From Acidobacteriota bacterium (lineage in GTDB: Bacteria > Acidobacteriota > Terriglobia > Versatilivoradales > Versatilivoraceae): a stretch of DNA of 64,000 nt. This document shows positions 1-64,000 of the stretch, in pieces (the stretch's first letter is position 1; each line of letters starts with the position of its first letter). Below the pieces are notes generated by a model that was not told where the DNA came from, ran no database searches, and worked only from the letters and a program-made list of their open reading frames with translations. The translations under genes were made by a program, and so were the position numbers. The stretch lies in NCBI GenBank assembly GCA_028875575.1, contig JAPPDF010000087.1, forward strand, positions 14,147 through 78,146, given 5' to 3'.

Positions 1-267
1 GATGTTCCAGGGTGGCTGCGGGGCCGTTCCGGAATCCACGAAGGTTAAATAGGTGACGAAAGACTCGGGGAATTCAACGGTGGATCGAAACACCGGTTTC
101 GAAGAAGTGACAATAGTCCGGCTCGAGATTTTCTTCAGTCACCGGATTGCCTTCGGGTATGATGGCCGGTTCCGGGTCGAAGCCAAGGGCAAGGCCATTT
201 CTTCAGGCCCGATGGCAGTGAGCCGCTGTCCGCCGGACCGGTTCCGGCCGCTCGGAGGGTTCTGTCC

Positions 268-1404
268 ATGAAAATCGCCGTACCGAGGGAACGCGATCAG
301 GAGGAGCGCCGGGTAGCCTTGATCCCCGACCACGTGGAGCAGCTGGTCCAAAAGGGGATACAGGTTACGGTGGAGGCCTCAGCGGGAGCGGGCGCCGGCT
401 GCCCGGACGAGGCCTATCGATCCGCCGGGGCCGAGGTCTCTTCCCAGCGGGAGAGCATGCTTGCGGCTGCCGACCTGGTTGTCGGTGTTCGCATCCTTCC
501 GGCGGAGGATGTGGCCCGCCTTGGAGAGGGGTGTCTTTCCATCAGTTTCCTGGATCCCTTCCAGGCATCCGAGTTGATTGAACTTCTGAGTAGTCGAGGA
601 ATCAGCGCTGTCAGCATGGAGCTGATTCCGAGATCCACCCGGGCCCAGAAAATGGATGCCTTGAGTTCCCAGGCCAGCCTGGCGGGGTATGTGGCGGTGA
701 TCCTGGCGGCCGAAGCCCTGGACAAGATTTTCCCCATGATGACAACTCCGGCCGGCACCATATTGCCGGCGCGGGTTTTCGTGCTCGGCGCGGGAGTGGC
801 GGGTCTTCAGGCCATCGCCACGGCCAAGCGGCTGGGGGCGCGGGTCGAGGCTTACGACACGCGGCCCGTGGTGGAAGAGCAGGTCAAGTCGCTGGGAGCC
901 CGCTTTGTAAAGATCGAACTGGGCAGCACGGGAGAGACCAGGCAAGGCTACGCCCGGGCTCTCTCCAAGGAGCAGTTGGGCCTGCAGCAGGAGGCGCTGG
1001 CGGCTGTCTGCGCCCAGTCGGATGTGGTGATTACCACCGCCCAGGTTTTTGGCCGCCAGGCCCCTCGATTGATCACCGGGCAGACCCTGAGCCGCATGAG
1101 ACCGGGCAGCGTGGTGGTGGATCTGGCCGTGGAGCGGGGGGGCAACGTGGAGGGTTCGGAGGTGGATCGAATCGTCGAGACCGGGGGCGTGAGGATCATC
1201 GGCCTGGCCAACCTTCCCGGCCGTGTCGCTGCCCACGCCAGCCAGATGTATTCCAGCAACCTTTTCCACCTCATCGAAGAATGCCTGCACGAAGGTGAGC
1301 CCCGTCTAAATCTGGATTTGAATCACGAGGTGCTTGGCGCCTGCCTGGTTACCCACCGAGGTCGCATCTTGTATGAGGGTATCAACCCGTCCGTCAATCG
1401 CTGA
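268..1404 (+). CDS. pntAA: NAD(P) transhydrogenase subunit alpha part 1 (PntAA; alanine-dehydrogenase-like NAD(H)-binding domains)
   Basis: 378-aa ORF with Rossmann motif VFVLGAGVAGLQAIATAKRLGARV, typical of PntA dI. It is followed directly by the small membrane PntAB and by PntB. Confidence 0.9.
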   Translation: MKIAVPRERDQEERRVALIPDHVEQLVQKGIQVTVEASAGAGAGCPDEAYRSAGAEVSSQRESMLAAADLVVGVRILPAEDVARLGEGCLSISFLDPFQASELIELLSSRGISAVSMELIPRSTRAQKMDALSSQASLAGYVAVILAAEALDKIFPMMTTPAGTILPARVFVLGAGVAGLQAIATAKRLGARVEAYDTRPVVEEQVKSLGARFVKIELGSTGETRQGYARALSKEQLGLQQEALAAVCAQSDVVITTAQVFGRQAPRLITGQTLSRMRPGSVVVDLAVERGGNVEGSEVDRIVETGGVRIIGLANLPGRVAAHASQMYSSNLFHLIEECLHEGEPRLNLDLNHEVLGACLVTHRGRILYEGINPSVNR

Positions 1405-1413
1405 GGAGAGTCC

Positions 1414-1713
1414 ATGTCCGCGGACCTGATCTTTTTGATGTTCATCCTGATGCTTGCCGTCTTTCTGGGTCTCGAGTTGATTTCCAAGGTGCCGGCGACG
1501 CTGCACACTCCGCTGATGTCGGGGTCCAACGCCATTTCCGGGATTACGCTGGTCGGAGCCCTGCTGGCCGCCGGGGCCGCCGACAGCACGCCCCTCAGCA
1601 TCGGTCTGGGCACGGCCGCGGTCACGCTGGCCACCATCAACGTGGTCGGGGGGTACCTGGTGACTCAGCGGATGCTGTCCATGTTCAAGAGGAAGCGCGG
1701 GGACCGGAAGTGA
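1414..1713 (+). CDS. pntAB: NAD(P) transhydrogenase subunit alpha part 2 (PntAB, membrane segment)
   Basis: 99-aa hydrophobic ORF between pntAA and pntB. Its 4-bp overlap with pntB (1710) indicates an operon. Confidence 0.85.
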   Translation: MSADLIFLMFILMLAVFLGLELISKVPATLHTPLMSGSNAISGITLVGALLAAGAADSTPLSIGLGTAAVTLATINVVGGYLVTQRMLSMFKRKRGDRK

Positions 1714-3095
1714 GCGTTACCATCCAACTGGCTTACCTGCTGGCGGCCTTCCTGTTTGCCCTGGGTCTGAAGTTGATGAGTTCCCCCGACACGGCCCGCT
1801 GGGGGAATCTGGCCTCTGCCTGTGCCATGCTCCTGACGGTGGTCGTCACCCTCCTCCATACGGAGGTGGTGGAATACCAGTGGATCCTGCTGGGAGTTCT
1901 CATCGGTTCGGCCATAGGATCCCTTGCGGCAACCCGCCTGCAGCTCACCGAGATGCCGGAACTGGTGGCGCTGTTCAACGGCTTTGGCGGGGGAGCCAGC
2001 CTGCTGGTGGGCTGGGAAGCCTACCATCGCCAGCCGCTTCAGGACCCGTTGGGTGCGGTGACCATCCTGCTGGCGGTCGTGATCGGCGGGGTCACCTTCA
2101 GTGGCAGTCTGGTGGCCTGGGGCAAGCTGAAGGAGATCGGTTGGCGATCCTTTCGCCTCAACAGGCCGTTGCTTTTCCCCGGTCAGCAGCCGATCAATTT
2201 CCTGTTGCTGGCGCTTCTCTGCCTGGGCGGCGTGCTCTACGGTCTCGATTCCCCGGAGAGCCAGACGCTGTTCCTGTTCCTGATGGGCTTGGCCTTTCTG
2301 CTTGGCATCATGGTGGTGGTCCCCATCGGCGGGGCCGACATGCCGGTGGTCATCTCGCTTCTCAACAGCTATTCCGGGCTGGCAGCATGCGCGGCAGGAT
2401 TTGTGATCTTCAACAACATCCTGATCGTGGCCGGTGCGCTGGTGGGAGCCAGCGGTCTCATACTGACCAACATCATGTGCAAGGCCATGAACCGGTCTCT
2501 CACCAACGTGCTGTTCAGCGGGTTCGGAGCCGTTGCCGGGAAAGGCGGCAAACAGGTCCATGGCGAGCCCCGACCCATCTCGGTCGAGGACGCCTACTTC
2601 ATCCTGGAAGCGGCCCGGTCGGTGGTTTTCGTGCCGGGCTACGGCCTGGCGGTCGCCCAGGCCCAACACGGGGTGATGGAGCTCGGGGAGATCCTGGAAG
2701 ACAATGGCTGCGAAGTCCGCTATGCCGTACATCCGGTCGCCGGCCGGATGCCGGGACATATGAACGTCCTGCTGGCAGAGGCCAACGTGTCCTACGACCT
2801 TCTGGTCGAGATTGACGACGTCAATCCCACCATGGAGACGGTGGATGTGTGTGTGGTGATTGGCGCCAACGACGTGGTCAACCCCGCCGCCAGGGACGAC
2901 GCCGAGAGTCCCATTTACGGAATGCCGATCATCGAGGTTGACCGGGCCAGGGTGGTGATTGTGTTGAAGCGTTCGATGGCAGCCGGTTTTGCGGGAATTG
3001 AAAACCCCCTCTTCTACAAGGACAACACCCGCATGCTCTTCGGAGATGCCAAGAGCAGCCTGAACGCGGTGCTGGGGGAGTTCAAAAGGAGTTAA
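1710..3095 (+). CDS. pntB: NAD(P) transhydrogenase subunit beta (PntB)
   Basis: 461 aa with an N-terminal multi-TM region and a C-terminal NADP(H)-binding dIII domain (GYGLAVAQAQH...VIGANDVVNPAA). Its TAA stop lies inside the TTAA at the MITE boundary. Confidence 0.92.
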   Translation: MSVTIQLAYLLAAFLFALGLKLMSSPDTARWGNLASACAMLLTVVVTLLHTEVVEYQWILLGVLIGSAIGSLAATRLQLTEMPELVALFNGFGGGASLLVGWEAYHRQPLQDPLGAVTILLAVVIGGVTFSGSLVAWGKLKEIGWRSFRLNRPLLFPGQQPINFLLLALLCLGGVLYGLDSPESQTLFLFLMGLAFLLGIMVVVPIGGADMPVVISLLNSYSGLAACAAGFVIFNNILIVAGALVGASGLILTNIMCKAMNRSLTNVLFSGFGAVAGKGGKQVHGEPRPISVEDAYFILEAARSVVFVPGYGLAVAQAQHGVMELGEILEDNGCEVRYAVHPVAGRMPGHMNVLLAEANVSYDLLVEIDDVNPTMETVDVCVVIGANDVVNPAARDDAESPIYGMPIIEVDRARVVIVLKRSMAAGFAGIENPLFYKDNTRMLFGDAKSSLNAVLGEFKRS

Positions 3096-3342
3096 CCCGC
3101 ATTTCTCACCAAGTCGCTGGAGGCATTACAAGAAGTAGATTATCTTCAGCACCTTGATTGGCTCCATGTCAAGGGCTTGCGCATCACAGACGGCCCTGGG
3201 CATGCCCTGGCTTGTCCTTTCCCTTTCAGCGCACACATGCTCCCTCGACCGTAGAAACCGCTACGCTCTTCGGTCGCGAGCACGCGCTGAAGGGGAAATT
3301 CCTGCGCCATGATCATGCCCCCTGGTGAGAAATGCGGGTTAA
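3092..3342. mobile_element. MITE copy 1 (~251 bp) with 20-bp terminal inverted repeats TTAACCCGCATTTCTCACCA / TGGTGAGAAATGCGGGTTAA, flanked by TTAA
   Basis: Near-perfect TIRs read directly in the sequence, with an internal long hairpin (CCCTTTCAGCGC...GCGCTGAAGGG). A second inverted copy lies at 56312..56560 with ~80% internal identity and conserved TIRs. Confidence 0.8.
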
Positions 3343-4142
3343 TCCACATATTCCTGTTGAAAAATCCTGCCGTCCTCCAATCGCATGGCCGTCAGCGGCC
3401 CTCCGCGGACACAGTTGCTGTCGAGGCCTGCGGTTCCGGGCGCCTGGTGCAACCCCAGGGCGGCCCAATGCCCGAAAAGGACGGTGGCGGAGCGGTTGCG
3501 CCGGCCGGGAAACGAAAACCAGGGGATGAGGGAGTCGGGCATCTCCGACAGTGGGCCCACGAAGGTGTGGTCCATGCTCCCGTCCGGGTTGAGCGTCCTC
3601 AGTTGGGTCATGGCACGGAGCGCCGCCGCCAGTCGCAATAATTCGGATTCTTCCTCCTTGATTGCCGACAGGTTCCTCGCCGTCAGGCACTGCAACAGCT
3701 CCGCGGCTCCCGGCCCCCTCAGGCGCCGTCGAACTTCCTCTCCCAGTTGGAGTGCCCGATCCACCGTCCATTCCGGCAACAGTCCGGCGTGAACCAGGAC
3801 ATACCCTCCTTCGCGGTGAACCAGAGGCCGGCCTCTGAGCCAGGCGAGCAATTCCTCGCGGTCCCCGGCAGCCAGTATCGAGCTCAGTTGAGGGTTCTTC
3901 AGGGAAGATCGAACTCCCAGGCCACAGGCCAGCAGCTTGAGGTCGTGGTTTCCGAGAACGCAGACGGCTCGATCGCCTAGATTCCGCGCCCAGCGGAGGA
4001 CCTCCAGGGATCTCGGTCCGCGGTTGACCAGGTCGCCCACCAGCCAAAGTCGATCCCGGCCGGGGTCGAACCGGATGGCTTCCATGAGGCGCTGCAGGGT
4101 CCGGAAGCATCCGTGAATGTCGCCGATCGCGTAAATAGCCAT
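3339..4142 (-). CDS. apaH: bis(5'-nucleosyl)-tetraphosphatase, symmetrical (ApaH; metallophosphoesterase)
   Basis: N-terminus MAIYAIGDIHGCFRTLQRLMEAIRFDPGRDRLWLVGDLVNRGPRSLEVL...GNHDL closely matches the ApaH consensus. Its stop codon is supplied by the TTAA at the MITE right end. Confidence 0.9.
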   Translation of the reverse strand: MAIYAIGDIHGCFRTLQRLMEAIRFDPGRDRLWLVGDLVNRGPRSLEVLRWARNLGDRAVCVLGNHDLKLLACGLGVRSSLKNPQLSSILAAGDREELLAWLRGRPLVHREGGYVLVHAGLLPEWTVDRALQLGEEVRRRLRGPGAAELLQCLTARNLSAIKEEESELLRLAAALRAMTQLRTLNPDGSMDHTFVGPLSEMPDSLIPWFSFPGRRNRSATVLFGHWAALGLHQAPGTAGLDSNCVRGGPLTAMRLEDGRIFQQEYVD

Positions 4143-4243
4143 GGCATGGAAGCAAAACTAGAGCGGCGGTGCCCCTTCGGTGGGGCAGGGCTGCCGGCCT
4201 CCCGGCTACCGGATGATGAGAGGCCTCAGCTTTGGAGAGGGTA

Positions 4244-4774
4244 TCAGGCCCGCTTCAGCCCGGATCGCAGCAACCATAAAAGTCCGGCGCCAAACTTGAC
4301 CAGATCGGTCACAGTGTAGGCAAGGTGGTAACGCCAGAAGGCATCCATCTGTGGCGGTGGCGGAGATCGGGGGATGAAGTCGACCTGGCGTCCGATTTCG
4401 ACAAGGGACGGCGTCACCCAAAGTGTCAGAATGGCTGCCAACAACCAGATTGCGCCCAGCAGACCCAACTCGAAGCGGTCAGCCGCCAGGCGCCAGCTCA
4501 AGATCAGGATCACCCCTCCAAGCATCAACTGGGACCAGCCCCAGACGGTGAAATAGAAGCGATTGAGCTCGGAGGCCAGGAAACGCAGGGCGACGCGCGC
4601 CTCGTCGGCGGGCAGGGGTTCCAGCCTTTGGTGGAATTCGGGATGGGGGCTGCTCAGAACCGCATCCACCCGACGGAAGTTTTCGGTGGCGACCAACCAG
4701 AGGAATGCCGTGCCCATCAGCCATGCGCCCATCAGGGACCATCGAAGGGAATTGGCAAGATGGGGGTGGAACAT
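4244..4774 (-). CDS. hypothetical integral membrane protein
   Basis: 176-aa ORF with 4-5 hydrophobic segments. I recognise no family. Confidence 0.5.
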   Translation of the reverse strand: MFHPHLANSLRWSLMGAWLMGTAFLWLVATENFRRVDAVLSSPHPEFHQRLEPLPADEARVALRFLASELNRFYFTVWGWSQLMLGGVILILSWRLAADRFELGLLGAIWLLAAILTLWVTPSLVEIGRQVDFIPRSPPPPQMDAFWRYHLAYTVTDLVKFGAGLLWLLRSGLKRA

Positions 4775-4832
4775 TGCCTGGAATGGCTTCGAGCGGGAGG
4801 GGTGCTTCCAACGGGTCTCTGATTGCCTCTCC

Positions 4833-5408
4833 CTATTCCGTCTTGAGGTTGAGAGCCGCCGAATTCATGCAGTAGCGCAAGCCGGTCGGCCTGGGGCCAT
4901 CATTGAAAACGTGTCCCAGGTGGGCGTCACAGCGATTGCACAGGACTTCCGTCCGGACCATGCCGTAAGCCCTGTCCGTTTCGGTGCGGATGTTCTCGGG
5001 AGCAATGGGCTCCCAGAAGCTCGGCCAACCGGTTCCCGAGTCGTACTTTGTGTCGGAGGTGAACAGGTCGATTCCGCAGCACACGCACTGGTAGATGCCG
5101 GTCTCCTTGGCGAAATTGTACTTCCCGCTGAAGGCGAGCTCGGTTCCTCCCTTGCGGGTCACGTTGTATTGCAGGGGCGTGAGTTGATTGCGCCAATCCT
5201 CCTCGGACTTGACTACCTTTTTCACCATGACCAGCTCTCCCTTCTCTACCGAAAAAATGCTGACGGTTGCGAGTGGACCGGCGCTGTGAGACGGAGAGGC
5301 CTTGGACAGTGGCTCGGTCCTGTTCGAACCGGCCTCGCTCGTGCAGCTGATCGATCCGGCACCAAGGGGCAAAGCCATCATGAAGACGATGGTGTTGAAG
5401 CCCCGCAT
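4833..5408 (-). CDS. msrB: peptide-methionine (R)-S-oxide reductase MsrB, with N-terminal signal/lipoprotein-like leader
   Basis: C-terminal 130 aa carry the MsrB motifs (CVCCG...[16 protein letters not shown]...RYCMNSAAL). The start is chosen at [22 protein letters not shown]; the ORF track extends it to 5534. Confidence 0.85.
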
Positions 5409-5623
5409 GATTGGCCTTTCGCTGGGGTTCGGCTGGACGCGCTTGCCCCTTTCAGTCCACTCCAACCAGTCTATTTTGCCTGCTCCGGAAGCACAAGGGA
5501 CAATTGGAACGAGTGTTAGAACCGGTGAAGACAAAAATATTGAGGGAGGCGAATCCAGATTATAAACTGAGTGGACCGTTCGGCCTGAGCGGCCGGAGAA
5601 GGAGTGATTCCTTGAAGAGATTG

Positions 5624-7429
5624 ATGCTGGTCATTGGGGGCGTCATGGTCCTGGCGTCCGGATCGTTTTCGGGGCTGGCCGGATCGCAGGACGCAGCCGA
5701 GTCCACCTCGTCCGCGGCGGAAGAGTTCGTGCGCCAGGCGGAGGAACGCCTGCTGGGGCTCTGGACCGAGGCCGCCCGCGCCAGTTGGGTCCGGTCGACC
5801 TATATCACCGGAGACACCCAGGCTCTGGCTGCAGTGGCCAGCAAGCGGGCCATCGAGGCCACCGCCAGGCTGGCCAAGGAATCGTCGGGCTTCGAAACGG
5901 CCGGTTTGCCGAGGGAACTGGCAAGGAAACTGGAGCTGCTTCGACTGTCGCTGACGCTGGCCGCTCCTCCCGACCCCAAGGCCAGCGAGGAGCTCACTCG
6001 GCTGGTGACATCAATGGAATCCACCTATGGAAAAGGGAAGGTTTGCGGGGAGGCCGGCGACGAGTGTCGGAACCTGCAGGATCTATCCCGCATCATGGCT
6101 TCCAGCCGGGATCCGAAAGCGCTGAAAGCAGCCTGGACTGGCTGGAGAGGTATTTCTCCTCCAATGCGAAGGGATTTTCAGCGGTACGTGGAACTGGCCA
6201 ATCAGGGAGCCCGCAGCCTGGGATTCTCGGATACGGGCGCCATGTGGCGGGCCAAGTACGACATGCCTCCGGAGGCCTTCCTTCGAGAGCTGGATCGCCT
6301 GTGGGAGCAGGTGCGACCATTCTATCTCTCGCTGCATGCCTACGTGAGACAGCGGCTGAGAACCCACTACGGGCCGGAGGTGGTTCCCGCCGACGGTCCC
6401 ATTCCGGCTCACTTGCTGGGCAACATGTGGGCGCAAACCTGGTCCAACGTCTTCCCGCTGGTCGCGCCGCGGGAAACCGATCCGGGCTTCGATCTCACCG
6501 AGATTCTTCGGTCTCGAAAGACGACCCCAAGGCAGATGGTCTCCTACGGAGAGGGATTTTTCAGTTCGCTCGGATTCGCCCCCCTGCCGCAGAGCTTCTG
6601 GGATCGATCCCTGTTTGAAAAACCCCGCGACCGGGAGGTCATCTGCCATGCCAGCGCCTGGAACGTGGATGCGCGCGAGGATTTGCGCATCAAGATGTGC
6701 ATCGACATCACCGCCGAGGATTTCAATGTCATCCACCACGAGTTGGGTCACAACTACTATCAGAGAGCCTACAGCCAGCAGCCGGTCCTCTTCAGGGAAA
6801 GTGCCAACGACGGGTTCCACGAGGCCGTGGGTGACACCATTGCACTCTCCATCACTCCGCCCTACCTGGTAAGGCTCGGGTTGCTGGATCAGGTGCCCCC
6901 GTCGTCAAAGGACCTGGGGTTGCTGCTGCGCCAGGCGCTGGACAAGATTGCCTTCCTTCCCTTCGGCCTGCTGGTGGATCAGTGGCGCTGGAAGGTATTC
7001 TCCGGTGAGATTCCGCCCGACCGCTACAATCAGGCCTGGTGGGAGCTGAGAGGCAAGTACCAGGGCATCGCTCCCCCAGTGGCTCGTAGCGAAGACGACT
7101 TCGACCCGGGCGCCAAGTACCACGTGCCGGCCAACGTACCCTATACCCGTTACTTTCTGGCCCAAATCCTGCAGTTTCAATTCCATCGGGCCCTGGCTCG
7201 GGAAGCCGCCTGCGAGGACAGCCTCCATCGATGCTCCATTTACGGGAGTGAGGCTGCCGGCAAGCGCCTGCGTGCCATGCTCGCCATGGGGGCCAGCCGG
7301 CCCTGGCCGGAGGCGCTGGAGGTGTTGACGGGAGAACGGGATATGGATGCCACCGCAATTCTGGAATACTTTGCCCCGCTGCAGAAGTGGCTGGATGAAC
7401 AGAACAAGGGCCAGCCGGTAGGTTGGTAG
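5624..7429 (+). CDS. M2-family peptidyl-dipeptidase (angiotensin-converting-enzyme-like zinc metallopeptidase), secreted
   Basis: HEXXH zinc motif [10 protein letters not shown], followed downstream by the FHEAVGD glutamate motif and an ACE-like N-terminal region. The signal peptide is [14 protein letters not shown]; the ORF track starts at TTG 5411, so the start is uncertain. Confidence 0.8.
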
Positions 7430-7531
7430 GGCCCGCTCAAGGGCAATTCGGTACCGAAGAGGGGCGGATCGAAGGACGACCGGCAAAGTCTATGGTATAA
7501 CTCTGAAAAACATTACAAGGAGGGACGCGTT

Positions 7532-8395
7532 ATGTCTGCCATTGAAGAACGAGGATACGCCAGCACGGACGCCCTGGTGTCGACCGAGTGGGTGTCGGAG
7601 CATCTGAACGATCCCAATCTCAGGTTTGCCGAATCCAACGAGGACCCGCTGCTCTATGCCTCCGGGCACATTCCGGGAGCGGTGGAAGTCGATTGGACCC
7701 GAGACCTGAACCACCCTCTGCGGCGGGACTATCTCGACAAGTCGGGGTTTGAAGACCTGATGAGGCGGATCGGGGCCACCCGGGAGACGACGGTGGTGCT
7801 GTACGGCGACAAGAGCAACTGGTGGGCCTGCTATGCCTTCTGGGTGTTTCAGTTGTTCGGGCATACCAATGCCAAGATCATGGACGGGGGCCGCCTGAAA
7901 TGGCAAAGCGAGGGGAGGCCGCTGGTGACCGAGGCCGCCATCTATCCCACCACCAGTTATCAGGCTCCGGAGAGGGATGACAGCAACGTCCGTGTCTTTC
8001 GAGACCAGGTGCTGGAGCATGTCCAGGCCGGAAGACCCCTGGTGGATGTGAGAAGCCCGGCGGAGTATACCGGCGAACGGCTGCACATGGAGGCCTATCC
8101 CAACGAGGGCGCCTTGCGTGGCGGGCACATTCCGGGAGCCGCCAACATCCCCTGGGCCCGCGCCGCCAACGAGGACGGCACCTTCAAGACCGCCGACGAG
8201 TTGCGCGCTATCTACACGGGTGAAAACAATCTGCAAGCCGGGGACGATATCGTCGCCTACTGCCGGATCGGGGAGCGCAGCAGCCACACCTGGTTCGTCC
8301 TGACCTACCTGCTCGGCTTCCAGCAAGTCAGAAACTATGACGGGAGCTGGACGGAGTGGGGCAACCTGGTCAACGTGCCCATCGAAAGACCATAA
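7532..8395 (+). CDS. sseA: 3-mercaptopyruvate / thiosulfate sulfurtransferase (tandem rhodanese domains)
   Basis: 287 aa with two rhodanese repeats. The catalytic Cys lies in the second domain ([16 protein letters not shown]). Confidence 0.85.
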
Positions 8396-8452
8396 GCCGC
8401 AGTTCCCGGCCAGGTTAACGCGGTCGCAGGCCGCAGGTAAACCCGGATCATC

Positions 8453-8953
8453 ATGAACGCATACCCGGAAAAACTGGCGATGTTGCTGGAGTATCTGGAC
8501 CTGTCGGGCGACCGCGACGAGCGCATCCAGATGCTCATCGACATCGCCTCCCGGTTCAAGTCGGTTCCGGAATTCATTGCCACACGTCCCTTTTCCAAGA
8601 CTCACCTGACGCCGGCCTGCGAGTCGGAGGCCTACGTCTGGTGCGAAGAGCTCCCCAGCCAGTCGCTGAAGTTCCATTTCGCCGTGGAGAACCCCCAGGG
8701 GATCTCTGCCAAGTGCATGGCCGTCATCCTGGACGAGACCCTGTCCGGAGAGTCGGCCTCCAGCCTGGCCCGGGTGCCCGGTGAGGTGGTCTATCGAATC
8801 TTCGGCAAGGACCTCTCCATGGGGAAGAGCATGGGTTTGATGGGGATGGTCTCCATGGTGCAGGCCTGCGCCAAGCGCTACCTGGCGTCCGGGCACGCCG
8901 ACCGACTGCTCGGAGAGAGTAGCGCCGCAGGCGCCGTCTCCGCGGGACCCTGA
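8453..8953 (+). CDS. sufE: SufE-family cysteine desulfuration / sulfur acceptor protein
   Basis: SufE-like fold motifs (LTPACESEAYVW...KFHFAVENPQGISAKCMAVILDE). Lies adjacent to the rhodanese gene. Confidence 0.8.
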   Translation: MNAYPEKLAMLLEYLDLSGDRDERIQMLIDIASRFKSVPEFIATRPFSKTHLTPACESEAYVWCEELPSQSLKFHFAVENPQGISAKCMAVILDETLSGESASSLARVPGEVVYRIFGKDLSMGKSMGLMGMVSMVQACAKRYLASGHADRLLGESSAAGAVSAGP

Positions 8954-8962
8954 GGCAGCAGT

Positions 8963-9649
8963 TCAGCCGAGCCGAACCAGGGTGACGGCGATATCCCCCC
9001 GAAAACAGGCTTCCACGTCCGTTCCCGGGTCATACCGTCTCCGGTGGTAGTTTCCGTTGTACAGAAAACCGGTGCCTTCCATTCGAAACGTGATCGGAAG
9101 GGGGGACATATCCAAGGGACAGTAGACGGTTTGTGGGTCGGGGCAGCCGGGTTCCAGGTGAGGCAGATTGATATTCCAGAAGGTCCCAGCGGCCCAGGGG
9201 GCCTGTAACAGCTTTCTTAGAAGGGGCCGCACCCATCGGGCCGAGCGGTTCCAGTCGATGGGAAGGTCTTTCTTGCAGTACTGAGAAACGGCGATGCCCG
9301 GCACGCCCTCCAGCACGCCTTCCCGAACGGCCGCTACCGTGCCGGAATAAAAGACATCCGCACCCAGGTTCCCTCCCTGATTGATTCCCGATAACACGCA
9401 ATCGGCATTGGACGCCAGTTGGCGCAGGCCGATACGTACACAGTCGGCGGGCGTTCCCGAGAGGCTGTAGCGCGAGAGGCCGCGAGCCTCCACCCGGATG
9501 GGCTCATGGGTGGTGACTTGGTGGCTGCAGCCCGACAGCGGTTCCTGGGGCGCCCCCACCACGCATCTCCCCAGACCCTCGACCGCCTTGATCAGTGCCT
9601 GGAGCCCGGGGGCATCGAAGCCGTCATCGTTGGTGAGGAGAAATTTCAT
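8963..9649 (-). CDS. surE: 5'/3'-nucleotidase SurE
   Basis: N-terminus MKFLLTNDDGFDAPGLQAL...GTPADCV...SGINQGGNLGADVFYSGTVAAVREG matches the SurE consensus. Confidence 0.9.
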   Translation of the reverse strand: MKFLLTNDDGFDAPGLQALIKAVEGLGRCVVGAPQEPLSGCSHQVTTHEPIRVEARGLSRYSLSGTPADCVRIGLRQLASNADCVLSGINQGGNLGADVFYSGTVAAVREGVLEGVPGIAVSQYCKKDLPIDWNRSARWVRPLLRKLLQAPWAAGTFWNINLPHLEPGCPDPQTVYCPLDMSPLPITFRMEGTGFLYNGNYHRRRYDPGTDVEACFRGDIAVTLVRLG

Positions 9650-9885
9650 GAACAGGAAGTCAAGACAACAGCCGGCGCATTTCCCGGGTGCCTCCGGGCA
9701 GAGTTCTATCCTTCCTGGACCAATATAGCAAGGGGCAGGGCGGGAATTCCTGCAGGAACCGCAGGAGGGGACTGCCGCGTGGCCGGATTTTCACCTGCCG
9801 GCGACTGGTAGACGACCAGCCGCCTTCCGCGCCTAAATGGCTTGACTCATTTTGGGCCAAGATGCTAAACAGACCCGTTCAGCCT

Positions 9886-9961
9886 GGGCGAGTAGCTCAG
9901 ATGGGAGAGCGCGGCGTTCGCAACGCCGAGGTCGAGGGTTCGATCCCCTTCTCGTCCACCA
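9886..9961 (+). tRNA. tRNA-Ala (anticodon CGC), 76 nt including encoded CCA
   Basis: Manual cloverleaf: acceptor GGGCGAG/CTCGTCC, D-arm GCTC-AGATGGGA-GAGC, anticodon stem CGGCG/CGCCG with loop TTCGCAA, and T-arm GAGGG-TTCGATC-CCCTT. The 3' 23 nt are the attL core of the downstream island. Confidence 0.85.
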
Positions 9962-10110
9962 TTTCCCCTTCCCGCCAATTCTTAGAAAATCCCATAAGTA
10001 ACTGATATAAAGGGAGTTATATTCCCTTTTTGTGCTTGCGTGTTCCTGCACAATCCCTTATAATCCTATATAGGTCGTGGGATAAAACGTGGGAGAAGCG
10101 CGGAGGGAAC

Positions 10111-11295
10111 ATGGGCAAGCTCACTGTTGTAAAGGTCAAATCTATCACAGAACCGGGGCGATACGGTGATGGCGGGACGCTGTTTCTGGTCGTTGCGCCC
10201 GGTGGATCGAAGTCCTGGGTGCAACGAATCGCCATCGACGGCAAGCGCCGGGACATTGGCCTGGGCGGCTGGCCGCTGGTGAGTCTGGCCGAAGCCAGAA
10301 TCAAGGCATTTGAGAATCGGAAGCTCGCCAGGGTGGACGGCGGCGATCCGCTGGCCGGGAAACGCAAGGCCAAGATGCCAACTTTCCAGGAGGCCGCCGA
10401 ACGCACATTTAGGGGGCTCAAGCCCAAGTGGCGAAACGCCAAGCACGCGGCGGACTGGTGGAGTTCTGTTGAGAGATACGCCTTTCCGATGGTCGGCAGT
10501 ACTCCGGTTGATCGAGTCCGCCGGGAGGACGTGCTGCGAATCCTGACGCCTATCTGGTCGAGCCGTCCGGAGCGGGCGCGGCGGCTGCGCCAGCGGATCC
10601 GGGCGATTTTTTCCTGGGCGCAAGCACACAACTACATTCCGGGAGAGAACGTGGCCGGCGAGGCAATCTCTGGAGCGCTGCCGACAATGGCGATCGGCAA
10701 AACTCACTTCCGGGCGCTGCCCTATCAGGAGGTCGCCGCGGCGCTTGCAAAGGTGGAGGGGACCAACGCGAGCATGGCCGCCAAGTACTGTCTCCGGTTT
10801 CTGGTATTGACGGCCGCCCGTAGTGGTGAGGCCCGGGAAGCGACCTGGAGCGAGATTGACCTGGACGCGAGAGAATGGCGCATTCCTGGCGAGCGAATGA
10901 AGGGCGGAGCCGAGCATCGGGTACCGCTGTCTGATGCCGCGGTCTCGGTACTGGAGCAGGCCCGGGTGCTGGATGATGGTTCCAGTCTGATTTTCCCTTC
11001 GGCGCTGAGGCCTGGGCGCTGTCTATCCAATATGACTTTAACCAAGCTGCTGCGGTCAACCGGCTTGGCCGAGCGGGCAACTGTGCACGGGTTTAGATCG
11101 AGCTTCCGTGACTGGTGCGGCGAGCGGGCGAATGTACCGCGCGAAATTGCTGAGGCCGCGTTGGCCCATACGGTCGGCGGTGTCGAGGGCGCCTATTTCC
11201 GAAGTGACTTGTTCGCCAAGCGGCGGCAGTTGATGGATCAGTGGGCCGCCTATCTGACCCGAGCTGTCGGGAAGGTGGTGCGGATCCATGGATAA
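10111..11295 (+). CDS. int: site-specific tyrosine integrase (P4-type, N-terminal DUF4102-like arm-binding domain)
   Basis: Catalytic signature HGFRSSFRDW...LAHTVGG...AYFRSDLFAKRR plus an N-terminal arm-binding domain. Lies immediately 3' of the tRNA, with RBS GGAGGG. Confidence 0.9.
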   Translation: MGKLTVVKVKSITEPGRYGDGGTLFLVVAPGGSKSWVQRIAIDGKRRDIGLGGWPLVSLAEARIKAFENRKLARVDGGDPLAGKRKAKMPTFQEAAERTFRGLKPKWRNAKHAADWWSSVERYAFPMVGSTPVDRVRREDVLRILTPIWSSRPERARRLRQRIRAIFSWAQAHNYIPGENVAGEAISGALPTMAIGKTHFRALPYQEVAAALAKVEGTNASMAAKYCLRFLVLTAARSGEAREATWSEIDLDAREWRIPGERMKGGAEHRVPLSDAAVSVLEQARVLDDGSSLIFPSALRPGRCLSNMTLTKLLRSTGLAERATVHGFRSSFRDWCGERANVPREIAEAALAHTVGGVEGAYFRSDLFAKRRQLMDQWAAYLTRAVGKVVRIHG

Positions 11296-11887
11296 GGTGG
11301 AAGCACTGATACGCAAGATACAGACACACCCTGCCTTCCACGGCGGTCCGGCTGATGAAGAATATTGGCTCGACTTTCTTGAGGCGACACTGGCGGAGTT
11401 TGGAACTTACGAGTTCCTGGTTGAGATGCAAGGAGAAGGATTAAGGCGGCGACCGGAGATGTTGGCTTTGTACATCCTTGCATCCCAAGAAGACCGGCTT
11501 GCTTGGGACGTGCTGGAAGCCCTTGTTAGACGACTTCGGCGGGGCGGCAAGCCCTTGCCAAATAGATTGGCTGAATGGTGGATAGATGCCGCAGCGGGGG
11601 TTCTCAAGAAACCGAAAGGAGGCGGGCGGGTTGCTCACCGAAACCGAATGAGGGACCTTGCGATTGCCGCAGCTGTCAACGGTATCCGCGACGTAACTGG
11701 GATACCCTACGAGTTCGATCAACGAATCTCCGCGCATCCTCGGACGGCCTGTCATGTTGTGGCGGAAAGGCTCAACATGAGCTATGGGGCCATCCGTTCA
11801 ATCTGGAGAAACATGAGGCCACATATCGAACGGGCTCGAGACCAAGGCCTCATTCTCCCACCCGGCAAGAAACAACGGCGACGTTAA
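11288..11887 (+). CDS. hypothetical protein (island-encoded)
   Basis: 199-aa ORF overlapping the int stop. No recognisable family; could be a regulator. Confidence 0.45.
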   Translation: MDKVEALIRKIQTHPAFHGGPADEEYWLDFLEATLAEFGTYEFLVEMQGEGLRRRPEMLALYILASQEDRLAWDVLEALVRRLRRGGKPLPNRLAEWWIDAAAGVLKKPKGGGRVAHRNRMRDLAIAAAVNGIRDVTGIPYEFDQRISAHPRTACHVVAERLNMSYGAIRSIWRNMRPHIERARDQGLILPPGKKQRRR

Positions 11888-11992
11888 CACCCTAAAACTA
11901 CTACCCCATATTTTCGGTATGTACCCGTGCGGGAAAGTTGGGCATTGTTTGGGAAAGCGGTGGATTTTCTGATCTCGAGAACTGGAGGAAAT

Positions 11993-12199
11993 ATGATTGA
12001 CCGACTTTTGACCCGAACGGAGGTAGAGCGGCGCTGTGGACTTGCCCGATCGACGGTCTACCGATTGATGAGGCAAAACTTGTTTCCTCTACCTTTGAAA
12101 CTTGGTGGAAAGGCCGTCCGCTGGCCTCAATCTGAAATTGAATCCTGGATCGCAAGCCGGCCCCGCGCAACTGGCGAGGGCTCCCGCGTGTCTGCCTGA
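11993..12199 (+). CDS. alpA: AlpA-family phage transcriptional regulator / excisionase-like HTH protein
   Basis: MIDRLLTRTEVERRCGLARSTVYRLMRQNLFPLPLKLGGKAVRWPQSEIESWIASRP matches the AlpA family. RBS GGAGG. Confidence 0.85.
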   Translation: MIDRLLTRTEVERRCGLARSTVYRLMRQNLFPLPLKLGGKAVRWPQSEIESWIASRPRATGEGSRVSA

Positions 12200-12254
12200 G
12201 CGCACAAAAAAAGCCCCAGGATGGCAGCCCGGGGCTGGCACGACGGTATGACCT

Positions 12255-13571
12255 ATGGACGGTGAGAGTAACACGTCTGCGGCCGACAAGCAACGGCCGG
12301 GGCGGGATGGACGTTTACCCGTCCAGGACGATAAAGGCAAGTGGCGATACTTCAACCTGGATCCGAGCGATTACGGCTACTATGCGCCGAACCTGGATGA
12401 TGCAACGCTGGTTCAATGGATCATCGAGGAAAAAGACCGGACCATCCGCTACCTGTTTGATACGGCCGAGGCCCGCGCCGACAATCCCACCTTTGAAGAG
12501 CTCCACCTTCCCGTTACCGCGGAACCGATCGAGCGCCAACCGTGCATCCTGGAGCGGTCCGATGGGGCCGCCATTCTGTATGCCGGCCGTTTTTCAACGT
12601 TGCACGGTGAGCCGGGCTGCGGCAAGTCCTGGGTGGCCCTGATTGCCGCCGGCAAGGCCATCGAGCGCGGCGGCCGGTGTCTCTGGATGGATTGCGAAGA
12701 TAGGCCCGGAACTGTGGCGACGCGGGCCGGCCCCTTGGGCCTGCTGGAGTCTGTCACCAATACGGACCGCTTCCGCTTTTACAATGCCCCGGAACTAATC
12801 GAGTCCAATGCCATCAAGGGCGAGGCCCTGGGGTGGTTGCTGACGGCCCCGGCCCCGCGCTTTTCCCTGGTGGTGATCGACAGCGCCGAAACCTGGGGCG
12901 GTGGCGGCCATGCTTCGGATGATGTAAATCCTTGGTTGGACAAGGCTGTTGATCCCTGGCGCAAGGCCGATGTTGCGGTCCTGCTGGTGGATCACATCCC
13001 AAAGCGCGAAAAGGACCGGCCCGCGGGGCCGATCGGAAGCCAAACCAAGCGCGCCAGGGTGGACGGTGCGGCCCTGCGGGTGGAAGGCGGCCGGCCCTAC
13101 CTGGACCGCAACCGACAGTTGCGATTTACCGGCGGACCGTGGACCAAAACCAAGGGCGGGCACGTCACCTTGCTGAACGAAAAAGACCGCATTGGCGACC
13201 TGGAGGCCGGGATGGGGCGGCCCATTGCGACCTTGGCCGGATCCTGGGACGCAAGCGGCGGTTTTGCCTGGGAGTTGGCCGCGCCCAAGGTCGAGGCCGA
13301 CACTGGAACCGAAGCCGAAGCGGGCGATATGGAAACGGTCTATGAGGCCATCAAGGCGGCCGGGCTGGAGGGGATCCGCGGAATTACCGCTGTGCAGGAG
13401 GCGGCCGGGATTCGGCGGTTCAAGGTGATTGAGGCCGTCCGGGGACTCGTGGAAGCTGGCCGGATCGAAAAGGAAAAGCAGGGGCGCGGATGGGTCTACC
13501 GGGTGGACGGCGGGGGCCTGACGCAAGAGGAAAAGGCCGAAGTTCAGGCCGCAATAGACTATGGGGATTAG
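12255..13571 (+). CDS. replication ATPase (RepA / AAA_25-like, RecA-fold P-loop) with C-terminal winged-helix
   Basis: Walker A GEPGCGKSW and Walker B LVVIDSAE, characteristic of plasmid/PICI replicative initiator-helicase loaders. The iteron array lies immediately downstream. Confidence 0.75.
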   Translation: MDGESNTSAADKQRPGRDGRLPVQDDKGKWRYFNLDPSDYGYYAPNLDDATLVQWIIEEKDRTIRYLFDTAEARADNPTFEELHLPVTAEPIERQPCILERSDGAAILYAGRFSTLHGEPGCGKSWVALIAAGKAIERGGRCLWMDCEDRPGTVATRAGPLGLLESVTNTDRFRFYNAPELIESNAIKGEALGWLLTAPAPRFSLVVIDSAETWGGGGHASDDVNPWLDKAVDPWRKADVAVLLVDHIPKREKDRPAGPIGSQTKRARVDGAALRVEGGRPYLDRNRQLRFTGGPWTKTKGGHVTLLNEKDRIGDLEAGMGRPIATLAGSWDASGGFAWELAAPKVEADTGTEAEAGDMETVYEAIKAAGLEGIRGITAVQEAAGIRRFKVIEAVRGLVEAGRIEKEKQGRGWVYRVDGGGLTQEEKAEVQAAIDYGD

Positions 13572-13700
13572 CGGTTCCGAGCGGTTCCGGGAACCGTTGT
13601 TTAGCGGTTCCGCCGGTTCTACGGTTCCCTAAAGGAACCGGAACCGGGAACCGATAAGCGGAAACAGGGCAAAATCATCAAGACGCGGGAACCGATAGCG
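13569..13700. promoter_or_regulatory. putative replication origin: ~10 iterons of CGGTTCC / GGAACCG in both orientations
   Basis: Direct reading of GCGGTTCCGAGCGGTTCCGGGAACCG...GCGGTTCCGCCGGTTCTACGGTTCCCTAAAGGAACCGGAACCGGGAACCG...GCGGGAACCG. SaPI/PICI ori sites sit 3' of rep in the same way. Confidence 0.6.
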
Positions 13701-13711
13701 AGGGGGTAACA

Positions 13712-14011
13712 ATGCCGACACCGAAGGGAAGCCGCTGGAGCCAATCACTGAGGCGGAACATGATGGCAGAACGCAACGGACGGACGGCCGACTGTGACGC
13801 GCTGGCGCTGCCCCTGGTCCGGTTGTGTCGGTCGCAAGGCTTCACCTTCGAGGAAACCGCGGCCGAGCTCGATAGGGCCGGACTCCCCACTTGCCGCACT
13901 CTGAGCCAGGGCAAGGCTTATCGGTGGTGCGCGGGGTCGGTGCGCAATCTCTGCCGCCGGCACGGGCTGGCGACGGCGAGGCGGAGCAAGCTGGACTGGA
14001 TAAGGGCGTGA
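13712..14011 (+). CDS. putative small terminase subunit / HTH DNA-binding protein
   Basis: 99-aa ORF directly upstream of terL with a predicted HTH (GFTFEETAAELDRAGL). The assignment rests on position and is tentative. Confidence 0.35.
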   Translation: MPTPKGSRWSQSLRRNMMAERNGRTADCDALALPLVRLCRSQGFTFEETAAELDRAGLPTCRTLSQGKAYRWCAGSVRNLCRRHGLATARRSKLDWIRA

Positions 14012-14075
14012 TGGCACCGGCGGCGGATTGCTTGGGGGTCGCACCTCGCCACGGGGGCTTTCTGTGTAACTCGAA

Positions 14076-15503
14076 ATGAATCAGCTTCGACGATTTCAAA
14101 GGCGGTTTCTGGCACGGGCGACAGCTCGCGGGGTCGATACGGCCGTGCTGTGTCTACCCCGTGGTAACGGGAAATCCTGGCTGGCGGGACACTTGGCGGC
14201 GCGGGTTCTGTCTCCGGCCGATCGTCTATTCCGTCCTGGGACTGAGTCGGTCTTGTGCGCGGCCTCGATCGAGCAGGCCAGGATAGTCTTTCGGTTTGTG
14301 CGCGCAATCCTGGAACCAAGGGGCGGCTATCGGTTTTTGGACAGCAACACGCGAATAGGGATCACACACACGGCCAGCAATACTAAGCTGCGGGTGATCG
14401 GATCGAACGGCAAGACGGCCATGGGCCTTGTCGGTTGCCCCTGGGTGATTGCCGACGAACCTGGGGCCTGGGAAGTGAGGGGCGGGACGTTGGTTCATGA
14501 CGCCATCGAAACCGCCAAGGGAAAGCCGGGCTCACCACTCCGCGCCGTCTACATAGGGACGCTGGCGCCATCAACGGGCGGCTGGTGGCACGATCTGGTT
14601 AAGGACGGATCGGGGCCGGGCGTGTACGTGCAGGTGCTGCAGGGGGATCGCAAGACCTGGGACCGCTGGCCAACCATCCGCAAGGCAAACCCACTGACGG
14701 CGATATCGGCAGACTTCCGGGCCAAGCTACTACAGGAGCGGGACGCAGCAAGGCGGGACACTCGGCTAAAGGCTCGGTTTCTGTCCTACCGGTTGAACAT
14801 CCCGACAGCCGACGAAAGCGAGGTCTTGCTGACGGTGGAGGATTGGGAGCGAGTGACGGCCAGGGCGGTCCCGGATCGGGAAGGCCTGCCGATGTTCGCC
14901 TATGACTTGGGCGGCGGCCGCGCATGGTCCGCGGCGGTGGCGCTGTGGCGCAACGGCCGAACCGAAGCCCTGGCGGTTGCCCCTGGAATTCCCTCGCTGG
15001 AAGATCAGGAGAAACGGGACCGCGTACCGGCTGGCCTCTACCGCAAGCTGGAGGAATCCGGCCGGCTGCTGGTTGCCGATGGGTTCCGGGTTCCGGCGCC
15101 GGCATTCCTTCACGGTTCGGCCGTGGCGGCCTGGGGCGGCCCCGATTGCATCCTGTGTGATCGCTTCCGCCTTCCCGAGCTGGCGGACGCGGTGAACGGT
15201 GCGCGGCTGGTTCCAAGAGTTACGCGGTGGAGCGAGGCGAGCGAGGATATCAGGGGCCTGCGGAAGCTGGCGGCCGATGGGCCGCTGTCGGTGGAAACCG
15301 GATCGCGGGATCTGTTGACGGCCTCTCTGTCGGTGGCCATGGTTAAAAACGACGATCAAGGCTCGGTCCGGTTGGTCAAGCGGGGATCGAATAACACGGC
15401 GCGGGATGATGTGGCGGCGGCCTGGCTGCTGGCTGCCGGCGCGTTGTCGCGGTGGATCCGCCGGCCCCGACGTCCTCGCTGGCGCTATCGAGGGGCGGTG
15501 TGA
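14076..15503 (+). CDS. terL: phage terminase large subunit (TerL)
   Basis: Walker A LPRGNGKSW, an ATPase domain and a C-terminal nuclease-like domain typical of TerL. Its stop overlaps the HNH start (TGATG). Confidence 0.85.
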   Translation: MNQLRRFQRRFLARATARGVDTAVLCLPRGNGKSWLAGHLAARVLSPADRLFRPGTESVLCAASIEQARIVFRFVRAILEPRGGYRFLDSNTRIGITHTASNTKLRVIGSNGKTAMGLVGCPWVIADEPGAWEVRGGTLVHDAIETAKGKPGSPLRAVYIGTLAPSTGGWWHDLVKDGSGPGVYVQVLQGDRKTWDRWPTIRKANPLTAISADFRAKLLQERDAARRDTRLKARFLSYRLNIPTADESEVLLTVEDWERVTARAVPDREGLPMFAYDLGGGRAWSAAVALWRNGRTEALAVAPGIPSLEDQEKRDRVPAGLYRKLEESGRLLVADGFRVPAPAFLHGSAVAAWGGPDCILCDRFRLPELADAVNGARLVPRVTRWSEASEDIRGLRKLAADGPLSVETGSRDLLTASLSVAMVKNDDQGSVRLVKRGSNNTARDDVAAAWLLAAGALSRWIRRPRRPRWRYRGAV

Positions 15504-15796
15504 TGGATCGGGCGGGCTCGAGGTTCTATGCCAGCATCCGGGGCCGGCGCTGGGATCGGGTCCGCCGGCGCGAACTCAAGCGCACCGGCTACCGCTGCGA
15601 GCGGTGCGGCAAGGCTGGCCGTCTCGAGGTCCACCACAAGCGGCCGCTGCACCGGGGCGGGGATGCCTACGCGGCCGATAACCTGGCCGTCCTTTGTCGG
15701 CGCTGTCATATTGAGGCGCACCGGCGACCCCTGAGTGATGAGGCGCAACGGTGGGCCGACCTGCTGAGGGGGGTTTTTCTTGCAGGGAAGATTTAA
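15503..15796 (+). CDS. HNH endonuclease (packaging-associated)
   Basis: Zinc-finger HNH motif CERCG...LEVHHKRPLHRGG...NLAVLCRRCH. HNH endonucleases next to terminase are typical of HK97-like and cf-PICI packaging modules. Confidence 0.85.
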   Translation: MDRAGSRFYASIRGRRWDRVRRRELKRTGYRCERCGKAGRLEVHHKRPLHRGGDAYAADNLAVLCRRCHIEAHRRPLSDEAQRWADLLRGVFLAGKI

Positions 15797-15832
15797 CAAT
15801 TGTATATTATTTGTAGATTTCGAGAGGGCAAG

Positions 15833-16294
15833 ATGAAAAAAAAGCCAATTCGATACCACGTCCAAATCAACGGAGACGGGAAGGGCGGCCCGGCAATGAT
15901 GGCAGACGGCACTCCCGAGGGCGAAATTCTGGAGGTCGCGCCGGTAACGACCGTTCGGGTAAATCGTGAAACCCGAAACTTGATTGACCGGTGCGGGCGG
16001 TTGCTGTCGGAATTGCCGGAGCCGCAACGGTCAAACCTGCGCTTTGTACTGTGCGCGACCGGCGGCGCCGTCCCGGCCCCTGGGGCGAAAATTCCCGCTG
16101 GTGAGGTCATTCATTACGCACTCGCGGCCCTCGAGGCAAACCTGGACCCCCAGGCGCGGGCGCAGCGCGAGGCCGCAGAAATGGCATATCAAAACTACCT
16201 GGAGCACTTGAGGAATGCGCACAAGGTCCGGGACGGGGTTGCGCGTGACGCGGACGGAAACCCCATTCCGGATCGAATTTCGGATGGGGAGTAA
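15833..16294 (+). CDS. hypothetical protein (island-encoded)
   Basis: 153-aa ORF between HNH and capsid with no recognisable family. Confidence 0.4.
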   Translation: MKKKPIRYHVQINGDGKGGPAMMADGTPEGEILEVAPVTTVRVNRETRNLIDRCGRLLSELPEPQRSNLRFVLCATGGAVPAPGAKIPAGEVIHYALAALEANLDPQARAQREAAEMAYQNYLEHLRNAHKVRDGVARDADGNPIPDRISDGE

Positions 16295-16324
16295 CGGAAG
16301 TCAGTTTTTCATGGAGGGTCGATC

Positions 16325-17617
16325 ATGACCAATTCGCAACGGCTGGCCGTCCGACTGTCGGAGATCCGGCAACGGCTGAATGAGATTGCAGGGCTGGAGG
16401 GTGACGCCTTCACCGACGAAATCCGGCAGGAAGCCGACCGGCTGCAAACCGAGTTCCGGGCCAAGGAAACGCAGTATCGGGCGGCCTTGGTAGCCGAGGG
16501 CGAGTCCGAAAGCCGGGCCCTGGAAACCGAGCCGGACGCCGAGCGCCGGGAGCGCCTGGAGCTGCGCAGCCGGGCCAACCTGTCGGCCTACCTACGGGCG
16601 GCGCTGTCGGGCCGGAGAGTGGACGGAGCCGAACGGGAGTTGCAGGAGGCCGCCGGCATCGGGGACGGCATCCCAATCGAGCTATGGGACACGGTGGCCC
16701 CGGAGGAACGGGCCGAGCATCGGCAGGGTGACGCGGCAACGGCTGCCCCTGGGACGGTCGGGGTCAACCTGGACCGGATCAGGCCGGCCGTGTTCGCGCA
16801 GTCTATCCTCCCGGGACTTGGGGTGGAAATGCCCCGAGTCGAGTCCGGCACCTACGCAAGCGCCACGATTACCACGTCCCTGACGGCCGCCAGCAAGGCC
16901 AAGGGCGCGGCACAGGAAGCCACCGCGGCGGCCTTCACGGTGACGTCGGTTACTCCCAAGCGGATCAGCGCCAGGTTGGGGATTCGGATTGAGGACGTGG
17001 CGGCCATAGGTCAAGGAAATTTCGAACCAATTTTGCGCGAAAATTTATCCCTGGTCCTGTCGGACGAATTGGACAAGCAAGGGCTGAACGGGGCCGGCAG
17101 CAATTCCGGGGCGGATCTGGTGGGCTTGTTTCACCGATTGACGGATCCAAGCGCCCCGGACACCTTGGCCACGTTCGACCTTTTCGCTGCGGCCCTGGCC
17201 GGCGGGGTTGATGGCCTTTGGGCGCTGAGTCAAAGGGACGTGGCGCTGCTGGTGGGGCCGGACACCTATCAGTTGGCCGGAAAGACCTTTCAATCGGCCG
17301 CCAATTACAAGGGCGAGCTTTCGGCCGCGTCCTACCTGATGGCCCAATCCGGAGGCTTCAAGACCAACAAGCGGATGCCGGACGCAGCCAACAAACTCCA
17401 GCAAGGCATCCTCTTTCGGATGGGACGGTCCATGATGGGCGGGACCGGAGCCATGCGGACGGCGGTTTGTCCCCACTGGAACGAAATTTCAATCAACGAC
17501 ATTTACAGCGGGAGCGCCAAGGGTGAGCGGTTCTTTACAATGCACGTCCTGCTCGGGGACGTGATCCTGGTTCAGCCGGACGCTTACTCTCAAATCGCTT
17601 TCAAGGTCGCGGCCTAA
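16325..17617 (+). CDS. phage major capsid protein, HK97 family (with N-terminal coiled-coil delta/scaffold-like domain)
   Basis: N-terminal ~120-aa coiled coil followed by an HK97-fold-like region (GVNLDRIRPAVFAQSILPGLGVEMPRV...FTVTSVTPKRISARLGI...). Size and placement within the head module fit an HK97 MCP. Confidence 0.7.
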   Translation: MTNSQRLAVRLSEIRQRLNEIAGLEGDAFTDEIRQEADRLQTEFRAKETQYRAALVAEGESESRALETEPDAERRERLELRSRANLSAYLRAALSGRRVDGAERELQEAAGIGDGIPIELWDTVAPEERAEHRQGDAATAAPGTVGVNLDRIRPAVFAQSILPGLGVEMPRVESGTYASATITTSLTAASKAKGAAQEATAAAFTVTSVTPKRISARLGIRIEDVAAIGQGNFEPILRENLSLVLSDELDKQGLNGAGSNSGADLVGLFHRLTDPSAPDTLATFDLFAAALAGGVDGLWALSQRDVALLVGPDTYQLAGKTFQSAANYKGELSAASYLMAQSGGFKTNKRMPDAANKLQQGILFRMGRSMMGGTGAMRTAVCPHWNEISINDIYSGSAKGERFFTMHVLLGDVILVQPDAYSQIAFKVAA

Positions 17618-17720
17618 AGGGGCCGCGCTGGCGCTGCGGCCGCGCCTGCTGGCGTTTCTAAGGCTCCAGGGTGGTCTATACCTCCGAGACCATCCTGGGG
17701 CCGTTTTTGCAGGATTTGCC

Positions 17721-18191
17721 ATGGGATCTGTCCTGATAAGCGGTCCGGCCGGGGCTGGCAAGAGCCAGGAAGCCAAGCGCCGGCGCGATGCGGCCAGCCG
17801 TCCGACGGTGGTTGCAGACTTTCAATCCCTGGTTGTGGCCATGCTCCAGCAAGAGCGCGGTCCGGATGGGAAGTATCCAGAGCGGCCGGAATGGATCCTG
17901 CCCCTTGCCGAGTACACGAGGCGGGCCGTTATCACGGCGGCGCGCAAGCGCGGGATTGACGTGGTAGCAACCAATTCTGACGGGGATCCCGGCCGGCGGC
18001 GGTTCCTGCTGGAGATCCTGGGGCCGCGGCGGGAAGATTTTGGCCCGGCCCTGGAGGGTACGGAGGAAGTCATTGTGGATCCGGGCGAAGAAGTGATAGC
18101 GCGGCGGCTGGCCGGGAAGTCGGGGCGGCTGTCGAGGGCCTGCAAGCAAGCGTCCGATCGGTGGTATAGACGCCTTCCGGGGCGGCGGTAG
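17721..18191 (+). CDS. P-loop NTPase / kinase-like protein (AAA_33 / zeta-toxin-like fold)
   Basis: Walker A GPAGAGKSQ at the N-terminus. It is a small 156-aa protein in an unusual position inside the head module. Confidence 0.55.
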   Translation: MGSVLISGPAGAGKSQEAKRRRDAASRPTVVADFQSLVVAMLQQERGPDGKYPERPEWILPLAEYTRRAVITAARKRGIDVVATNSDGDPGRRRFLLEILGPRREDFGPALEGTEEVIVDPGEEVIARRLAGKSGRLSRACKQASDRWYRRLPGRR

Positions 18192-18671
18192 GTGAGCATG
18201 GAACACGAAAGCCGAACGGTTGAAATCCGGTTTGAGTCTGATGCCGAGCGCATGAGTCCCGGCCGCCTGGTGGGCGTCTTGCTGCCCTACGGCGAGCGGG
18301 CGAGCGACCGGCCGGAAGTGTTTGAGGCCGGGGCCTTGCATTGGCCGGCCGATGGCGTCTTGCTGAGGGCCATGCACAAGCGGCAAGATCCCATTGCGCG
18401 GTTCATTCCCGAGGCCACGGAAACCGAGGTCCGGGTATCGATCGAGCTGCCGGACACCACGGCCGGCAGGGACGCGGCCACAAACGTCCGGGCGGGTGTC
18501 CTGCGGGGCCTGTCTGTTGAGTTCCGGGCCGAAAAGGAGACGCGCCGGGACGGGCTGCGGGTAATCCAGCGGGCGCGCCTGGTGGGCGCTGGTCTGGTGG
18601 ATTCGGGGGCCTACTCGGGCGCAACGGTGGAGGCCAGGGGCAAGGCCAAGAGGCGGCGGTTATGGCTGTAA
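18192..18671 (+). CDS. HK97-family phage prohead protease (peptidase S78/U35)
   Basis: Sequence pattern VEIRFESDAERMSPGRLVGVLLPYGERASDRPEVFEAGAL...GLSVEFRA is typical of prohead maturation proteases. Confidence 0.7.
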   Translation: MSMEHESRTVEIRFESDAERMSPGRLVGVLLPYGERASDRPEVFEAGALHWPADGVLLRAMHKRQDPIARFIPEATETEVRVSIELPDTTAGRDAATNVRAGVLRGLSVEFRAEKETRRDGLRVIQRARLVGAGLVDSGAYSGATVEARGKAKRRRLWL

Positions 18672-18976
18672 CGATTACGGCCGAGGAACTGCGGCAACGA
18701 GTGTCCGGGGTGGCCGAAACACACGCGGCGCAGCTTCGGAAAGTGGCAAAGGCGATAGTTGAGGCCGAGGCGCCGAACGCGCCGTCATGCGTTCAGAATG
18801 AAGCCGTGGTGAGGCTTGCTGGCTACCTGGCCCAATCCGATTTCGGCGGGATTGTGGAGGAGGAGCTGGGAGCGAAGCGGGTCGAGTATGCCGTCAACCA
18901 TGCGGCCATGTTTCACCGATCCGGGGCCAAGGGATTATTGAGCCGGTGGAAGCGCCGGCGAGCTGGGGCGATATGA
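18662..18976 (+). CDS. phage head-tail connector (gp6-like) protein
   Basis: ~100-aa gp6-like protein placed between protease and portal. Its stop overlaps the portal start (ATGA). Confidence 0.55.
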   Translation: MAVTITAEELRQRVSGVAETHAAQLRKVAKAIVEAEAPNAPSCVQNEAVVRLAGYLAQSDFGGIVEEELGAKRVEYAVNHAAMFHRSGAKGLLSRWKRRRAGAI

Positions 18977-20049
18977 TCGAGCTGGGGATTTCACAATTCA
19001 GGCCGGAGCGGCGGCAATCGGGCGGGAGCTTCACCGATGCCGTTGTGCGGTTGCTGGAAGCTCAAGCGGCCGGGACGGCGGCAAGCACCGGATCAACGGC
19101 CGCGGTCGAGGCGGCTGCCGGCGCACTCTCCCGGGCCCTGGCGGCGGCTGAGGTCTCGGGGCCTGAGTGGGCGACCGGGGCGGTGTCTGCCGAGTTCCTG
19201 GGGCAAGTCGGGCGCGACCTGGTGAGGTCGGGTCAATCCCTGCACGTCCTGGACGTGGACAACGCGGGGCGGGTATCCCTTCTGCCGGCGGCAAGCTGGC
19301 ATTTCGAGGGATCGGCCCATCCGTCAAGCTGGAGCGTTCGGGCCACGGTCTACGGACCATCAACGTCCGTCACTCGCCACTTGCCCTTTTCGGGGGTCGT
19401 GTTTGTCAAGTGGGGGTCCACTCCCGGCCAGCGGTACACAGGGACCGGGCCGCTATCCTGGGCCAATATCACGGCACGACTGCAATCGGAGTCCGAGCGG
19501 TCCCTGGCCGACGAGGCCGGCGGGCCGATTGCCAATCTGCTGGCCATCCCTCAGGACGGCGGGGACGGGACCGACGAGGATCCCTTGAAGGAACTGAAGG
19601 CCGATCTCCGGACGGCCAGGGGCAAGGCGCTGTTGCTGGAAACCACGGCGGCCGGTTGGGGCGATGGCAGGCTGTCGGCCCCTCAAAGGGACTGGAAGGC
19701 CGAGCGGTTGGGGCCGGCGCCGGCGGCCGGGCTGGTACAAGTCCGGGCCGATGCCTTTAAGGCCGTCCTGGCCGCTGCTGGGTGTTCGGTCGCCATGTTT
19801 GATGATTCCGACGGCACAAGCAAGCGAGAAGCCCTGCGGCAGTTCTTTCTAGGGACCGTGCAACCGCTGGCCCGGATGTTGCAGGCCGAGCTCGCGGCCA
19901 AGCTGGAAGCGCCGATCCGGCTGGGCTTCGATCTTTACAACGTGGACCTGGCCGGCCGGGCACAGTCGTTTCAGAAGTTAGTCGCGGGCGGGATGGACCT
20001 TGCCAAGGCGGCAGGATTGGCTGGGTTGATGGACATGGAGGCCGGTTAA
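18973..20049 (+). CDS. phage portal protein, HK97 family
   Basis: The C-terminal region (LLAIPQDGGDGTDE...SVAMFDDSDGTSKREALRQFFLGTVQPLARMLQAEL) matches the conserved portal clip/wing motifs. Start taken at the ATGA overlap (the track ORF begins at 18946). Confidence 0.7.
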   Translation: MIELGISQFRPERRQSGGSFTDAVVRLLEAQAAGTAASTGSTAAVEAAAGALSRALAAAEVSGPEWATGAVSAEFLGQVGRDLVRSGQSLHVLDVDNAGRVSLLPAASWHFEGSAHPSSWSVRATVYGPSTSVTRHLPFSGVVFVKWGSTPGQRYTGTGPLSWANITARLQSESERSLADEAGGPIANLLAIPQDGGDGTDEDPLKELKADLRTARGKALLLETTAAGWGDGRLSAPQRDWKAERLGPAPAAGLVQVRADAFKAVLAAAGCSVAMFDDSDGTSKREALRQFFLGTVQPLARMLQAELAAKLEAPIRLGFDLYNVDLAGRAQSFQKLVAGGMDLAKAAGLAGLMDMEAG

Positions 20050-20117
20050 CCGATACCGGTTCGTTCCCTTAGGGACAGAGCTAGGCACACCTTCGGGGCC
20101 AAGCTATAATTTCGGCA

Positions 20118-20966
20118 ATGAAACGAATGTGTTGTGTCAACCTGTTGGGCGGACTGGCCCTGTCTATATTGACCCTTACTCTCTGGTGGCATTGGGATTG
20201 GGTCGTGTCGTCCTCAGGGGAGTCCGGCTCAACGATCCTTCGAAACCTTGGGCTCGTATACGGTGGTCTCATTGCGATTTGGGTAGCCCTCTGGCGTGGT
20301 GTGGTGGCTGATCGACAGGCGGAGGCTTCCAGAGTCCAAGGCGAATCCTCCATGCAGCTAGCGAAGGCTGCCGAAGTCCAAGCTGATACTTCGCAGCGCG
20401 GGCTACTGAACGAGCGTTACCAAAGGAGCGCAGAAATGCTTGGCAGCAAGGTGATGGCTGTCCGCTTGGGAGGCATATTTGCGCTGCATCGTTTGGGCAA
20501 ACACGACCCAGAGCAATACCATGTCCAAACAATGCGGCTATTGAGTTCGTTCGTGTGCTACCCAACTGAGGAAGCTAGATCAACGGACCGCGAGGATGTT
20601 CGGGTCGCATTGGCGGTTATCGGTACCCGGAACAAAGCCGATATTGCACTTGAGAGGAAAGAGGCATATCGTGTGTTCCTGATTTCTGCAGACCTGTCCA
20701 ACATGATCCTGCGAGGGCCAAACCTGACCGGTGCGAAGCTGATAGGTGCAAACCTAACCAATACATTTTTGGGCACGGCCAACCTAACCGGTGTCCACCT
20801 ATTCGACGCGAATCTGACCAGGACGGATCTCTCCCGAACGAGAGGCCTAACCCAATTTCAGCTCGATGAAGCGTGCGCTGATCCAGCCGGTCCACCCAAG
20901 TTAGGTAGCCTTTGTGATGCCAGAACTGGTGAGCCTTTAGTTTGGAATGACAATCCTTGCAGTTAG
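20118..20966 (+). CDS. membrane-anchored pentapeptide-repeat protein (island cargo gene)
   Basis: Two N-terminal TM helices followed by consecutive pentapeptide repeats (ADLSNMILRGPNLTGAKLIGANLTNTFLGTANLTGVHLFDANLTRTDLSRT). Its GC is visibly lower (~50%) than the surrounding ~64%. Confidence 0.7.
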   Translation: MKRMCCVNLLGGLALSILTLTLWWHWDWVVSSSGESGSTILRNLGLVYGGLIAIWVALWRGVVADRQAEASRVQGESSMQLAKAAEVQADTSQRGLLNERYQRSAEMLGSKVMAVRLGGIFALHRLGKHDPEQYHVQTMRLLSSFVCYPTEEARSTDREDVRVALAVIGTRNKADIALERKEAYRVFLISADLSNMILRGPNLTGAKLIGANLTNTFLGTANLTGVHLFDANLTRTDLSRTRGLTQFQLDEACADPAGPPKLGSLCDARTGEPLVWNDNPCS

Positions 20967-21078
20967 CCCTTGGCGGAGCAAGTGCTCCGTTCGGCTCTGG
21001 CATTCGTGGGATCAAACGTGGTAAAAATTTGATTAGGTTTTTCTTAAATGACTTTATATCAGTTTGTTAGACTGATCA

Positions 21079-21101
21079 TTCGATCCCCTTCTCGTCCACC
21101 A
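21079..21101 (+). repeat. attR: 23-bp direct repeat of the tRNA-Ala 3' end
   Basis: TTCGATCCCCTTCTCGTCCACCA is identical to 9939..9961. Confidence 0.85.
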
Positions 21102-21621
21102 AACTCCATCCCAAGAAAGTCCGAGCGGTTCTGGTATTACCCTATAATCAACGTTTTAAAATCTTCAGCCGACCATTCCCATCCAACATTCCCATCTGAT
21201 AGCCCGGGGTAACTGACGGCCGGTCAGTTACGGGAAAAAGTCGCCCCCACCGTACGGCGCAGCGATATTAGCATTCGTCGGGCTCAGTCTGCCAAATCAT
21301 CCGGAAAATTGTTGGACGGAGGCTTCTCGTGTCTCGGAGTGCTCCACTCGTCCGGAAGTAGCTGACCGCACGGTGCTTACGGTCACCGTAAGTGCTTTTG
21401 CCGGCACCTACTCCTCCTGTAATTGCGTTTCAACCCACCGTAGGCCAATTCCCCGGGCGCGTTTCATTCCGGCTGCCATCGCGTCCACCGACAATGGGCG
21501 TTTTTTCCGTCAGCACTGGCGCGAGAACTGGTCGGAAGGGCAGAACAGCCAGGTTGGATTTACCAATCAGTTCCGGTATGCCTTACTATCTGTAGGATCA
21601 GAACTTCAGAGAAATAGGAAC

Positions 21622-21846
21622 ATGCAACTCTCAATGATTACAAGGCGCGGCCAGACGACCATCCCCAAGCGCATCCGTGAGGCGGCCAACCTGCACGTTG
21701 GTGATGTGATTTCTTTCGAGATCGAGGACGATCATCTAGTGGTACGCAAGGTGACGCCGGGGCAGGACAACTATCTGAAGTCTCTCTCCAAGGTTCTTGA
21801 CGAATGGTCCTCGCCCGAAGACGAGCATGCGTGGCGTGATCTTTGA
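21622..21846 (+). CDS. mazE: MazE/AbrB/SpoVT-family antitoxin
   Basis: MQLSMITRRGQTTIPKRIREAANLHVGDVISFEIEDDHLVVRKV is a swapped-hairpin AbrB/MazE motif. It overlaps the downstream toxin gene. Confidence 0.8.
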   Translation: MQLSMITRRGQTTIPKRIREAANLHVGDVISFEIEDDHLVVRKVTPGQDNYLKSLSKVLDEWSSPEDEHAWRDL

Positions 21847-22174
21847 GCCCCTCGATGTAGCCGTCGTCCCTTTTCCCTTCACCGACCGCCGACGCACGAA
21901 ACGCCGGCCGGCCCTGATAGTCTCATCGGCAATCTTCAATCGGACTCATGAACAATCCATCCTGGCAATGATAACCACAGCCGGGCGCGATTGGCCGAGC
22001 GACGTAGCAATTCAGGGCTGGCGGCAGGCCTGCCTCAATGTTCCTTGCAAGGTCCGCTTCAAGCTCTTCACCCTGGATGATGCTCTGATTGTCCGTAAGC
22101 TCGGGGCGTTGTCGAAACAAGATGGGGAAGCGATGAAGAGAGCCCTCGGGCACGTCGTGGCAGGCAGTGTGTAG
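21827..22174 (+). CDS. mazF: MazF/PemK-family mRNA interferase toxin
   Basis: PemK/MazF pattern VVPFPFTDRRRTKRRPALIVS...AMITT...VRFKLFTLDDALIVRKLG, with a 20-bp overlap on mazE. Confidence 0.8.
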   Translation: MRGVIFEPLDVAVVPFPFTDRRRTKRRPALIVSSAIFNRTHEQSILAMITTAGRDWPSDVAIQGWRQACLNVPCKVRFKLFTLDDALIVRKLGALSKQDGEAMKRALGHVVAGSV

Positions 22175-23600
22175 TTCACTGCCACGTGACCGATGCCGAT
22201 GTTAATTGCAGTTATTCCAGTAATTCAACAACGTCCCCTACTTTCTGCCTCTTTTTTCAGTGACTGCGGAAAACAAACCGCTTCCCGATTCGTTCTGATT
22301 TCGGTAACCGGTTTTTATAGCCGGAACCGGATTTCGGAGCCTTTTCTTCGCTCTTGATTCACGTCCAGTTTCGTCTCTGGCAAGGCTCCACTGCACCTCC
22401 TATTCGCCCTTCTTGAGAAGGACCAGCCGCCCTTCCTCTCTCATCATGTTCAAGCTGCTGGAGATGGTGTTTTCTTGACCTCCACGGCTCTTGCGGGAAA
22501 TCCGCAGGAGAGGGGCCCTCTCGACCAAGGAGCCGGGGTCTGGCCAAATCGAACGTCATTTGTCTCAGTTTGGGATATTTTGTCTAAAAACACGTAATGG
22601 ACACTTTATTAGATCTAATAGTCACTTTAAGAGCACATTCGTTTGTTAGCGTCAGGCGTGATTTCCTCGAAATCAACTCTCTGCAGGATCTGTTTCGGGA
22701 GCCCTTTCAGGGCAACATTCGTATTAGCAGTGATTTGAGAAACCTTGGGAGCGGAGGAAAGCAGGCAGGTGCATCGACCTTAAGTCGGAGTGCAGTGCAG
22801 AAGGACCTTCTCTCTGGGGGCCGCGTCTACCTTCCTGCCGTCCGGCCCGGGCGCATTCCCTTCCTGTCGGCCTTGAGCCTTTCCCCGGTTCGGCGGCGGT
22901 TGGGGGGTGGCAAAGGCGTGATGCAGGGCAACAGAAGGACGTCAAGGGAGGGGGGCGACCCTGAATTTCGGAGGTTTACGTCGGGAGGTAAGCCTGTGGG
23001 AAGCCATTTTCGAAATGGTGGCGGCCATCGCAGCTCGTGCCCTTTCGATACCGTCGCTTCTGCTGATCAAGTAAAACGACAAGGCTGTTCTTAGGATCAA
23101 GAACCCTTTGGCGGCTCTCCGCAGGGCCGCCGCAGAGTTGTCAGGAGGCTCGAAAGCGGGAATGTAATTCCTGGAGCGCCCCCTCCAGGATAGGTGTGGC
23201 TGGTCGTCTTACCCAATTCTACGGCCAGTCACACCGCCCGGGCCGCGCCAGGTCCGATGGCCACGGTCGATGAACTCAACAGGGTCATATCCCCGGGGGA
23301 TCCAGATCTCTTAAAGGAGGTAGTGGATTCAGGCGTCGACCCCAACACGGTCGACGATTCCGACCCGGCACGCTAGAGGGCCGAGCACCGGTGCGCCCGC
23401 GACTATGACGCCGTGGGTTTGTGGGGAACCATGGGGTGTTACCGGGATGCCCGGGTTCAGGGGTGGAAGTGTCAGGAACGCTGGTGCGCCATGCATCCTG
23501 TGCCGTTGTGTCCTCACCGTCAGCGTCACTAAACCAACCCGAAAAGGGCGTCGGTCCGGCTTCGCCATGAGGCCGGCCCTTCATTCTTCAGGAGGCCACC

Positions 23601-23779
23601 TTGCCCATTGATTCTATCATCGCCATCGGCAGACTGGCTGAAACCGCCGTCGCTGTGATCTTCCCCGTAGCGGTGTTTTTTCTGGTATGGGGCATCTACC
23701 GCAAACTTGCCGACGCGGTGGTGCTGCTGCAATTCATCCGGGACCATATCCACGTGGACGAGAACATCCGATGGTCATG
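23601..23779 (+). CDS. putative small membrane protein (59 aa, TTG start)
   Basis: GGAGG lies 6 nt upstream of the TTG. It has one clear TM helix (AVAVIFPVAVFFLVWGIY). It falls below the ORF-track length cutoff; low confidence. Confidence 0.25.
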
Positions 23780-24410
23780 ACGGTTCACTCCCACGAGTTT
23801 AATGAACTCTCACGCCGCATCGACAGGATCGCCGGAGCAGGTCTTCCGCCTCCATGCAGAATACATCCGTGAGTTGAAACCTGTACTGACCTCCGAGGCC
23901 AGAGCCCCCCCCAGGAAGAGCCAACAAGGCCTGGACCGAGGAGGAGAAGGCGGAGGTTAAGGCGACCTTCCAGAAGGGGGTTCCCGTCCGCGGGATTGCC
24001 GTCCGGCAGCAGCGCGCGCCGAACTTCATCAAGTCAGCCCCGATAAGGCTCGGGCTAGTGGGTCAGTGGTGAGGAAAAATGGAGTGGTTCGTCGGTGCGG
24101 TGATTATCTCAGTGCTGGTGATCATCGGCTTCATGGTCTACGACGAGCGGGGGAGGGGCGACTGAGCTTGCCCGCCAACAGAAAAATCCGAGAGGAGGTT
24201 CACACCAAAAAAATGGAACGATGTAAGAGTTAATCCACTTGATCGGTGAGCCATCCTCACTTGTTGGAAAGTTTCGAGGGAACCCCCAGGGGACGTTGTT
24301 GAATTAGTGGAATTGCTTGTGCCCGGCCGTCTTTGACATCGCAAACTCCGATCCACAGCCGGCTGGCTCGCCGCACCTGAAATCACTGGCATTTTACCCC
24401 GACCAGGTTC

Positions 24411-25455
24411 TCACTCCGGAGCCCGCGGCGGGGCGCAGATCCGGTCCATGAAGAACTGCAGGAACCGGTCGGCGTCGATCAGCACTGGAACCTGGGCATT
24501 GGGTTCAACAGGCTCGAGCCCGGTAAGAACGTAGTGGTCTCCGGAGTCTTCTATGGATTCCCTGAGCAGATAGCGATTGGCCACCGTTTCGCCGTAGGTC
24601 AATCGCCCCCGGGTCTCCACGGCGATATGCATGGGACGACTCTCCGTGGCCAGGGACGAATCCACTGCCAAACCCACTGCCAGCGGATCGTGGAGCGCGC
24701 CTCCTTCAAAGCCGATGCTCTCGGAAAAAGCGAGGTAGAAATCGGCCAATTGAGCCACATAGCGTGCGATGGGTGATCGATGGTCGGCGAGAGCAGCCGT
24801 ATGGGATCGTTGCAACAGGGTTTGATGAGTGGCGCCCAGACCCACCATGGTGATGGGAATGCCCGACTCGAAGACGATCTTGGCGGCCTCCGGATCGTTG
24901 TAGATGTTGGCCTCGGCGGCAGGGGTGGCGTTTCCTCCTTCGATAGAGCCGCCCATCAGGATGATCTCGGGTATCTGTTCTGCGATGTCCGGTCGCTTGA
25001 GCAGGACCCGAGCGATATTGGTCAGTGGTCCCAGGGGCAGCAGGGTGATTTGCCCGGGGTGGGCGCGGACGAGATCGACGATCAGATCCACGGCGTGACC
25101 CGACTCGGCGGTCTTGGCCGGGGAAGGCAATTCCGTCTCTCCGAGACCGTTCCTGCCATGCACGATGGGGGCCGTGATCAGCTTTTTCCGGAGTGGGCAT
25201 TTCTCTCCCCTGGCCACCGGGATCTCGGTCCGGCCGGCCAGTTCGACCAGCTTGAGCGCATTCTCCACACCCTGGTCCACCAGCACGTTTCCGGAGACCA
25301 CGGTAATCGCCTCGATTCGCAATTCCGGGGACTGGGCCGCCAAAAGGATGGCCATGGCATCGTCAATGCCGGGGTCCGAATCGAGAATGATCCTGCGAGG
25401 CCGGGATGTCGTCGGGTTGGTGCCTGTTTGTGCCGGTAAGTTTGAACCGATGGTA
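24411..25455 (-). CDS. nucleoside hydrolase (IunH/RihA-like); start codon unclear, possibly a pseudogene or non-canonical start
   Basis: The essential DXDXXXDD motif (RRIILDSDPGIDDAMA) lies in-frame upstream of the first ATG (25355). No ATG, GTG or TTG exists between the upstream stop (25471) and the motif; the only candidate is CTG at 25455. The rest of the protein is an intact IU-NH fold (LPLGPLTNIA...NIYNDPEAA). Confidence 0.6.
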
Positions 25456-25532
25456 AGCTCCAGGGAGAGTCTCTTTCACCTTGCCGGGGTAACAGGAACC
25501 TCTTGGCGCGTTCCCCATCCCAATCAAAGCGT

Positions 25533-27695
25533 CTATTCCAACTCCAGTTCCAGCTGGCCGGGTTCGGTGACCGGGGCCTTGCAGGTGTAGTTCTCGCAGA
25601 CGTAGGCGGCGGGCCGGCCCCTGACCAGCGTCTTGCCCTCCAGCAGGGGCAGCTCGCGAGCGCCGCCGGCGTCGTTCGGGTCCAGAAGGGCCACCACCTT
25701 GTTGGGCAGGAACTTCCGATGAACGACATCGAGCAGCCGTTGGGTCTCGTCGGACTCCGGATCGCCCACCACGGCGATTTCCTTGACCGGGCCCAGGTAG
25801 AAGTCGGCGGCCCCCAGCAGGTATCCGAAGCCGTTGGGATAGCGGGTCAGCGGAAGGTGCATGTTCTCGAGGTTGGTCTCGGCAATGCTCCGATACTCGA
25901 GGTTTCCAGTCAGGATGGCCAGCTTGAGAAGATTGAACACCGCCACCGAGCTTCCGGCCGGGGTGGCGTTGTCGTAGGCGTCCCTGACCGGAGTCACCAG
26001 TTGCTCGTGTTCCTCGCCGGTGAGGAAGAAGATGGCCTGCTCCCGGTCCCAGAACTGCTCCAGCATGGCGTCGTTGTAGATGACTGCCTGGTCCAGCCAC
26101 TCTCTCTCGCCGGTGGCCTGGTATAGCGCCAGCAAATGCTCCACCAGGTTGGCGTAGTCATCGAGGTAGCCGGGCAGCTTGGACACCCCGTCCTTGCGGG
26201 TGCGGAGTATCCTGTTTCCTCGGGAAAGGTGCTCGAGCAGATAGCGGGCATTGCGCTTGGCGACCTCCAGGTAATCGGCCCGCTGCAGGACCACCGACGC
26301 CTCCACGAAGCTGACGCCCATCATGCCGTTCCAGCCGGTGAGAATCTTCTCGTCACGGTGCGGCTTGACCCGCTTCTCACGCTCCCGGAACAGGCGTTCC
26401 CGGGCTTCGGAAAGGATCCTGGCAAGCTCGCCCGGAGACAGTGACAGCTCGCCGGCCACCTGTTCCAGGGGCCGGGGCACGTTCAGGATGTTGGACCCTT
26501 CGAAGTTCCCCCCGTCAGTGACGTCGTAATATCGGCAGAAGGCCTTGCTTTCCTCCTCGCCGAGGATCTCCCCGACCTCGGTTGGAGTCCAGACAAAGAA
26601 CTTGCCCTCGTGGCCCTCACTGTCGGCGTCCTGGGTCGAGTAGAAGCCGCCCTGGGGATTCAGCATCTCTCGGACCACGTAATCCAGGATCTCCTCCACC
26701 ACTCTGGCATAGAGGGGTTGCGGGTCGAGCTGATAGGCTTCGAGATAGAGCCGGCTCAGGAGGGCGTTGTCGTAGAGCATCTTCTCGAAATGGGGCACCA
26801 GCCAGCGCTCATCCACCGAGTAGCGGTGAAATCCTCCTCCCAGTTGGTCGTACATGCCCCCCCGGGCCATCTTCTCCAGGGTCAGGGATACGAATTCGCG
26901 TCCCTCCGGGCGGCCGGTCCGGGAGAAGTGGCGAAGAAGAAAGGTCAGGCTCATGGATCCGGGAAACTTGGGAGCTCCGGTGAAACCGCCATGGGTCAGG
27001 TCAAAACGTGGGGCCAACTGGTCGAAAGCCCGGTCGAGGCTGGCGCGGGTCACTTTGGCGGCGCCCGCTGGCAGCGTGTTCATGGCCTCCAGGCGCTGCA
27101 GAATGTCGGGCCCCCGGGCCTCAATCTCCTCCCGCTTCTCGCGATAGGCCTCGGCCAGAGCCAGGCAGAGGCGCCCGAAGCCGGGCCGACCGAAGCGGTC
27201 GTCGGGAGGGAAATAGGTCCCCCCGAAAAAGGGGATCTCGTCGGGAGTCAGAAACACCGTCATGGGCCAGCCGCCGCTTCCAGTGGTCATCTGGACATAG
27301 TTCATGTAGAGGGTGTCCAGGTCGGGCCGTTCCTCCCGATCGACCTTGATGTTCACGAAGTGGGCGTTCATGACCTCGGCGATGGCTTCGTTTTCGAAGG
27401 ACTCCCGCTCCATGACATGGCACCAGTGGCAAGCCGAATATCCGATGCTGAGCAGAATCGGCTTGTCTTCCCGCCTGGCCTTTTCAAGGGCTTCCTCTCC
27501 CCAGGGGAACCAGTCCACCGGGTTGTGGGCATGCTGCCGCAGATAGGGGCTGGTCTCGTGGATCAATCGATTGGTAAATTCGGGCTCGGCAGCCGAATTC
27601 CGGGTGGTTTTCATGGATATTTCCTCTGAAGGCCGGCTCTCCGGGAAGGCGAAGAGAAGTAACAGAATCAGCAGGATGAGAGTTCCGTTCTTCAT
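25533..27695 (-). CDS. thioredoxin-domain protein, YyaL/SPATA20 family (DUF255 plus six-hairpin glycosidase-like domain), with signal peptide
   Basis: [11 protein letters not shown] thioredoxin-like motif at the N-terminus after signal peptide [17 protein letters not shown], with long alpha/alpha-toroid-like C-terminal domains. Confidence 0.8.
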
Positions 27696-27913
27696 CCGGG
27701 CAAGGGTCCGAAGGAATGCCGCCCGCTGGGATTCAGGCAGGACAGGGATTCCCGTCGGCAGGTAACCATAACCCGGCGGAGAACCCCGGTCAAGGCTGGT
27801 TGCGGCAGCGGCAATTTCGCGATGCAATCGAAGCGGCTTTACACTAGAATGAGGCCGACAAAAAGAGTTGGAAACGATTGTTTCTGGAAGCTGTTTCCTG
27901 AGGTGGGGCCGAC

Positions 27914-28693
27914 ATGAAACCTGACAAGCTGGTCATTGCTGGACGGGAATTTTCATCCCGTCTGCTGGTGGGGACGGGGAAGTACGCATCTTTTGCGCAG
28001 ATGGTGGAAGCCCATGAGAAGTCGGGCGCCGAGATTGTGACGGTGGCGGTTCGCCGGGTGAATCTTTCCGATCGAAACCGGGAGTCGCTGCTGGACTGGA
28101 TCGATACCAAGCGTTATTTCATCCTGCCCAATACGGCCGGTTGCTACAGCCGGGACGAAGCCGTGCGGGCTGCTCGGCTCGGCCGCGAAGCCGGCCTTTC
28201 CAACTGGGTGAAGCTGGAGGTCATCGGAGACGAAAAGACTCTCTTTCCCGACAACGCGGGCCTGCTTGAGGCGACCGAGATCCTGGTGAAGGAAGGATTC
28301 GTGGTGCTTCCCTACACCAACGACGATCTCGTGACCGCCCGGCGTCTGATCGATGCCGGAGCGGCAGCGGTGATGCCGCTGGGGGCGCCCATCGGCTCGG
28401 GAATGGGAATTCAGAACGTGGCCACCATGAAAATCCTGCGGGAGATGATTACCGAGGTTCCGTTGATCGTGGATGCCGGCGTGGGCACGGCCTCGGACAC
28501 CGCTCTGGCCATGGAGTTGGGCGCCGATGCCGTCCTGATGAACACCGGTATCGCCTCGGCGGATGACCCGGTGGAGATGGCCGAAGCCATGAATCTGGCT
28601 ACCCGGGCGGGCCGGCTGGCCTACCTGGCAGGCAGAATTCCCAGGAAGCTGTACGCCACCGCCAGCAGCCCGCTGGAGGGAGTGGTGCGGTAG
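27914..28693 (+). CDS. thiG: thiazole synthase ThiG
   Basis: Full-length ThiG ([24 protein letters not shown]...[14 protein letters not shown]...). Confidence 0.92.
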
Positions 28694-28729
28694 CAATGGC
28701 GAGTCGCCACCGGGGTGCCGGCGCGGGCG

Positions 28730-29164
28730 CTACCAGGTGCTGTAGGCCGTACCCTCGGAGGAGATGGCCTCCGAATTGCTGCGAACATCGTAGATTCCCA
28801 GCTCGAGCTGGTCGGGGAACATGGAGGCCTCTTCCATCACGATCTGCCAGTCGGTCTCGTTGGTGATCGGATCCTTGGGGAGAGCGCGCAGGTAACCGGC
28901 AGTCACCAGGTCATCCAGTGTTTGGGGGGCCTTCCTCTTGTCGGCGGTGTAGTGGTCGATGAGGGTGCGCAGCGTGTGCAGATTGCTCTTCAGAACGGCT
29001 TCACGGGCGCGAAGGATGGCCGAGTCGGCAATGGGAAGGGCAATGCTCACCAGGATGGCCACGATGGTGAGCACAATCATCAACTCGATCAGAGTGAAGC
29101 CGTCTCTCCCCAGCCTCCCTCCCGGCTGACCCGCGGCCCCTTCACCGTCACTCCATCGATTCAT
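28730..29164 (-). CDS. prepilin-type N-terminal cleavage/methylation domain protein (T2SS pseudopilin / type IV pilin-like)
   Basis: GFTLIELMIVLTIVAIL class III signal motif, with a GspG-like C-terminal domain. Confidence 0.75.
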   Translation of the reverse strand: MNRWSDGEGAAGQPGGRLGRDGFTLIELMIVLTIVAILVSIALPIADSAILRAREAVLKSNLHTLRTLIDHYTADKRKAPQTLDDLVTAGYLRALPKDPITNETDWQIVMEEASMFPDQLELGIYDVRSNSEAISSEGTAYSTW

Positions 29165-29171
29165 TCCCGTC

Positions 29172-29666
29172 CTACCATTCCGAGTACCTGGAACCGTCCA
29201 GGGCCGTTCCGTTGCTCCTGCTGTAGACGTCGTAGACATTCTGGCCGCCGTGGCTGGTGGCATCCCAACTGTCCTGCGAGGAGCGCAACCCCCATTCCTT
29301 CTCGCCCGTCATGGGATCGGTGGGGACACGCCGCAGGAAACGAAGCCGCTTGTCGACCGCGTTGAGCTGGTCCACCCCTTCCACCAGCGTGTCCAGGTCG
29401 GGCGGCCAGCCATCGGTGCCGAACTTGATCTCGATCTGACCTCCCAGGGCGGCGTCGTGGTAGCGGTCGATGGCCGTTCTCATGTCTCTCAGAGCTCGCC
29501 GGAGCTCAACCTCCTTTTGTCGCTGAATCACCACCTTGGTCAAGGGCAGAGCGCCCAGGGCCAGGATGCTGACGATGGTGACGGTGGCGATCAGCTCCAC
29601 CAGCGTCAAACCCCTGTCGGAGCACCTGCGACTTCTGAAGGTGGCCTTGATTGAGCGGAAGGACAT
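29172..29666 (-). CDS. prepilin-type N-terminal cleavage/methylation domain protein (GspG-like pseudopilin)
   Basis: RGLTLVELIATVTIVSILA prepilin motif. An alternative GTG start at 29678 overlaps the secretin stop. Confidence 0.75.
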   Translation of the reverse strand: MSFRSIKATFRSRRCSDRGLTLVELIATVTIVSILALGALPLTKVVIQRQKEVELRRALRDMRTAIDRYHDAALGGQIEIKFGTDGWPPDLDTLVEGVDQLNAVDKRLRFLRRVPTDPMTGEKEWGLRSSQDSWDATSHGGQNVYDVYSRSNGTALDGSRYSEW

Positions 29667-29674
29667 GACCGTCC

Positions 29675-31930
29675 TCACTGAATGGTTACCTCGGTGCCGG
29701 CAAGGCTGGTGGGAATGACCGCCTGCCCGCTGTCGCGCAGGACGGAATCGGGCCCGAAGGAAATGGCGCCGTCTCCGGTCCCCACGGCCTCGAACCTGAG
29801 ATTCATCAACACGCCGGATCCGGTGACACCCGGGCTGTCGGGGGGCCGGGCCATCGAAATCACCGCTCGCCCCAGTGAGTTCTCCAGGCGTTCGGCCAGA
29901 GCCACCGAAATTCCGTCGCTGCTGAGGAATCCGCCGCCTTGAACATCCACCAACTGTACCCGTTCCGGATTGAATCTGAAATTGAGGGAAAGCCCGTGGA
30001 CCTGTTGTGCATTGGCGACCGAGACGCCAACCCTGAACCGACTGCCTCGCGAAACCGGTCCCGAGGGCCCGACCAGCCTGACGAAAGCCAGGCGGGGCGC
30101 CGGCCGATCGGTTGATTGAGGCGGCGCTTGCAGGGTCTCCCCGGGCCTGTCGGCCACGGTCGAGCCGCTGCCTGCCCTGGGCGGCGAGGTTTGACCGTTT
30201 CCTGCGTGGGGTGTCGGAATCTCTCCGATGAGTTGCTTGGGAGATCCCAGAAACTTGGGGGTATTGCTGGATCCCAGCAAGGCCAGGGAAGTGTCCTGCT
30301 CCAGGATGTCGGGCAGCCGAACAATTCGGGGAGTAATCACGACAATGATTTCGTTATCCGAAGTGTTGTTGTCCTCGGTGGAGAAGAGGTATCGCAGCAG
30401 CGGAATCTTGCTCAGCCCGGGGATTCCGTCCACCGTAACCGAGTCGGAACGCTGGATGATTCCGCCCACCACGCTGGATTCACCTTCCCGAAGCCGGATG
30501 TCGTGGTTGATCTCGCGATTGGCCAGGATGGGATAGCGGTTCCCGTCCAGGGTTTCAAAGCCGCTGATGGTCTTCAAGGCAACGTCAATTTCCAAGGAGA
30601 TGTCGCGGTTCAGCAATACCTGGGGAGTGATAGTCAGCGTGACCCCGACATCCACGGTGGTAAAGGTGGTGAAGGCGCCTCCCCCGAAACCCGTTCCCCC
30701 GCCGATTCCAGTGGAAAAACTTCCTGACGCGATGGGTTGCTGGGTGCCGACCTTGAAGGTGGCCTCCTCGCCGTCTGAAGCCCGCAAAGTGGGGTTCTGC
30801 AACACGCGGCCCTTGACCCGGGTGTAGAGCTGGCCGAGCTGGATGGAAGGGATGGTCGCGGAAAAACTGTCTCTGCCGAGCTCCCCCAGCTCACCGAGGC
30901 GGATGGCGTTGGACCCCTGTTCGTCCTGGGGGCCGTTGGGAGTGACGTTGATCGCACTGGGGAGGCCTGGTCTCAAGCCCAGAAACTGCCTCATGCTGCC
31001 CACCACTTCCAGGATGTACACCTCGATCATGACTTCGGGCTTGGACTTGTCGATGGTCCGGATGATCCGCTCGGCGGCTGCAATCTTGTCGGGGGTATCC
31101 CGCACCACGATGGCGTTCTGGGAATCGATCTGGGCGACCTTGTTCATCAGGAGCAGGGAGCGCAGGGCGGTGGCGATCTGGCCCAGGTCCGTTTTGTCCC
31201 CCACGTTGGACAGGTGGAAGGTCCTGACGATCTCTTCCTGGTATCGCTGGCGGGTCTGCTGGGTGTCCTCGGCGACCAGAATGGTGTTTTCCTTGAGGAC
31301 CGACCAGTAGGTCTTGCTCTGCAAGGCGAGTAGATCCAGGGCTTCGGTGAGGGTCACGTCGATGAAGTCGAGCTCGACTTCCGGAGGGCTGGGGTTGAAG
31401 TCGGGGGCGAAAATGACGTTGATGCCGCCGACCTTCCCCAGGGTCACATAGGCTTTGCGAACCTCTCCCGAGAGTTTGAACACCGGCAGGAATTGCCGGG
31501 AAGGGTATAGTGCTTCTTTCAGGCCATCCGACTCCCCCTGTTCCTCCTGTCTCTCCCGGTCTCGGATCAGTGCGGCCACCGTCTCGGCTTCCTGATGGGC
31601 CGCCACTATGGAGGGATCGATCTGCACGGCCCGGCGGAACTCCTGCAGGGCTTCCTCCAATCGACCCTCTTCCCTGAAGCGCCTGCCGCGGTCGAAATGG
31701 GCCATGGCCGCCTGGAAGCGGGCCCGCTCGAAATAGAGGCGGTACTTGGCGTTGTCGGGGTCGGCGCTCAGGGCCTCTTCGTAGCTCTGCAGAGCAGCGT
31801 CATAGTTCTTGAGCTGTTCGTACTCCAGGCCACGCTTGAAGGCGCTGGAGCCGCCGCAGGAAAGCAGGGCAAGGGCAAACACCAGCGGAGCCAGGATGCC
31901 GGCAGTGGAGAATTTGCGGCGCAAAACCAT
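29675..31930 (-). CDS. secretin (GspD/PilQ family) with N-terminal TPR domain and lipoprotein signal, plus a C-terminal extension
   Basis: Lipobox LLSCGGS, TPR repeats, Secretin_N and secretin core (VLQNPTLRASDGEEATFKVG...IPGLSKIPLLRYLF). A ~180-aa C-terminal extra domain follows the secretin core. Confidence 0.8.
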   Translation of the reverse strand: MVLRRKFSTAGILAPLVFALALLSCGGSSAFKRGLEYEQLKNYDAALQSYEEALSADPDNAKYRLYFERARFQAAMAHFDRGRRFREEGRLEEALQEFRRAVQIDPSIVAAHQEAETVAALIRDRERQEEQGESDGLKEALYPSRQFLPVFKLSGEVRKAYVTLGKVGGINVIFAPDFNPSPPEVELDFIDVTLTEALDLLALQSKTYWSVLKENTILVAEDTQQTRQRYQEEIVRTFHLSNVGDKTDLGQIATALRSLLLMNKVAQIDSQNAIVVRDTPDKIAAAERIIRTIDKSKPEVMIEVYILEVVGSMRQFLGLRPGLPSAINVTPNGPQDEQGSNAIRLGELGELGRDSFSATIPSIQLGQLYTRVKGRVLQNPTLRASDGEEATFKVGTQQPIASGSFSTGIGGGTGFGGGAFTTFTTVDVGVTLTITPQVLLNRDISLEIDVALKTISGFETLDGNRYPILANREINHDIRLREGESSVVGGIIQRSDSVTVDGIPGLSKIPLLRYLFSTEDNNTSDNEIIVVITPRIVRLPDILEQDTSLALLGSSNTPKFLGSPKQLIGEIPTPHAGNGQTSPPRAGSGSTVADRPGETLQAPPQSTDRPAPRLAFVRLVGPSGPVSRGSRFRVGVSVANAQQVHGLSLNFRFNPERVQLVDVQGGGFLSSDGISVALAERLENSLGRAVISMARPPDSPGVTGSGVLMNLRFEAVGTGDGAISFGPDSVLRDSGQAVIPTSLAGTEVTIQ

Positions 31931-32110
31931 GGTGAGTTGCCCGTTTTTGAGATCGGACCGGGCCAATTTCAGCCAATCGGCCGGCACATTGGGCGAATTT
32001 CTCGCCATTGATAGATCTGACAGGCTGGTCGACAGAACCTACCGGTAGATCCAAAATCAGTTTAACACAAATGGAAACCTATGAAAAAGAAAGGCTTTTT
32101 GCCACATTGG

Positions 32111-32893
32111 TCAACCCCTGCCGCATCCAATTCTCCGGGTTGGGAACGCCGGAGGTTGCCACGGATGCAGTCGGGAAGAGGTCGCGTTTTTCGCTTCGCG
32201 ATGGAGTTTGCGCAGCACCGGTTCAATGACCGTCCAGACGTTTTCGGCCACGATCTGCTGCCCCCGGCCGTTGGGATGGATTCCGTCCGGAAAATTGAGC
32301 TCGGGTCGCCCGCCCACCCCTTCCAGGAGAAAGGGGATCAACAGAGCCCCATGCTTTGCCGCCACCTCCGGAAAGAGATCTCTGAATTCCCGGACGTATC
32401 TCGTTCCATAGTTGGGTGGGATCTGAATGCCGGCTACCACTACCGTCACCTCGGGATAGCGGGCGGAGGTCTTTGAGATGATCGCCCCGAGATTCTTGCG
32501 GATCTGCGCCAACGGGAGGCCGCGCAGTCCGTCGTTGCCTCCCAGGGCCAGGATCAGGACATCGATCCTTCGTTGCAGAAACCAGTCCAGCCGCCGCAGC
32601 GCGGCGGCTGTAGTGTCTCCTCCCAGGCCCGCATTGATCACCCTGAACTTCCAATCCAGGGCGTCGATTTTCTCCTGCAGCCGGGCAGGGAAGGCTTGGG
32701 ACCGATCCAGTCCTGAGCCCTCGGTGAGGCTGTCGCCCAGGCACAGGATGGTCATGGCGGATGGATGAAGAAGTGGGGGTGGATCCGGGGCCTGTAGGGC
32801 AGGCTGCCGCGGGGAGGAGGGCTGTTCGGGAGAGCAGGCTGAAAACAGGGCGCCGGTCAGAAATGCGCAGAAGATGTTCGAAAGGCGTTTCAC
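32111..32893 (-). CDS. tesA: SGNH/GDSL hydrolase, TesA-like (acyl-CoA thioesterase I / arylesterase / lysophospholipase L1)
   Basis: ILCLGDSLTEG...GGNDGLRG...DGIHPN catalytic blocks closely resemble E. coli TesA. A GTG start at 32893 gives lipoprotein-like leader VKRLSNIFCAFLTGALFSACS; the ORF track extends it to 33061. Confidence 0.8.
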   Translation of the reverse strand: MKRLSNIFCAFLTGALFSACSPEQPSSPRQPALQAPDPPPLLHPSAMTILCLGDSLTEGSGLDRSQAFPARLQEKIDALDWKFRVINAGLGGDTTAAALRRLDWFLQRRIDVLILALGGNDGLRGLPLAQIRKNLGAIISKTSARYPEVTVVVAGIQIPPNYGTRYVREFRDLFPEVAAKHGALLIPFLLEGVGGRPELNFPDGIHPNGRGQQIVAENVWTVIEPVLRKLHREAKNATSSRLHPWQPPAFPTRRIGCGRG

Positions 32894-33307
32894 CTGTTTG
32901 CCTCTAGTCTGGAACACCCCTGTTTGCCCCTTGTGAGCCGCCTCGTCGTAGGGGACGGCGGCACAAGCAGCTGAAAAGTGAATAGTGGAGAGTGAAGAGT
33001 GAAGAGCTATTTGATCGACACCCAAAGCGTCTTGTCGGTCTCGGCGCAGTCCTTCAAACAAGCGCAGTCAGGTCATCAGGCGCTTGCCTGTTTCCGAGCC
33101 CCTCGGCTGACCACTCTCCACTCTCCACTCTCCACTCTCCACCTACCTCCAGGTGGGCGTTACTATTATGAACGAGGCGGAACTGTGCAACAATAAGGCC
33201 CAGCGGATAGCCGTTCGGTTCCGCTTCTCGCGTTGAACCGGACGGTCCGATTTCACCCTGGAATACTCACGCTCGAAGGATTCCCGTCCATTTCCGGAGG
33301 TCGCTTC

Positions 33308-34093
33308 TTGAATTCCACCGCAGTCCCTGACCCTCCGGTGTTGCAAGTGGACCGACTCACCAAGTGCTATCGGAGCGGCGAGCGCCTGCTCACCGTGGTC
33401 GACGACATCACCCTTTCGCTGGGCCCCGGAGAAACCTGCTCGGTGCTGGGACCTTCCGGCAGCGGCAAGACCACCTTGCTTGGTCTGTGCGCGGGCCTGG
33501 ACCGTCCCACCTCGGGATCGGTTGTGCTCAACGGTCAGAATCTGGGCGACCTCGACCAGGACCGACTGGCGGAGCTGAGAAACCGGTCGGTGGGGTTCGT
33601 GTTTCAGACCTTTCAGCTGGTCCCGACCCTGACGGCGCTGGAAAACGTCATGGTGCCGTTGGAATTGCGGGGAGAACCCGGCAGAACCTGGGCCTGGGAG
33701 CTGCTGAGCCGGGTGGGACTGGAGGATCGCGCCCACCATTACCCGGTGCAACTGTCGGGTGGGGAGCAACAGAGAGTCGGTCTGGCCCGGGCTTTCGTCA
33801 ATCGCCCCAGGATACTGTTCGCCGACGAACCGACCGGAAACCTGGACGCCGATACCGGCGAGAAGGTGATCGACTTGCTTCTGGAGATGAACCGGGGCTT
33901 CGGCACCGCTCTTCTGGTGGTGACCCACGACCTGGAGCTCTCCGGGAAGACCCGACGGATTCTGACCCTCAAGGGTGGGAAGATCACTTCCGATCGGGAC
34001 TCCGACTCCATCCGGCCACCGGAACAAATCCCGCAACAGACCCTGTCAGGTGATCTCCGGGATTCGTCCCGTACCGAATCGGAGCCGTCCTGA
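33308..34093 (+). CDS. ybbA: ABC transporter ATP-binding protein (YbbA / LolD / MacB-type)
   Basis: Walker A GPSGSGKTTL, signature LSGGEQQRV and Walker B ILFADEPT. It is divergent from tesA, as in E. coli tesA-ybbA-ybbP. The start (TTG 33308 or GTG 33338) is uncertain. Confidence 0.8.
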   Translation: MNSTAVPDPPVLQVDRLTKCYRSGERLLTVVDDITLSLGPGETCSVLGPSGSGKTTLLGLCAGLDRPTSGSVVLNGQNLGDLDQDRLAELRNRSVGFVFQTFQLVPTLTALENVMVPLELRGEPGRTWAWELLSRVGLEDRAHHYPVQLSGGEQQRVGLARAFVNRPRILFADEPTGNLDADTGEKVIDLLLEMNRGFGTALLVVTHDLELSGKTRRILTLKGGKITSDRDSDSIRPPEQIPQQTLSGDLRDSSRTESEPS

Positions 34094-34103
34094 GGCGCCT
34101 CCC

Positions 34104-36650
34104 ATGAGATCTATTTTCACCTCCTGGCCCTGGAAAATGGCTTGGCGGGACAGCAGGTCCAGCCGCGGACAGTTGTTGCTGTTCGCCGCCTCCATCGTTT
34201 TGGGCGTGGCCGCCCTGGTGGCCATCAGCGGCTTCCGCGCCAACCTGAAAACGGCTCTGGACCTCCAGGCCAAGTCCTTGCTGGGGGCCGACCTGCTGCT
34301 TAGCGGCCGGCAGCCTCTCACCGGCGAGGCTGAAGCTCTGGTGGACGGACTGGGTGGAACTCAGGCCCGCGAGGTACGATTCTCCTCGATGGTGCATTTC
34401 CCCGCAAGAGACGGTAGCCGGCTGGCCCAGGTGCGGGCCGGCGAGACGGCCTTTCCATTCTACGGCACCGTGGAGGTGGACCCGCCCCATGCGTCCGCCC
34501 GACTCGATCAGGGTCCCTTTGCCCTGGTCGAAGAGAGCCTGATGGATCAGTTCCAGGCTCGCCTGGGAGAAGTCATCCGGATCGGGAATCGGTCGTTTCG
34601 TATCGCCGGACGGCTCAGGCAAATGCCGGGCGAGTTTCTGGGGAGCAACCTGGTGGGTGGACGGGTCTACATTCCCCTCGCCTACCTGGAAGAGACCGGT
34701 CTGTTGGGGTGGGGAAGCGCGGCTTCCTACCGGGTCTATTTCAAGTTCGAAGACGGGGTTGACCTGGCGGCCTTGCTTCGGGGGATCCAGCCGCAACTGC
34801 TGGAGTATCGCCTGCGGGCCGAAACGGTGGCCGAGCGCAAGGCCCGCTTGGGACGAATCCTGGAGAATTCGGCCGATTTCCTGAACCTGGTCGGGTTCAT
34901 CGCTCTGCTGCTGGGGGGACTGGGTGTGGCCAGTTCTGTCCACGTCTACGTCAAACGCAAGGTGCCTACGGCCGCCCTGTTGCGCTGCCTGGGAGCCAAG
35001 GCGCCTCAGACGCTATCCGTCTACCTCTGTCAGGCCCTGGGAATGAGTCTGGCCGGCATCCTTGGCGGCATCCTGCTGGGAGTAGGTCTGCAATATTTTC
35101 TGCCGGGCATCCTGCGGGACTTCTTGCCGGTGGACATTCCCTTCAACCTGTCCTGGAGCGCATTGGCCGGGGCCGGGCTCATCGGACTGATCCTGGCCTG
35201 GTTGTTCTCGATTCAGCCGCTGTTGTTCCTTCGCAGAGTCTCCCCCCTGGCGGCCGTGCGGATGGACTACGAGGCCGGCCGGCAGCCCTTTGACTGGGCC
35301 CAGTGGCTGGTTCGCCTGGCCATTGTGGCCGCCATCCTGGGTTTTGCGCTGGTCCACACCCGGCGCTGGATGGATGCCGTGGCCTTTGTGCTCGGTCTGT
35401 TGATCTCGTTGGCACTGCTGGCGGCGTCTGCACGGCTGGGCATGATGCTGATTCGAAAGTTCTTTCCGGGCTCCTGGCCCTACCCCTGGCGCCAGGGATT
35501 GGCCAACCTCCACCGCCCCCACAACCAGACCGTGGTCCTGGTGCTGTCCATCGGCTTCGCCACCTTCCTGATGATGCTCCTCTACCTGGTGCACCAGGGA
35601 CTGCTCGGCCAGATCCTGAGAGCAGCCGGCAGCGGTCAGCCCGACATGGTGCTGTTCGATGTTCAGGGTGACCAGAAGGCGGAGCTTTCCGACCTGCTGC
35701 GTGGATTTGGGGCGCCCGTGCTTCAGGATGTGCCGGTGGTGGCCATGCGACTGCAATCGATCCGGGGGAAGAGCGTTGCCCAACAATTGAAAGACCCCGG
35801 AAACACCATCCCGGCCTGGGCCCTGAGGCGGGAGTACCGGTCCACCTACCGGGGAGGGCTGCTGGAGAACGAGGAATTGCTTCGGGGAAGGTGGCCGGTT
35901 GGGAACGGGGAGGGTGACGGTCCCCCTCTCGTCTCCCTGGACGAAGGGATTGCGCGCCGCCTGCAAGCCGGCTTGGGAGACGAGCTGGTTTTCGACGTCC
36001 AGGGAATGCTGGTCACGACCCGGGTGGGCAGCATCCGTAGAGTGAACTGGCGCAAGGTCCAACCCAATTTCTTCGTGGTCTTTCCTCCCGGAGTGCTGGA
36101 GGAAGCCCCCCAGTTTCATGTCCTGGTGACCCGGACCGAAACGGGGCCCAGGGCCGCGGCCATTCAGCGAGCAGCGGTCAAGCGTTTTCCCAACGTTTCG
36201 GTCATCGACCTGGCGCTGATTCTGGAGACCATTGACGAACTCCTGCAAAAGGTCTCGTTCGTCCTTCGGTTCATGGCCTTGTTCAGCATCGTCGCCGGCC
36301 TGACCGTCCTGGTTGCGGTGGTGGGGAACAGCAGGTATCAGCGCCTGAGGGAAGGCGCCCTCCTCAGGATACTGGGAGCATCCAGACGCCAGGTATTTCT
36401 GATCCTCGGGGTGGAGTACCTCTGCCTGGCGGGCGTGGCCGCGTTGGGAGGAGTGCTGCTGGCCTGGCTGGGAAGCTGGGTCCTGGCCCGCCTGGTCTTC
36501 CAGTCCCCCTTTGTGCCGGCTTTTCTCCCTAGTCTGGGAGTGTGCCTGCTGGTAACGGCCGTAACCGTGCTCGTCGGCTTGCTGGCCAGTCGCGGTCTCA
36601 ACAGGCTGCCCCCGCTGGAAGCGCTGCGAGCCGGCGCCCATCGGCTATAA
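34104..36650 (+). CDS. ybbP: ABC transporter permease with two FtsX-like domains (YbbP family)
   Basis: ~848 aa with two 4-TM FtsX-like modules and large periplasmic loops. ATG at 34104 immediately follows the ATPase stop. Confidence 0.8.
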   Translation: MRSIFTSWPWKMAWRDSRSSRGQLLLFAASIVLGVAALVAISGFRANLKTALDLQAKSLLGADLLLSGRQPLTGEAEALVDGLGGTQAREVRFSSMVHFPARDGSRLAQVRAGETAFPFYGTVEVDPPHASARLDQGPFALVEESLMDQFQARLGEVIRIGNRSFRIAGRLRQMPGEFLGSNLVGGRVYIPLAYLEETGLLGWGSAASYRVYFKFEDGVDLAALLRGIQPQLLEYRLRAETVAERKARLGRILENSADFLNLVGFIALLLGGLGVASSVHVYVKRKVPTAALLRCLGAKAPQTLSVYLCQALGMSLAGILGGILLGVGLQYFLPGILRDFLPVDIPFNLSWSALAGAGLIGLILAWLFSIQPLLFLRRVSPLAAVRMDYEAGRQPFDWAQWLVRLAIVAAILGFALVHTRRWMDAVAFVLGLLISLALLAASARLGMMLIRKFFPGSWPYPWRQGLANLHRPHNQTVVLVLSIGFATFLMMLLYLVHQGLLGQILRAAGSGQPDMVLFDVQGDQKAELSDLLRGFGAPVLQDVPVVAMRLQSIRGKSVAQQLKDPGNTIPAWALRREYRSTYRGGLLENEELLRGRWPVGNGEGDGPPLVSLDEGIARRLQAGLGDELVFDVQGMLVTTRVGSIRRVNWRKVQPNFFVVFPPGVLEEAPQFHVLVTRTETGPRAAAIQRAAVKRFPNVSVIDLALILETIDELLQKVSFVLRFMALFSIVAGLTVLVAVVGNSRYQRLREGALLRILGASRRQVFLILGVEYLCLAGVAALGGVLLAWLGSWVLARLVFQSPFVPAFLPSLGVCLLVTAVTVLVGLLASRGLNRLPPLEALRAGAHRL

Positions 36651-36758
36651 TGGCCCGCAACTTTCCTACGGCGTCCCATTGACGCGGATGCGCGTTCCGG
36701 GAATCGGCTCCGCCACGCCGGTCAGCGAGTCCGCGTCCCTGCTGCGAGGAGACCAGCC

Positions 36759-38477
36759 ATGAACACCAGCCAACAGAGTCTGAGCTACGCTCGCGGACCC
36801 GGGGACGTTCCCTTGCTCGATTCCACCATTGGAGCCGTTCTGGAGCGGACGGCAGCCAGGTATCCAAAGCGGGAGGCCCTGGTAGTGGTTGCCGAGGGAG
36901 TCCGCTTGGGATGGGGAGAGTTTCTGGAAGAGGTGGATCGGGTCGCCCGTGGACTGACGGCCATGGGAGTGGGGAAGGGACACCGGGTCGCCATCTGGGC
37001 GACCAACCGCTCCCAATGGGTCCTGACCCAATTTGCCACGGCGCGGATCGGCGCCATCATGGTCAACATCAACCCCGGTTACGGGTCGCGTGAGCTTCAC
37101 TATGCCCTGGAACAGTCGGAGACTCAGACTCTCATCACGATTCATGGTTTCAGGTCGGCGAACTACCTGGAGATGATTGCCGAAATCTGTCCGGAAGCGG
37201 TCGAAGCCGGGCAAAGAGACTGGCGGTCTGACGGTCTCCCTCACCTCAGAAACCTGGTTCTGGCCGGGGAGGGGAAGCCCCTGGGGGCCATGGGGCGATG
37301 GGATGAGATGGTTTCCGATGGGCAGGCTGTCGATTCAGAGAGAGTGGAGGGGAAGACGGAAACTTCCTTGAGTTCTCACGACCCCATCAACATCCAGTAC
37401 ACCTCCGGAACCACGGGTTATCCCAAGGGGGCCGTGCTCACCCACCACAACATCGTCAACAACGCCTATCTGGTGGGTCAACGGATGGAGCTCACCTGCC
37501 GGGACCGTGTCTGCATTCCGGTGCCCTTCTACCACTGCTTCGGCATGGTGCTGGGAAACATGGCCTGTGCCGTTCACGGAGCAACCATGGTCATTCCCGC
37601 CGAGTCCTACGATCCCTGGACCACGCTGAAGGCGGTAGAGAAAGAGCGATGCACGGCTGTCTACGGAGTGCCGACCATGTTCATTCGAGAACTGGAGCAC
37701 CCCGAATTCTCCCAGTTCGATCTGGGCTCCTTGCGGACCGGAATCATGGCCGGCTCACCCTGTCCCATCGAAGTGATGAAGCAGGTGGTCGATAAAATGC
37801 ACTGTCGGGAGATGACCATTGCCTATGGACTTACCGAGAGTTCCCCGGTCATCACCCAGACCGGGGTGAGCGACCCGCTCCAAACTCGAGTCACCACGGT
37901 GGGCCGGCCCCTGCCCCATACCGAAGTCAAGATCGTGGATCCCGAGTCAGGCGAGGTGGCGCGCCGGGGAACTCCCGGAGAGCTGTGCACTCGCGGCTAC
38001 CTGGTGATGAGCGGCTACTACAGGAATCCGAGAGCGACACGGGATGCCATCGACTCCGAGGGCTGGCTGCACACCGGGGATCTGGCGACCCTGGACGAAG
38101 AGGACTACTGCAGGATCACCGGAAGGGTGAAGGACATGATCATCCGTGGCGGTGAGAACGTCTATCCCCGTGAGATCGAGGAGTTTCTCTATACCCATCC
38201 CGCGGTGAGCGACGTCCAGGTGGTGGGCGTGCCCGATGCCAGGATGGGCGAAGAAGTCCTGGCCTGGATCCAACTGAAGGAGCCGGGGATGACCACAGAC
38301 CGCGACATCAAGGACTTCTGTCGCGGCAAGATCGCCAAATTCAAGATTCCGCGGTATATCAAGTTCGTGGACAGCTATCCCATGACCATCACGGGAAAAA
38401 TCCAGAAATACAAGATCCGGGAAATCGCGATCCGGGAACTGGGGTTGGAAGCGATCTCCAAGACGCCGACTGCTTGA
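36759..38477 (+). CDS. AMP-dependent acyl-CoA synthetase / fatty-acid-CoA ligase
   Basis: AMP-binding motifs YTSGTTGYPKGA, ...GYGLTE and ...RGGENVYP...ITGKIQK. Confidence 0.9.
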   Translation: MNTSQQSLSYARGPGDVPLLDSTIGAVLERTAARYPKREALVVVAEGVRLGWGEFLEEVDRVARGLTAMGVGKGHRVAIWATNRSQWVLTQFATARIGAIMVNINPGYGSRELHYALEQSETQTLITIHGFRSANYLEMIAEICPEAVEAGQRDWRSDGLPHLRNLVLAGEGKPLGAMGRWDEMVSDGQAVDSERVEGKTETSLSSHDPINIQYTSGTTGYPKGAVLTHHNIVNNAYLVGQRMELTCRDRVCIPVPFYHCFGMVLGNMACAVHGATMVIPAESYDPWTTLKAVEKERCTAVYGVPTMFIRELEHPEFSQFDLGSLRTGIMAGSPCPIEVMKQVVDKMHCREMTIAYGLTESSPVITQTGVSDPLQTRVTTVGRPLPHTEVKIVDPESGEVARRGTPGELCTRGYLVMSGYYRNPRATRDAIDSEGWLHTGDLATLDEEDYCRITGRVKDMIIRGGENVYPREIEEFLYTHPAVSDVQVVGVPDARMGEEVLAWIQLKEPGMTTDRDIKDFCRGKIAKFKIPRYIKFVDSYPMTITGKIQKYKIREIAIRELGLEAISKTPTA

Positions 38478-38565
38478 TCCTCTAAGGATGTTCCCGGAAT
38501 GTACCCGTCAGGCGATGGCTGATGCGATGGGGGGCGTCGGATCGGCGCAGGCGATCGGTATTTGT

Positions 38566-38825
38566 TTTTGAACATCGATGCACAGGATGCACAGGATTAA
38601 CAGCACGAAAGCGTGCTGCACAAGGTGTTAACCGGCGAGACGATCCGAAACGGATTTGCGGATGCCTGGGATCAGGGCACTGCAAACTCCCAAAACCAAA
38701 TCCTGTAAATCCTGTGCATCGATGTTAATAGTCCGTTCAAGTGATGCCCGGAATTGCAGTATCTGGGACTCCCCGAGACAATCCTGTTTGTCCTGTTCAT
38801 CCATATAAATTATTCCTGTAAATCG
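38566..38825. repeat. structured intergenic repeat family B, copy 1 (~260 bp) with internal inverted repeats AACATCGATGCACAGGATGCACAGGATT / AATCCTGTAAATCCTGTGCATCGATGTT
   Basis: Direct reading. An inverted copy with ~85% identity lies at 46645..46905. Confidence 0.7.
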
Positions 38826-38898
38826 CGGCGTTGGTGCGGTCGCATAAGCCGAACTGGAAGGCGAGGGCTGCTGCGGTGGGGGTGGCGCCGCAGTTGCG

Positions 38899-41178
38899 CT
38901 ATTCACGGAATTCGTTACCGTACAGCCGTTTATACAAATGGTAGTTGCGGTGGAAGATCTTGACGTAGTTCCTGGTCTCGGTGAAGGGAATATTTTCCAC
39001 GAACTCGGCGGCTTCCCGGTAGTTGCCCTCGCTGAGCCAGAGGGAAACGGGGTCGGGTCCGGCATTGTAGCTGGCCACCGCCCGGTCGATGTTGCCCTGG
39101 AACTGTGCCAGTCGGTCGGCCAGGTACTGGCTTCCCAGGCGAATGTTCAACCGCGGAAGGAAGAGTTGGTCGATTGAGAAGCGGTCCAACTGGAGTTGGC
39201 GCGCCACCCGCCTGGCGGTCGGAGGAATGAGCTGCATCAGTCCCCGGGCCTGCGCCGCCGACACAGCCCGGTGGTCGAAGGCCGATTCCTGGCGGACCAG
39301 CGCCAGCAGCACATAGGGATCGAGCCCGTGTCTTCGAGCTTCCCGAGCAAAGAAGGGGGCGTGCTTGATGGGCAAGAGCATCCTCCAGATCTCTCTTGGC
39401 AGGGTGGCGAAGGACCGAAAGACAAAGCCCGGGAAGAGTTGCTGCAAGTGGGAAGTGGAGGCGCGGTAGTGACCGCCGCGGTCGAGGAGCATGGCCGCCT
39501 GAAGCTGAGTGCCTCGTGTGTTTGGGCTGGTTCGCAAGAGCTCCCCGGCAGCAGCCTCGAACATCTGGATCAAGCCAAGTGTCTTGACTCTGGCGGAGAG
39601 CCGTCCGGGCAGGTCTGGAACCTGGGCGGCCTGGGAGGAGAATCGGGTGGTGGTGCGGCGCTTGAAGCGGTCCAGAATGGTGGAAAGCGTCGGATCCAGC
39701 GCCGCCCGGTTGGCCTGGGTGGGGCGGTTTCCATCCAGACGCTCCCTGGACTGATGAGCATAGTAGTGGTTGCTGAAGAGTTCGGTGATTGTCTGGTATA
39801 TGGATCGGGCTTGGGCGGGATCGTCGGAATCTTCCCGGATGCGGGCGGTCCAGTAGAGAGCGGCCGGCCGGTGAGGCGAGCGCGGAAACCGCTGGAGGTG
39901 TTCGGTGAACAGGGCAAGGGCGCTACCATAGTCGCGTTTTCTGTAGTGGTGCCAGGCCACACGCCAATGGGCGCGGGTAACCCGGCGTCCGCTCGAGAAT
40001 CGGTCGGCCATCTTGCGGTAGAACCGGTTGGCCTCGTCCAGCTCACGTTTGACCAACCGGGAGTTTGCCAGGCTGAACCAGGCTCTCTCCAGCCAGGAGG
40101 ACCTGGGGTAGCGTTGCTGTATCTGTTGGACCGTTCTCAGAAAGGAAGCGTCGTCCTCGAGTCTGCGGTAGTTCTCGGCCCGGTAGAACAGGGCCTGCGG
40201 CTGCAGCGCCAATTCCGGCGGCAGGGACTGCAGCGTTCGCAGAGATTCCCGTTGCATTCTGGAGTGAAATTCTGAAATTGCCCGCCACAACTGAAGCCTG
40301 GCCCTTTCGGCGGGTGAGCCGGCCGCATCCAGGGCGGCGTTCAATGCCTCCACGGCCTGGCGATAGCGTTTCCCCTTGTAGAGCTCCTCAGCCCGTCCTT
40401 GCTTCCAGCCCGGAGGGACCTCGAAGGACTCCCGGGGATGGTCGAGCCGCAGGCGATTGATGGCCGCCAGAGCCTGCGAGCTCACCGGACTCAAGGGAAA
40501 CCGGTAGTACAGGCGGAGAAAGCCGTCGATGGATCGGCGGGTCTCTCCCATGGACTCGTGAGCGGCCGCGGCGTAGAAGAGAGCTTCGGCAGACCTGGAC
40601 AGATGAGGCCAATCCCGATGGGAATCCAGAATGAGTTGAGCTCTTCCCGCCATGAGAGCGTCTTCCCAGAGGGAAGCGACGGCCTTCCGGGCAAGATGCC
40701 CCCGGGGAAACCGCCTCAGGTAGGTAAGCCACCCCTCGATGGCACCTGCGGGACGATTGAGCTCGTGCAGGATTTCGGCGTGGTGGTAGAGGATGAAATC
40801 CGGGATCGGGACCTGGTCTGCACCGACCAGCGCCAGTTCCAGCGAGTCCAGCGCCGATTCCAGACGACCCTCCCGTAGGTCCCTGTAGCCCAGCAGGTAG
40901 TACCCGAGGGCAGCCAGCGGACTCCGCGGGTTCTGTTGACTGAACTCCAGCAGTTCCAGCCTGGCGGAAGACGAATTTCCCTCCACGAAATTACGGCAAA
41001 GCCGCTCGAATCGGACCTCGTCCAAGCCCTGGGCCAGAGCGCTGAAGCCCCAACCGGTGGGGTACAGGACCAGGCATAGCAGGATCACGCAAACCTGCCG
41101 GGGCACGAAGGAACATTTTTCACCACGTGTTGCACTCTTGAGAAATTCGCAGAGAGAGAAAGTCGTGATTGACACCAT
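38899..41178 (-). CDS. slt: soluble lytic murein transglycosylase (Slt70-like; TPR/superhelical domain plus lysozyme-like domain)
   Basis: C-terminal catalytic motifs LALVRQESAFDHRAVSAAQARGLMQLIPPTA ... ASYNAGP, with a long N-terminal alpha-superhelical region. Confidence 0.85.
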   Translation of the reverse strand: MVSITTFSLCEFLKSATRGEKCSFVPRQVCVILLCLVLYPTGWGFSALAQGLDEVRFERLCRNFVEGNSSSARLELLEFSQQNPRSPLAALGYYLLGYRDLREGRLESALDSLELALVGADQVPIPDFILYHHAEILHELNRPAGAIEGWLTYLRRFPRGHLARKAVASLWEDALMAGRAQLILDSHRDWPHLSRSAEALFYAAAAHESMGETRRSIDGFLRLYYRFPLSPVSSQALAAINRLRLDHPRESFEVPPGWKQGRAEELYKGKRYRQAVEALNAALDAAGSPAERARLQLWRAISEFHSRMQRESLRTLQSLPPELALQPQALFYRAENYRRLEDDASFLRTVQQIQQRYPRSSWLERAWFSLANSRLVKRELDEANRFYRKMADRFSSGRRVTRAHWRVAWHHYRKRDYGSALALFTEHLQRFPRSPHRPAALYWTARIREDSDDPAQARSIYQTITELFSNHYYAHQSRERLDGNRPTQANRAALDPTLSTILDRFKRRTTTRFSSQAAQVPDLPGRLSARVKTLGLIQMFEAAAGELLRTSPNTRGTQLQAAMLLDRGGHYRASTSHLQQLFPGFVFRSFATLPREIWRMLLPIKHAPFFAREARRHGLDPYVLLALVRQESAFDHRAVSAAQARGLMQLIPPTARRVARQLQLDRFSIDQLFLPRLNIRLGSQYLADRLAQFQGNIDRAVASYNAGPDPVSLWLSEGNYREAAEFVENIPFTETRNYVKIFHRNYHLYKRLYGNEFRE

Positions 41179-41825
41179 ATCGGAGAGGCACTGCGTTGCG
41201 GAAGGATGCTCCCGAGCCGCCGTTCCGCGGCTACCATGAATCTTTTCTAAAAGACTAATTATAATAGACTTACTGAGGATCAGCCCGCTTCCATCCCCTC
41301 ATTATATCCCGCTGTTCGAACCGGAATCCACTGGACCGTCCAGGACGTTGACGAACAAGACCTGCGATCGTTCGGCCCCAGAGACTCTTTGTTCGGGACC
41401 GACCACCCGCGGGCGGTCGGCGCCCGCCTGCCGGCGCGACAGGGCATGAACCCTGCCAACGGCGTCCTGCCGGACGCCCCACGCGCAAGCGCAGCCCGGA
41501 AGGGCAGCGCGGTCGCTGGACCTGAAGCGCCGGACATGAAATCGGAGGCAGCTACCATGGCGGCCACGGCCGCCACCGCGAGAGGTTCGCCGTGGCGTTC
41601 CTGTGCAGCCTTCGGATCCGATGCTGCAGCGCGTCAGTATTGTCGCTTGACTGGCCCCTTCCTGGTGACATTTATGTGACAGCGATATGAGAGAGTGAAA
41701 AACACGTGAAATCTACACTAATTTGGAGGGACACCACACTCTATATTCATAACTTATTGTTACTATGCTCTGTCGGTGGTTGCCGTGCAATGTCACATCT
41801 TGGAGACGTCAATGGGGAGGCAGAC

Positions 41826-44531
41826 ATGACGGGCAGGGAAGCGTCCTGGATGGTTCTTTTGGGGTGTATTGTAGTTCTGGCTGGCCTCTTTACCGAGGTG
41901 CGTCCCGCCGCGGCACAGGCGCAGGGAGATTGTCCGGTCCCTCCCGGCGTGACTCTTCCTGCGGATCCGAGTGTTACGGCCCAACAGGTGGAGGAGGGCA
42001 GCGCCAGCCTGATGGACTTTGCGCTGGCCGCGAGAGAAAAATTCAAGAGCCAGACCCAGCAAACAGAGAATCTGGAACAAGTACTATACTTTGGATGCAT
42101 CGTCCGTCAGGAGGGGAGTGCTTACCGTTCCGGTTCCACCTATCTTGTGCAACTGCTGCTCGATGGCAGGGTATTCGTCCATGCGAAGAACATGGCATTG
42201 TCGGGGACGCTGCTCAACCCCTTGATCTATGCAGAGATCCTTACTGTGCTGGGAGTCGAACCGACTGTGCTGGCCGGCTTGGCTTCCCCCGATCCTGCTA
42301 CCGCCGCCCAGGCTCGCACCGCCCTCCTGGACACATTGTCGCAAGAACCGGCTGCCCCATTCGATGCGACCACCCCTGTTCCAGGCCTGCGGCCGGGGAT
42401 TCCAGGCGCCTCCGGCTATGCCACCGTCTATGTCTCGGTCAATTTCGGAGGCCCGACCGTGCTGCTCGCCGGATTCGATCTCAATGAATCTCACCTGGCT
42501 GAAGAAACTATCGATTATGGCAACCCGTCCGTTACTGCCGGAGAGGTGGTGGACCGACAAACCCTGAAGGACTTTGTTACGGAAGCAGGGGAGTACTTTC
42601 TCCAATTACGGGAGGCCGGCGATTTCGCCGCAGCGTGGAAAGCCAAGATCGCCTTGCGGGATCCGAACGGACCCTGGAGACACGGTCCCGTGTATCTCTA
42701 CGTCCTGGATCTGACCAGCAACATCATCTTATTTCACGGCGCGTTTCCGGACAGATACGAGCTGCGACCCCTGGTAGCGACTGTCCGGGACGTCATTACC
42801 GGAGAGCTTATTCTGCCTCAGGTCATCGAAGCAGCAAAAAGTAACCCGGAAGGCGGCTTCGTGGAGTATTACTTCGACGATCCCACCGACGACACCGACA
42901 GCGCCGATATCCCCAAGGTGGGCTACGCCCGCGAGTTCAAAACTGAAATCAACGTAGGCTCACGCGTAGTCCCGTTCAACTTCATCGTTGGATCCGGTTT
43001 TTATACCAGAACAGGTCCGGCGGACACCATGACCCGGTTCGTCCCGGTGGTGCTGGACTCGAGGGGAAAGAGCAAGTCCCACTTCACCTCGGAGCTGGCC
43101 TTGACCAACCGGGGGCCCGATGCGGCCATGCTCAACTTCACCTACACGGCTGACAAGGGCGGGGGCAGCGGCGCCGCCACCGACATGCTGGGTCCCCACC
43201 AGCAGATGATCGCCTCCAACGCCATCGACTATCTCAGGAGCCTCGACGTTCCCATTCCCGAAACCGGCAAGCGGGTCGGGACCTTGCGAGTGGATGTCTC
43301 GGGTTCCTCCGATACAAGCGTGCGGGTCCGGACCACCACCCGCACGACCGTCCCCGAAGGGCGGGCCGGGCTGGCCTATCTGGGGGTTTCGGAAAACGAG
43401 GGATTCCACCACGAAGCGGTCTACCTGTGCGGACTGCGCGACAACCCGCAGGACCGCTCCAACGTGGCCGTCCAGAACATGGGGTCGGAGGGCTCGATCA
43501 CCTTGAGGATCACAGCCTTTTCCGGTAATCCGAGCGACCCCAGGGGCCAAGTGGTGTGGGAAGACACGCTGGGGCCGGGAGAATTCCACCAGGCAAACGA
43601 AGTGTTGAAGAACGCCGGCAAGACCGATCCCATGTCCGGGGGCTACGTCCGGGTGGAGCGGGTGGAGGGAATGGCTCCCTTCTATGCCTATGGAGTCATC
43701 AACGACAACGTCAACTCGGACGGGTCTTTCGTCTTTCCGGTCACGGCAGGTTCACTGGCGGGAGTCCGTGAGCAGACGCTGCCGGTCGTCATCGAAAACC
43801 CCAGCTTCAGCACCGAACTGATCTTGACCAACTTCTCGGATGAGGCCAAGTTGGTCGACGTCCACTTTGTGGCCGATGCCATCGGGACGCCCGACAAGAC
43901 TGCCTCGGTCACGGGCGACCTGATCCCTCCTGGAGGGCAGGCGATTATTCCCGACGCTGTGCAAATGCTGCGCGAGTCCGGTGCGGAGGGTATCGGCCCG
44001 CGCGGCCGGACCATCGCGGGGGCGGCATTCTTCACGGCACCCGTGGCAGACCTGAGCGGGGTGGTGATCGCGGCCCGGGTGGTGGCCCAGGCGGACCCGG
44101 AGGACCCGACCAAAGGGCAGTACGGCGTCTTCTACACGGCGGTGCCCCGGGGCCGGGGTTTCACCCAAAGCGCCTGGGTGGACGGGTTGCAGCAGAACGA
44201 GGAGAACCGCAGCAACCTGGCCCTGATCAACACCGGAGAAGTCGATGACCAGGACATCGTCTTCGAGATCGACATCTACGACGGGGAGACCGCCGCGCTA
44301 AGCAAGACCGTTACCATGGACGAGGAAGGTAAACTCGTCGTTCCGGCCAAGGGTTTCAAGCAAATCGACCAAGTGCTGAAGCACGCCCCGGGAACCAGGC
44401 AGGGCTATATCGAGATCCGTAAGGTATCCGGAACCAGCCCCAATCCCTTCCTGGCTTACGGGGTGGTGAACGACGGCGGGACCCCGGGTGAGAGAACCGG
44501 TGACGGTGCCTATATCCCGGCCCGAGAATAG
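41826..44531 (+). CDS. large secreted protein of unknown function (signal peptide; N-terminal Cache-like segments; C-terminal repeated beta-rich Ig/CARDB-like modules)
   Basis: Signal peptide MTGREASWMVLLGCIVVLAGLFTEVRPAAAQA. The C-terminal part has a repeated motif (ELALTNRGPDAAMLNFTY / ELILTNFSDEAKLVDVHF / NLALINTGEVDDQDIVFEI). It is preceded by a ~650-bp AT-richer leader. The domain calls are tentative. Confidence 0.55.
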   Translation: MTGREASWMVLLGCIVVLAGLFTEVRPAAAQAQGDCPVPPGVTLPADPSVTAQQVEEGSASLMDFALAAREKFKSQTQQTENLEQVLYFGCIVRQEGSAYRSGSTYLVQLLLDGRVFVHAKNMALSGTLLNPLIYAEILTVLGVEPTVLAGLASPDPATAAQARTALLDTLSQEPAAPFDATTPVPGLRPGIPGASGYATVYVSVNFGGPTVLLAGFDLNESHLAEETIDYGNPSVTAGEVVDRQTLKDFVTEAGEYFLQLREAGDFAAAWKAKIALRDPNGPWRHGPVYLYVLDLTSNIILFHGAFPDRYELRPLVATVRDVITGELILPQVIEAAKSNPEGGFVEYYFDDPTDDTDSADIPKVGYAREFKTEINVGSRVVPFNFIVGSGFYTRTGPADTMTRFVPVVLDSRGKSKSHFTSELALTNRGPDAAMLNFTYTADKGGGSGAATDMLGPHQQMIASNAIDYLRSLDVPIPETGKRVGTLRVDVSGSSDTSVRVRTTTRTTVPEGRAGLAYLGVSENEGFHHEAVYLCGLRDNPQDRSNVAVQNMGSEGSITLRITAFSGNPSDPRGQVVWEDTLGPGEFHQANEVLKNAGKTDPMSGGYVRVERVEGMAPFYAYGVINDNVNSDGSFVFPVTAGSLAGVREQTLPVVIENPSFSTELILTNFSDEAKLVDVHFVADAIGTPDKTASVTGDLIPPGGQAIIPDAVQMLRESGAEGIGPRGRTIAGAAFFTAPVADLSGVVIAARVVAQADPEDPTKGQYGVFYTAVPRGRGFTQSAWVDGLQQNEENRSNLALINTGEVDDQDIVFEIDIYDGETAALSKTVTMDEEGKLVVPAKGFKQIDQVLKHAPGTRQGYIEIRKVSGTSPNPFLAYGVVNDGGTPGERTGDGAYIPARE

Positions 44532-44762
44532 GGTTCAATCGAGGCCGAATGGAGTCCTTGCACATCCCCTCTCACCAGACCGCTGTCACACCTTACCCTT
44601 CCCGGTGCCGCACCCGCGGCCGAGAGAGCGTTGCTCGCTCCACTTTCTTCTCGCTCGTGCGTCGCCCGGCGCGCCGGGCGACGCGGAGAAGCGCCTCGCT
44701 TTGCTTTACTGTATCGGACGGAGAAAAGCGGTTGTGAATTTCCAGGGATGCTACCTGCGCAG

Positions 44763-45437
44763 CTACGGTTGCGCCGGATTCACGCGATCGGCCAGTAGCG
44801 TCTGAATGGCGTCAAAGGGTCGCCGGTCTCTCCAGCGATCCAGCCGCAAGCCGGCTTGGCCGCGGACGCATTTGTCGGCATAAGGGGCCAAGATCTGTTC
44901 TACGGAAGGGTCCTGGGCGGTGTCGGATCGGTCGGTCTCCGGAAGGAATGGGTTGACCACTACCAGGTCAGCCGTCTCCATGAGTCGTTCGGAGTCGCCT
45001 TTCCACCAATCCCGGGGAAGTAGAGGATTTACCACGAACAGCAGCAAATCGGGCGTCAAGTGCCCCAGGACCGTGTTTCCCTCGGTCAACAGCAGGGTGC
45101 TTTCCCGGAAGCGATCCCTGTGCAGCAGGTCCACAAGTGCCGGATACCCGTCCGGCCGTGCCACACCCCAGATAGTCTGCCTGGCGCCGGCCTCCACCAG
45201 TTTCCCCGTGTCCGTATCCGGTTGAGCCAGAACACTGGGGTCTTCGCACAGTAGAAAGCTCCCCTCCAGGCGATGGCAGGGGCAGCCGCTGTTTCCGACC
45301 GGGCAGAACTGTTCGTCCCGATAGATGGTGGTGAACTTGGCGGTTGAAAAAGCGCCCGGGAACGCCTGCAGAATAGCCAGCAGCAGCGATGTTTTTCCAG
45401 AGCCGTTGCAGGGTGCTGCGACTGAGACCTGAAGCAT
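44763..45437 (-). CDS. hypothetical P-loop NTPase with Cys-rich motif (MobB/HypB-like?)
   Basis: Walker A CNGSGKTSLL plus CPVGNSGCPCH. I cannot place the family. Confidence 0.45.
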   Translation of the reverse strand: MLQVSVAAPCNGSGKTSLLLAILQAFPGAFSTAKFTTIYRDEQFCPVGNSGCPCHRLEGSFLLCEDPSVLAQPDTDTGKLVEAGARQTIWGVARPDGYPALVDLLHRDRFRESTLLLTEGNTVLGHLTPDLLLFVVNPLLPRDWWKGDSERLMETADLVVVNPFLPETDRSDTAQDPSVEQILAPYADKCVRGQAGLRLDRWRDRRPFDAIQTLLADRVNPAQP

Positions 45438-45538
45438 GATTCAGGATTCTAGCGCCAACCGCGCCGGCTTCCGAAGCAAAATTGTGTGGTGGGGGCGCTG
45501 TGAGGGTTCCAAGTCCGGTGTGCGGCCATTGGGGAATT

Positions 45539-46540
45539 TCAGGGATCGGCCGGGTTGATGCCTGCCAGCCGGTTCCAGGCAATCACGGCTGCACCGACGG
45601 CGCCGGCGTGGTCGCCCAGTCGAGAGGGCACGATTCTGACGGGCTCCAGGTGTGGCGCCCGGAGAATGTGCCGGGTGGCCGTCGCACGAATCGGCTCCAG
45701 GAACTCATCCTTCAACCGATCTGCGATGCCTCCGCCAATCACCACGCAATCCGGGTCCAGCAGGTTGACCAGGCTTGCCACCAGGAGCCCCAGGCAGTGC
45801 TGGGCCCGTTGCAGGATTTCCCGCATGAGGGGGTCTCCCTCCCTTAGCGCCTCTTGAATCACCCGGCTGGTCATTCGCTCCCGACCCATTCTGGCCATGA
45901 TGTCCGGAACCAGACTGGTCCGCCCCGAATCGACGGCTTGACGCATGTCCCGCTCCATGGCCGTGCGGCTGGCCAATCCTTCGGCGCAGCCCTCGCGCCC
46001 GCACCCGCAGAGAGGCCCTTCTGCAAGGATTTTGATGTGACCTACCTCTCCGGCCCCGCCGTGGCTTCCGTGGTAGAGCCGGTTGTTCAGTATGATGCCG
46101 CCGCCAATACCGGTTCCGACGAAAATTGCCACCAGGTTTACGGCGCCTTGTCCGGAACCGAGGGCATGCTCGCCGACCGCGCCCCCGTTGACGTCGTTGT
46201 CGAGGGTCACCGGCAGCCTCAGGAGTCGGCTGAGTGATTCCGCCAGCGGATGGTTCTGCCAATTCAGGTTTGGAGCATAGAGCACCACCCCCCTCTCGGG
46301 GTCCACGGTTCCCGGAGCTCCAATCCCGATTCCCTGAACCCGTTTCGAATTCTTTCCCAGGTCTTTCAGGAGCTTGCGGACGGTTGCTGCAATTCTCCGG
46401 TTGACGCCCTCGGGACCCAGTTCGGGACAAGTGGACCTCTTCCTGGAGGCGAGCACGCGGCCCCGGCCATCCAGCGCCACCGCCGTCATGCTGGTCCCCC
46501 CAAGGTCCACACCGACCATGAGTCCATCTTTCTTCCCCAT
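45539..46540 (-). CDS. ROK-family sugar kinase (glucokinase / N-acetylglucosamine kinase-like)
   Basis: VGVDLGGTSMTAVAL...ROK signature and zinc motif GHIKI...CGCGREGCAE. The track ORF is extended N-terminally through repeat element B; ATG 46540 with RBS is the likely start. Confidence 0.85.
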   Translation of the reverse strand: MGKKDGLMVGVDLGGTSMTAVALDGRGRVLASRKRSTCPELGPEGVNRRIAATVRKLLKDLGKNSKRVQGIGIGAPGTVDPERGVVLYAPNLNWQNHPLAESLSRLLRLPVTLDNDVNGGAVGEHALGSGQGAVNLVAIFVGTGIGGGIILNNRLYHGSHGGAGEVGHIKILAEGPLCGCGREGCAEGLASRTAMERDMRQAVDSGRTSLVPDIMARMGRERMTSRVIQEALREGDPLMREILQRAQHCLGLLVASLVNLLDPDCVVIGGGIADRLKDEFLEPIRATATRHILRAPHLEPVRIVPSRLGDHAGAVGAAVIAWNRLAGINPADP

Positions 46541-46644
46541 AGGAGCTCTTCTCCCGGGCGTCAACCGGCCGCTGGAGCTGGCGAGAGGTTCAGCCCCGGC
46601 ACAGCGCAACGGTTCTGAAACAGAGTCGCAGCTTACCCCGATTT

Positions 46645-46905
46645 TTTCCAGTAAATTAACATGGATGAACAGGATATACAGGATTGCCTTGGGGAGTCCC
46701 GCGTCCTGCAATTCCGGGCATCTTTGGAATGAATCATTAACATCGATGCACAGGATGCACAGGATTTTTTCAGGAAATGGCCAGCCGGCAGTCCGGGGCA
46801 TCCGTAACTCCCCGTCGAATCGTCTCGCCGGTCAACCCCCTGTGCAGCAACCCTTCGTCCTGTTAGTCCTGTGCATCCTGTGCATCGATGTTCAAAAAAA
46901 TAGTA
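46645..46905. repeat. structured intergenic repeat family B, copy 2 (inverted orientation relative to copy 1)
   Basis: Contains CATCGATGCACAGGATGCACAGGAT ... ATCCTGTGCATCCTGTGCATCGATG and is collinear with the reverse complement of 38566..38825. Confidence 0.7.
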
Positions 46906-47054
46906 AATTTCAGCGCCACGGCCAAGGAAGGTCTGGAAACATCGGTGTGGCGCCCGCTTTACAACCAGGCTGAGCTCCGCATCGGTCATTGGCGGTCAGG
47001 CGGGCGGTTGCAGGCCTTGTTGAAGCCTGGTCGTGGCTGTGGTAAATTTTCGCC

Positions 47055-47810
47055 GTGTTCGACCGTGATCGTCCGCCGAAGCGCAGGGGCCGCAGAAAGC
47101 TGGTCGGATTTCTGCGGATGCTCTTCCTGGCCGGCGTGCTCATCAGCGCTGCCTTGCTGAGCTGCTTGACAGCCATGCGTCTGGCCATTCGAGGCAGTGA
47201 AGTCACGGTTCCGGGCGTGGTGGGTCGCTCCCTGGAGGAGGCAGGTCGACGGATTTCGAGTGCGCAACTGGTCCTCAAAGTGAGAGGACACCGATTCGAT
47301 GACCATGTGCCCCCGGACGGAATCATTACTCAGAGCCCGGTGGAGGGGAGCCGCCTCAAGAACCTGGGCACCGTCAAGGTGCTGGTCAGCCTGGGGCCGC
47401 GGCGCATCCAGGTTCCCGACTTGCGCGGCAAGACGCTGAGGGCCGGACGCTATCAGCTTCTCCAGAGGGGACTCACGCCGGGCTTCACCTCGACCATCAG
47501 CTCCGACAGCACGGAAAAGGACCTGGTGCTGTCCCAGTTTCCCCTGCCCGGGGAGCAGGAGACCCGATCGCCCACGGTCAACATGTTGGTCTCGGCCGGC
47601 CGGACCAGGGTGGCCTACCTGATGCCCGATCTGGTGGGCAAGCAGTTGGGTGAGGTCTCCCGAACCTTGGCCCTGTGGGACATCGAGTTGGGAGAAGTCC
47701 ACTACCAGAGCCTTCCCGGCCTGGCCCCGGGGACCGTGTTGGAACACAGCCCGGCGGCCGGCGACATCGTTCTGGAAACAGCCTCGGTCGACTTCGAGGT
47801 GGCCCGATAG
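47055..47810 (+). CDS. membrane-anchored PASTA-domain protein (three PASTA repeats)
   Basis: N-terminal TM segment followed by three ~65-aa PASTA-like repeats (VPGVVGRSLEEA..., VPDLRGKTLRAG..., MPDLVGKQLGEV...). Confidence 0.7.
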   Translation: MFDRDRPPKRRGRRKLVGFLRMLFLAGVLISAALLSCLTAMRLAIRGSEVTVPGVVGRSLEEAGRRISSAQLVLKVRGHRFDDHVPPDGIITQSPVEGSRLKNLGTVKVLVSLGPRRIQVPDLRGKTLRAGRYQLLQRGLTPGFTSTISSDSTEKDLVLSQFPLPGEQETRSPTVNMLVSAGRTRVAYLMPDLVGKQLGEVSRTLALWDIELGEVHYQSLPGLAPGTVLEHSPAAGDIVLETASVDFEVAR

Positions 47811-47814
47811 GCCG

Positions 47815-48501
47815 ATGATTCAAATTGCACCCTCCATTCTGTCCGCGGATTTTGCCGCTCTGGGAGAGCAGGTTCAAACCGTGGAAGAGGCCGGTGCCCA
47901 TCTCCTTCATCTGGACGTCATGGACGGCCACTTTGTGCCCAACATTACCTTGGGCCCACCCGTAGTGGCGTCCGTCCGAAAGATTACCCGGCTGCCCCTG
48001 GATGTCCATCTGATGATCGAGAACCCGGATGCCTATGTCGAGGCCTTTGCCGATGCGGGAGCCGACTGGATTTCGGTCCATAGCGAGGCCTGCGCTCACC
48101 TGGACCGCACCCTCAACCGGATTCGCTCCCTCGGATTGTCGACCGGAGTGGTTCTGAATCCGGCCACCTCGCTGTCGGTCCTGGACAATGTCCTGTCCCT
48201 GGTCGATTTCGTGCTGATCATGTCGGTCAATCCCGGCTTCGGGGCCCAGAAGTTCATCCCCTACTCCTTGCGGAAGATCGAGGAGCTTCGAAAGATGATT
48301 GATCGGAAGGGACTATCCGTTAAAATAGAAGTGGACGGGGGGGTAAGCCTCCACAACCTGTGCGCGTTGGTCAGGAGCGGTGCGGAGGTGTTGGTTGCCG
48401 GTTCCCAGATATTCGGCTCGCCGGACCCTGGCGCCGTGGTCCGACAAATGATCGATCGCTCGGCCGATTGTGTCGAAAGCGGTCAGGGTGGAGTGAGATA
48501 A
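47815..48501 (+). CDS. rpe: ribulose-phosphate 3-epimerase
   Basis: MIQIAPSILSADFAALGEQV...HLDVMDGHFVPN...consensus. Confidence 0.92.
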   Translation: MIQIAPSILSADFAALGEQVQTVEEAGAHLLHLDVMDGHFVPNITLGPPVVASVRKITRLPLDVHLMIENPDAYVEAFADAGADWISVHSEACAHLDRTLNRIRSLGLSTGVVLNPATSLSVLDNVLSLVDFVLIMSVNPGFGAQKFIPYSLRKIEELRKMIDRKGLSVKIEVDGGVSLHNLCALVRSGAEVLVAGSQIFGSPDPGAVVRQMIDRSADCVESGQGGVR

Positions 48502-48526
48502 TCAGGAGACGTTCCTGGAGGAGTTC

Positions 48527-49639
48527 ATGATAAGTCGGAGACCGTTAGCTTGGTTGGCTGTGCTCAGCTTGACCTTTTCGGGTTGCTTCTTCGGAGGGAA
48601 AAAGGGAGAGGTCATCACCCCCGACGGGGGGGCTGAGCCCGACAAGATTCTTTACGAAAAAGGCCTGCAGGATGTGGCCAAGGGTCGTTACGACGTGGGC
48701 CGCCTGGTTTTCCAAAACCTGTTGAACACCTACCCCGACAGTGAATACCAGGAACGGGCCAAGTTGGCCATTGCGGATTCCTATTTCAAGCAGGGAGGAA
48801 CCTCGGGGCTGCTCCAGGCCAGGGCCGAATATGAGGACTTCAAGACCTTCTTCCCCACCAGCGAGGAACTTGACGACGCCCAGATGCGCATTGCGCTGAC
48901 GCACTATCGCCAGATGGAGAAACCCAATCGGGACGCCACCCAGGCCAGGGCCGCCCAAAAGGAATTCCAGGCCTTTATCGCGGAACACCCCGGGAGCCCG
49001 CTCGTGGATGAAGCGCGCCAGTACCTGCGGGAGGTTGAAGAGGTCCTGGCGGTGGGTGACCTTGGGGTGGCCAAGCACGAGTTCGTTCGAAAAAACTACA
49101 GGGGGGCCTTCAATCGCGCGGCAACGGCCATCAAGTACGCCGATTTCAGCCGGCAGGATGAGGTTCTCTACGTCCTGGGCCGGGTGCGTGAACGTCAGCA
49201 GAACATCGTGGCGGCCGGGTATTACTACGGCTTGGTGGTCCGGTATCACCCGCTCAGCGAGTTTGAAGGCGAGTCCAGAAAAAAGCTGGAGAAGCTGGGC
49301 CTTCCCATTCCCGACGTCGACCCGGTGGCCCTGGCACGCGCCCAGGAAGACCTGAATAATGAAACCAAGCGGTCCCTGATGGGGCGGTTCGCAACGCTCT
49401 TTAGCAGGAGGCCCGATGTCTCCCAGGCGCGCAAGGCCGAACGCCCGGCTCTGCTTTTGGGACCGGAGCAAATCAACCTGGAGCCGGGTGGCCCCGCGGA
49501 TCACATTACCACTCCCGCTCCCGCACCCGGTGCTCCAACCGCTGTCCCCAGTGGATCACTCGGTATCGAGATCGTCACCCGTCCCGAAAGAGAGAAGGGC
49601 GACGAGTCGGCCTCCCCGGATTCCGGTTCCGAAGAGTAG
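48527..49639 (+). CDS. bamD: outer membrane protein assembly factor BamD (YfiO lipoprotein, TPR-like)
   Basis: Lipobox LTFSGC, a conserved BamD N-terminal region (YEKGLQDVAKGRYDVGRLVFQNLLNTYPDSEYQERAKLAIADSYFK) and a low-complexity C-terminal tail. Confidence 0.85.
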   Translation: MISRRPLAWLAVLSLTFSGCFFGGKKGEVITPDGGAEPDKILYEKGLQDVAKGRYDVGRLVFQNLLNTYPDSEYQERAKLAIADSYFKQGGTSGLLQARAEYEDFKTFFPTSEELDDAQMRIALTHYRQMEKPNRDATQARAAQKEFQAFIAEHPGSPLVDEARQYLREVEEVLAVGDLGVAKHEFVRKNYRGAFNRAATAIKYADFSRQDEVLYVLGRVRERQQNIVAAGYYYGLVVRYHPLSEFEGESRKKLEKLGLPIPDVDPVALARAQEDLNNETKRSLMGRFATLFSRRPDVSQARKAERPALLLGPEQINLEPGGPADHITTPAPAPGAPTAVPSGSLGIEIVTRPEREKGDESASPDSGSEE

Positions 49640-49831
49640 GCAGGCGACTGACTCCGGGATAGCTGGAGGCGCCCCGCCGGCGTCCTGCCAGACCCCATCT
49701 GCCGGGCAATCCATCCCCTCCCGTTACCGGTGTTTTCCCTTCACTTTTGAAGGGACGGCGCTACAATAGCCTGCCTGCGGCCCAGCGAGAATCGAGGGTT
49801 CGCAATACCCCTGCCGGTCCGAGTCATCAGC

Positions 49832-52504
49832 ATGGAAATTTCAAAAACGTACGATCCCCAATCGGTTGAGCCGGGCTGGATGAAGTTCTGGGAACGGGAG
49901 CGCCTTTTCGTAGCCGATGCCGAATCCAGCCGACCCCCCTTCGTGATCGTCATTCCTCCACCCAATGTGACGGGTTCTCTGCACATGGGGCACATGCTGG
50001 TTTACACGCTGCATGACATCGTTGTCCGCTGGCGAAGGATGCAAGGGTACAACACGCTCTGGCTACCGGGAACCGACCACGCCGGCATAGCCACCCAGAA
50101 CGTGGTGGAACGTCAACTGGAAGCCGAGGGGACCTCCCGCCAGGCATTGGGGAGGGAGGCCTTCGAACGGCGAGTGTGGGAATGGAAGGAGCAGAGCGGC
50201 AACACCATTCTGAAGCAATTGCGCCGGTTGGGGGGCTCCTGTGACTGGACACGAGAGAGATTCACGCTGGATGAAGGGCTGTCCAGGGCAGTGAGAGAAG
50301 TCTTTGTGCGGCTCCATGAGGAAGGACTCATCTACCGGGGCAAGAGACTGATCAACTGGTGCGTTCGTTGCCGTACGGCGCTTTCCGACCTGGAGGTCAA
50401 TGCAGAGCCGACGCAGGGGAGATTGTATACCCTGCGTTATCCCCTGGCGGACGGAGAGCGTCTGCTCTCGGTGGCCACCACGCGGCCGGAGACCATGCTG
50501 GGAGATACCGCGGTGGCCTTCAACCCCGAGGACGAGCGGTATCAGGGGCTTGCCGGCAAGGTGGTGCGGCTGCCATTGGTCGACCGTGAGATTCCAATTG
50601 TGGCCGATTCCTTTGTGGATCCCGAATTCGGAACCGGATTGGTGAAAGTCACGCCGGCCCACGATCCCAACGACTTCGAAATAGGACTGCGCCACAGCCT
50701 GCAACAGATTTCGGTGCTGGACGAGGATGGACGGATGACCGATGCGGCGGGCGATTTTCAGGGCTTGGACTGTTTGGACTGCCGGGCCGCCGTGGTCAGG
50801 GAACTGGACCGGCAAGGCCTTTTGGAAAAGGTGGAAGACCATGCCCACAGCGTGGGGCAGTGCGATCGCTGCAAGGATGTGATAGAGCCTCTCCTGTCCA
50901 CCCAGTGGTTCGTCAAGACCAGGCCCTTGGCCGAACCGGCCATCCGGGCCGTCGAGGAAGGCCGAATCCGATTTGTTCCGGCCAACTGGTCCAAGACCTA
51001 TTTCGAGTGGATGCGAAACATCAAGGACTGGTGCATCTCCCGGCAACTGTGGTGGGGGCACCGCATCCCCGCCTGGCACTGCCGGAGCTGCGGAGAGGTC
51101 AATGTGGCCCGGCAGGAACCGAAGCAGTGTGTCCGTTGCTCCAGCCGGGAGTTGACGCCGGAGACCGACGTGCTGGATACCTGGTTCAGCTCGGGCCTCT
51201 GGCCGTTTTCGACCCTGGGTTGGCCCGATCAGACCCGGGACCTGCAACAGTTCTACCCGACCTCCGTCCTGATCACCGGATTCGATATCATCTTCTTCTG
51301 GGTGGCTCGCATGATCATGGCCGGGCTCAAGTTTGCCGGGGACGTCCCCTTCCGGACCGTCTACATCAACAGCCTGGTGCGGGATGCCGAAGGGAAGAAG
51401 ATGAGCAAGTCGAAGGGCAACGTGGTGGATCCGCTGGACCTGATGGAACAGTACGGTACCGATGCGGTTCGCTTCACCCTGGCCATCATGGCCGCCCCGG
51501 GCACCGACATCAGCCTCTCCGAAGAAAAGATCCTCAGCCATCGGGCCTTTGCCAACAAGGTCTGGAATGCTTTCCGACTGGTCACCCTGCACCTGGACAG
51601 CATTCGAGCCCAGCTGCCTCCGGACTTCGATGTCAGAAACGAGATGGAAGAGCTTTCCCGGAGGTGGAAGGAGCTGTCCCAGGTGGACCGATGGATTCTT
51701 TCCAGGCTGTCCGGCATCACACGCCAGGTCAACGAGGGGTTGGAGGCTTATCGGTTTCACGAGTCCAGCCACGCCATCTACCACTTTTTCTGGGGAGAGC
51801 TCTGCGACTGGTATATCGAGTTTGTAAAGCCCAAGATCGTCGCCCGGGAAAAGCATCCCGAGGATCAACTGTCCTACCGGGTGCTGCTGGTCGTCTTCGA
51901 TCAGTCTCTTCGGCTGATGCATCCCTTTATGCCCTTCATCACCGAGGAGATCTGGCAACGGTTGCCGCACAAGGGGCTCTCCATTGCCGTCCAGTCCTAT
52001 CCCGAGGGCTTCCCGGCCTGGGTCGACTCCGAGGCTGAAGCCCGAGTCGGCATGCTGCAGGACGTCATCACCAAGATCCGAAACCTCAGAGCCGAGATCA
52101 ACCTGGACCCCGGGCGAAAAATCCCGGTTCGGTTGGCCAGTTCGGAGCCGAAAGTCCGCTCGTTCCTGCTGGAGAGCCGGCCTTATGTCCTCAATCTGGC
52201 CCGTTGCGATCGGGTCGAGGTGGTGGCCGCGGTTGGCCGGGAAGACCATTCGGCTCGCTCGGTGGCTTCAGAAGTGGATATTGAGATTCCGCTGGCGGGA
52301 CTGATCGATCTACAAGTGGAGAAGGGGCGGATCGAAAGGGAGATTCTCAAGTTGGAGCGGGAGATGACACCGATCCGGCAGCGGCTGCAAAACCAGGCCT
52401 TCATGAGCAACGCACCGGAGAAAGTCGTCGAACTCAATCGCAATCGTCTCATCCAGTTTCAGGAGAAGCTGGGCAAGTTGAGGGAGTATCGGAATCAACT
52501 GTAA
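49832..52504 (+). CDS. valS: valine--tRNA ligase
   Basis: HIGH motif (PPPNVTGSLHMGH), KMSKS, an editing domain and a C-terminal coiled coil. 890 aa. Confidence 0.95.
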   Translation: MEISKTYDPQSVEPGWMKFWERERLFVADAESSRPPFVIVIPPPNVTGSLHMGHMLVYTLHDIVVRWRRMQGYNTLWLPGTDHAGIATQNVVERQLEAEGTSRQALGREAFERRVWEWKEQSGNTILKQLRRLGGSCDWTRERFTLDEGLSRAVREVFVRLHEEGLIYRGKRLINWCVRCRTALSDLEVNAEPTQGRLYTLRYPLADGERLLSVATTRPETMLGDTAVAFNPEDERYQGLAGKVVRLPLVDREIPIVADSFVDPEFGTGLVKVTPAHDPNDFEIGLRHSLQQISVLDEDGRMTDAAGDFQGLDCLDCRAAVVRELDRQGLLEKVEDHAHSVGQCDRCKDVIEPLLSTQWFVKTRPLAEPAIRAVEEGRIRFVPANWSKTYFEWMRNIKDWCISRQLWWGHRIPAWHCRSCGEVNVARQEPKQCVRCSSRELTPETDVLDTWFSSGLWPFSTLGWPDQTRDLQQFYPTSVLITGFDIIFFWVARMIMAGLKFAGDVPFRTVYINSLVRDAEGKKMSKSKGNVVDPLDLMEQYGTDAVRFTLAIMAAPGTDISLSEEKILSHRAFANKVWNAFRLVTLHLDSIRAQLPPDFDVRNEMEELSRRWKELSQVDRWILSRLSGITRQVNEGLEAYRFHESSHAIYHFFWGELCDWYIEFVKPKIVAREKHPEDQLSYRVLLVVFDQSLRLMHPFMPFITEEIWQRLPHKGLSIAVQSYPEGFPAWVDSEAEARVGMLQDVITKIRNLRAEINLDPGRKIPVRLASSEPKVRSFLLESRPYVLNLARCDRVEVVAAVGREDHSARSVASEVDIEIPLAGLIDLQVEKGRIEREILKLEREMTPIRQRLQNQAFMSNAPEKVVELNRNRLIQFQEKLGKLREYRNQL

Positions 52505-52555
52505 GCAGCCGAGACGAGGGCCCCTGCGCTGAATGTCTTCAAGCGCCTTCCCGCC

Positions 52556-53416
52556 ATGCTGCAACTGGATTCCCAGAAGCTGACACCCATAGTCTCCCAG
52601 GCGTTGGCGGAGGACCGCGGAGCCGGCGATGTCACCAGCCGGCTCACCGTCGATCCATTTCTGCAGGCTCGAGGAGATTTCCGTGCCAAGGAGGATCTGG
52701 TCCTGGCAGGATGGCCGGTGGTGGCTGAGACTTTTCGCCTCCTCTCGGACCGGTTTGCTTCTCAGGCATTTTTTGGAGAAGGCGACCGAGTGGCCATGGG
52801 AAGCCTTCTGGGAACGGTCCGCGGGCCCGCGTTGCTGCTGCTCGGTGGGGAGCGGGTGGCGCTCAACTTCCTGCAGCGGTGCAGCGGCATCGCGACCTTG
52901 ACCAGGGCCATGGTTGGCGCCGTGGAGGGCAGCGGGATTTCCGTCCTGGATACGCGCAAGACTACCCCCGGGCTGCGTTTCCTGGAAAAGTATGCCGTTG
53001 CCATGGGAGGGGGGAAGAACCATCGCTTCGGTCTCTATGACGGGATTCTGATCAAGGAGAACCACATCCGGGCCGCGGGCGGAATCGAAGCGGCCGTCTC
53101 CAGGATTCGCTCCGGATCGGGCACTCCGCAAAGGATCGAGGTGGAGGTGTCCAATCTTCAGGAGTTGGAGCAGGCCCTCAGGGTTGGGGTGGAGGCCATT
53201 CTGCTGGACAACATGACTCCGGGACAGGTACGAGAGTGCGTCGACCGGGCCCGGGGGCAGGCTCTCTTGGAGGTCTCCGGTGGCATTGATCTGCACAATA
53301 TCAGGGACTATGCCGTAACCGGAGTGGACTTCATCTCGGTGGGCGCCTTGACGCACTCCGCGAAGGCGGCGGATATCAGCCTGGAGCTGCAGCTAGCCAG
53401 TCCCTGCGGACGATGA
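52556..53416 (+). CDS. nadC: nicotinate-nucleotide pyrophosphorylase [carboxylating] (quinolinate phosphoribosyltransferase)
   Basis: Typical NadC/QAPRTase TIM-barrel motifs (VLDTRKTTPGLR...ENHI...LLDNM). Confidence 0.9.
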   Translation: MLQLDSQKLTPIVSQALAEDRGAGDVTSRLTVDPFLQARGDFRAKEDLVLAGWPVVAETFRLLSDRFASQAFFGEGDRVAMGSLLGTVRGPALLLLGGERVALNFLQRCSGIATLTRAMVGAVEGSGISVLDTRKTTPGLRFLEKYAVAMGGGKNHRFGLYDGILIKENHIRAAGGIEAAVSRIRSGSGTPQRIEVEVSNLQELEQALRVGVEAILLDNMTPGQVRECVDRARGQALLEVSGGIDLHNIRDYAVTGVDFISVGALTHSAKAADISLELQLASPCGR

Positions 53417-54405
53417 GGGAACTTCCATCCAGCGGTCGGCAGCTCGGTCGACTTGTCGAGTTGCTGGCGGGTTCAGCCGGCGAGGTTTGGTCCCTGGCGG
53501 AGCTTGCCCGTTCCACGGATATGTCTCCGTCCGAGCTGTCGGCAGTGCTGGCCACGCTCCAGACGGAGGGTCTGTCTTTGGAGGTAGACTCGGATGGGCG
53601 GGTGGGGCTGCCGGCCGCTGCGGATATGCCGGTTGCCTCCCGCGTTCGACCGCATCTCTCCACCAACCGGCTGGGTCAGAGGCTTCACCACTACCTGAGG
53701 GTCGACTCCACCAACGACACCGCCCGGCGCCTTGCCGAGGCCGGGGCAGCCGAAGGGACAGTGGTGGTGGCCGAAGAGCAGGCCGGCGGGCGAGGGCGTC
53801 TGGGCAGAACCTGGTTGTCTCGCAAGGGCAGGGACATCCTCCTTTCGCTGGTATTGCGCCCCCACGTGGATCCGGCGCAGGCGCCCGGCTTGAACCTGGT
53901 GGTGGGGCTGGCGGCCGGTCAGGCTATTGGGGAGGTTGCCGGAATCTCCACCGACCTCAAGTGGCCGAACGACGTGCTCACCGGCGGCGGAAAGTGCTGC
54001 GGAGTGCTGACGGAGATGAATGCCGATCCCGGGAAGATCCATTTCGTTATCGTAGGAGTCGGCATCAACGTCAACGGGACCTCTCTTCCCAATGCCATTG
54101 CCGGTCGGGCTTCAACCTTGGAGCAAGCGGCGGGTGGTCCCATCCACAGGCCGAGGCTGGTGGCGGCCTTGTTGAACCGCCTGGAAGCCTTGTACCTGGT
54201 ATTCCTGGACCGGGGACTCCGACCTCTCTTGGAGCGCTGGGTGGCATCGTCTTCGTCCGTCCGGGGCCGCCCGGTCCTGGTCTCGAACCACGGCCGCTCC
54301 CTTCGGGGGACCACTGCCGGCCTTAGCGAGCAGGGAGCCTTGCGAATCAAACGGGAGGACGGCAGCGTGGAAGAAGTCCTGGCCGGGGACGTGGTTCAAT
54401 GGTAG
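53413..54405 (+). CDS. birA: bifunctional biotin--[acetyl-CoA-carboxylase] ligase / bio operon repressor BirA
   Basis: N-terminal HTH followed by BPL catalytic motifs (GRGRLGRTW, KWPNDV, GILTE-like GVLTEM), with a 4-bp overlap on nadC. Confidence 0.88.
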   Translation: MRELPSSGRQLGRLVELLAGSAGEVWSLAELARSTDMSPSELSAVLATLQTEGLSLEVDSDGRVGLPAAADMPVASRVRPHLSTNRLGQRLHHYLRVDSTNDTARRLAEAGAAEGTVVVAEEQAGGRGRLGRTWLSRKGRDILLSLVLRPHVDPAQAPGLNLVVGLAAGQAIGEVAGISTDLKWPNDVLTGGGKCCGVLTEMNADPGKIHFVIVGVGINVNGTSLPNAIAGRASTLEQAAGGPIHRPRLVAALLNRLEALYLVFLDRGLRPLLERWVASSSSVRGRPVLVSNHGRSLRGTTAGLSEQGALRIKREDGSVEEVLAGDVVQW

Positions 54406-54507
54406 TGCCGGCCAGAAGAATCAATCTCGGCACATTCGGTGCATTCTGTAACTACAAACCTTTAAATTAGGTCCGATAAACGACTGCAATTAAAATCTTT
54501 TTCATGA

Positions 54508-54688
54508 TGAGATTTTTGCAAAATCCGCAACGGGTCAGGTCATCTTGCCAGCAAACCTGAGGTTCTGCCTATTTCAATATCGGGTGCGAACTGGTGAAAA
54601 AAGCTGTCTAACCACAAAAAGCACAAAAGTCACAATGTGTGTTTTTGTGCCTTTTGTGGCCATTTCCGGTGAACGTTCCGCTGGCGAA
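54508..54688. repeat. structured intergenic repeat family C, copy 1 (~180 bp) containing an 18-bp-stem hairpin CCACAAAAAGCACAAAAG...TTTTTGTGCCTTTTGTGG
   Basis: Direct reading. A second copy at 63503..63685 has ~85% identity in the same orientation. Confidence 0.7.
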
Positions 54689-54779
54689 TATTGCAAAAGG
54701 CTCATGATGTATGAATCGGCCCGGTGAAAATTGCGGGCCCCATTCTTGAATAGGCAGGGTGTCAGGAGACAAAGCGGAT

Positions 54780-55550
54780 ATGCTGCTGGTCATCGACGTC
54801 GGCAACACCAATACCTGGCTGGGAATCTACGAGGGCTCCACGCTGAGGAAAGACTGGCGCCTGGAAACCAAGGAGCGTCAATCCGCGGATGAATACGGAA
54901 TATTGATCAGGAACCTCTTCAGTCTGGCGGGCATCGATTTTACCCACATCTCGGATATCGTGATTGCATCGGTGGTTCCTCCGCTCAACACCGTGCTGGA
55001 GCAGACAGCCTTGAAGTATTTCAAGGTTGCCCCCCTGTTTGTCGAGCCGGGCGTCAAGACCGGAATGCCCATCCTCTACGATCCACCTTCGGACGTGGGG
55101 GCCGACAGGATCGTCAATGCGGTAGCCGCCTTTCATCGTTACGGGGGACCCTGCATCGTGGTGGACTTTGGGACAGCCACCACCTTCGACGCGATTTCCA
55201 GTAAGGGAGAGTACCTGGGAGGGGTCATCAGTCCCGGCCCGGTGATCGCAGCCGAGGCGCTGTTCACCAGAACAGCCCGACTTCCCAGAGTCGAGGTCAA
55301 GCCGTCTGTCAACGTGATCGGCACCTCGACGGTCGCCAGTATCCAGTCGGGCCTCTATCACGGGTATGTCAGCCTGGTTGACGGCATCCTGCAGCGCATG
55401 ATTGGGGAGTTGGGTCCTGAAACCACGGTGGTTTCCACGGGTGGTCAGGCCGCTCTTTTCGGGTCCGGCACCCGCCATATTCAACATATCGATTCCCACT
55501 TGACGCTGGATGGATTGCGCCTCATCCACGAGAAAAACTTTCCTCGGTGA
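54780..55550 (+). CDS. coaX: type III pantothenate kinase
   Basis: MLLVIDVGNTNT... matches CoaX/Baf. It lies downstream of birA, a common pairing. The track ORF starts at GTG 54759. Confidence 0.9.
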   Translation: MLLVIDVGNTNTWLGIYEGSTLRKDWRLETKERQSADEYGILIRNLFSLAGIDFTHISDIVIASVVPPLNTVLEQTALKYFKVAPLFVEPGVKTGMPILYDPPSDVGADRIVNAVAAFHRYGGPCIVVDFGTATTFDAISSKGEYLGGVISPGPVIAAEALFTRTARLPRVEVKPSVNVIGTSTVASIQSGLYHGYVSLVDGILQRMIGELGPETTVVSTGGQAALFGSGTRHIQHIDSHLTLDGLRLIHEKNFPR

Positions 55551-55595
55551 GTACCGGGAGCTGCCCTGCCGGGAGACGCCCGTGTCCCCTGCGCC

Positions 55596-56315
55596 ATGGA
55601 AAATTACTTCAACTACTTTACCGAGATCGAGGAGCACTTCCAAAAGCGGCGCGGGCAGGCCCGTCCCCTATCGCCTCTGGACTGGTCCCTGATCGAATCC
55701 CTGCGAGAGGCCGGCGTCCCCCTGGAGGTGGTGCTGCGCGGGGTGGACCGGGCTTTCGACAAGCGCTCCAAGAGGCGAAGGGTGGTGGGAAGGGTGAACA
55801 GCCTCGCCTACTGTACGCAGGCCATTCTGGCTGAACACGAGCGCCGGAATGAGAGTCGGGCCGGTCGCCACGAGCCGGCAGCCCAAGCTGCCGAAGGAGA
55901 TTTGGAAGTATCGCAGTTGCTGGAACTGCTCGAAAGCGCCCGTCGCCAACTGGAGGCGCTCCCGGGACGTTCCAAAGCGGTTGAGCTGCCGGCCTTGGAA
56001 ACCGTGGTGGGGACGGTTGTCGACTCGCTGAACGAGATCATGCTGGAAATCCAAGCATCCCGGTCGCTGGACTATGAGGCGCTGGAACTGAAGCTGAATA
56101 CCCTGGAAGAACGCATTCTGGCGGCCATCTCCTCGGGTATAAGCGAAGAGTCTCTGCTGGAAGCGAAGCAGGAGACTCGGCGGGAGATCCAACGGAACAA
56201 GCGGGGCTTGAAGGCCGAGCACATTGCCATGCTGGAAGGCAAGTTGATGCGCAAGAAACTCCTACAGGAATTTGGCGTTCCGCGGCTGAGCCTCTTTTAC
56301 CTCCCCCTCAATTAA
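55596..56315 (+). CDS. hypothetical protein (possible DnaD-like domain)
   Basis: 239 aa with an N-terminal helical domain (LSPLDWSLIESLREAGVPLEVVLRGVDRAF...NSLAYCTQAIL) and a C-terminal coiled coil. Its TAA stop sits inside the MITE TTAA boundary. Confidence 0.45.
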   Translation: MENYFNYFTEIEEHFQKRRGQARPLSPLDWSLIESLREAGVPLEVVLRGVDRAFDKRSKRRRVVGRVNSLAYCTQAILAEHERRNESRAGRHEPAAQAAEGDLEVSQLLELLESARRQLEALPGRSKAVELPALETVVGTVVDSLNEIMLEIQASRSLDYEALELKLNTLEERILAAISSGISEESLLEAKQETRREIQRNKRGLKAEHIAMLEGKLMRKKLLQEFGVPRLSLFYLPLN

Positions 56316-56560
56316 CCCGCCTTTCTCACCAGGGGGCGTGATCGTGGCGCAGGAATTTTCCCCTCAGCGCGTGCTCGAGAGCGAAGAGCGTAGCCGCCAC
56401 TACGGTCGAGCGAGCATGGATGCGCTGAGGGGAAAAGGACAAGCCAGGGCGCGCCCAGCACCGTGTGTAACCGCAAGGCGTCCCAATCGGACCACCAAGT
56501 TGCTGAAAATAAATGACCTTTCATTGTGAGTCCAGCGACCTGGTGAGAAATGCGGGTTAA
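56312..56560. mobile_element. MITE copy 2 (inverted relative to copy 1), TIRs TTAACCCGCCTTTCTCACCA / TGGTGAGAAATGCGGGTTAA, flanked by TTAA
   Basis: Same TIRs as 3092..3342 with one mismatch, and the interior matches the reverse complement of copy 1. Confidence 0.8.
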
Positions 56561-56566
56561 CCGGCC

Positions 56567-57868
56567 ATGAAGACCTTTCAGGTCACGGTCGAGCGAATGA
56601 TCCCGGGTGGCAAGGGAATTGCCTTTCTTGAAAAGAAGGCGGTCTTTCTCCCGCTGGTAGTCCCCGGTGATCGTGTCCTGGTCAAGCAGGCGGCCGACCG
56701 TGGCAGCTACCTTGAAGTGCTGGACGGTGAGCTGATCGAAGCCTCCCCCGATCGGCAGACGCCTCCCTGTCCCTACTTTGGTCGGTGCGGGGGATGCGAT
56801 TTCCAGCAAATGACAGTTCCCCGACAGCTCGACAGCAAGACGGAAATCTTGACCGACGCTCTGCGGCGGGTGGGTCGCATTGGCGGTTCCCACAGCGGAA
56901 TCGTGCGGATTCCTTCCCCTGACTCGGCCTACCGGAATCGCTTGCAACTGAAGGTCCTGGCTCGAAACGGGAGAGTCTCCTGGGGATTTTTCGAACGGGC
57001 TTCCCACCGGGTAGTGGAAGTCGACCGGTGCCGGATCGCCCTGGACGGGCTGTGGGCGATCCTTCCCGATCTGCGGGCCTTCCTGGAGCGCTCGCCAATG
57101 ACGGTGGGCTGTCTGAGCGAGGTTGAGATCTTCCAGGGAGATGGAGAGGAAGCCTTGATCGACCTGAAGGTGATGCCGGGCGCCGAAAACCTTTCCACCC
57201 TCAGGCGAGATCTGCTGGCCGCTGGGTTCGACTGGGAAAGTCGGCCCGTGAGCCTCTACGTGTCCCGATCGCAGAAGCGCACGCTTCGGGTGTCGGGGCC
57301 CGGCTTTGTCCACAAGACGGTGGGAAATTGGACATTCCGGGTGAGCCGTGGATCCTTTTTTCAAATCAACGAATGCATGCTGGAGTCCTTGAGCCGACGG
57401 GCAACGCAGGGTCTGGCAGGATCTCGCGCCCTCGATCTCTTCTGTGGAGTGGGGTTCTTCACCCTGCCGCTGTCAAAGACGTTCGAACTGGTGTGGGCAG
57501 TGGACCAAAACGCCGCGGCCATCCTGGATATGGAAGCGAACGCCCGTAGGAACGGGCGCCGCAACTGCCGCATTTTTCACAGAGACCTTGATACCTTTCT
57601 GCGAGACCGCCGTCGGGACCTGGAGGAGGTCGACCTGGTTCTGCTGGACCCGCCTCGAACCGGAATCCCCAAGACCACTGTCGGGAGGGTCGCCGACCTG
57701 AGGGCTTCCAGGGTGGTCTACGTCTCCTGCGATCCCTCCACCCTTGCCAGGGATCTGAGAATCATTCTGGGCAGGGGCTACGCGATCGAATCCCTGGAGA
57801 TCGTGGACCTGTTTCCGCATAGCCATCACATGGAGACCATCGCGAGACTGAAACGAACGGGCGGTTGA
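56567..57868 (+). CDS. rlmD: 23S rRNA (uracil-C5)-methyltransferase RlmD/RumA family (TRAM plus 4Fe-4S plus SAM-MTase)
   Basis: Cys cluster CPYFGRCGGCDFQ and methyltransferase motifs (LDLFCGVGFFTLPL, DPPRTG). Confidence 0.85.
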   Translation: MKTFQVTVERMIPGGKGIAFLEKKAVFLPLVVPGDRVLVKQAADRGSYLEVLDGELIEASPDRQTPPCPYFGRCGGCDFQQMTVPRQLDSKTEILTDALRRVGRIGGSHSGIVRIPSPDSAYRNRLQLKVLARNGRVSWGFFERASHRVVEVDRCRIALDGLWAILPDLRAFLERSPMTVGCLSEVEIFQGDGEEALIDLKVMPGAENLSTLRRDLLAAGFDWESRPVSLYVSRSQKRTLRVSGPGFVHKTVGNWTFRVSRGSFFQINECMLESLSRRATQGLAGSRALDLFCGVGFFTLPLSKTFELVWAVDQNAAAILDMEANARRNGRRNCRIFHRDLDTFLRDRRRDLEEVDLVLLDPPRTGIPKTTVGRVADLRASRVVYVSCDPSTLARDLRIILGRGYAIESLEIVDLFPHSHHMETIARLKRTGG

Positions 57869-57921
57869 CAGCCAGCGGGAAAACTCCTCGAGGGACGAAT
57901 GTTTGACACGCGGCGGGACCG

Positions 57922-60282
57922 ATGGTAGGTTTCGGTCATTCATCGAAGATAGAGATCACAGGATCTCGACTCCCGAGTCGGCGTGAGGATTGTTGGGTGA
58001 AGCGGAAGAAAAAGGTTCCCATTCGGCCTTTGGCGGCATTGGTGTGTCTGCTTTCGCCGCTGGCGTTGAGTGCCGCCTGGTCAGGGAAATTGGCGGATGA
58101 GCTCTTCAGTCCGCATCAGCGGAAACACTGGGCTTTTCAGAAAGTTCAGCGTCCGGAATTGCCGGCGGTTCGCCACTCCGACTGGGTTCGAACTCCAATC
58201 GATGCCTTCGTGCTGGCCGGGCTGGAAGCCAAGGGCTTGGATCCGTCCCCGCCGGCCGACCGGGTGACTCTTCTGCGCCGTGCTTATTTCGATCTGATTG
58301 GTTTGCCTCCCATGCCCGAAGACGTCGACGCTTTTCTGGCAGACCAATCCTCCAAGGCTCTTGGGAGAGTTGTCGACCGGCTCCTGGACTCCCCTCATTA
58401 CGGGGAGCGGTGGACCCGCCACTGGCTCGATCTGGCTCGTTACGCCGACAGCGAAGGGTTCAAGTCGGATCAAACCCGTCCCAATGCGTGGCGCTACCGG
58501 GAATATCTGATTCGATCATTCAACGGCGACAAGCCTTATAACCGCTTCGTGCGCGAGCAGATCGCCGGTGACGAGCTATGGTCGAACGATCCCGATGCCG
58601 GTTTGGCCACGGCGTTCAACCGCCTCTATCCCGATGAGCACAATGCCCGCAACCTGGTGCAGAGGAGACAGGAAATACTCCATGACATTACCTCCGTGGT
58701 GGGTGGGGTCTTCCTGGGACTCACCTATGAGTGTGCGCGCTGTCACGACCACAAATTCGATCCACTCCTGCAGGCGGACTACTACCGGCTGCAGGCCTTT
58801 TTTGCCAATGTCCGGGCCAGGGACGATATCGTGCTTGCCTCCCGGGAAACTGCCCATCGGCATCGCCGTCAACTTGCGGCGTGGGAGGAAGAGACCGCCT
58901 CGATTCGCCGGGAAATGGCGGCCCTTGAAGAACCCAAGCGCAAGGAGATTCTCGACGAGTTGATTGCAAGATATCCGGATGCAATCAAGGAGGCGATCTC
59001 AAGCCCCTCCGAGAATCGGACGCCCTTCCAGTGGCTGATGTATTACAAGATGCAGGCCTTTTTGGACCCAGGTTCCTATCTCTATCACGCACCGACCCGG
59101 TCTGTGGTCAACCAACTGAAGGATGAGGAGAAGAAACATTGGAAGGAACTCAAGTCGCGACTCGACAAATTTTCGGATTTGCACCCGGGTGAGTTGCCGA
59201 TCGGTATCGGCATTGCGGACGCGGGCCGCGAGGCGCCCCCGACGTTTATCCTCTCCGGGGGCGCTTACGATGCAAGCGGGGAAGAGGTAGAACCCGGTTT
59301 CCCCACACTCTTCGATCCCGGCCCGGCCAAAATTGTGGCGCCGGAAGGGATGGAGTCCACGGGTCGGCGTACGGCATTAGCCAACTGGATCGCCGATCCG
59401 GACAATCCCTTGACGGCCCGCGTCATGGTGAACCGGATCTGGCACTACCACTTCGGTCGAGGTATCGTCGATACTCCCAGCAATCTGGGACTTTCGGGCG
59501 GATTGCCCAGTCATCCGCAGTTGCTGGACTGGCTGGCCACGGAGTTCATCCGAAACAACTGGAGCATCAAGCACCTGCACCGCCTCATCCTCAACTCGAA
59601 TACCTATCGACAGGCTTCCCTCTATCGTGAGGCTGCAGCCAAAATCGACCCGGAGAACAAACAGTTGTGGCGTTTTCCCCGGCAGCGCCTGGAAGGAGAA
59701 ATCATCCGCGATGCGGCACTGGCAGTTTCCGGGTTGTTGAATCCGGAAATGGGTGGCCCCAGTGTCTTTCCCCCGATTCCCCCGGGCATGAAGGCCAATT
59801 GGGAAACAACCCAAGACTCTGCGGAGCGCAATCGCCGCAGTCTCTATGTGTTCATTCGCCGCAACACGCGCTATCCGATGTTTGAGACCTTCGACCTGCC
59901 GGACACTCACGAAAGTTGTCCGCGCCGGGACATTACGACCAGCCCGCTGCAAGCGCTCACCATGATGAACAGTGAGGTGGTGCTCGAATGGGCTCGAGCT
60001 TTTGCGGGCCGGTTGCTTTTCGCGGCGGGTTTCGACCCTGCTGCCCAAATCGACATGGCTTATCGCCTGGCCTATTCACGGCACCCGACGAGCGAAGAGA
60101 AGGACACGGCCCTGGATTTCCTGCATCGCCATCATGGGGTCATCGCAGGGCATGCCGAAGAGGGGGAAAAGCTGGTGTTGCCCTTGATGCGTCCCTATAA
60201 CGTCGATCCGGCAGACGCGGCGACACTGGTCGATTTTTGTCACATGATCATCAATTCAAACGAGTTTACCTATCGGCACTAG
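57922..60282 (+). CDS. DUF1549 (PSCyt2) / DUF1553 (PSD1) domain protein
   Basis: Conserved blocks WTRHWLDLARYADSEGF and the C-terminal DUF1553 region. An alternative GTG start at 57997 gives a signal peptide. Confidence 0.75.
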   Translation: MVGFGHSSKIEITGSRLPSRREDCWVKRKKKVPIRPLAALVCLLSPLALSAAWSGKLADELFSPHQRKHWAFQKVQRPELPAVRHSDWVRTPIDAFVLAGLEAKGLDPSPPADRVTLLRRAYFDLIGLPPMPEDVDAFLADQSSKALGRVVDRLLDSPHYGERWTRHWLDLARYADSEGFKSDQTRPNAWRYREYLIRSFNGDKPYNRFVREQIAGDELWSNDPDAGLATAFNRLYPDEHNARNLVQRRQEILHDITSVVGGVFLGLTYECARCHDHKFDPLLQADYYRLQAFFANVRARDDIVLASRETAHRHRRQLAAWEEETASIRREMAALEEPKRKEILDELIARYPDAIKEAISSPSENRTPFQWLMYYKMQAFLDPGSYLYHAPTRSVVNQLKDEEKKHWKELKSRLDKFSDLHPGELPIGIGIADAGREAPPTFILSGGAYDASGEEVEPGFPTLFDPGPAKIVAPEGMESTGRRTALANWIADPDNPLTARVMVNRIWHYHFGRGIVDTPSNLGLSGGLPSHPQLLDWLATEFIRNNWSIKHLHRLILNSNTYRQASLYREAAAKIDPENKQLWRFPRQRLEGEIIRDAALAVSGLLNPEMGGPSVFPPIPPGMKANWETTQDSAERNRRSLYVFIRRNTRYPMFETFDLPDTHESCPRRDITTSPLQALTMMNSEVVLEWARAFAGRLLFAAGFDPAAQIDMAYRLAYSRHPTSEEKDTALDFLHRHHGVIAGHAEEGEKLVLPLMRPYNVDPADAATLVDFCHMIINSNEFTYRH

Positions 60283-60420
60283 CAGAAGCGAACACGCCCC
60301 CCAGTGTGGGAGGAGGGCCGCTGCCGGGAGGACATCCGGAAAGAGACCGTCGGGTGCTGGAGGGAGACGGTAATCCTGTTTCTGAGACAGGACACCAGTA
60401 CCCCGTTTCAGGAGCTCAAA

Positions 60421-61863
60421 ATGGTTGAAAAGGAACCTCACATTCTGCCCTTGGCCTCCCGTCGTGATTTTCTGTGCCGGGCGGGCAGCGGTTTCGGTTC
60501 CGTTGCCTTGACTTATCTTCTTGACCAAGACGGCTTCTTTGCCCATGCGGCAGCGGTCCCAGGCAACCGCTTTTCGTCTGCCAGGCAACCACACTACCCG
60601 GGCAAGGCTCGATCGGTCATTTGGCTGTTTATGGAAGGGGGACCGAGCCACGTCGACCTGTTCGATCCCAAGCCGGAGTTGGACCGGCTGGCGGGACAAC
60701 CCATGCCCGAGTCGTTTGCCCGTCCCTTTACAGCCAACAAGGGTGTGGCAAACAACACCTTGATGCCCTCCAAGCGCAGTTGGAAGCAGTACGGGGAAGG
60801 TGGACTCTGGGTTTCCGATTGGTACGCCCGGATGGCCCGGCACGTCGACGATATTGCGGTATTCCGATCCTGCCACCAAGAGGGTATCAACCACGTGGGT
60901 GCGCTCTGTCAAATGAATACGGGTTCGATCCTGGCCGGTCGGCCCTCTTTAGGTGCCTGGACCACCTATGGTCTGGGCAGCGCCAACCAGAACCTCCCGG
61001 CATTTGTCGTGCTCAGGGAGGTCAAACAGGTGGTGGGCGGCCCCAAGAATTGGAGTTCCGGGTTTCTACCGGCTTCCTATCAAGGCACTCTATTCCGCAA
61101 GGAGGGATCACCCATTTTCCACCTGAAGACTCCTGACGGGATCACGGAGGCACAGCAGCGCAGCAAGCTGGACTACCTGAGGGCTCTCAACAGGTTCCAT
61201 GCAGCCGACAAGGCTGAGGACACTGAACTGGAGGCCCGTTTGAATTCCTACGAGTTGGCCTATCGGATGCAATCGGCAGCCCCCGAGGCCATCGATTTGA
61301 ACCGGGAATCCGAGGCAACCAGGAGGCTCTACGGTCTGGACGATGAAAGGACGGCGACCTTTGGCCGAAACTGTCTCCTGGCCCGTCGATTGGTCGAAAG
61401 GGGGGTGCGATTCGTTCAGTGTTACTCGGGCAGCGGTCAGGGTTGGGACGCCCACGAAGACCTGGAAGGCAACCACTCAAAGATGACCAGGTCCACGGAC
61501 AGGCCCATTGCAGGACTGTTGGCTGACCTGAAGGCTCGCGGCCTGCTCGAGGAGACTCTGGTGGTATGGGGAGGCGAGTTCGGACGGACTCCCTTCAACG
61601 AAAAGGGAAACGGTCGAGATCACAACCCGTGGGGATTCACCATCTGGATGGCGGGGGCCGGAATCAAGGGCGGACAGGTGATAGGAAGCACAGACGAAAT
61701 TGGGCTTCGGGCGGCTGAGCGGCCTTGTCATGTCCACGACATTCACGCTACCATCCTGCATGCGCTGGGCCTGAACCATCTCAACTTGACCTATTTGCAC
61801 AACGGCAGGTCGGAGCGAGCCACCATCAACGGCGGAGAAGTGATCGAAGAGGCTTTCGCCTGA
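60421..61863 (+). CDS. DUF1501 family protein (sulfatase-like fold) with Tat-type signal
   Basis: Twin-arginine leader SRRDFLCRAGSGFGSVAL. It is the canonical partner gene of DUF1549/DUF1553 proteins. Confidence 0.8.
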   Translation: MVEKEPHILPLASRRDFLCRAGSGFGSVALTYLLDQDGFFAHAAAVPGNRFSSARQPHYPGKARSVIWLFMEGGPSHVDLFDPKPELDRLAGQPMPESFARPFTANKGVANNTLMPSKRSWKQYGEGGLWVSDWYARMARHVDDIAVFRSCHQEGINHVGALCQMNTGSILAGRPSLGAWTTYGLGSANQNLPAFVVLREVKQVVGGPKNWSSGFLPASYQGTLFRKEGSPIFHLKTPDGITEAQQRSKLDYLRALNRFHAADKAEDTELEARLNSYELAYRMQSAAPEAIDLNRESEATRRLYGLDDERTATFGRNCLLARRLVERGVRFVQCYSGSGQGWDAHEDLEGNHSKMTRSTDRPIAGLLADLKARGLLEETLVVWGGEFGRTPFNEKGNGRDHNPWGFTIWMAGAGIKGGQVIGSTDEIGLRAAERPCHVHDIHATILHALGLNHLNLTYLHNGRSERATINGGEVIEEAFA

Positions 61864-61875
61864 GGGAAGTGCAGG

Positions 61876-62199
61876 TCAGGTCTTTCCGCCCCGGCAGTCT
61901 TCGCAGGGGCAAATCTCCCGCAAATAGGAGTAGGAGTAGATTCCGTCGGCATGCCCGTCATTCCAGTGGAACTGGATGGCGTAATGGCCGACGGGAGTGG
62001 CTCCCGTGGCGGCAATCGGGCCCTTTCCGAGGATCGGAAAGGGATCGGGCTCGGTCTTGACGACGGGGGGAGTGTCGCGGCAGATGGCGCAGGGGCATCG
62101 CCGGCGGAGGAAGGCGTAGGAATAGGTGCAGGCATGTCCGTCGCTCCACCTGACAGCCACGCCGCCAGGAGCCGAGAGTTTGATGGAAACAGGAACCAC
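61876..62199 (-). CDS. DUF971 family protein (gamma-butyrobetaine hydroxylase N-terminal-like Cys-rich domain)
   Basis: Duplicated W.DGH...Y...LR..CPC motifs. It lies adjacent to apbC, as in many genomes. Confidence 0.7.
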   Translation of the reverse strand: MVPVSIKLSAPGGVAVRWSDGHACTYSYAFLRRRCPCAICRDTPPVVKTEPDPFPILGKGPIAATGATPVGHYAIQFHWNDGHADGIYSYSYLREICPCEDCRGGKT

Positions 62200-62201
62200 T
62201 C

Positions 62202-63290
62202 TCAGACCTCGATGGTCGGAGTCTGAACGGCGGCATGGTTGGCGATGCTGACCCGCGCGGCCACGGCAGCGGCGATGGCCTGAAAGGCTTCACGGCCGGA
62301 ACTGCGACCCAGAACCGTGGGTTCGCCGCTGTCGCTGGCAAGCCGGATCTCGCTGCTCAGGGGAATCTCACCCAGGAAAGGAAAGCCCATCTCACGGCTG
62401 GCCTGGCTGGCGCCCCCGTGACCGAAAATATCGTCCCGGCGCCCGCAGTGAGCGCAGGTGTAGAAGCTCATGTTTTCGACCACCCCCAGGATGGGCGTAT
62501 TGAGTTTCTTGAACATGGCGATGGCTTTGGAGGCCACTTTGAGGGCAAGGTCCTGAGGGGTGGAGACGATGACGGCGCCCGTCAGGGGGATGGTCTGACA
62601 CAGACTGAGCTGGATATCCCCGGTTCCGGGCGGCAAGTCGATTACCAGGTAGTCCAGATCCCCCCATTCCACCTCTCCCAAAAACTGGTGAATCATCTTG
62701 TGCAGCATGGGGCCTCTCCAGATCACGGCCTCGTTCTTGGGAAGAAAATAGCCCATGGATATCATCTTGACCTTGTGGACTACCGGCGGGACGATCCGGT
62801 TTCCGACCACCTGAGGTGTATGCGAGGAGCCCATCAGGGTAGGGAGGCTGGGTCCGTAGACATCGGCATCCATCAGTCCCACCCGGGCTCCGCACTCCAT
62901 CAGTGCGGCAGCCAGATTGGCGGCGACGGTGGATTTTCCCACGCCGCCCTTTCCGCTGGCCACCGCGATGGTGTTGCTTACCCCAGGTATCAGGGTTCGG
63001 CTCTGGGAGCCCTGCCGGCGAGTCACCTTGAAGCTCATTTCCACGGAGACCGAGCGGACTCCCTCGAGCGATCCGACCAGGCGTTCGGCTTCCGCCTTGA
63101 TCTGGTCCTTGACCGGGCAGGCAGGATTGGCCAACTCGATGGTGAAGGCGACCCTGGAGCCCTTGACGGTGAGATTCTTCACGAAATTCATTCCGACGAT
63201 GTCTTCCTGCAGGTCGGGGTCCCGGATGCTCTTGAGGGTTTGAAGCACCTGTTGCGGACTGACGCCGCCGTTTTTCTCGAATAAAGCCAT
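62202..63290 (-). CDS. apbC: Mrp/NBP35-family iron-sulfur cluster carrier ATPase ApbC
   Basis: N-terminal DUF59 (MIP18-like) domain plus deviant Walker A ASGKGGVGKSTVAANLA and CxxC (CAHCG). Confidence 0.9.
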   Translation of the reverse strand: MALFEKNGGVSPQQVLQTLKSIRDPDLQEDIVGMNFVKNLTVKGSRVAFTIELANPACPVKDQIKAEAERLVGSLEGVRSVSVEMSFKVTRRQGSQSRTLIPGVSNTIAVASGKGGVGKSTVAANLAAALMECGARVGLMDADVYGPSLPTLMGSSHTPQVVGNRIVPPVVHKVKMISMGYFLPKNEAVIWRGPMLHKMIHQFLGEVEWGDLDYLVIDLPPGTGDIQLSLCQTIPLTGAVIVSTPQDLALKVASKAIAMFKKLNTPILGVVENMSFYTCAHCGRRDDIFGHGGASQASREMGFPFLGEIPLSSEIRLASDSGEPTVLGRSSGREAFQAIAAAVAARVSIANHAAVQTPTIEV

Positions 63291-63502
63291 TTCATCCCTT
63301 TCATCGCCCTGCCGGAGAGGCGGGCCCAGGCAGTCTGGAGCTGCCCCATGCGGTCAACGTCCGATAGTTTAGATGACTTGACCGAAGGGGAAAAGAGTTA
63401 TCCACGAACGGGATCCACGAAGGGACACGAAGGGCCACCAAGGGGTTGGAGAAAACTCAAGTGGGATCTGCCGAAGGTCGGGAAGGCGGAGACTTAAACG
63501 GA

Positions 63503-63685
63503 TTGATGAGTTGAGCTTTTTGCAAAGTTCGCAGCGGGGCAGGTCATCTTGCCCGCAAACCTGAGGTTTTGCCTTTTTTAATACTGGGTGCGATCTGGGG
63601 ATAAATGCTGTCTAACCACAAAAAGCACAAAGGGCACAAGTTGTGTTTTTGTGCCTTTTGTGGCCATTCCCGGCAAACGTCCCTC
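63503..63685. repeat. structured intergenic repeat family C, copy 2
   Basis: Aligns with 54508..54688 (GGTCAGGTCATCTTGCC...CTGTCTAACCACAAAAAGCACAAA...TTTTTGTGCCTTTTGTGGCCATT). Confidence 0.7.
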
Positions 63686-63689
63686 CACT

Positions 63690-63770
63690 CTCCACTCTTC
63701 ACACTTCTCACTTCAAACTTCTCACTTCAAACTTCTCACTTCACACTTCTCACCTCACTCTTCGGAAAAT
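63690..63770. repeat. tandem repeat of ~12-bp unit CTTCTCACTTCA(A/C)A with CTCTCCACT-like units (~6 copies)
   Basis: Direct reading. Related CTCTCCACT arrays occur at 32975..33005 (inverted) and 33106..33140. Confidence 0.75.
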
Positions 63771-64000
63771 ATTCCCTCCAACGCCGGTCGACGGTTCGTT
63801 CAACGTCAGGCGCAGAGGCGACCTCGGGGGGATAGGAGGGCTTCATTCTGGCATCCACCAGGATGGGAGCCTGGTAGCAGAGATGATGGCGCCGCACGGT
63901 GGTCTGAGCCGCATGGACGTCGGCGGCCGGCTCGAAGCGTGTGAAGACCGACCACAGGAAGCGGGAGGAGTCCTGGGATATGGAGGGGTCGTCGGTCAGG
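63736..64000 (-). CDS. partial CDS (C-terminal end of an unidentified protein; continues beyond the window)
   Basis: Open frame on the minus strand from the window edge to a TGA at 63736..63738 (...RFLWSVFTRFEPAADVHAAQTTVRRHH...). The C-terminal codons run into the tandem repeat, so the true stop is uncertain. Confidence 0.35.
   Translation of the reverse strand, partial: LTDDPSISQDSSRFLWSVFTRFEPAADVHAAQTTVRRHHLCYQAPILVDARMKPSYPPEVASAPDVERTVDRRWREYFPKSEVRSVK

What the first reader, a model, noticed from the sequence alone, without database searches (positions are those of the whole stretch)
20118..20966. Lower-GC membrane-anchored pentapeptide-repeat protein as the sole accessory gene at the attR end of the satellite
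The gene lies between the portal gene and attR, which is the usual accessory-gene slot of PICIs and frequently carries anti-phage or interference genes. The protein has two N-terminal TM helices and about 8 consecutive pentapeptide repeats (A[DN]L[ST]x). Its GC content is visibly lower than both the island and the host, suggesting separate acquisition. A membrane-tethered pentapeptide beta-helix (a DNA-mimic fold in Qnr/MfpA) on a phage satellite could act as a defence or helper-interference effector. I have no precedent to cite for this architecture.
Basis: inference. Interest (0 to 1): 0.65.

Follow-up and report, generated by a model that had tools for sequence, protein, structure and literature searches.

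The report
Membrane-anchored pentapeptide cargo gene on satellite
The last gene of a small phage satellite encodes a membrane-tethered repeat protein from a very large, unstudied family that in other bacteria usually sits directly behind restriction-enzyme genes, so it is probably a new kind of weapon in the conflict between bacteria, phages and mobile DNA.

Summary
ORF 20118-20966 (+, 282 aa) lies between the portal gene and an exact 23-nt attR. It has two N-terminal TM helices and 11-12 pentapeptide units (Pfam 2e-12). Its GC is 0.54, against 0.63 for the island. It is not an orphan architecture. At least 3,349 full-length homologues exist, and the N-terminal module alone finds 2,971 clusters at 50% identity. 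All share a TM hairpin, coiled-coil stalk, ARM-like helical module, a variable pentapeptide beta-helix (about 7-42 units) and a conserved C-cap.

In 36 of 80 genome loci a restriction enzyme (Type_ISP_C-type IIG, MmeI family, other N6-MTase fusions, Mrr) ends less than 1.5 kb upstream on the same strand, often with a 4-nt overlap. Only one lies downstream. The closest relatives ride on relaxase plasmids or integrative elements. A distantly related satellite in another host (L063) carries a homologue in the same portal/att slot, and two other related satellites do not.

The Qnr/MfpA DNA-mimic reading is not supported: about 3 coils, net positive, 24 bits against a cut-off of 360. No PADLOC, HalA or phage homologue was found.

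Best reading (about 0.45): a defence or exclusion protein acting at the inner face of the membrane. The function itself is inferred, not shown.

The parts
20118..20966 (+). Cargo gene: 282-aa membrane-anchored ARM-like + pentapeptide-repeat protein
   Evidence: ORF. Pfam PF00805 2e-12. AF2 pLDDT 93.3. 3,349 homologues.
20082..20110 (+). Sigma-70-like promoter TAGGCA-17-TATAAT, ending 7 nt before the ATG. This would give a leaderless or near-leaderless transcript and autonomous 'moron'-type expression.
   Evidence: 10 of 12 matches. This is only a consensus match; 0.7 are expected by chance in the region.
20127..20207 (+). TM helix 1 (aa 4-30); poorly conserved apart from W26/W28
   Evidence: Hydropathy, AF2, conservation 0.38.
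20208..20303 (+). Short periplasmic loop and TM helix 2 (aa 31-62) with a near-invariant motif: E35, S36, S38, R42, N43, G45, G50, A53, W59, R60
   Evidence: Alignment of 116 sequences; conservation 0.59-0.69.
20304..20402 (+). Coiled-coil stalk continuous with TM2 (aa 63-95); its length varies across the family
   Evidence: AF2 single helix 37-108. Gaps in A1. Heptad-coding 21-nt tandem repeats in L063.
20403..20672 (+). ARM/HEAT-like helical module (aa 96-185), the most conserved part (LLNERYQ..AEMLGS..VRLGGI..PEQYH); no Pfam model covers it
   Evidence: Conservation 0.83. Weak Foldseek hits to armadillo repeats. Alone with the TM part it finds 2,971 clusters.
20673..20852 (+). Pentapeptide beta-helix, about 12 units or 3 coils (aa 186-245); net charge +2
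20853..20963 (+). Conserved C-terminal cap (GLTQxQLDxAxADPxxPPKL..DAxTGxPLxW), acidic (net -4)
21079..21101 (+). attR: exact copy of the tRNA-Ala 3' end
9886..9961 (+). tRNA-Ala(CGC); its last 23 nt (9939-9961) form attL
10030..11295 (+). Satellite tyrosine integrase (Arm-DNA-bind_3 + Phage_int_M + Phage_integrase)
14076..15503 (+). Large terminase of the satellite
   Evidence: PHROG_9 5e-37.
16325..17617 (+). Major capsid protein candidate
   Evidence: Weak Pfam Phage_capsid hit, 0.0076. Conserved in L063 and L088.
18192..18671 (+). Prohead protease
   Evidence: Peptidase_S78 3e-8. PHROG_80.
18946..20049 (+). Portal protein, the last structural gene; 68 nt upstream of the cargo gene
21613..22174 (+). 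MazE/PemK toxin-antitoxin pair just outside attR. Context only: low GC, 87% nt identical to the pair that follows the homologue P0010 in L083.

Best explanation
The gene is autonomous cargo (a 'moron') of an 11.1-kb capsid-forming, PICI-like satellite integrated in tRNA-Ala of a relative of Ca. Versatilivorator (Acidobacteriota).

Its product is an inner-membrane hairpin protein (N-in, C-in). A coiled-coil stalk holds an ARM-like helical module and a short pentapeptide beta-helix in the cytoplasm, just under the membrane. It belongs to a very large unnamed family. Members of that family are typically co-transcribed behind restriction enzymes or carried alone on plasmids, integrative elements and satellites.

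Most likely it is a defence-side conflict protein that acts where foreign DNA enters the cell. The variable head (ARM module plus beta-helix) would bind a ligand. That ligand could be the partner nuclease, or a DNA or DNA-handling component of an invader. The almost invariant TM hairpin would oligomerise and convert binding into either exclusion of the invader or membrane permeabilisation with growth arrest, working like the Hailong HalA effector.

On the satellite, with no partner nuclease nearby, it would act alone to protect the lysogen, and so the satellite, against competing phages or mobile elements.

Shown: the gene, its architecture, its family, its genomic associations and its cargo status. 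Inferred: the defence role, ligand binding, oligomerisation and the membrane effect.
For: Architecture:
- The AF2 model has pLDDT 93.3 and pTM 0.72. It shows a TM hairpin, one helix spanning residues 37-108, a helical module and a beta-helix with a strand every 5 residues.
- There is no enzymatic domain in Pfam or NCBIfam. Any effector activity must therefore lie in binding or in the membrane.

Family size: 3,349 full-length homologues. The N-terminal module alone finds 2,971 clusters at 50% identity.

Directional link to restriction enzymes:
- In 36 of 80 genome loci a restriction-type ORF ends less than 1.5 kb upstream on the same strand. Only 1 lies downstream, and every other 2-kb bin holds 1-3.
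- At least four enzyme families are involved: Type_ISP_C-type IIG (PADLOC REase_MTase_IIG 1e-86), MmeI, other N6_Mtase fusions and Mrr.
- Eight loci show 1- to 14-nt overlaps between the two genes.
- One protein, P0154, joins a Type_ISP_C fragment to the family module.
- Flanking genes are not conserved among these loci, so the pair moves as a unit.

Other defence neighbours: cNMP-binding TIR (Pycsar-type) directly downstream in 5 loci; GmrSD, Type I HsdR, BamHI, Uma2, toxin-antitoxins and transposases elsewhere.

Diversification of the head:
- About 7-42 repeat units across the family.
- Five tandem paralogues sit behind one MmeI gene in L074.
- The window protein is a mosaic of two lineages, joined near residue 95.
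- The TM2/loop residues are near-invariant, which is more than a simple membrane anchor needs.

Cargo status:
- The satellite L063 carries a homologue in the same slot; L087 and L088 do not.
- The closest relatives follow a MobA/MobL relaxase gene or its relic, or lie next to integrases.

Absence from phages: none in IMG/VR, and only repeat-only matches in 50,697 GenBank phage records.

Precedent: an effector with pentapeptide repeats and a channel domain in a P4-satellite hotspot, and the HalA DNA-gated channel (PMC13586616; PMC13434031).
Against: - There is no functional test.
- PADLOC has no hit, and I found no similarity to any membrane channel or to HalA in the PDB.
- The window has no restriction-enzyme homologue within 64 kb, so the partner-based logic does not transfer directly.
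- About half of the homologue loci show no obvious defence neighbour, and some sit next to housekeeping genes such as hydantoinase, Mfd and a transketolase-like gene.
- Restriction genes are unusually abundant in sponge symbionts (PMC5649159). This inflates chance adjacency, although it does not explain the strict upstream, same-strand pattern.
- Oligomerisation and pore formation are pure inference from a monomer model.
Confidence: 0.45

Rival explanations
1. Counter-defence or restriction control. The cytoplasmic head binds restriction enzymes and holds them inactive at the membrane. In restriction operons it would be a built-in regulator. Carried alone on plasmids, integrative elements and satellites, it would be an anti-restriction or anti-addiction factor that protects the element's own DNA when it enters or leaves a host.
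For: - The tight operonic link to several unrelated restriction enzymes and a possible fusion suggest physical interaction with the nuclease.
- Solo copies lie directly after relaxase genes on mobilisable elements.
- A phage pentapeptide protein acting as an anti-defence factor has been reported (bioRxiv 10.1101/2024.07.02.601686).
Against: - The family is absent from phage collections, where anti-restriction genes are common.
- Tandem arrays of five diversified paralogues behind one enzyme fit sensors better than an inhibitor.
- The head is not acidic.
- The near-invariant periplasmic loop and TM2 residues are not needed for sequestration.
- Known pentapeptide DNA mimics did not inhibit BREX in the one test cited (PMC7261183).
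Confidence: 0.2
2. Satellite life-cycle function. The protein would interfere with the helper phage or time events at the membrane, for example helper DNA packaging or injection, or lysis, for the benefit of the satellite rather than the host.
For: It lies next to the head genes, in the same slot, in two related satellites. In L087 the slot holds another small membrane protein.
Against: - Most family members are not in satellites at all but in restriction operons, plasmids and chromosomes.
- Two of four related satellites lack it.
- Its orientation relative to the portal gene differs between the two carriers.
Confidence: 0.1
3. A non-conflict membrane scaffold or habitat-specific factor of sponge symbionts, carried by mobile elements by chance.
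For: - Relatives come from many phyla, and their genome names are typical of sponge microbiomes. MKWU01 is confirmed as an Aplysina aerophoba metagenome.
- Several loci sit next to metabolic genes.
Against: - The repeat domain faces the cytoplasm, unlike secreted eukaryote-like proteins.
- The positional link to restriction enzymes is strongly directional.
- Distant full-architecture homologues occur on plasmids of soil Streptomyces, Rhodococcus and Nocardia.
Confidence: 0.1
4. Qnr/MfpA/AlbG-like protection of DNA gyrase or topoisomerase from a natural poison; that is, a mobile resistance gene acting as a DNA mimic.
For: It is a pentapeptide beta-helix on mobile elements. There are weak Foldseek matches to MfpA, QnrB1 and AlbG.
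Against: - About 3 coils instead of 8-10, membrane-anchored, and no C-terminal dimerisation helix.
- The beta-helix is net positive.
- NCBIfam mfpA scores 24.2 bits against a cut-off of 360.
- This reading does not explain the restriction-enzyme partners.
Confidence: 0.05

Closest known systems
Hailong HalA effector (DNA-gated membrane ion channel; a P4-satellite hotspot version is described as having pentapeptide repeats plus an IRK channel domain)
   Same: Both are membrane-embedded N-terminal parts joined by a long stalk to a cytoplasmic 'crown' that includes pentapeptide repeats. Both are carried in a satellite accessory hotspot. Both are non-enzymatic effectors whose activity would be gated by what the cytoplasmic head binds (PMC13586616; PMC13434031).
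   Different: - No HalB nucleotidyltransferase partner is present here; the recurrent partner in the family is a restriction enzyme.
- There is no IRK or other ion-channel Pfam hit.
- No HalA chain was retrieved from the PDB by sequence, profile or fold.
- Homology is therefore not shown. This is a 'works like' comparison only.
Qnr / MfpA / AlbG / McbG pentapeptide proteins (topoisomerase protection, DNA mimicry)
   Same: The same right-handed quadrilateral beta-helix repeat. Both are often on mobile elements.
   Different: Those proteins are soluble dimeric rods of 8-10 coils. This one has about 3 coils, a membrane anchor, an ARM-like module and a net positive helix, and its sequence score is far below the family cut-offs.
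Accessory defence genes of PICIs, capsid-forming PICIs and P4-like satellites
   Same: A single extra gene lies at the island end next to att. Its composition is atypical and it has its own promoter-like site. The slot content varies between related islands (PMC13586616).
   Different: The gene matches no catalogued defence system (PADLOC). The hosts are uncultured Acidobacteriota-type symbionts rather than enterobacteria or Gram-positive cocci.
Abortive-infection partners encoded with restriction systems (e.g. the PrrC anticodon nuclease within the EcoprrI operon; own knowledge)
   Same: A second, non-restriction protein is co-transcribed with a restriction enzyme and could act as a backup when restriction is evaded.
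   Different: PrrC is a soluble nuclease tied to one Type I system. Here the partner is a non-enzymatic membrane protein found behind several unrelated Type IIG and Type IV enzymes.
Superinfection-exclusion and entry-exclusion inner-membrane proteins of prophages and plasmids (own knowledge)
   Same: Small inner-membrane proteins carried by mobile elements, expressed from the resident element and acting on incoming DNA.
   Different: No sequence relationship was tested or known. Those proteins lack the ARM-like and pentapeptide head.

Membership tests
Pentapeptide repeat proteins (Pfam PF00805) | Tandem A(D/N)LXX units scoring above the Pfam gathering threshold | tested here: met
   46.9 bits against a cut-off of 20.2, E=2e-12. 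Eleven units have a central Leu.
Pentapeptide repeat proteins (Pfam PF00805) | Right-handed quadrilateral beta-helix fold | tested here: met
   AF2 pLDDT above 95 over aa 186-245, with a beta-bridge every 5 residues. Foldseek hits to Np275, Alr1298 and MfpA.
Qnr/MfpA/AlbG topoisomerase-protecting PRPs | Sequence membership (NCBIfam equivalog score) | tested here: not met
   mfpA 24.2 bits against a cut-off of 360.
Qnr/MfpA/AlbG topoisomerase-protecting PRPs | Soluble rod of about 8-10 coils with a C-terminal dimerisation helix | tested here: not met
   About 3 coils, two TM helices, and a C-terminal cap without a long helix.
Qnr/MfpA/AlbG topoisomerase-protecting PRPs | DNA-like acidic surface | tested here: inconclusive
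   The beta-helix is net +2 (pI 10.7) and the whole cytoplasmic part is net 0. Surface electrostatics were not computed.
Hailong HalA | Adjacent HalB nucleotidyltransferase gene | tested here: not met
   The neighbours are the portal gene, attR and MazE/PemK. The only recurrent partner in homologue loci is a restriction enzyme.
Hailong HalA | Ion-channel (IRK-type) pore domain | tested here: not met
   No Pfam hit other than the pentapeptide families at E<=1.
Hailong HalA | Sequence or fold similarity to the solved HalA structure | tested here: inconclusive
Hailong HalA | Tetrameric channel gated by bound DNA | not testable with these tools
   Only monomer prediction is available.
Capsid-forming PICI-like satellite (accessory gene of) | Island bounded by att direct repeats at a tRNA, with a tyrosine integrase | tested here: met
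Capsid-forming PICI-like satellite (accessory gene of) | Head and packaging genes but no tail or lysis genes in about 11 kb | tested here: met
   TerL, capsid, protease and portal were found; no tail or lysis family was hit among the ORFs scanned. The small ORFs were not all scanned.
Capsid-forming PICI-like satellite (accessory gene of) | The gene occupies a slot whose content varies among related islands | tested here: met
   L063 carries a homologue in inverted orientation. L087 carries a different membrane ORF plus a relic portal end. L088 carries small ORFs.
Capsid-forming PICI-like satellite (accessory gene of) | Induction and packaging by a helper phage | not testable with these tools
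   Needs experiment.
Catalogued anti-phage systems (PADLOC-DB v2.0.0) | Match to any model | tested here: not met
   No hit at E<=0.1.
Unnamed TM-hairpin / ARM-like / pentapeptide family (delimited here) | Full-length homology including the non-repeat N-terminal module | tested here: met
   Query coverage is 90-100% for most of the 120 listed hits. Conserved motifs are seen. Residues 1-186 alone find 2,971 clusters.
Unnamed TM-hairpin / ARM-like / pentapeptide family (delimited here) | Restriction enzyme gene immediately upstream on the same strand | tested here: not met
   None in the 64-kb window. Met in 36 of 80 relatives, so this is a frequent but not universal trait.

The most novel reading that the evidence does not exclude
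The family is a new, widespread class of anti-phage or anti-plasmid module. It would be a membrane-embedded sensor-effector that couples to single-chain restriction enzymes (Type IIG, MmeI, Mrr), and that can be detached and carried alone by satellites and plasmids as a stand-alone exclusion or abortive-infection gene.
Probability: 0.35. Interest if true: 0.8.

Novelty: new variant of a known kind. Interest (0 to 1): 0.62.

Why it matters
- If the family is a defence module, it adds thousands of genes to the bacterial immune repertoire. None of them is recognised by PADLOC or covered by Pfam over the non-repeat half.
- It would link restriction enzymes physically or functionally to the inner membrane, the place where foreign DNA arrives.
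- It would extend the idea that satellites are reservoirs of defence genes to uncultured, sponge-associated Acidobacteriota and other phyla.
- It gives a simple two-gene system (IIG enzyme plus family gene) and a one-gene version (this satellite) that can be tested side by side.

Tried and rejected
- Third att copy: I looked for one between the portal gene and the cargo gene, which would place the gene in an older island. Only two copies exist at up to 3 mismatches. In L063 the homologue is only 12 nt from the portal stop, inside the 52-nt att repeats. Rejected.
- Qnr/MfpA-like DNA mimic: rejected on length, charge and score.
- Secreted eukaryote-like repeat protein of sponge symbionts: rejected because the topology places the repeats in the cytoplasm.
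- HalA homology: not demonstrable. The original paper is not held.
- Scans of IMG/VR with the portal protein and with the family alignment found nothing.
- GenBank phages gave only repeat-only matches.
- The metagenome scan with the portal alignment returned only four loci, two of them useful.
- BFVD gave only generic soluble phage pentapeptide proteins.
- PADLOC on the neighbouring ORFs gave nothing.
- Literature searches for pentapeptide repeats together with restriction enzymes, MmeI or defence islands found no description of this association.
Full report
**Observation**

The ORF at 20118-20966 (+) is real: 282 aa with an ATG start. The same protein is called in an independent public assembly, behind the same portal gene.

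It lies 68 nt after the portal gene 18946-20049. Pfam Phage_portal gives 1.2e-8 and PHROG_12 gives 8e-7. It ends 113 nt before an exact 23-nt copy (21079-21101) of the 3' end of tRNA-Ala(CGC) (9886-9961). That sequence occurs exactly twice in the window, against none expected.

Between the two copies lie a tyrosine integrase, an AAA_25 protein, a large terminase (PHROG_9, 5e-37), a capsid candidate, a prohead protease and the portal. No tail or lysis genes were found. This is an 11.1-kb capsid-forming, PICI-like satellite.

The host is a relative of Ca. Versatilivorator (Acidobacteriota). Window 5526-9961 and 24410-25462 are 85-88% identical to the flanks of the same tRNA-Ala in locus L003. 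The DNA just right of attR matches the DNA just right of that tRNA in L003, which has no satellite. The repeat is therefore a true boundary and the gene is inside the island.

**The protein**

- Hydropathy shows two TM segments. The charge distribution gives N-in/C-in topology.
- With a 116-sequence alignment, AlphaFold2 gives a confident model: pLDDT 93.3, pTM 0.72.
- The model shows a TM hairpin; TM2 continuing as one helix to residue 108 (a stalk); a helical module (113-181); a beta-helix with a strand every five residues from 187 to 242 (about 12 units, 3 coils); and a compact C-terminal cap.
- Pfam sees only Pentapeptide (2e-12).
- Foldseek against the PDB matches only pentapeptide proteins for the beta-helix and, weakly, armadillo repeats for the helical module. 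No membrane channel appears among the hits.
- The beta-helix is net +2 and the whole cytoplasmic part is neutral.
- GC is 0.542 (GC3 0.565), against 0.633 for the island and 0.610 for the window.
- The low-GC tract continues across attR to about 23100, over a MazE/PemK pair.
- A promoter-like TAGGCA-17-TATAAT ends 7 nt before the ATG.

**The family**

The architecture is not unprecedented.

- A full-length search finds 3,349 proteins. Most of the 120 listed cover 90-100% of the query.
- Residues 1-186, without the repeats, find 2,971 clusters at 50% identity.
- Over 116 sequences the invariant or near-invariant positions include W26, W28, E35, S36, S38, R42, N43, G45, G50, A53, W59 and R60 in the loop and TM2, plus the motif LLNERYQ..AEMLGS..VRLGGIYAL..PEQYH.
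- The helical module is the most conserved segment (0.83). TM1 and the repeat region are the least conserved.
- Stalk length varies. In L063 it is built from 21-nt tandem repeats.
- The number of pentapeptide units ranges from about 7 to 42, with a median of 20.
- The window protein is a mosaic. Residues 1-95 are 67-97% identical to one lineage (P0002/5/6/9; P0011 falls to 40% over the stalk segment 66-95). Residues 96-245 are 69-82% identical to P0010, whose N-terminus is only 10-56% identical.
- Distant homologues with the same central module occur on plasmids of Streptomyces, Rhodococcus, Nocardia and Acaryochloris. They are annotated only as 'pentapeptide repeat-containing protein'.
- No member was found in IMG/VR or in 50,697 GenBank phage records.

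**Genomic context of relatives**

A scan of one genome per species returned at least 547 relatives. The best 80 are all metagenome-assembled genomes from many phyla: Chloroflexota/Dehalococcoidia, several Acidobacteriota orders, Nitrospirales, Nitrospinota, Binatia, Latescibacterota, and Alpha- and Gammaproteobacteria. Some genomes carry several copies. Many of the genome names are those of sponge symbionts; this rests on my own knowledge. MKWU01 is confirmed as an Aplysina aerophoba metagenome.

The link to restriction enzymes is as follows:

- Clustering all neighbouring ORFs gave one dominant partner: a protein of about 1,100 aa directly upstream on the same strand in 27-28 loci.
- That partner is a Type IIG restriction-modification enzyme, with Type_ISP_C, N6_Mtase and Eco57I domains and a PADLOC REase_MTase_IIG score of 1e-86.
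- Other loci have, in the same position, MmeI-family enzymes, other N6_Mtase fusions, or Mrr.
- In all, 36 of 80 loci have a restriction-type ORF ending within 1.5 kb upstream on the same strand, against one downstream. Every other 2-kb bin holds 1-3.
- Eight pairs overlap by 1-14 nt.
- One protein joins a Type_ISP_C fragment to the family module.
- Genes flanking the pair are not conserved between loci.
- In five loci a cNMP-binding TIR protein of the Pycsar effector type follows.
- L074 has a complete MmeI gene followed by five tandem paralogues.
- The remaining loci are mixed. They include further restriction genes, toxin-antitoxins and transposases, but also metabolic genes.

**Closest relatives and related satellites**

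The nearest homologues (53-62% identity) are cargo of mobile elements:

- a plasmid-like contig with RepA_C, RepB_primase, two GmrSD genes and a second copy of the family gene;
- a copy directly after a MobA/MobL relaxase, 2 kb from an integrase;
- a copy 760 nt after an integrase of the same type as the satellite's;
- a copy near a transposase, a ubiquitin-like/E1 pair, a methyltransferase and MazE.

Relics of the relaxase 3' end precede the gene in four further loci.

L063, from a Vicinamibacterales genome, holds a colinear 10.2-kb satellite in tRNA-Pro with 52-nt att repeats. Its TerL, capsid, protease and portal are 33-45% identical to those of the window. It carries a homologue (41% identity) between the portal gene and att, on the opposite strand, again with lower GC than the island (0.60 against 0.68).

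Two other related satellites from the sponge metagenome lack it. L087 has a different multi-TM ORF and a relic portal 3' end in the slot. L088 has only small ORFs.

The slot is therefore a variable hotspot, and the gene is recurrent but optional cargo.

**Interpretation**

The protein has no enzymatic domain. It consists of two binding scaffolds (an ARM-like module and a beta-helix) held under the membrane by a hairpin whose loop and second helix are conserved far beyond what an anchor needs.

Several features place it in the conflict between cells and invading DNA, most probably on the defending side:

- directional coupling to several unrelated restriction enzymes;
- defence-island neighbours;
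- tandem paralogue arrays, repeat-number variation and domain shuffling;
- carriage on plasmids, integrative elements and satellites;
- absence from phages.

I commit to a sensor-effector model. The head binds a ligand, which could be the partner nuclease or an invader component. The hairpin oligomerises to exclude the invader or to permeabilise the membrane. The closest working analogue is the HalA effector of Hailong, a membrane channel gated by what its cytoplasmic crown binds. A version with pentapeptide repeats is reported from P4-satellite hotspots.

Homology to HalA is not shown. There is no channel domain hit, no NTase partner and no PDB hit.

The main rival is a restriction regulator or anti-restriction role (0.2). 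Helper interference, a non-conflict role and Qnr-like gyrase protection are less likely.

**Novelty**

- I found no description of a membrane pentapeptide protein coupled to restriction enzymes in the held literature.
- PADLOC has no model for it.
- Accessory defence genes on satellites and membrane effectors carrying pentapeptide repeats are both known kinds.
- I therefore rate this a new variant of a known kind, with a substantial chance that it represents a new defence module.

Noticed in passing
window 21613-22174 (MazE/PemK) and L083 11380-12004: The toxin-antitoxin pair just outside attR is 87% nt identical to the pair that follows the homologue P0010 in L083. That homologue is the donor-like lineage of the window protein's C-terminal two-thirds. 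The low-GC tract spans both sides of attR, as if satellite cargo and the neighbouring island draw on the same gene pool.
   Followed up: partly
L003 4762-13719 (Ca. Versatilivorator sp., OZ253547.1), syntenic with window 9886-24410: The same tRNA-Ala is a hotspot. In this relative there is no satellite. Instead an ~8.9-kb island carries a reverse transcriptase, a truncated MmeI-like gene, a relaxase relic, a paralogue of the family gene (47% identity) and an HTH gene.
   Followed up: partly
L074 4458-13634 (Gammaproteobacteria MAG OZ251487.1): A complete MmeI-family enzyme is followed by five tandem same-strand paralogues of the family gene.
   Followed up: partly
window 11288-11887: A second low-GC ORF (199 aa, GC 0.555) lies inside the satellite, overlapping the integrase stop. 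It has no Pfam or PADLOC hit and no counterpart in L063. It could be a second accessory or regulatory gene, so the pentapeptide gene is not the only atypical gene of the island.
   Followed up: partly
L087 1797-2465 (-) and 2317-2394: In a related satellite the portal/att slot holds a different multi-TM ORF. Beyond the intact portal gene there is also a relic copy of a portal 3' end. This suggests cassette exchange by recombination at the portal end.
   Followed up: partly
L063 10180-10242: Three 21-nt tandem repeats encode heptad repeats (SLETAQR) in the stalk of the homologue, a simple way to vary stalk length.
   Followed up: no
P0154 (583 aa; from the representative library): A protein joining a C-terminal fragment of a Type_ISP_C specificity domain to the TM/helical/pentapeptide module. 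It is either a true fusion or a frameshifted overlap of the two coupled genes.
   Followed up: no
L028, L035, L041, L059, L073, directly downstream of the family gene (e.g. L035 11256-12191): A cNMP-binding protein with a CAP12/Pycsar-type TIR domain follows the IIG enzyme and the family gene in five loci.
   Followed up: partly
window 17721-18191 and gene order 14076-20049: A small AAA_33 P-loop ORF sits inside the head module. The order TerL - x - capsid - AAA_33 - protease - x - portal is unusual for head gene clusters.
   Followed up: no
window 3093-3342 and 56312-56559: A ~250-nt element is present twice in the window in inverted orientation. It is 77-87% identical to sequences in two other loci, L011 and L086. 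It may be a small repeat or mobile element.
   Followed up: no
window 38001-38400 and 53951-54600: Two further low-GC patches (0.52-0.55) elsewhere in the window.
   Followed up: no
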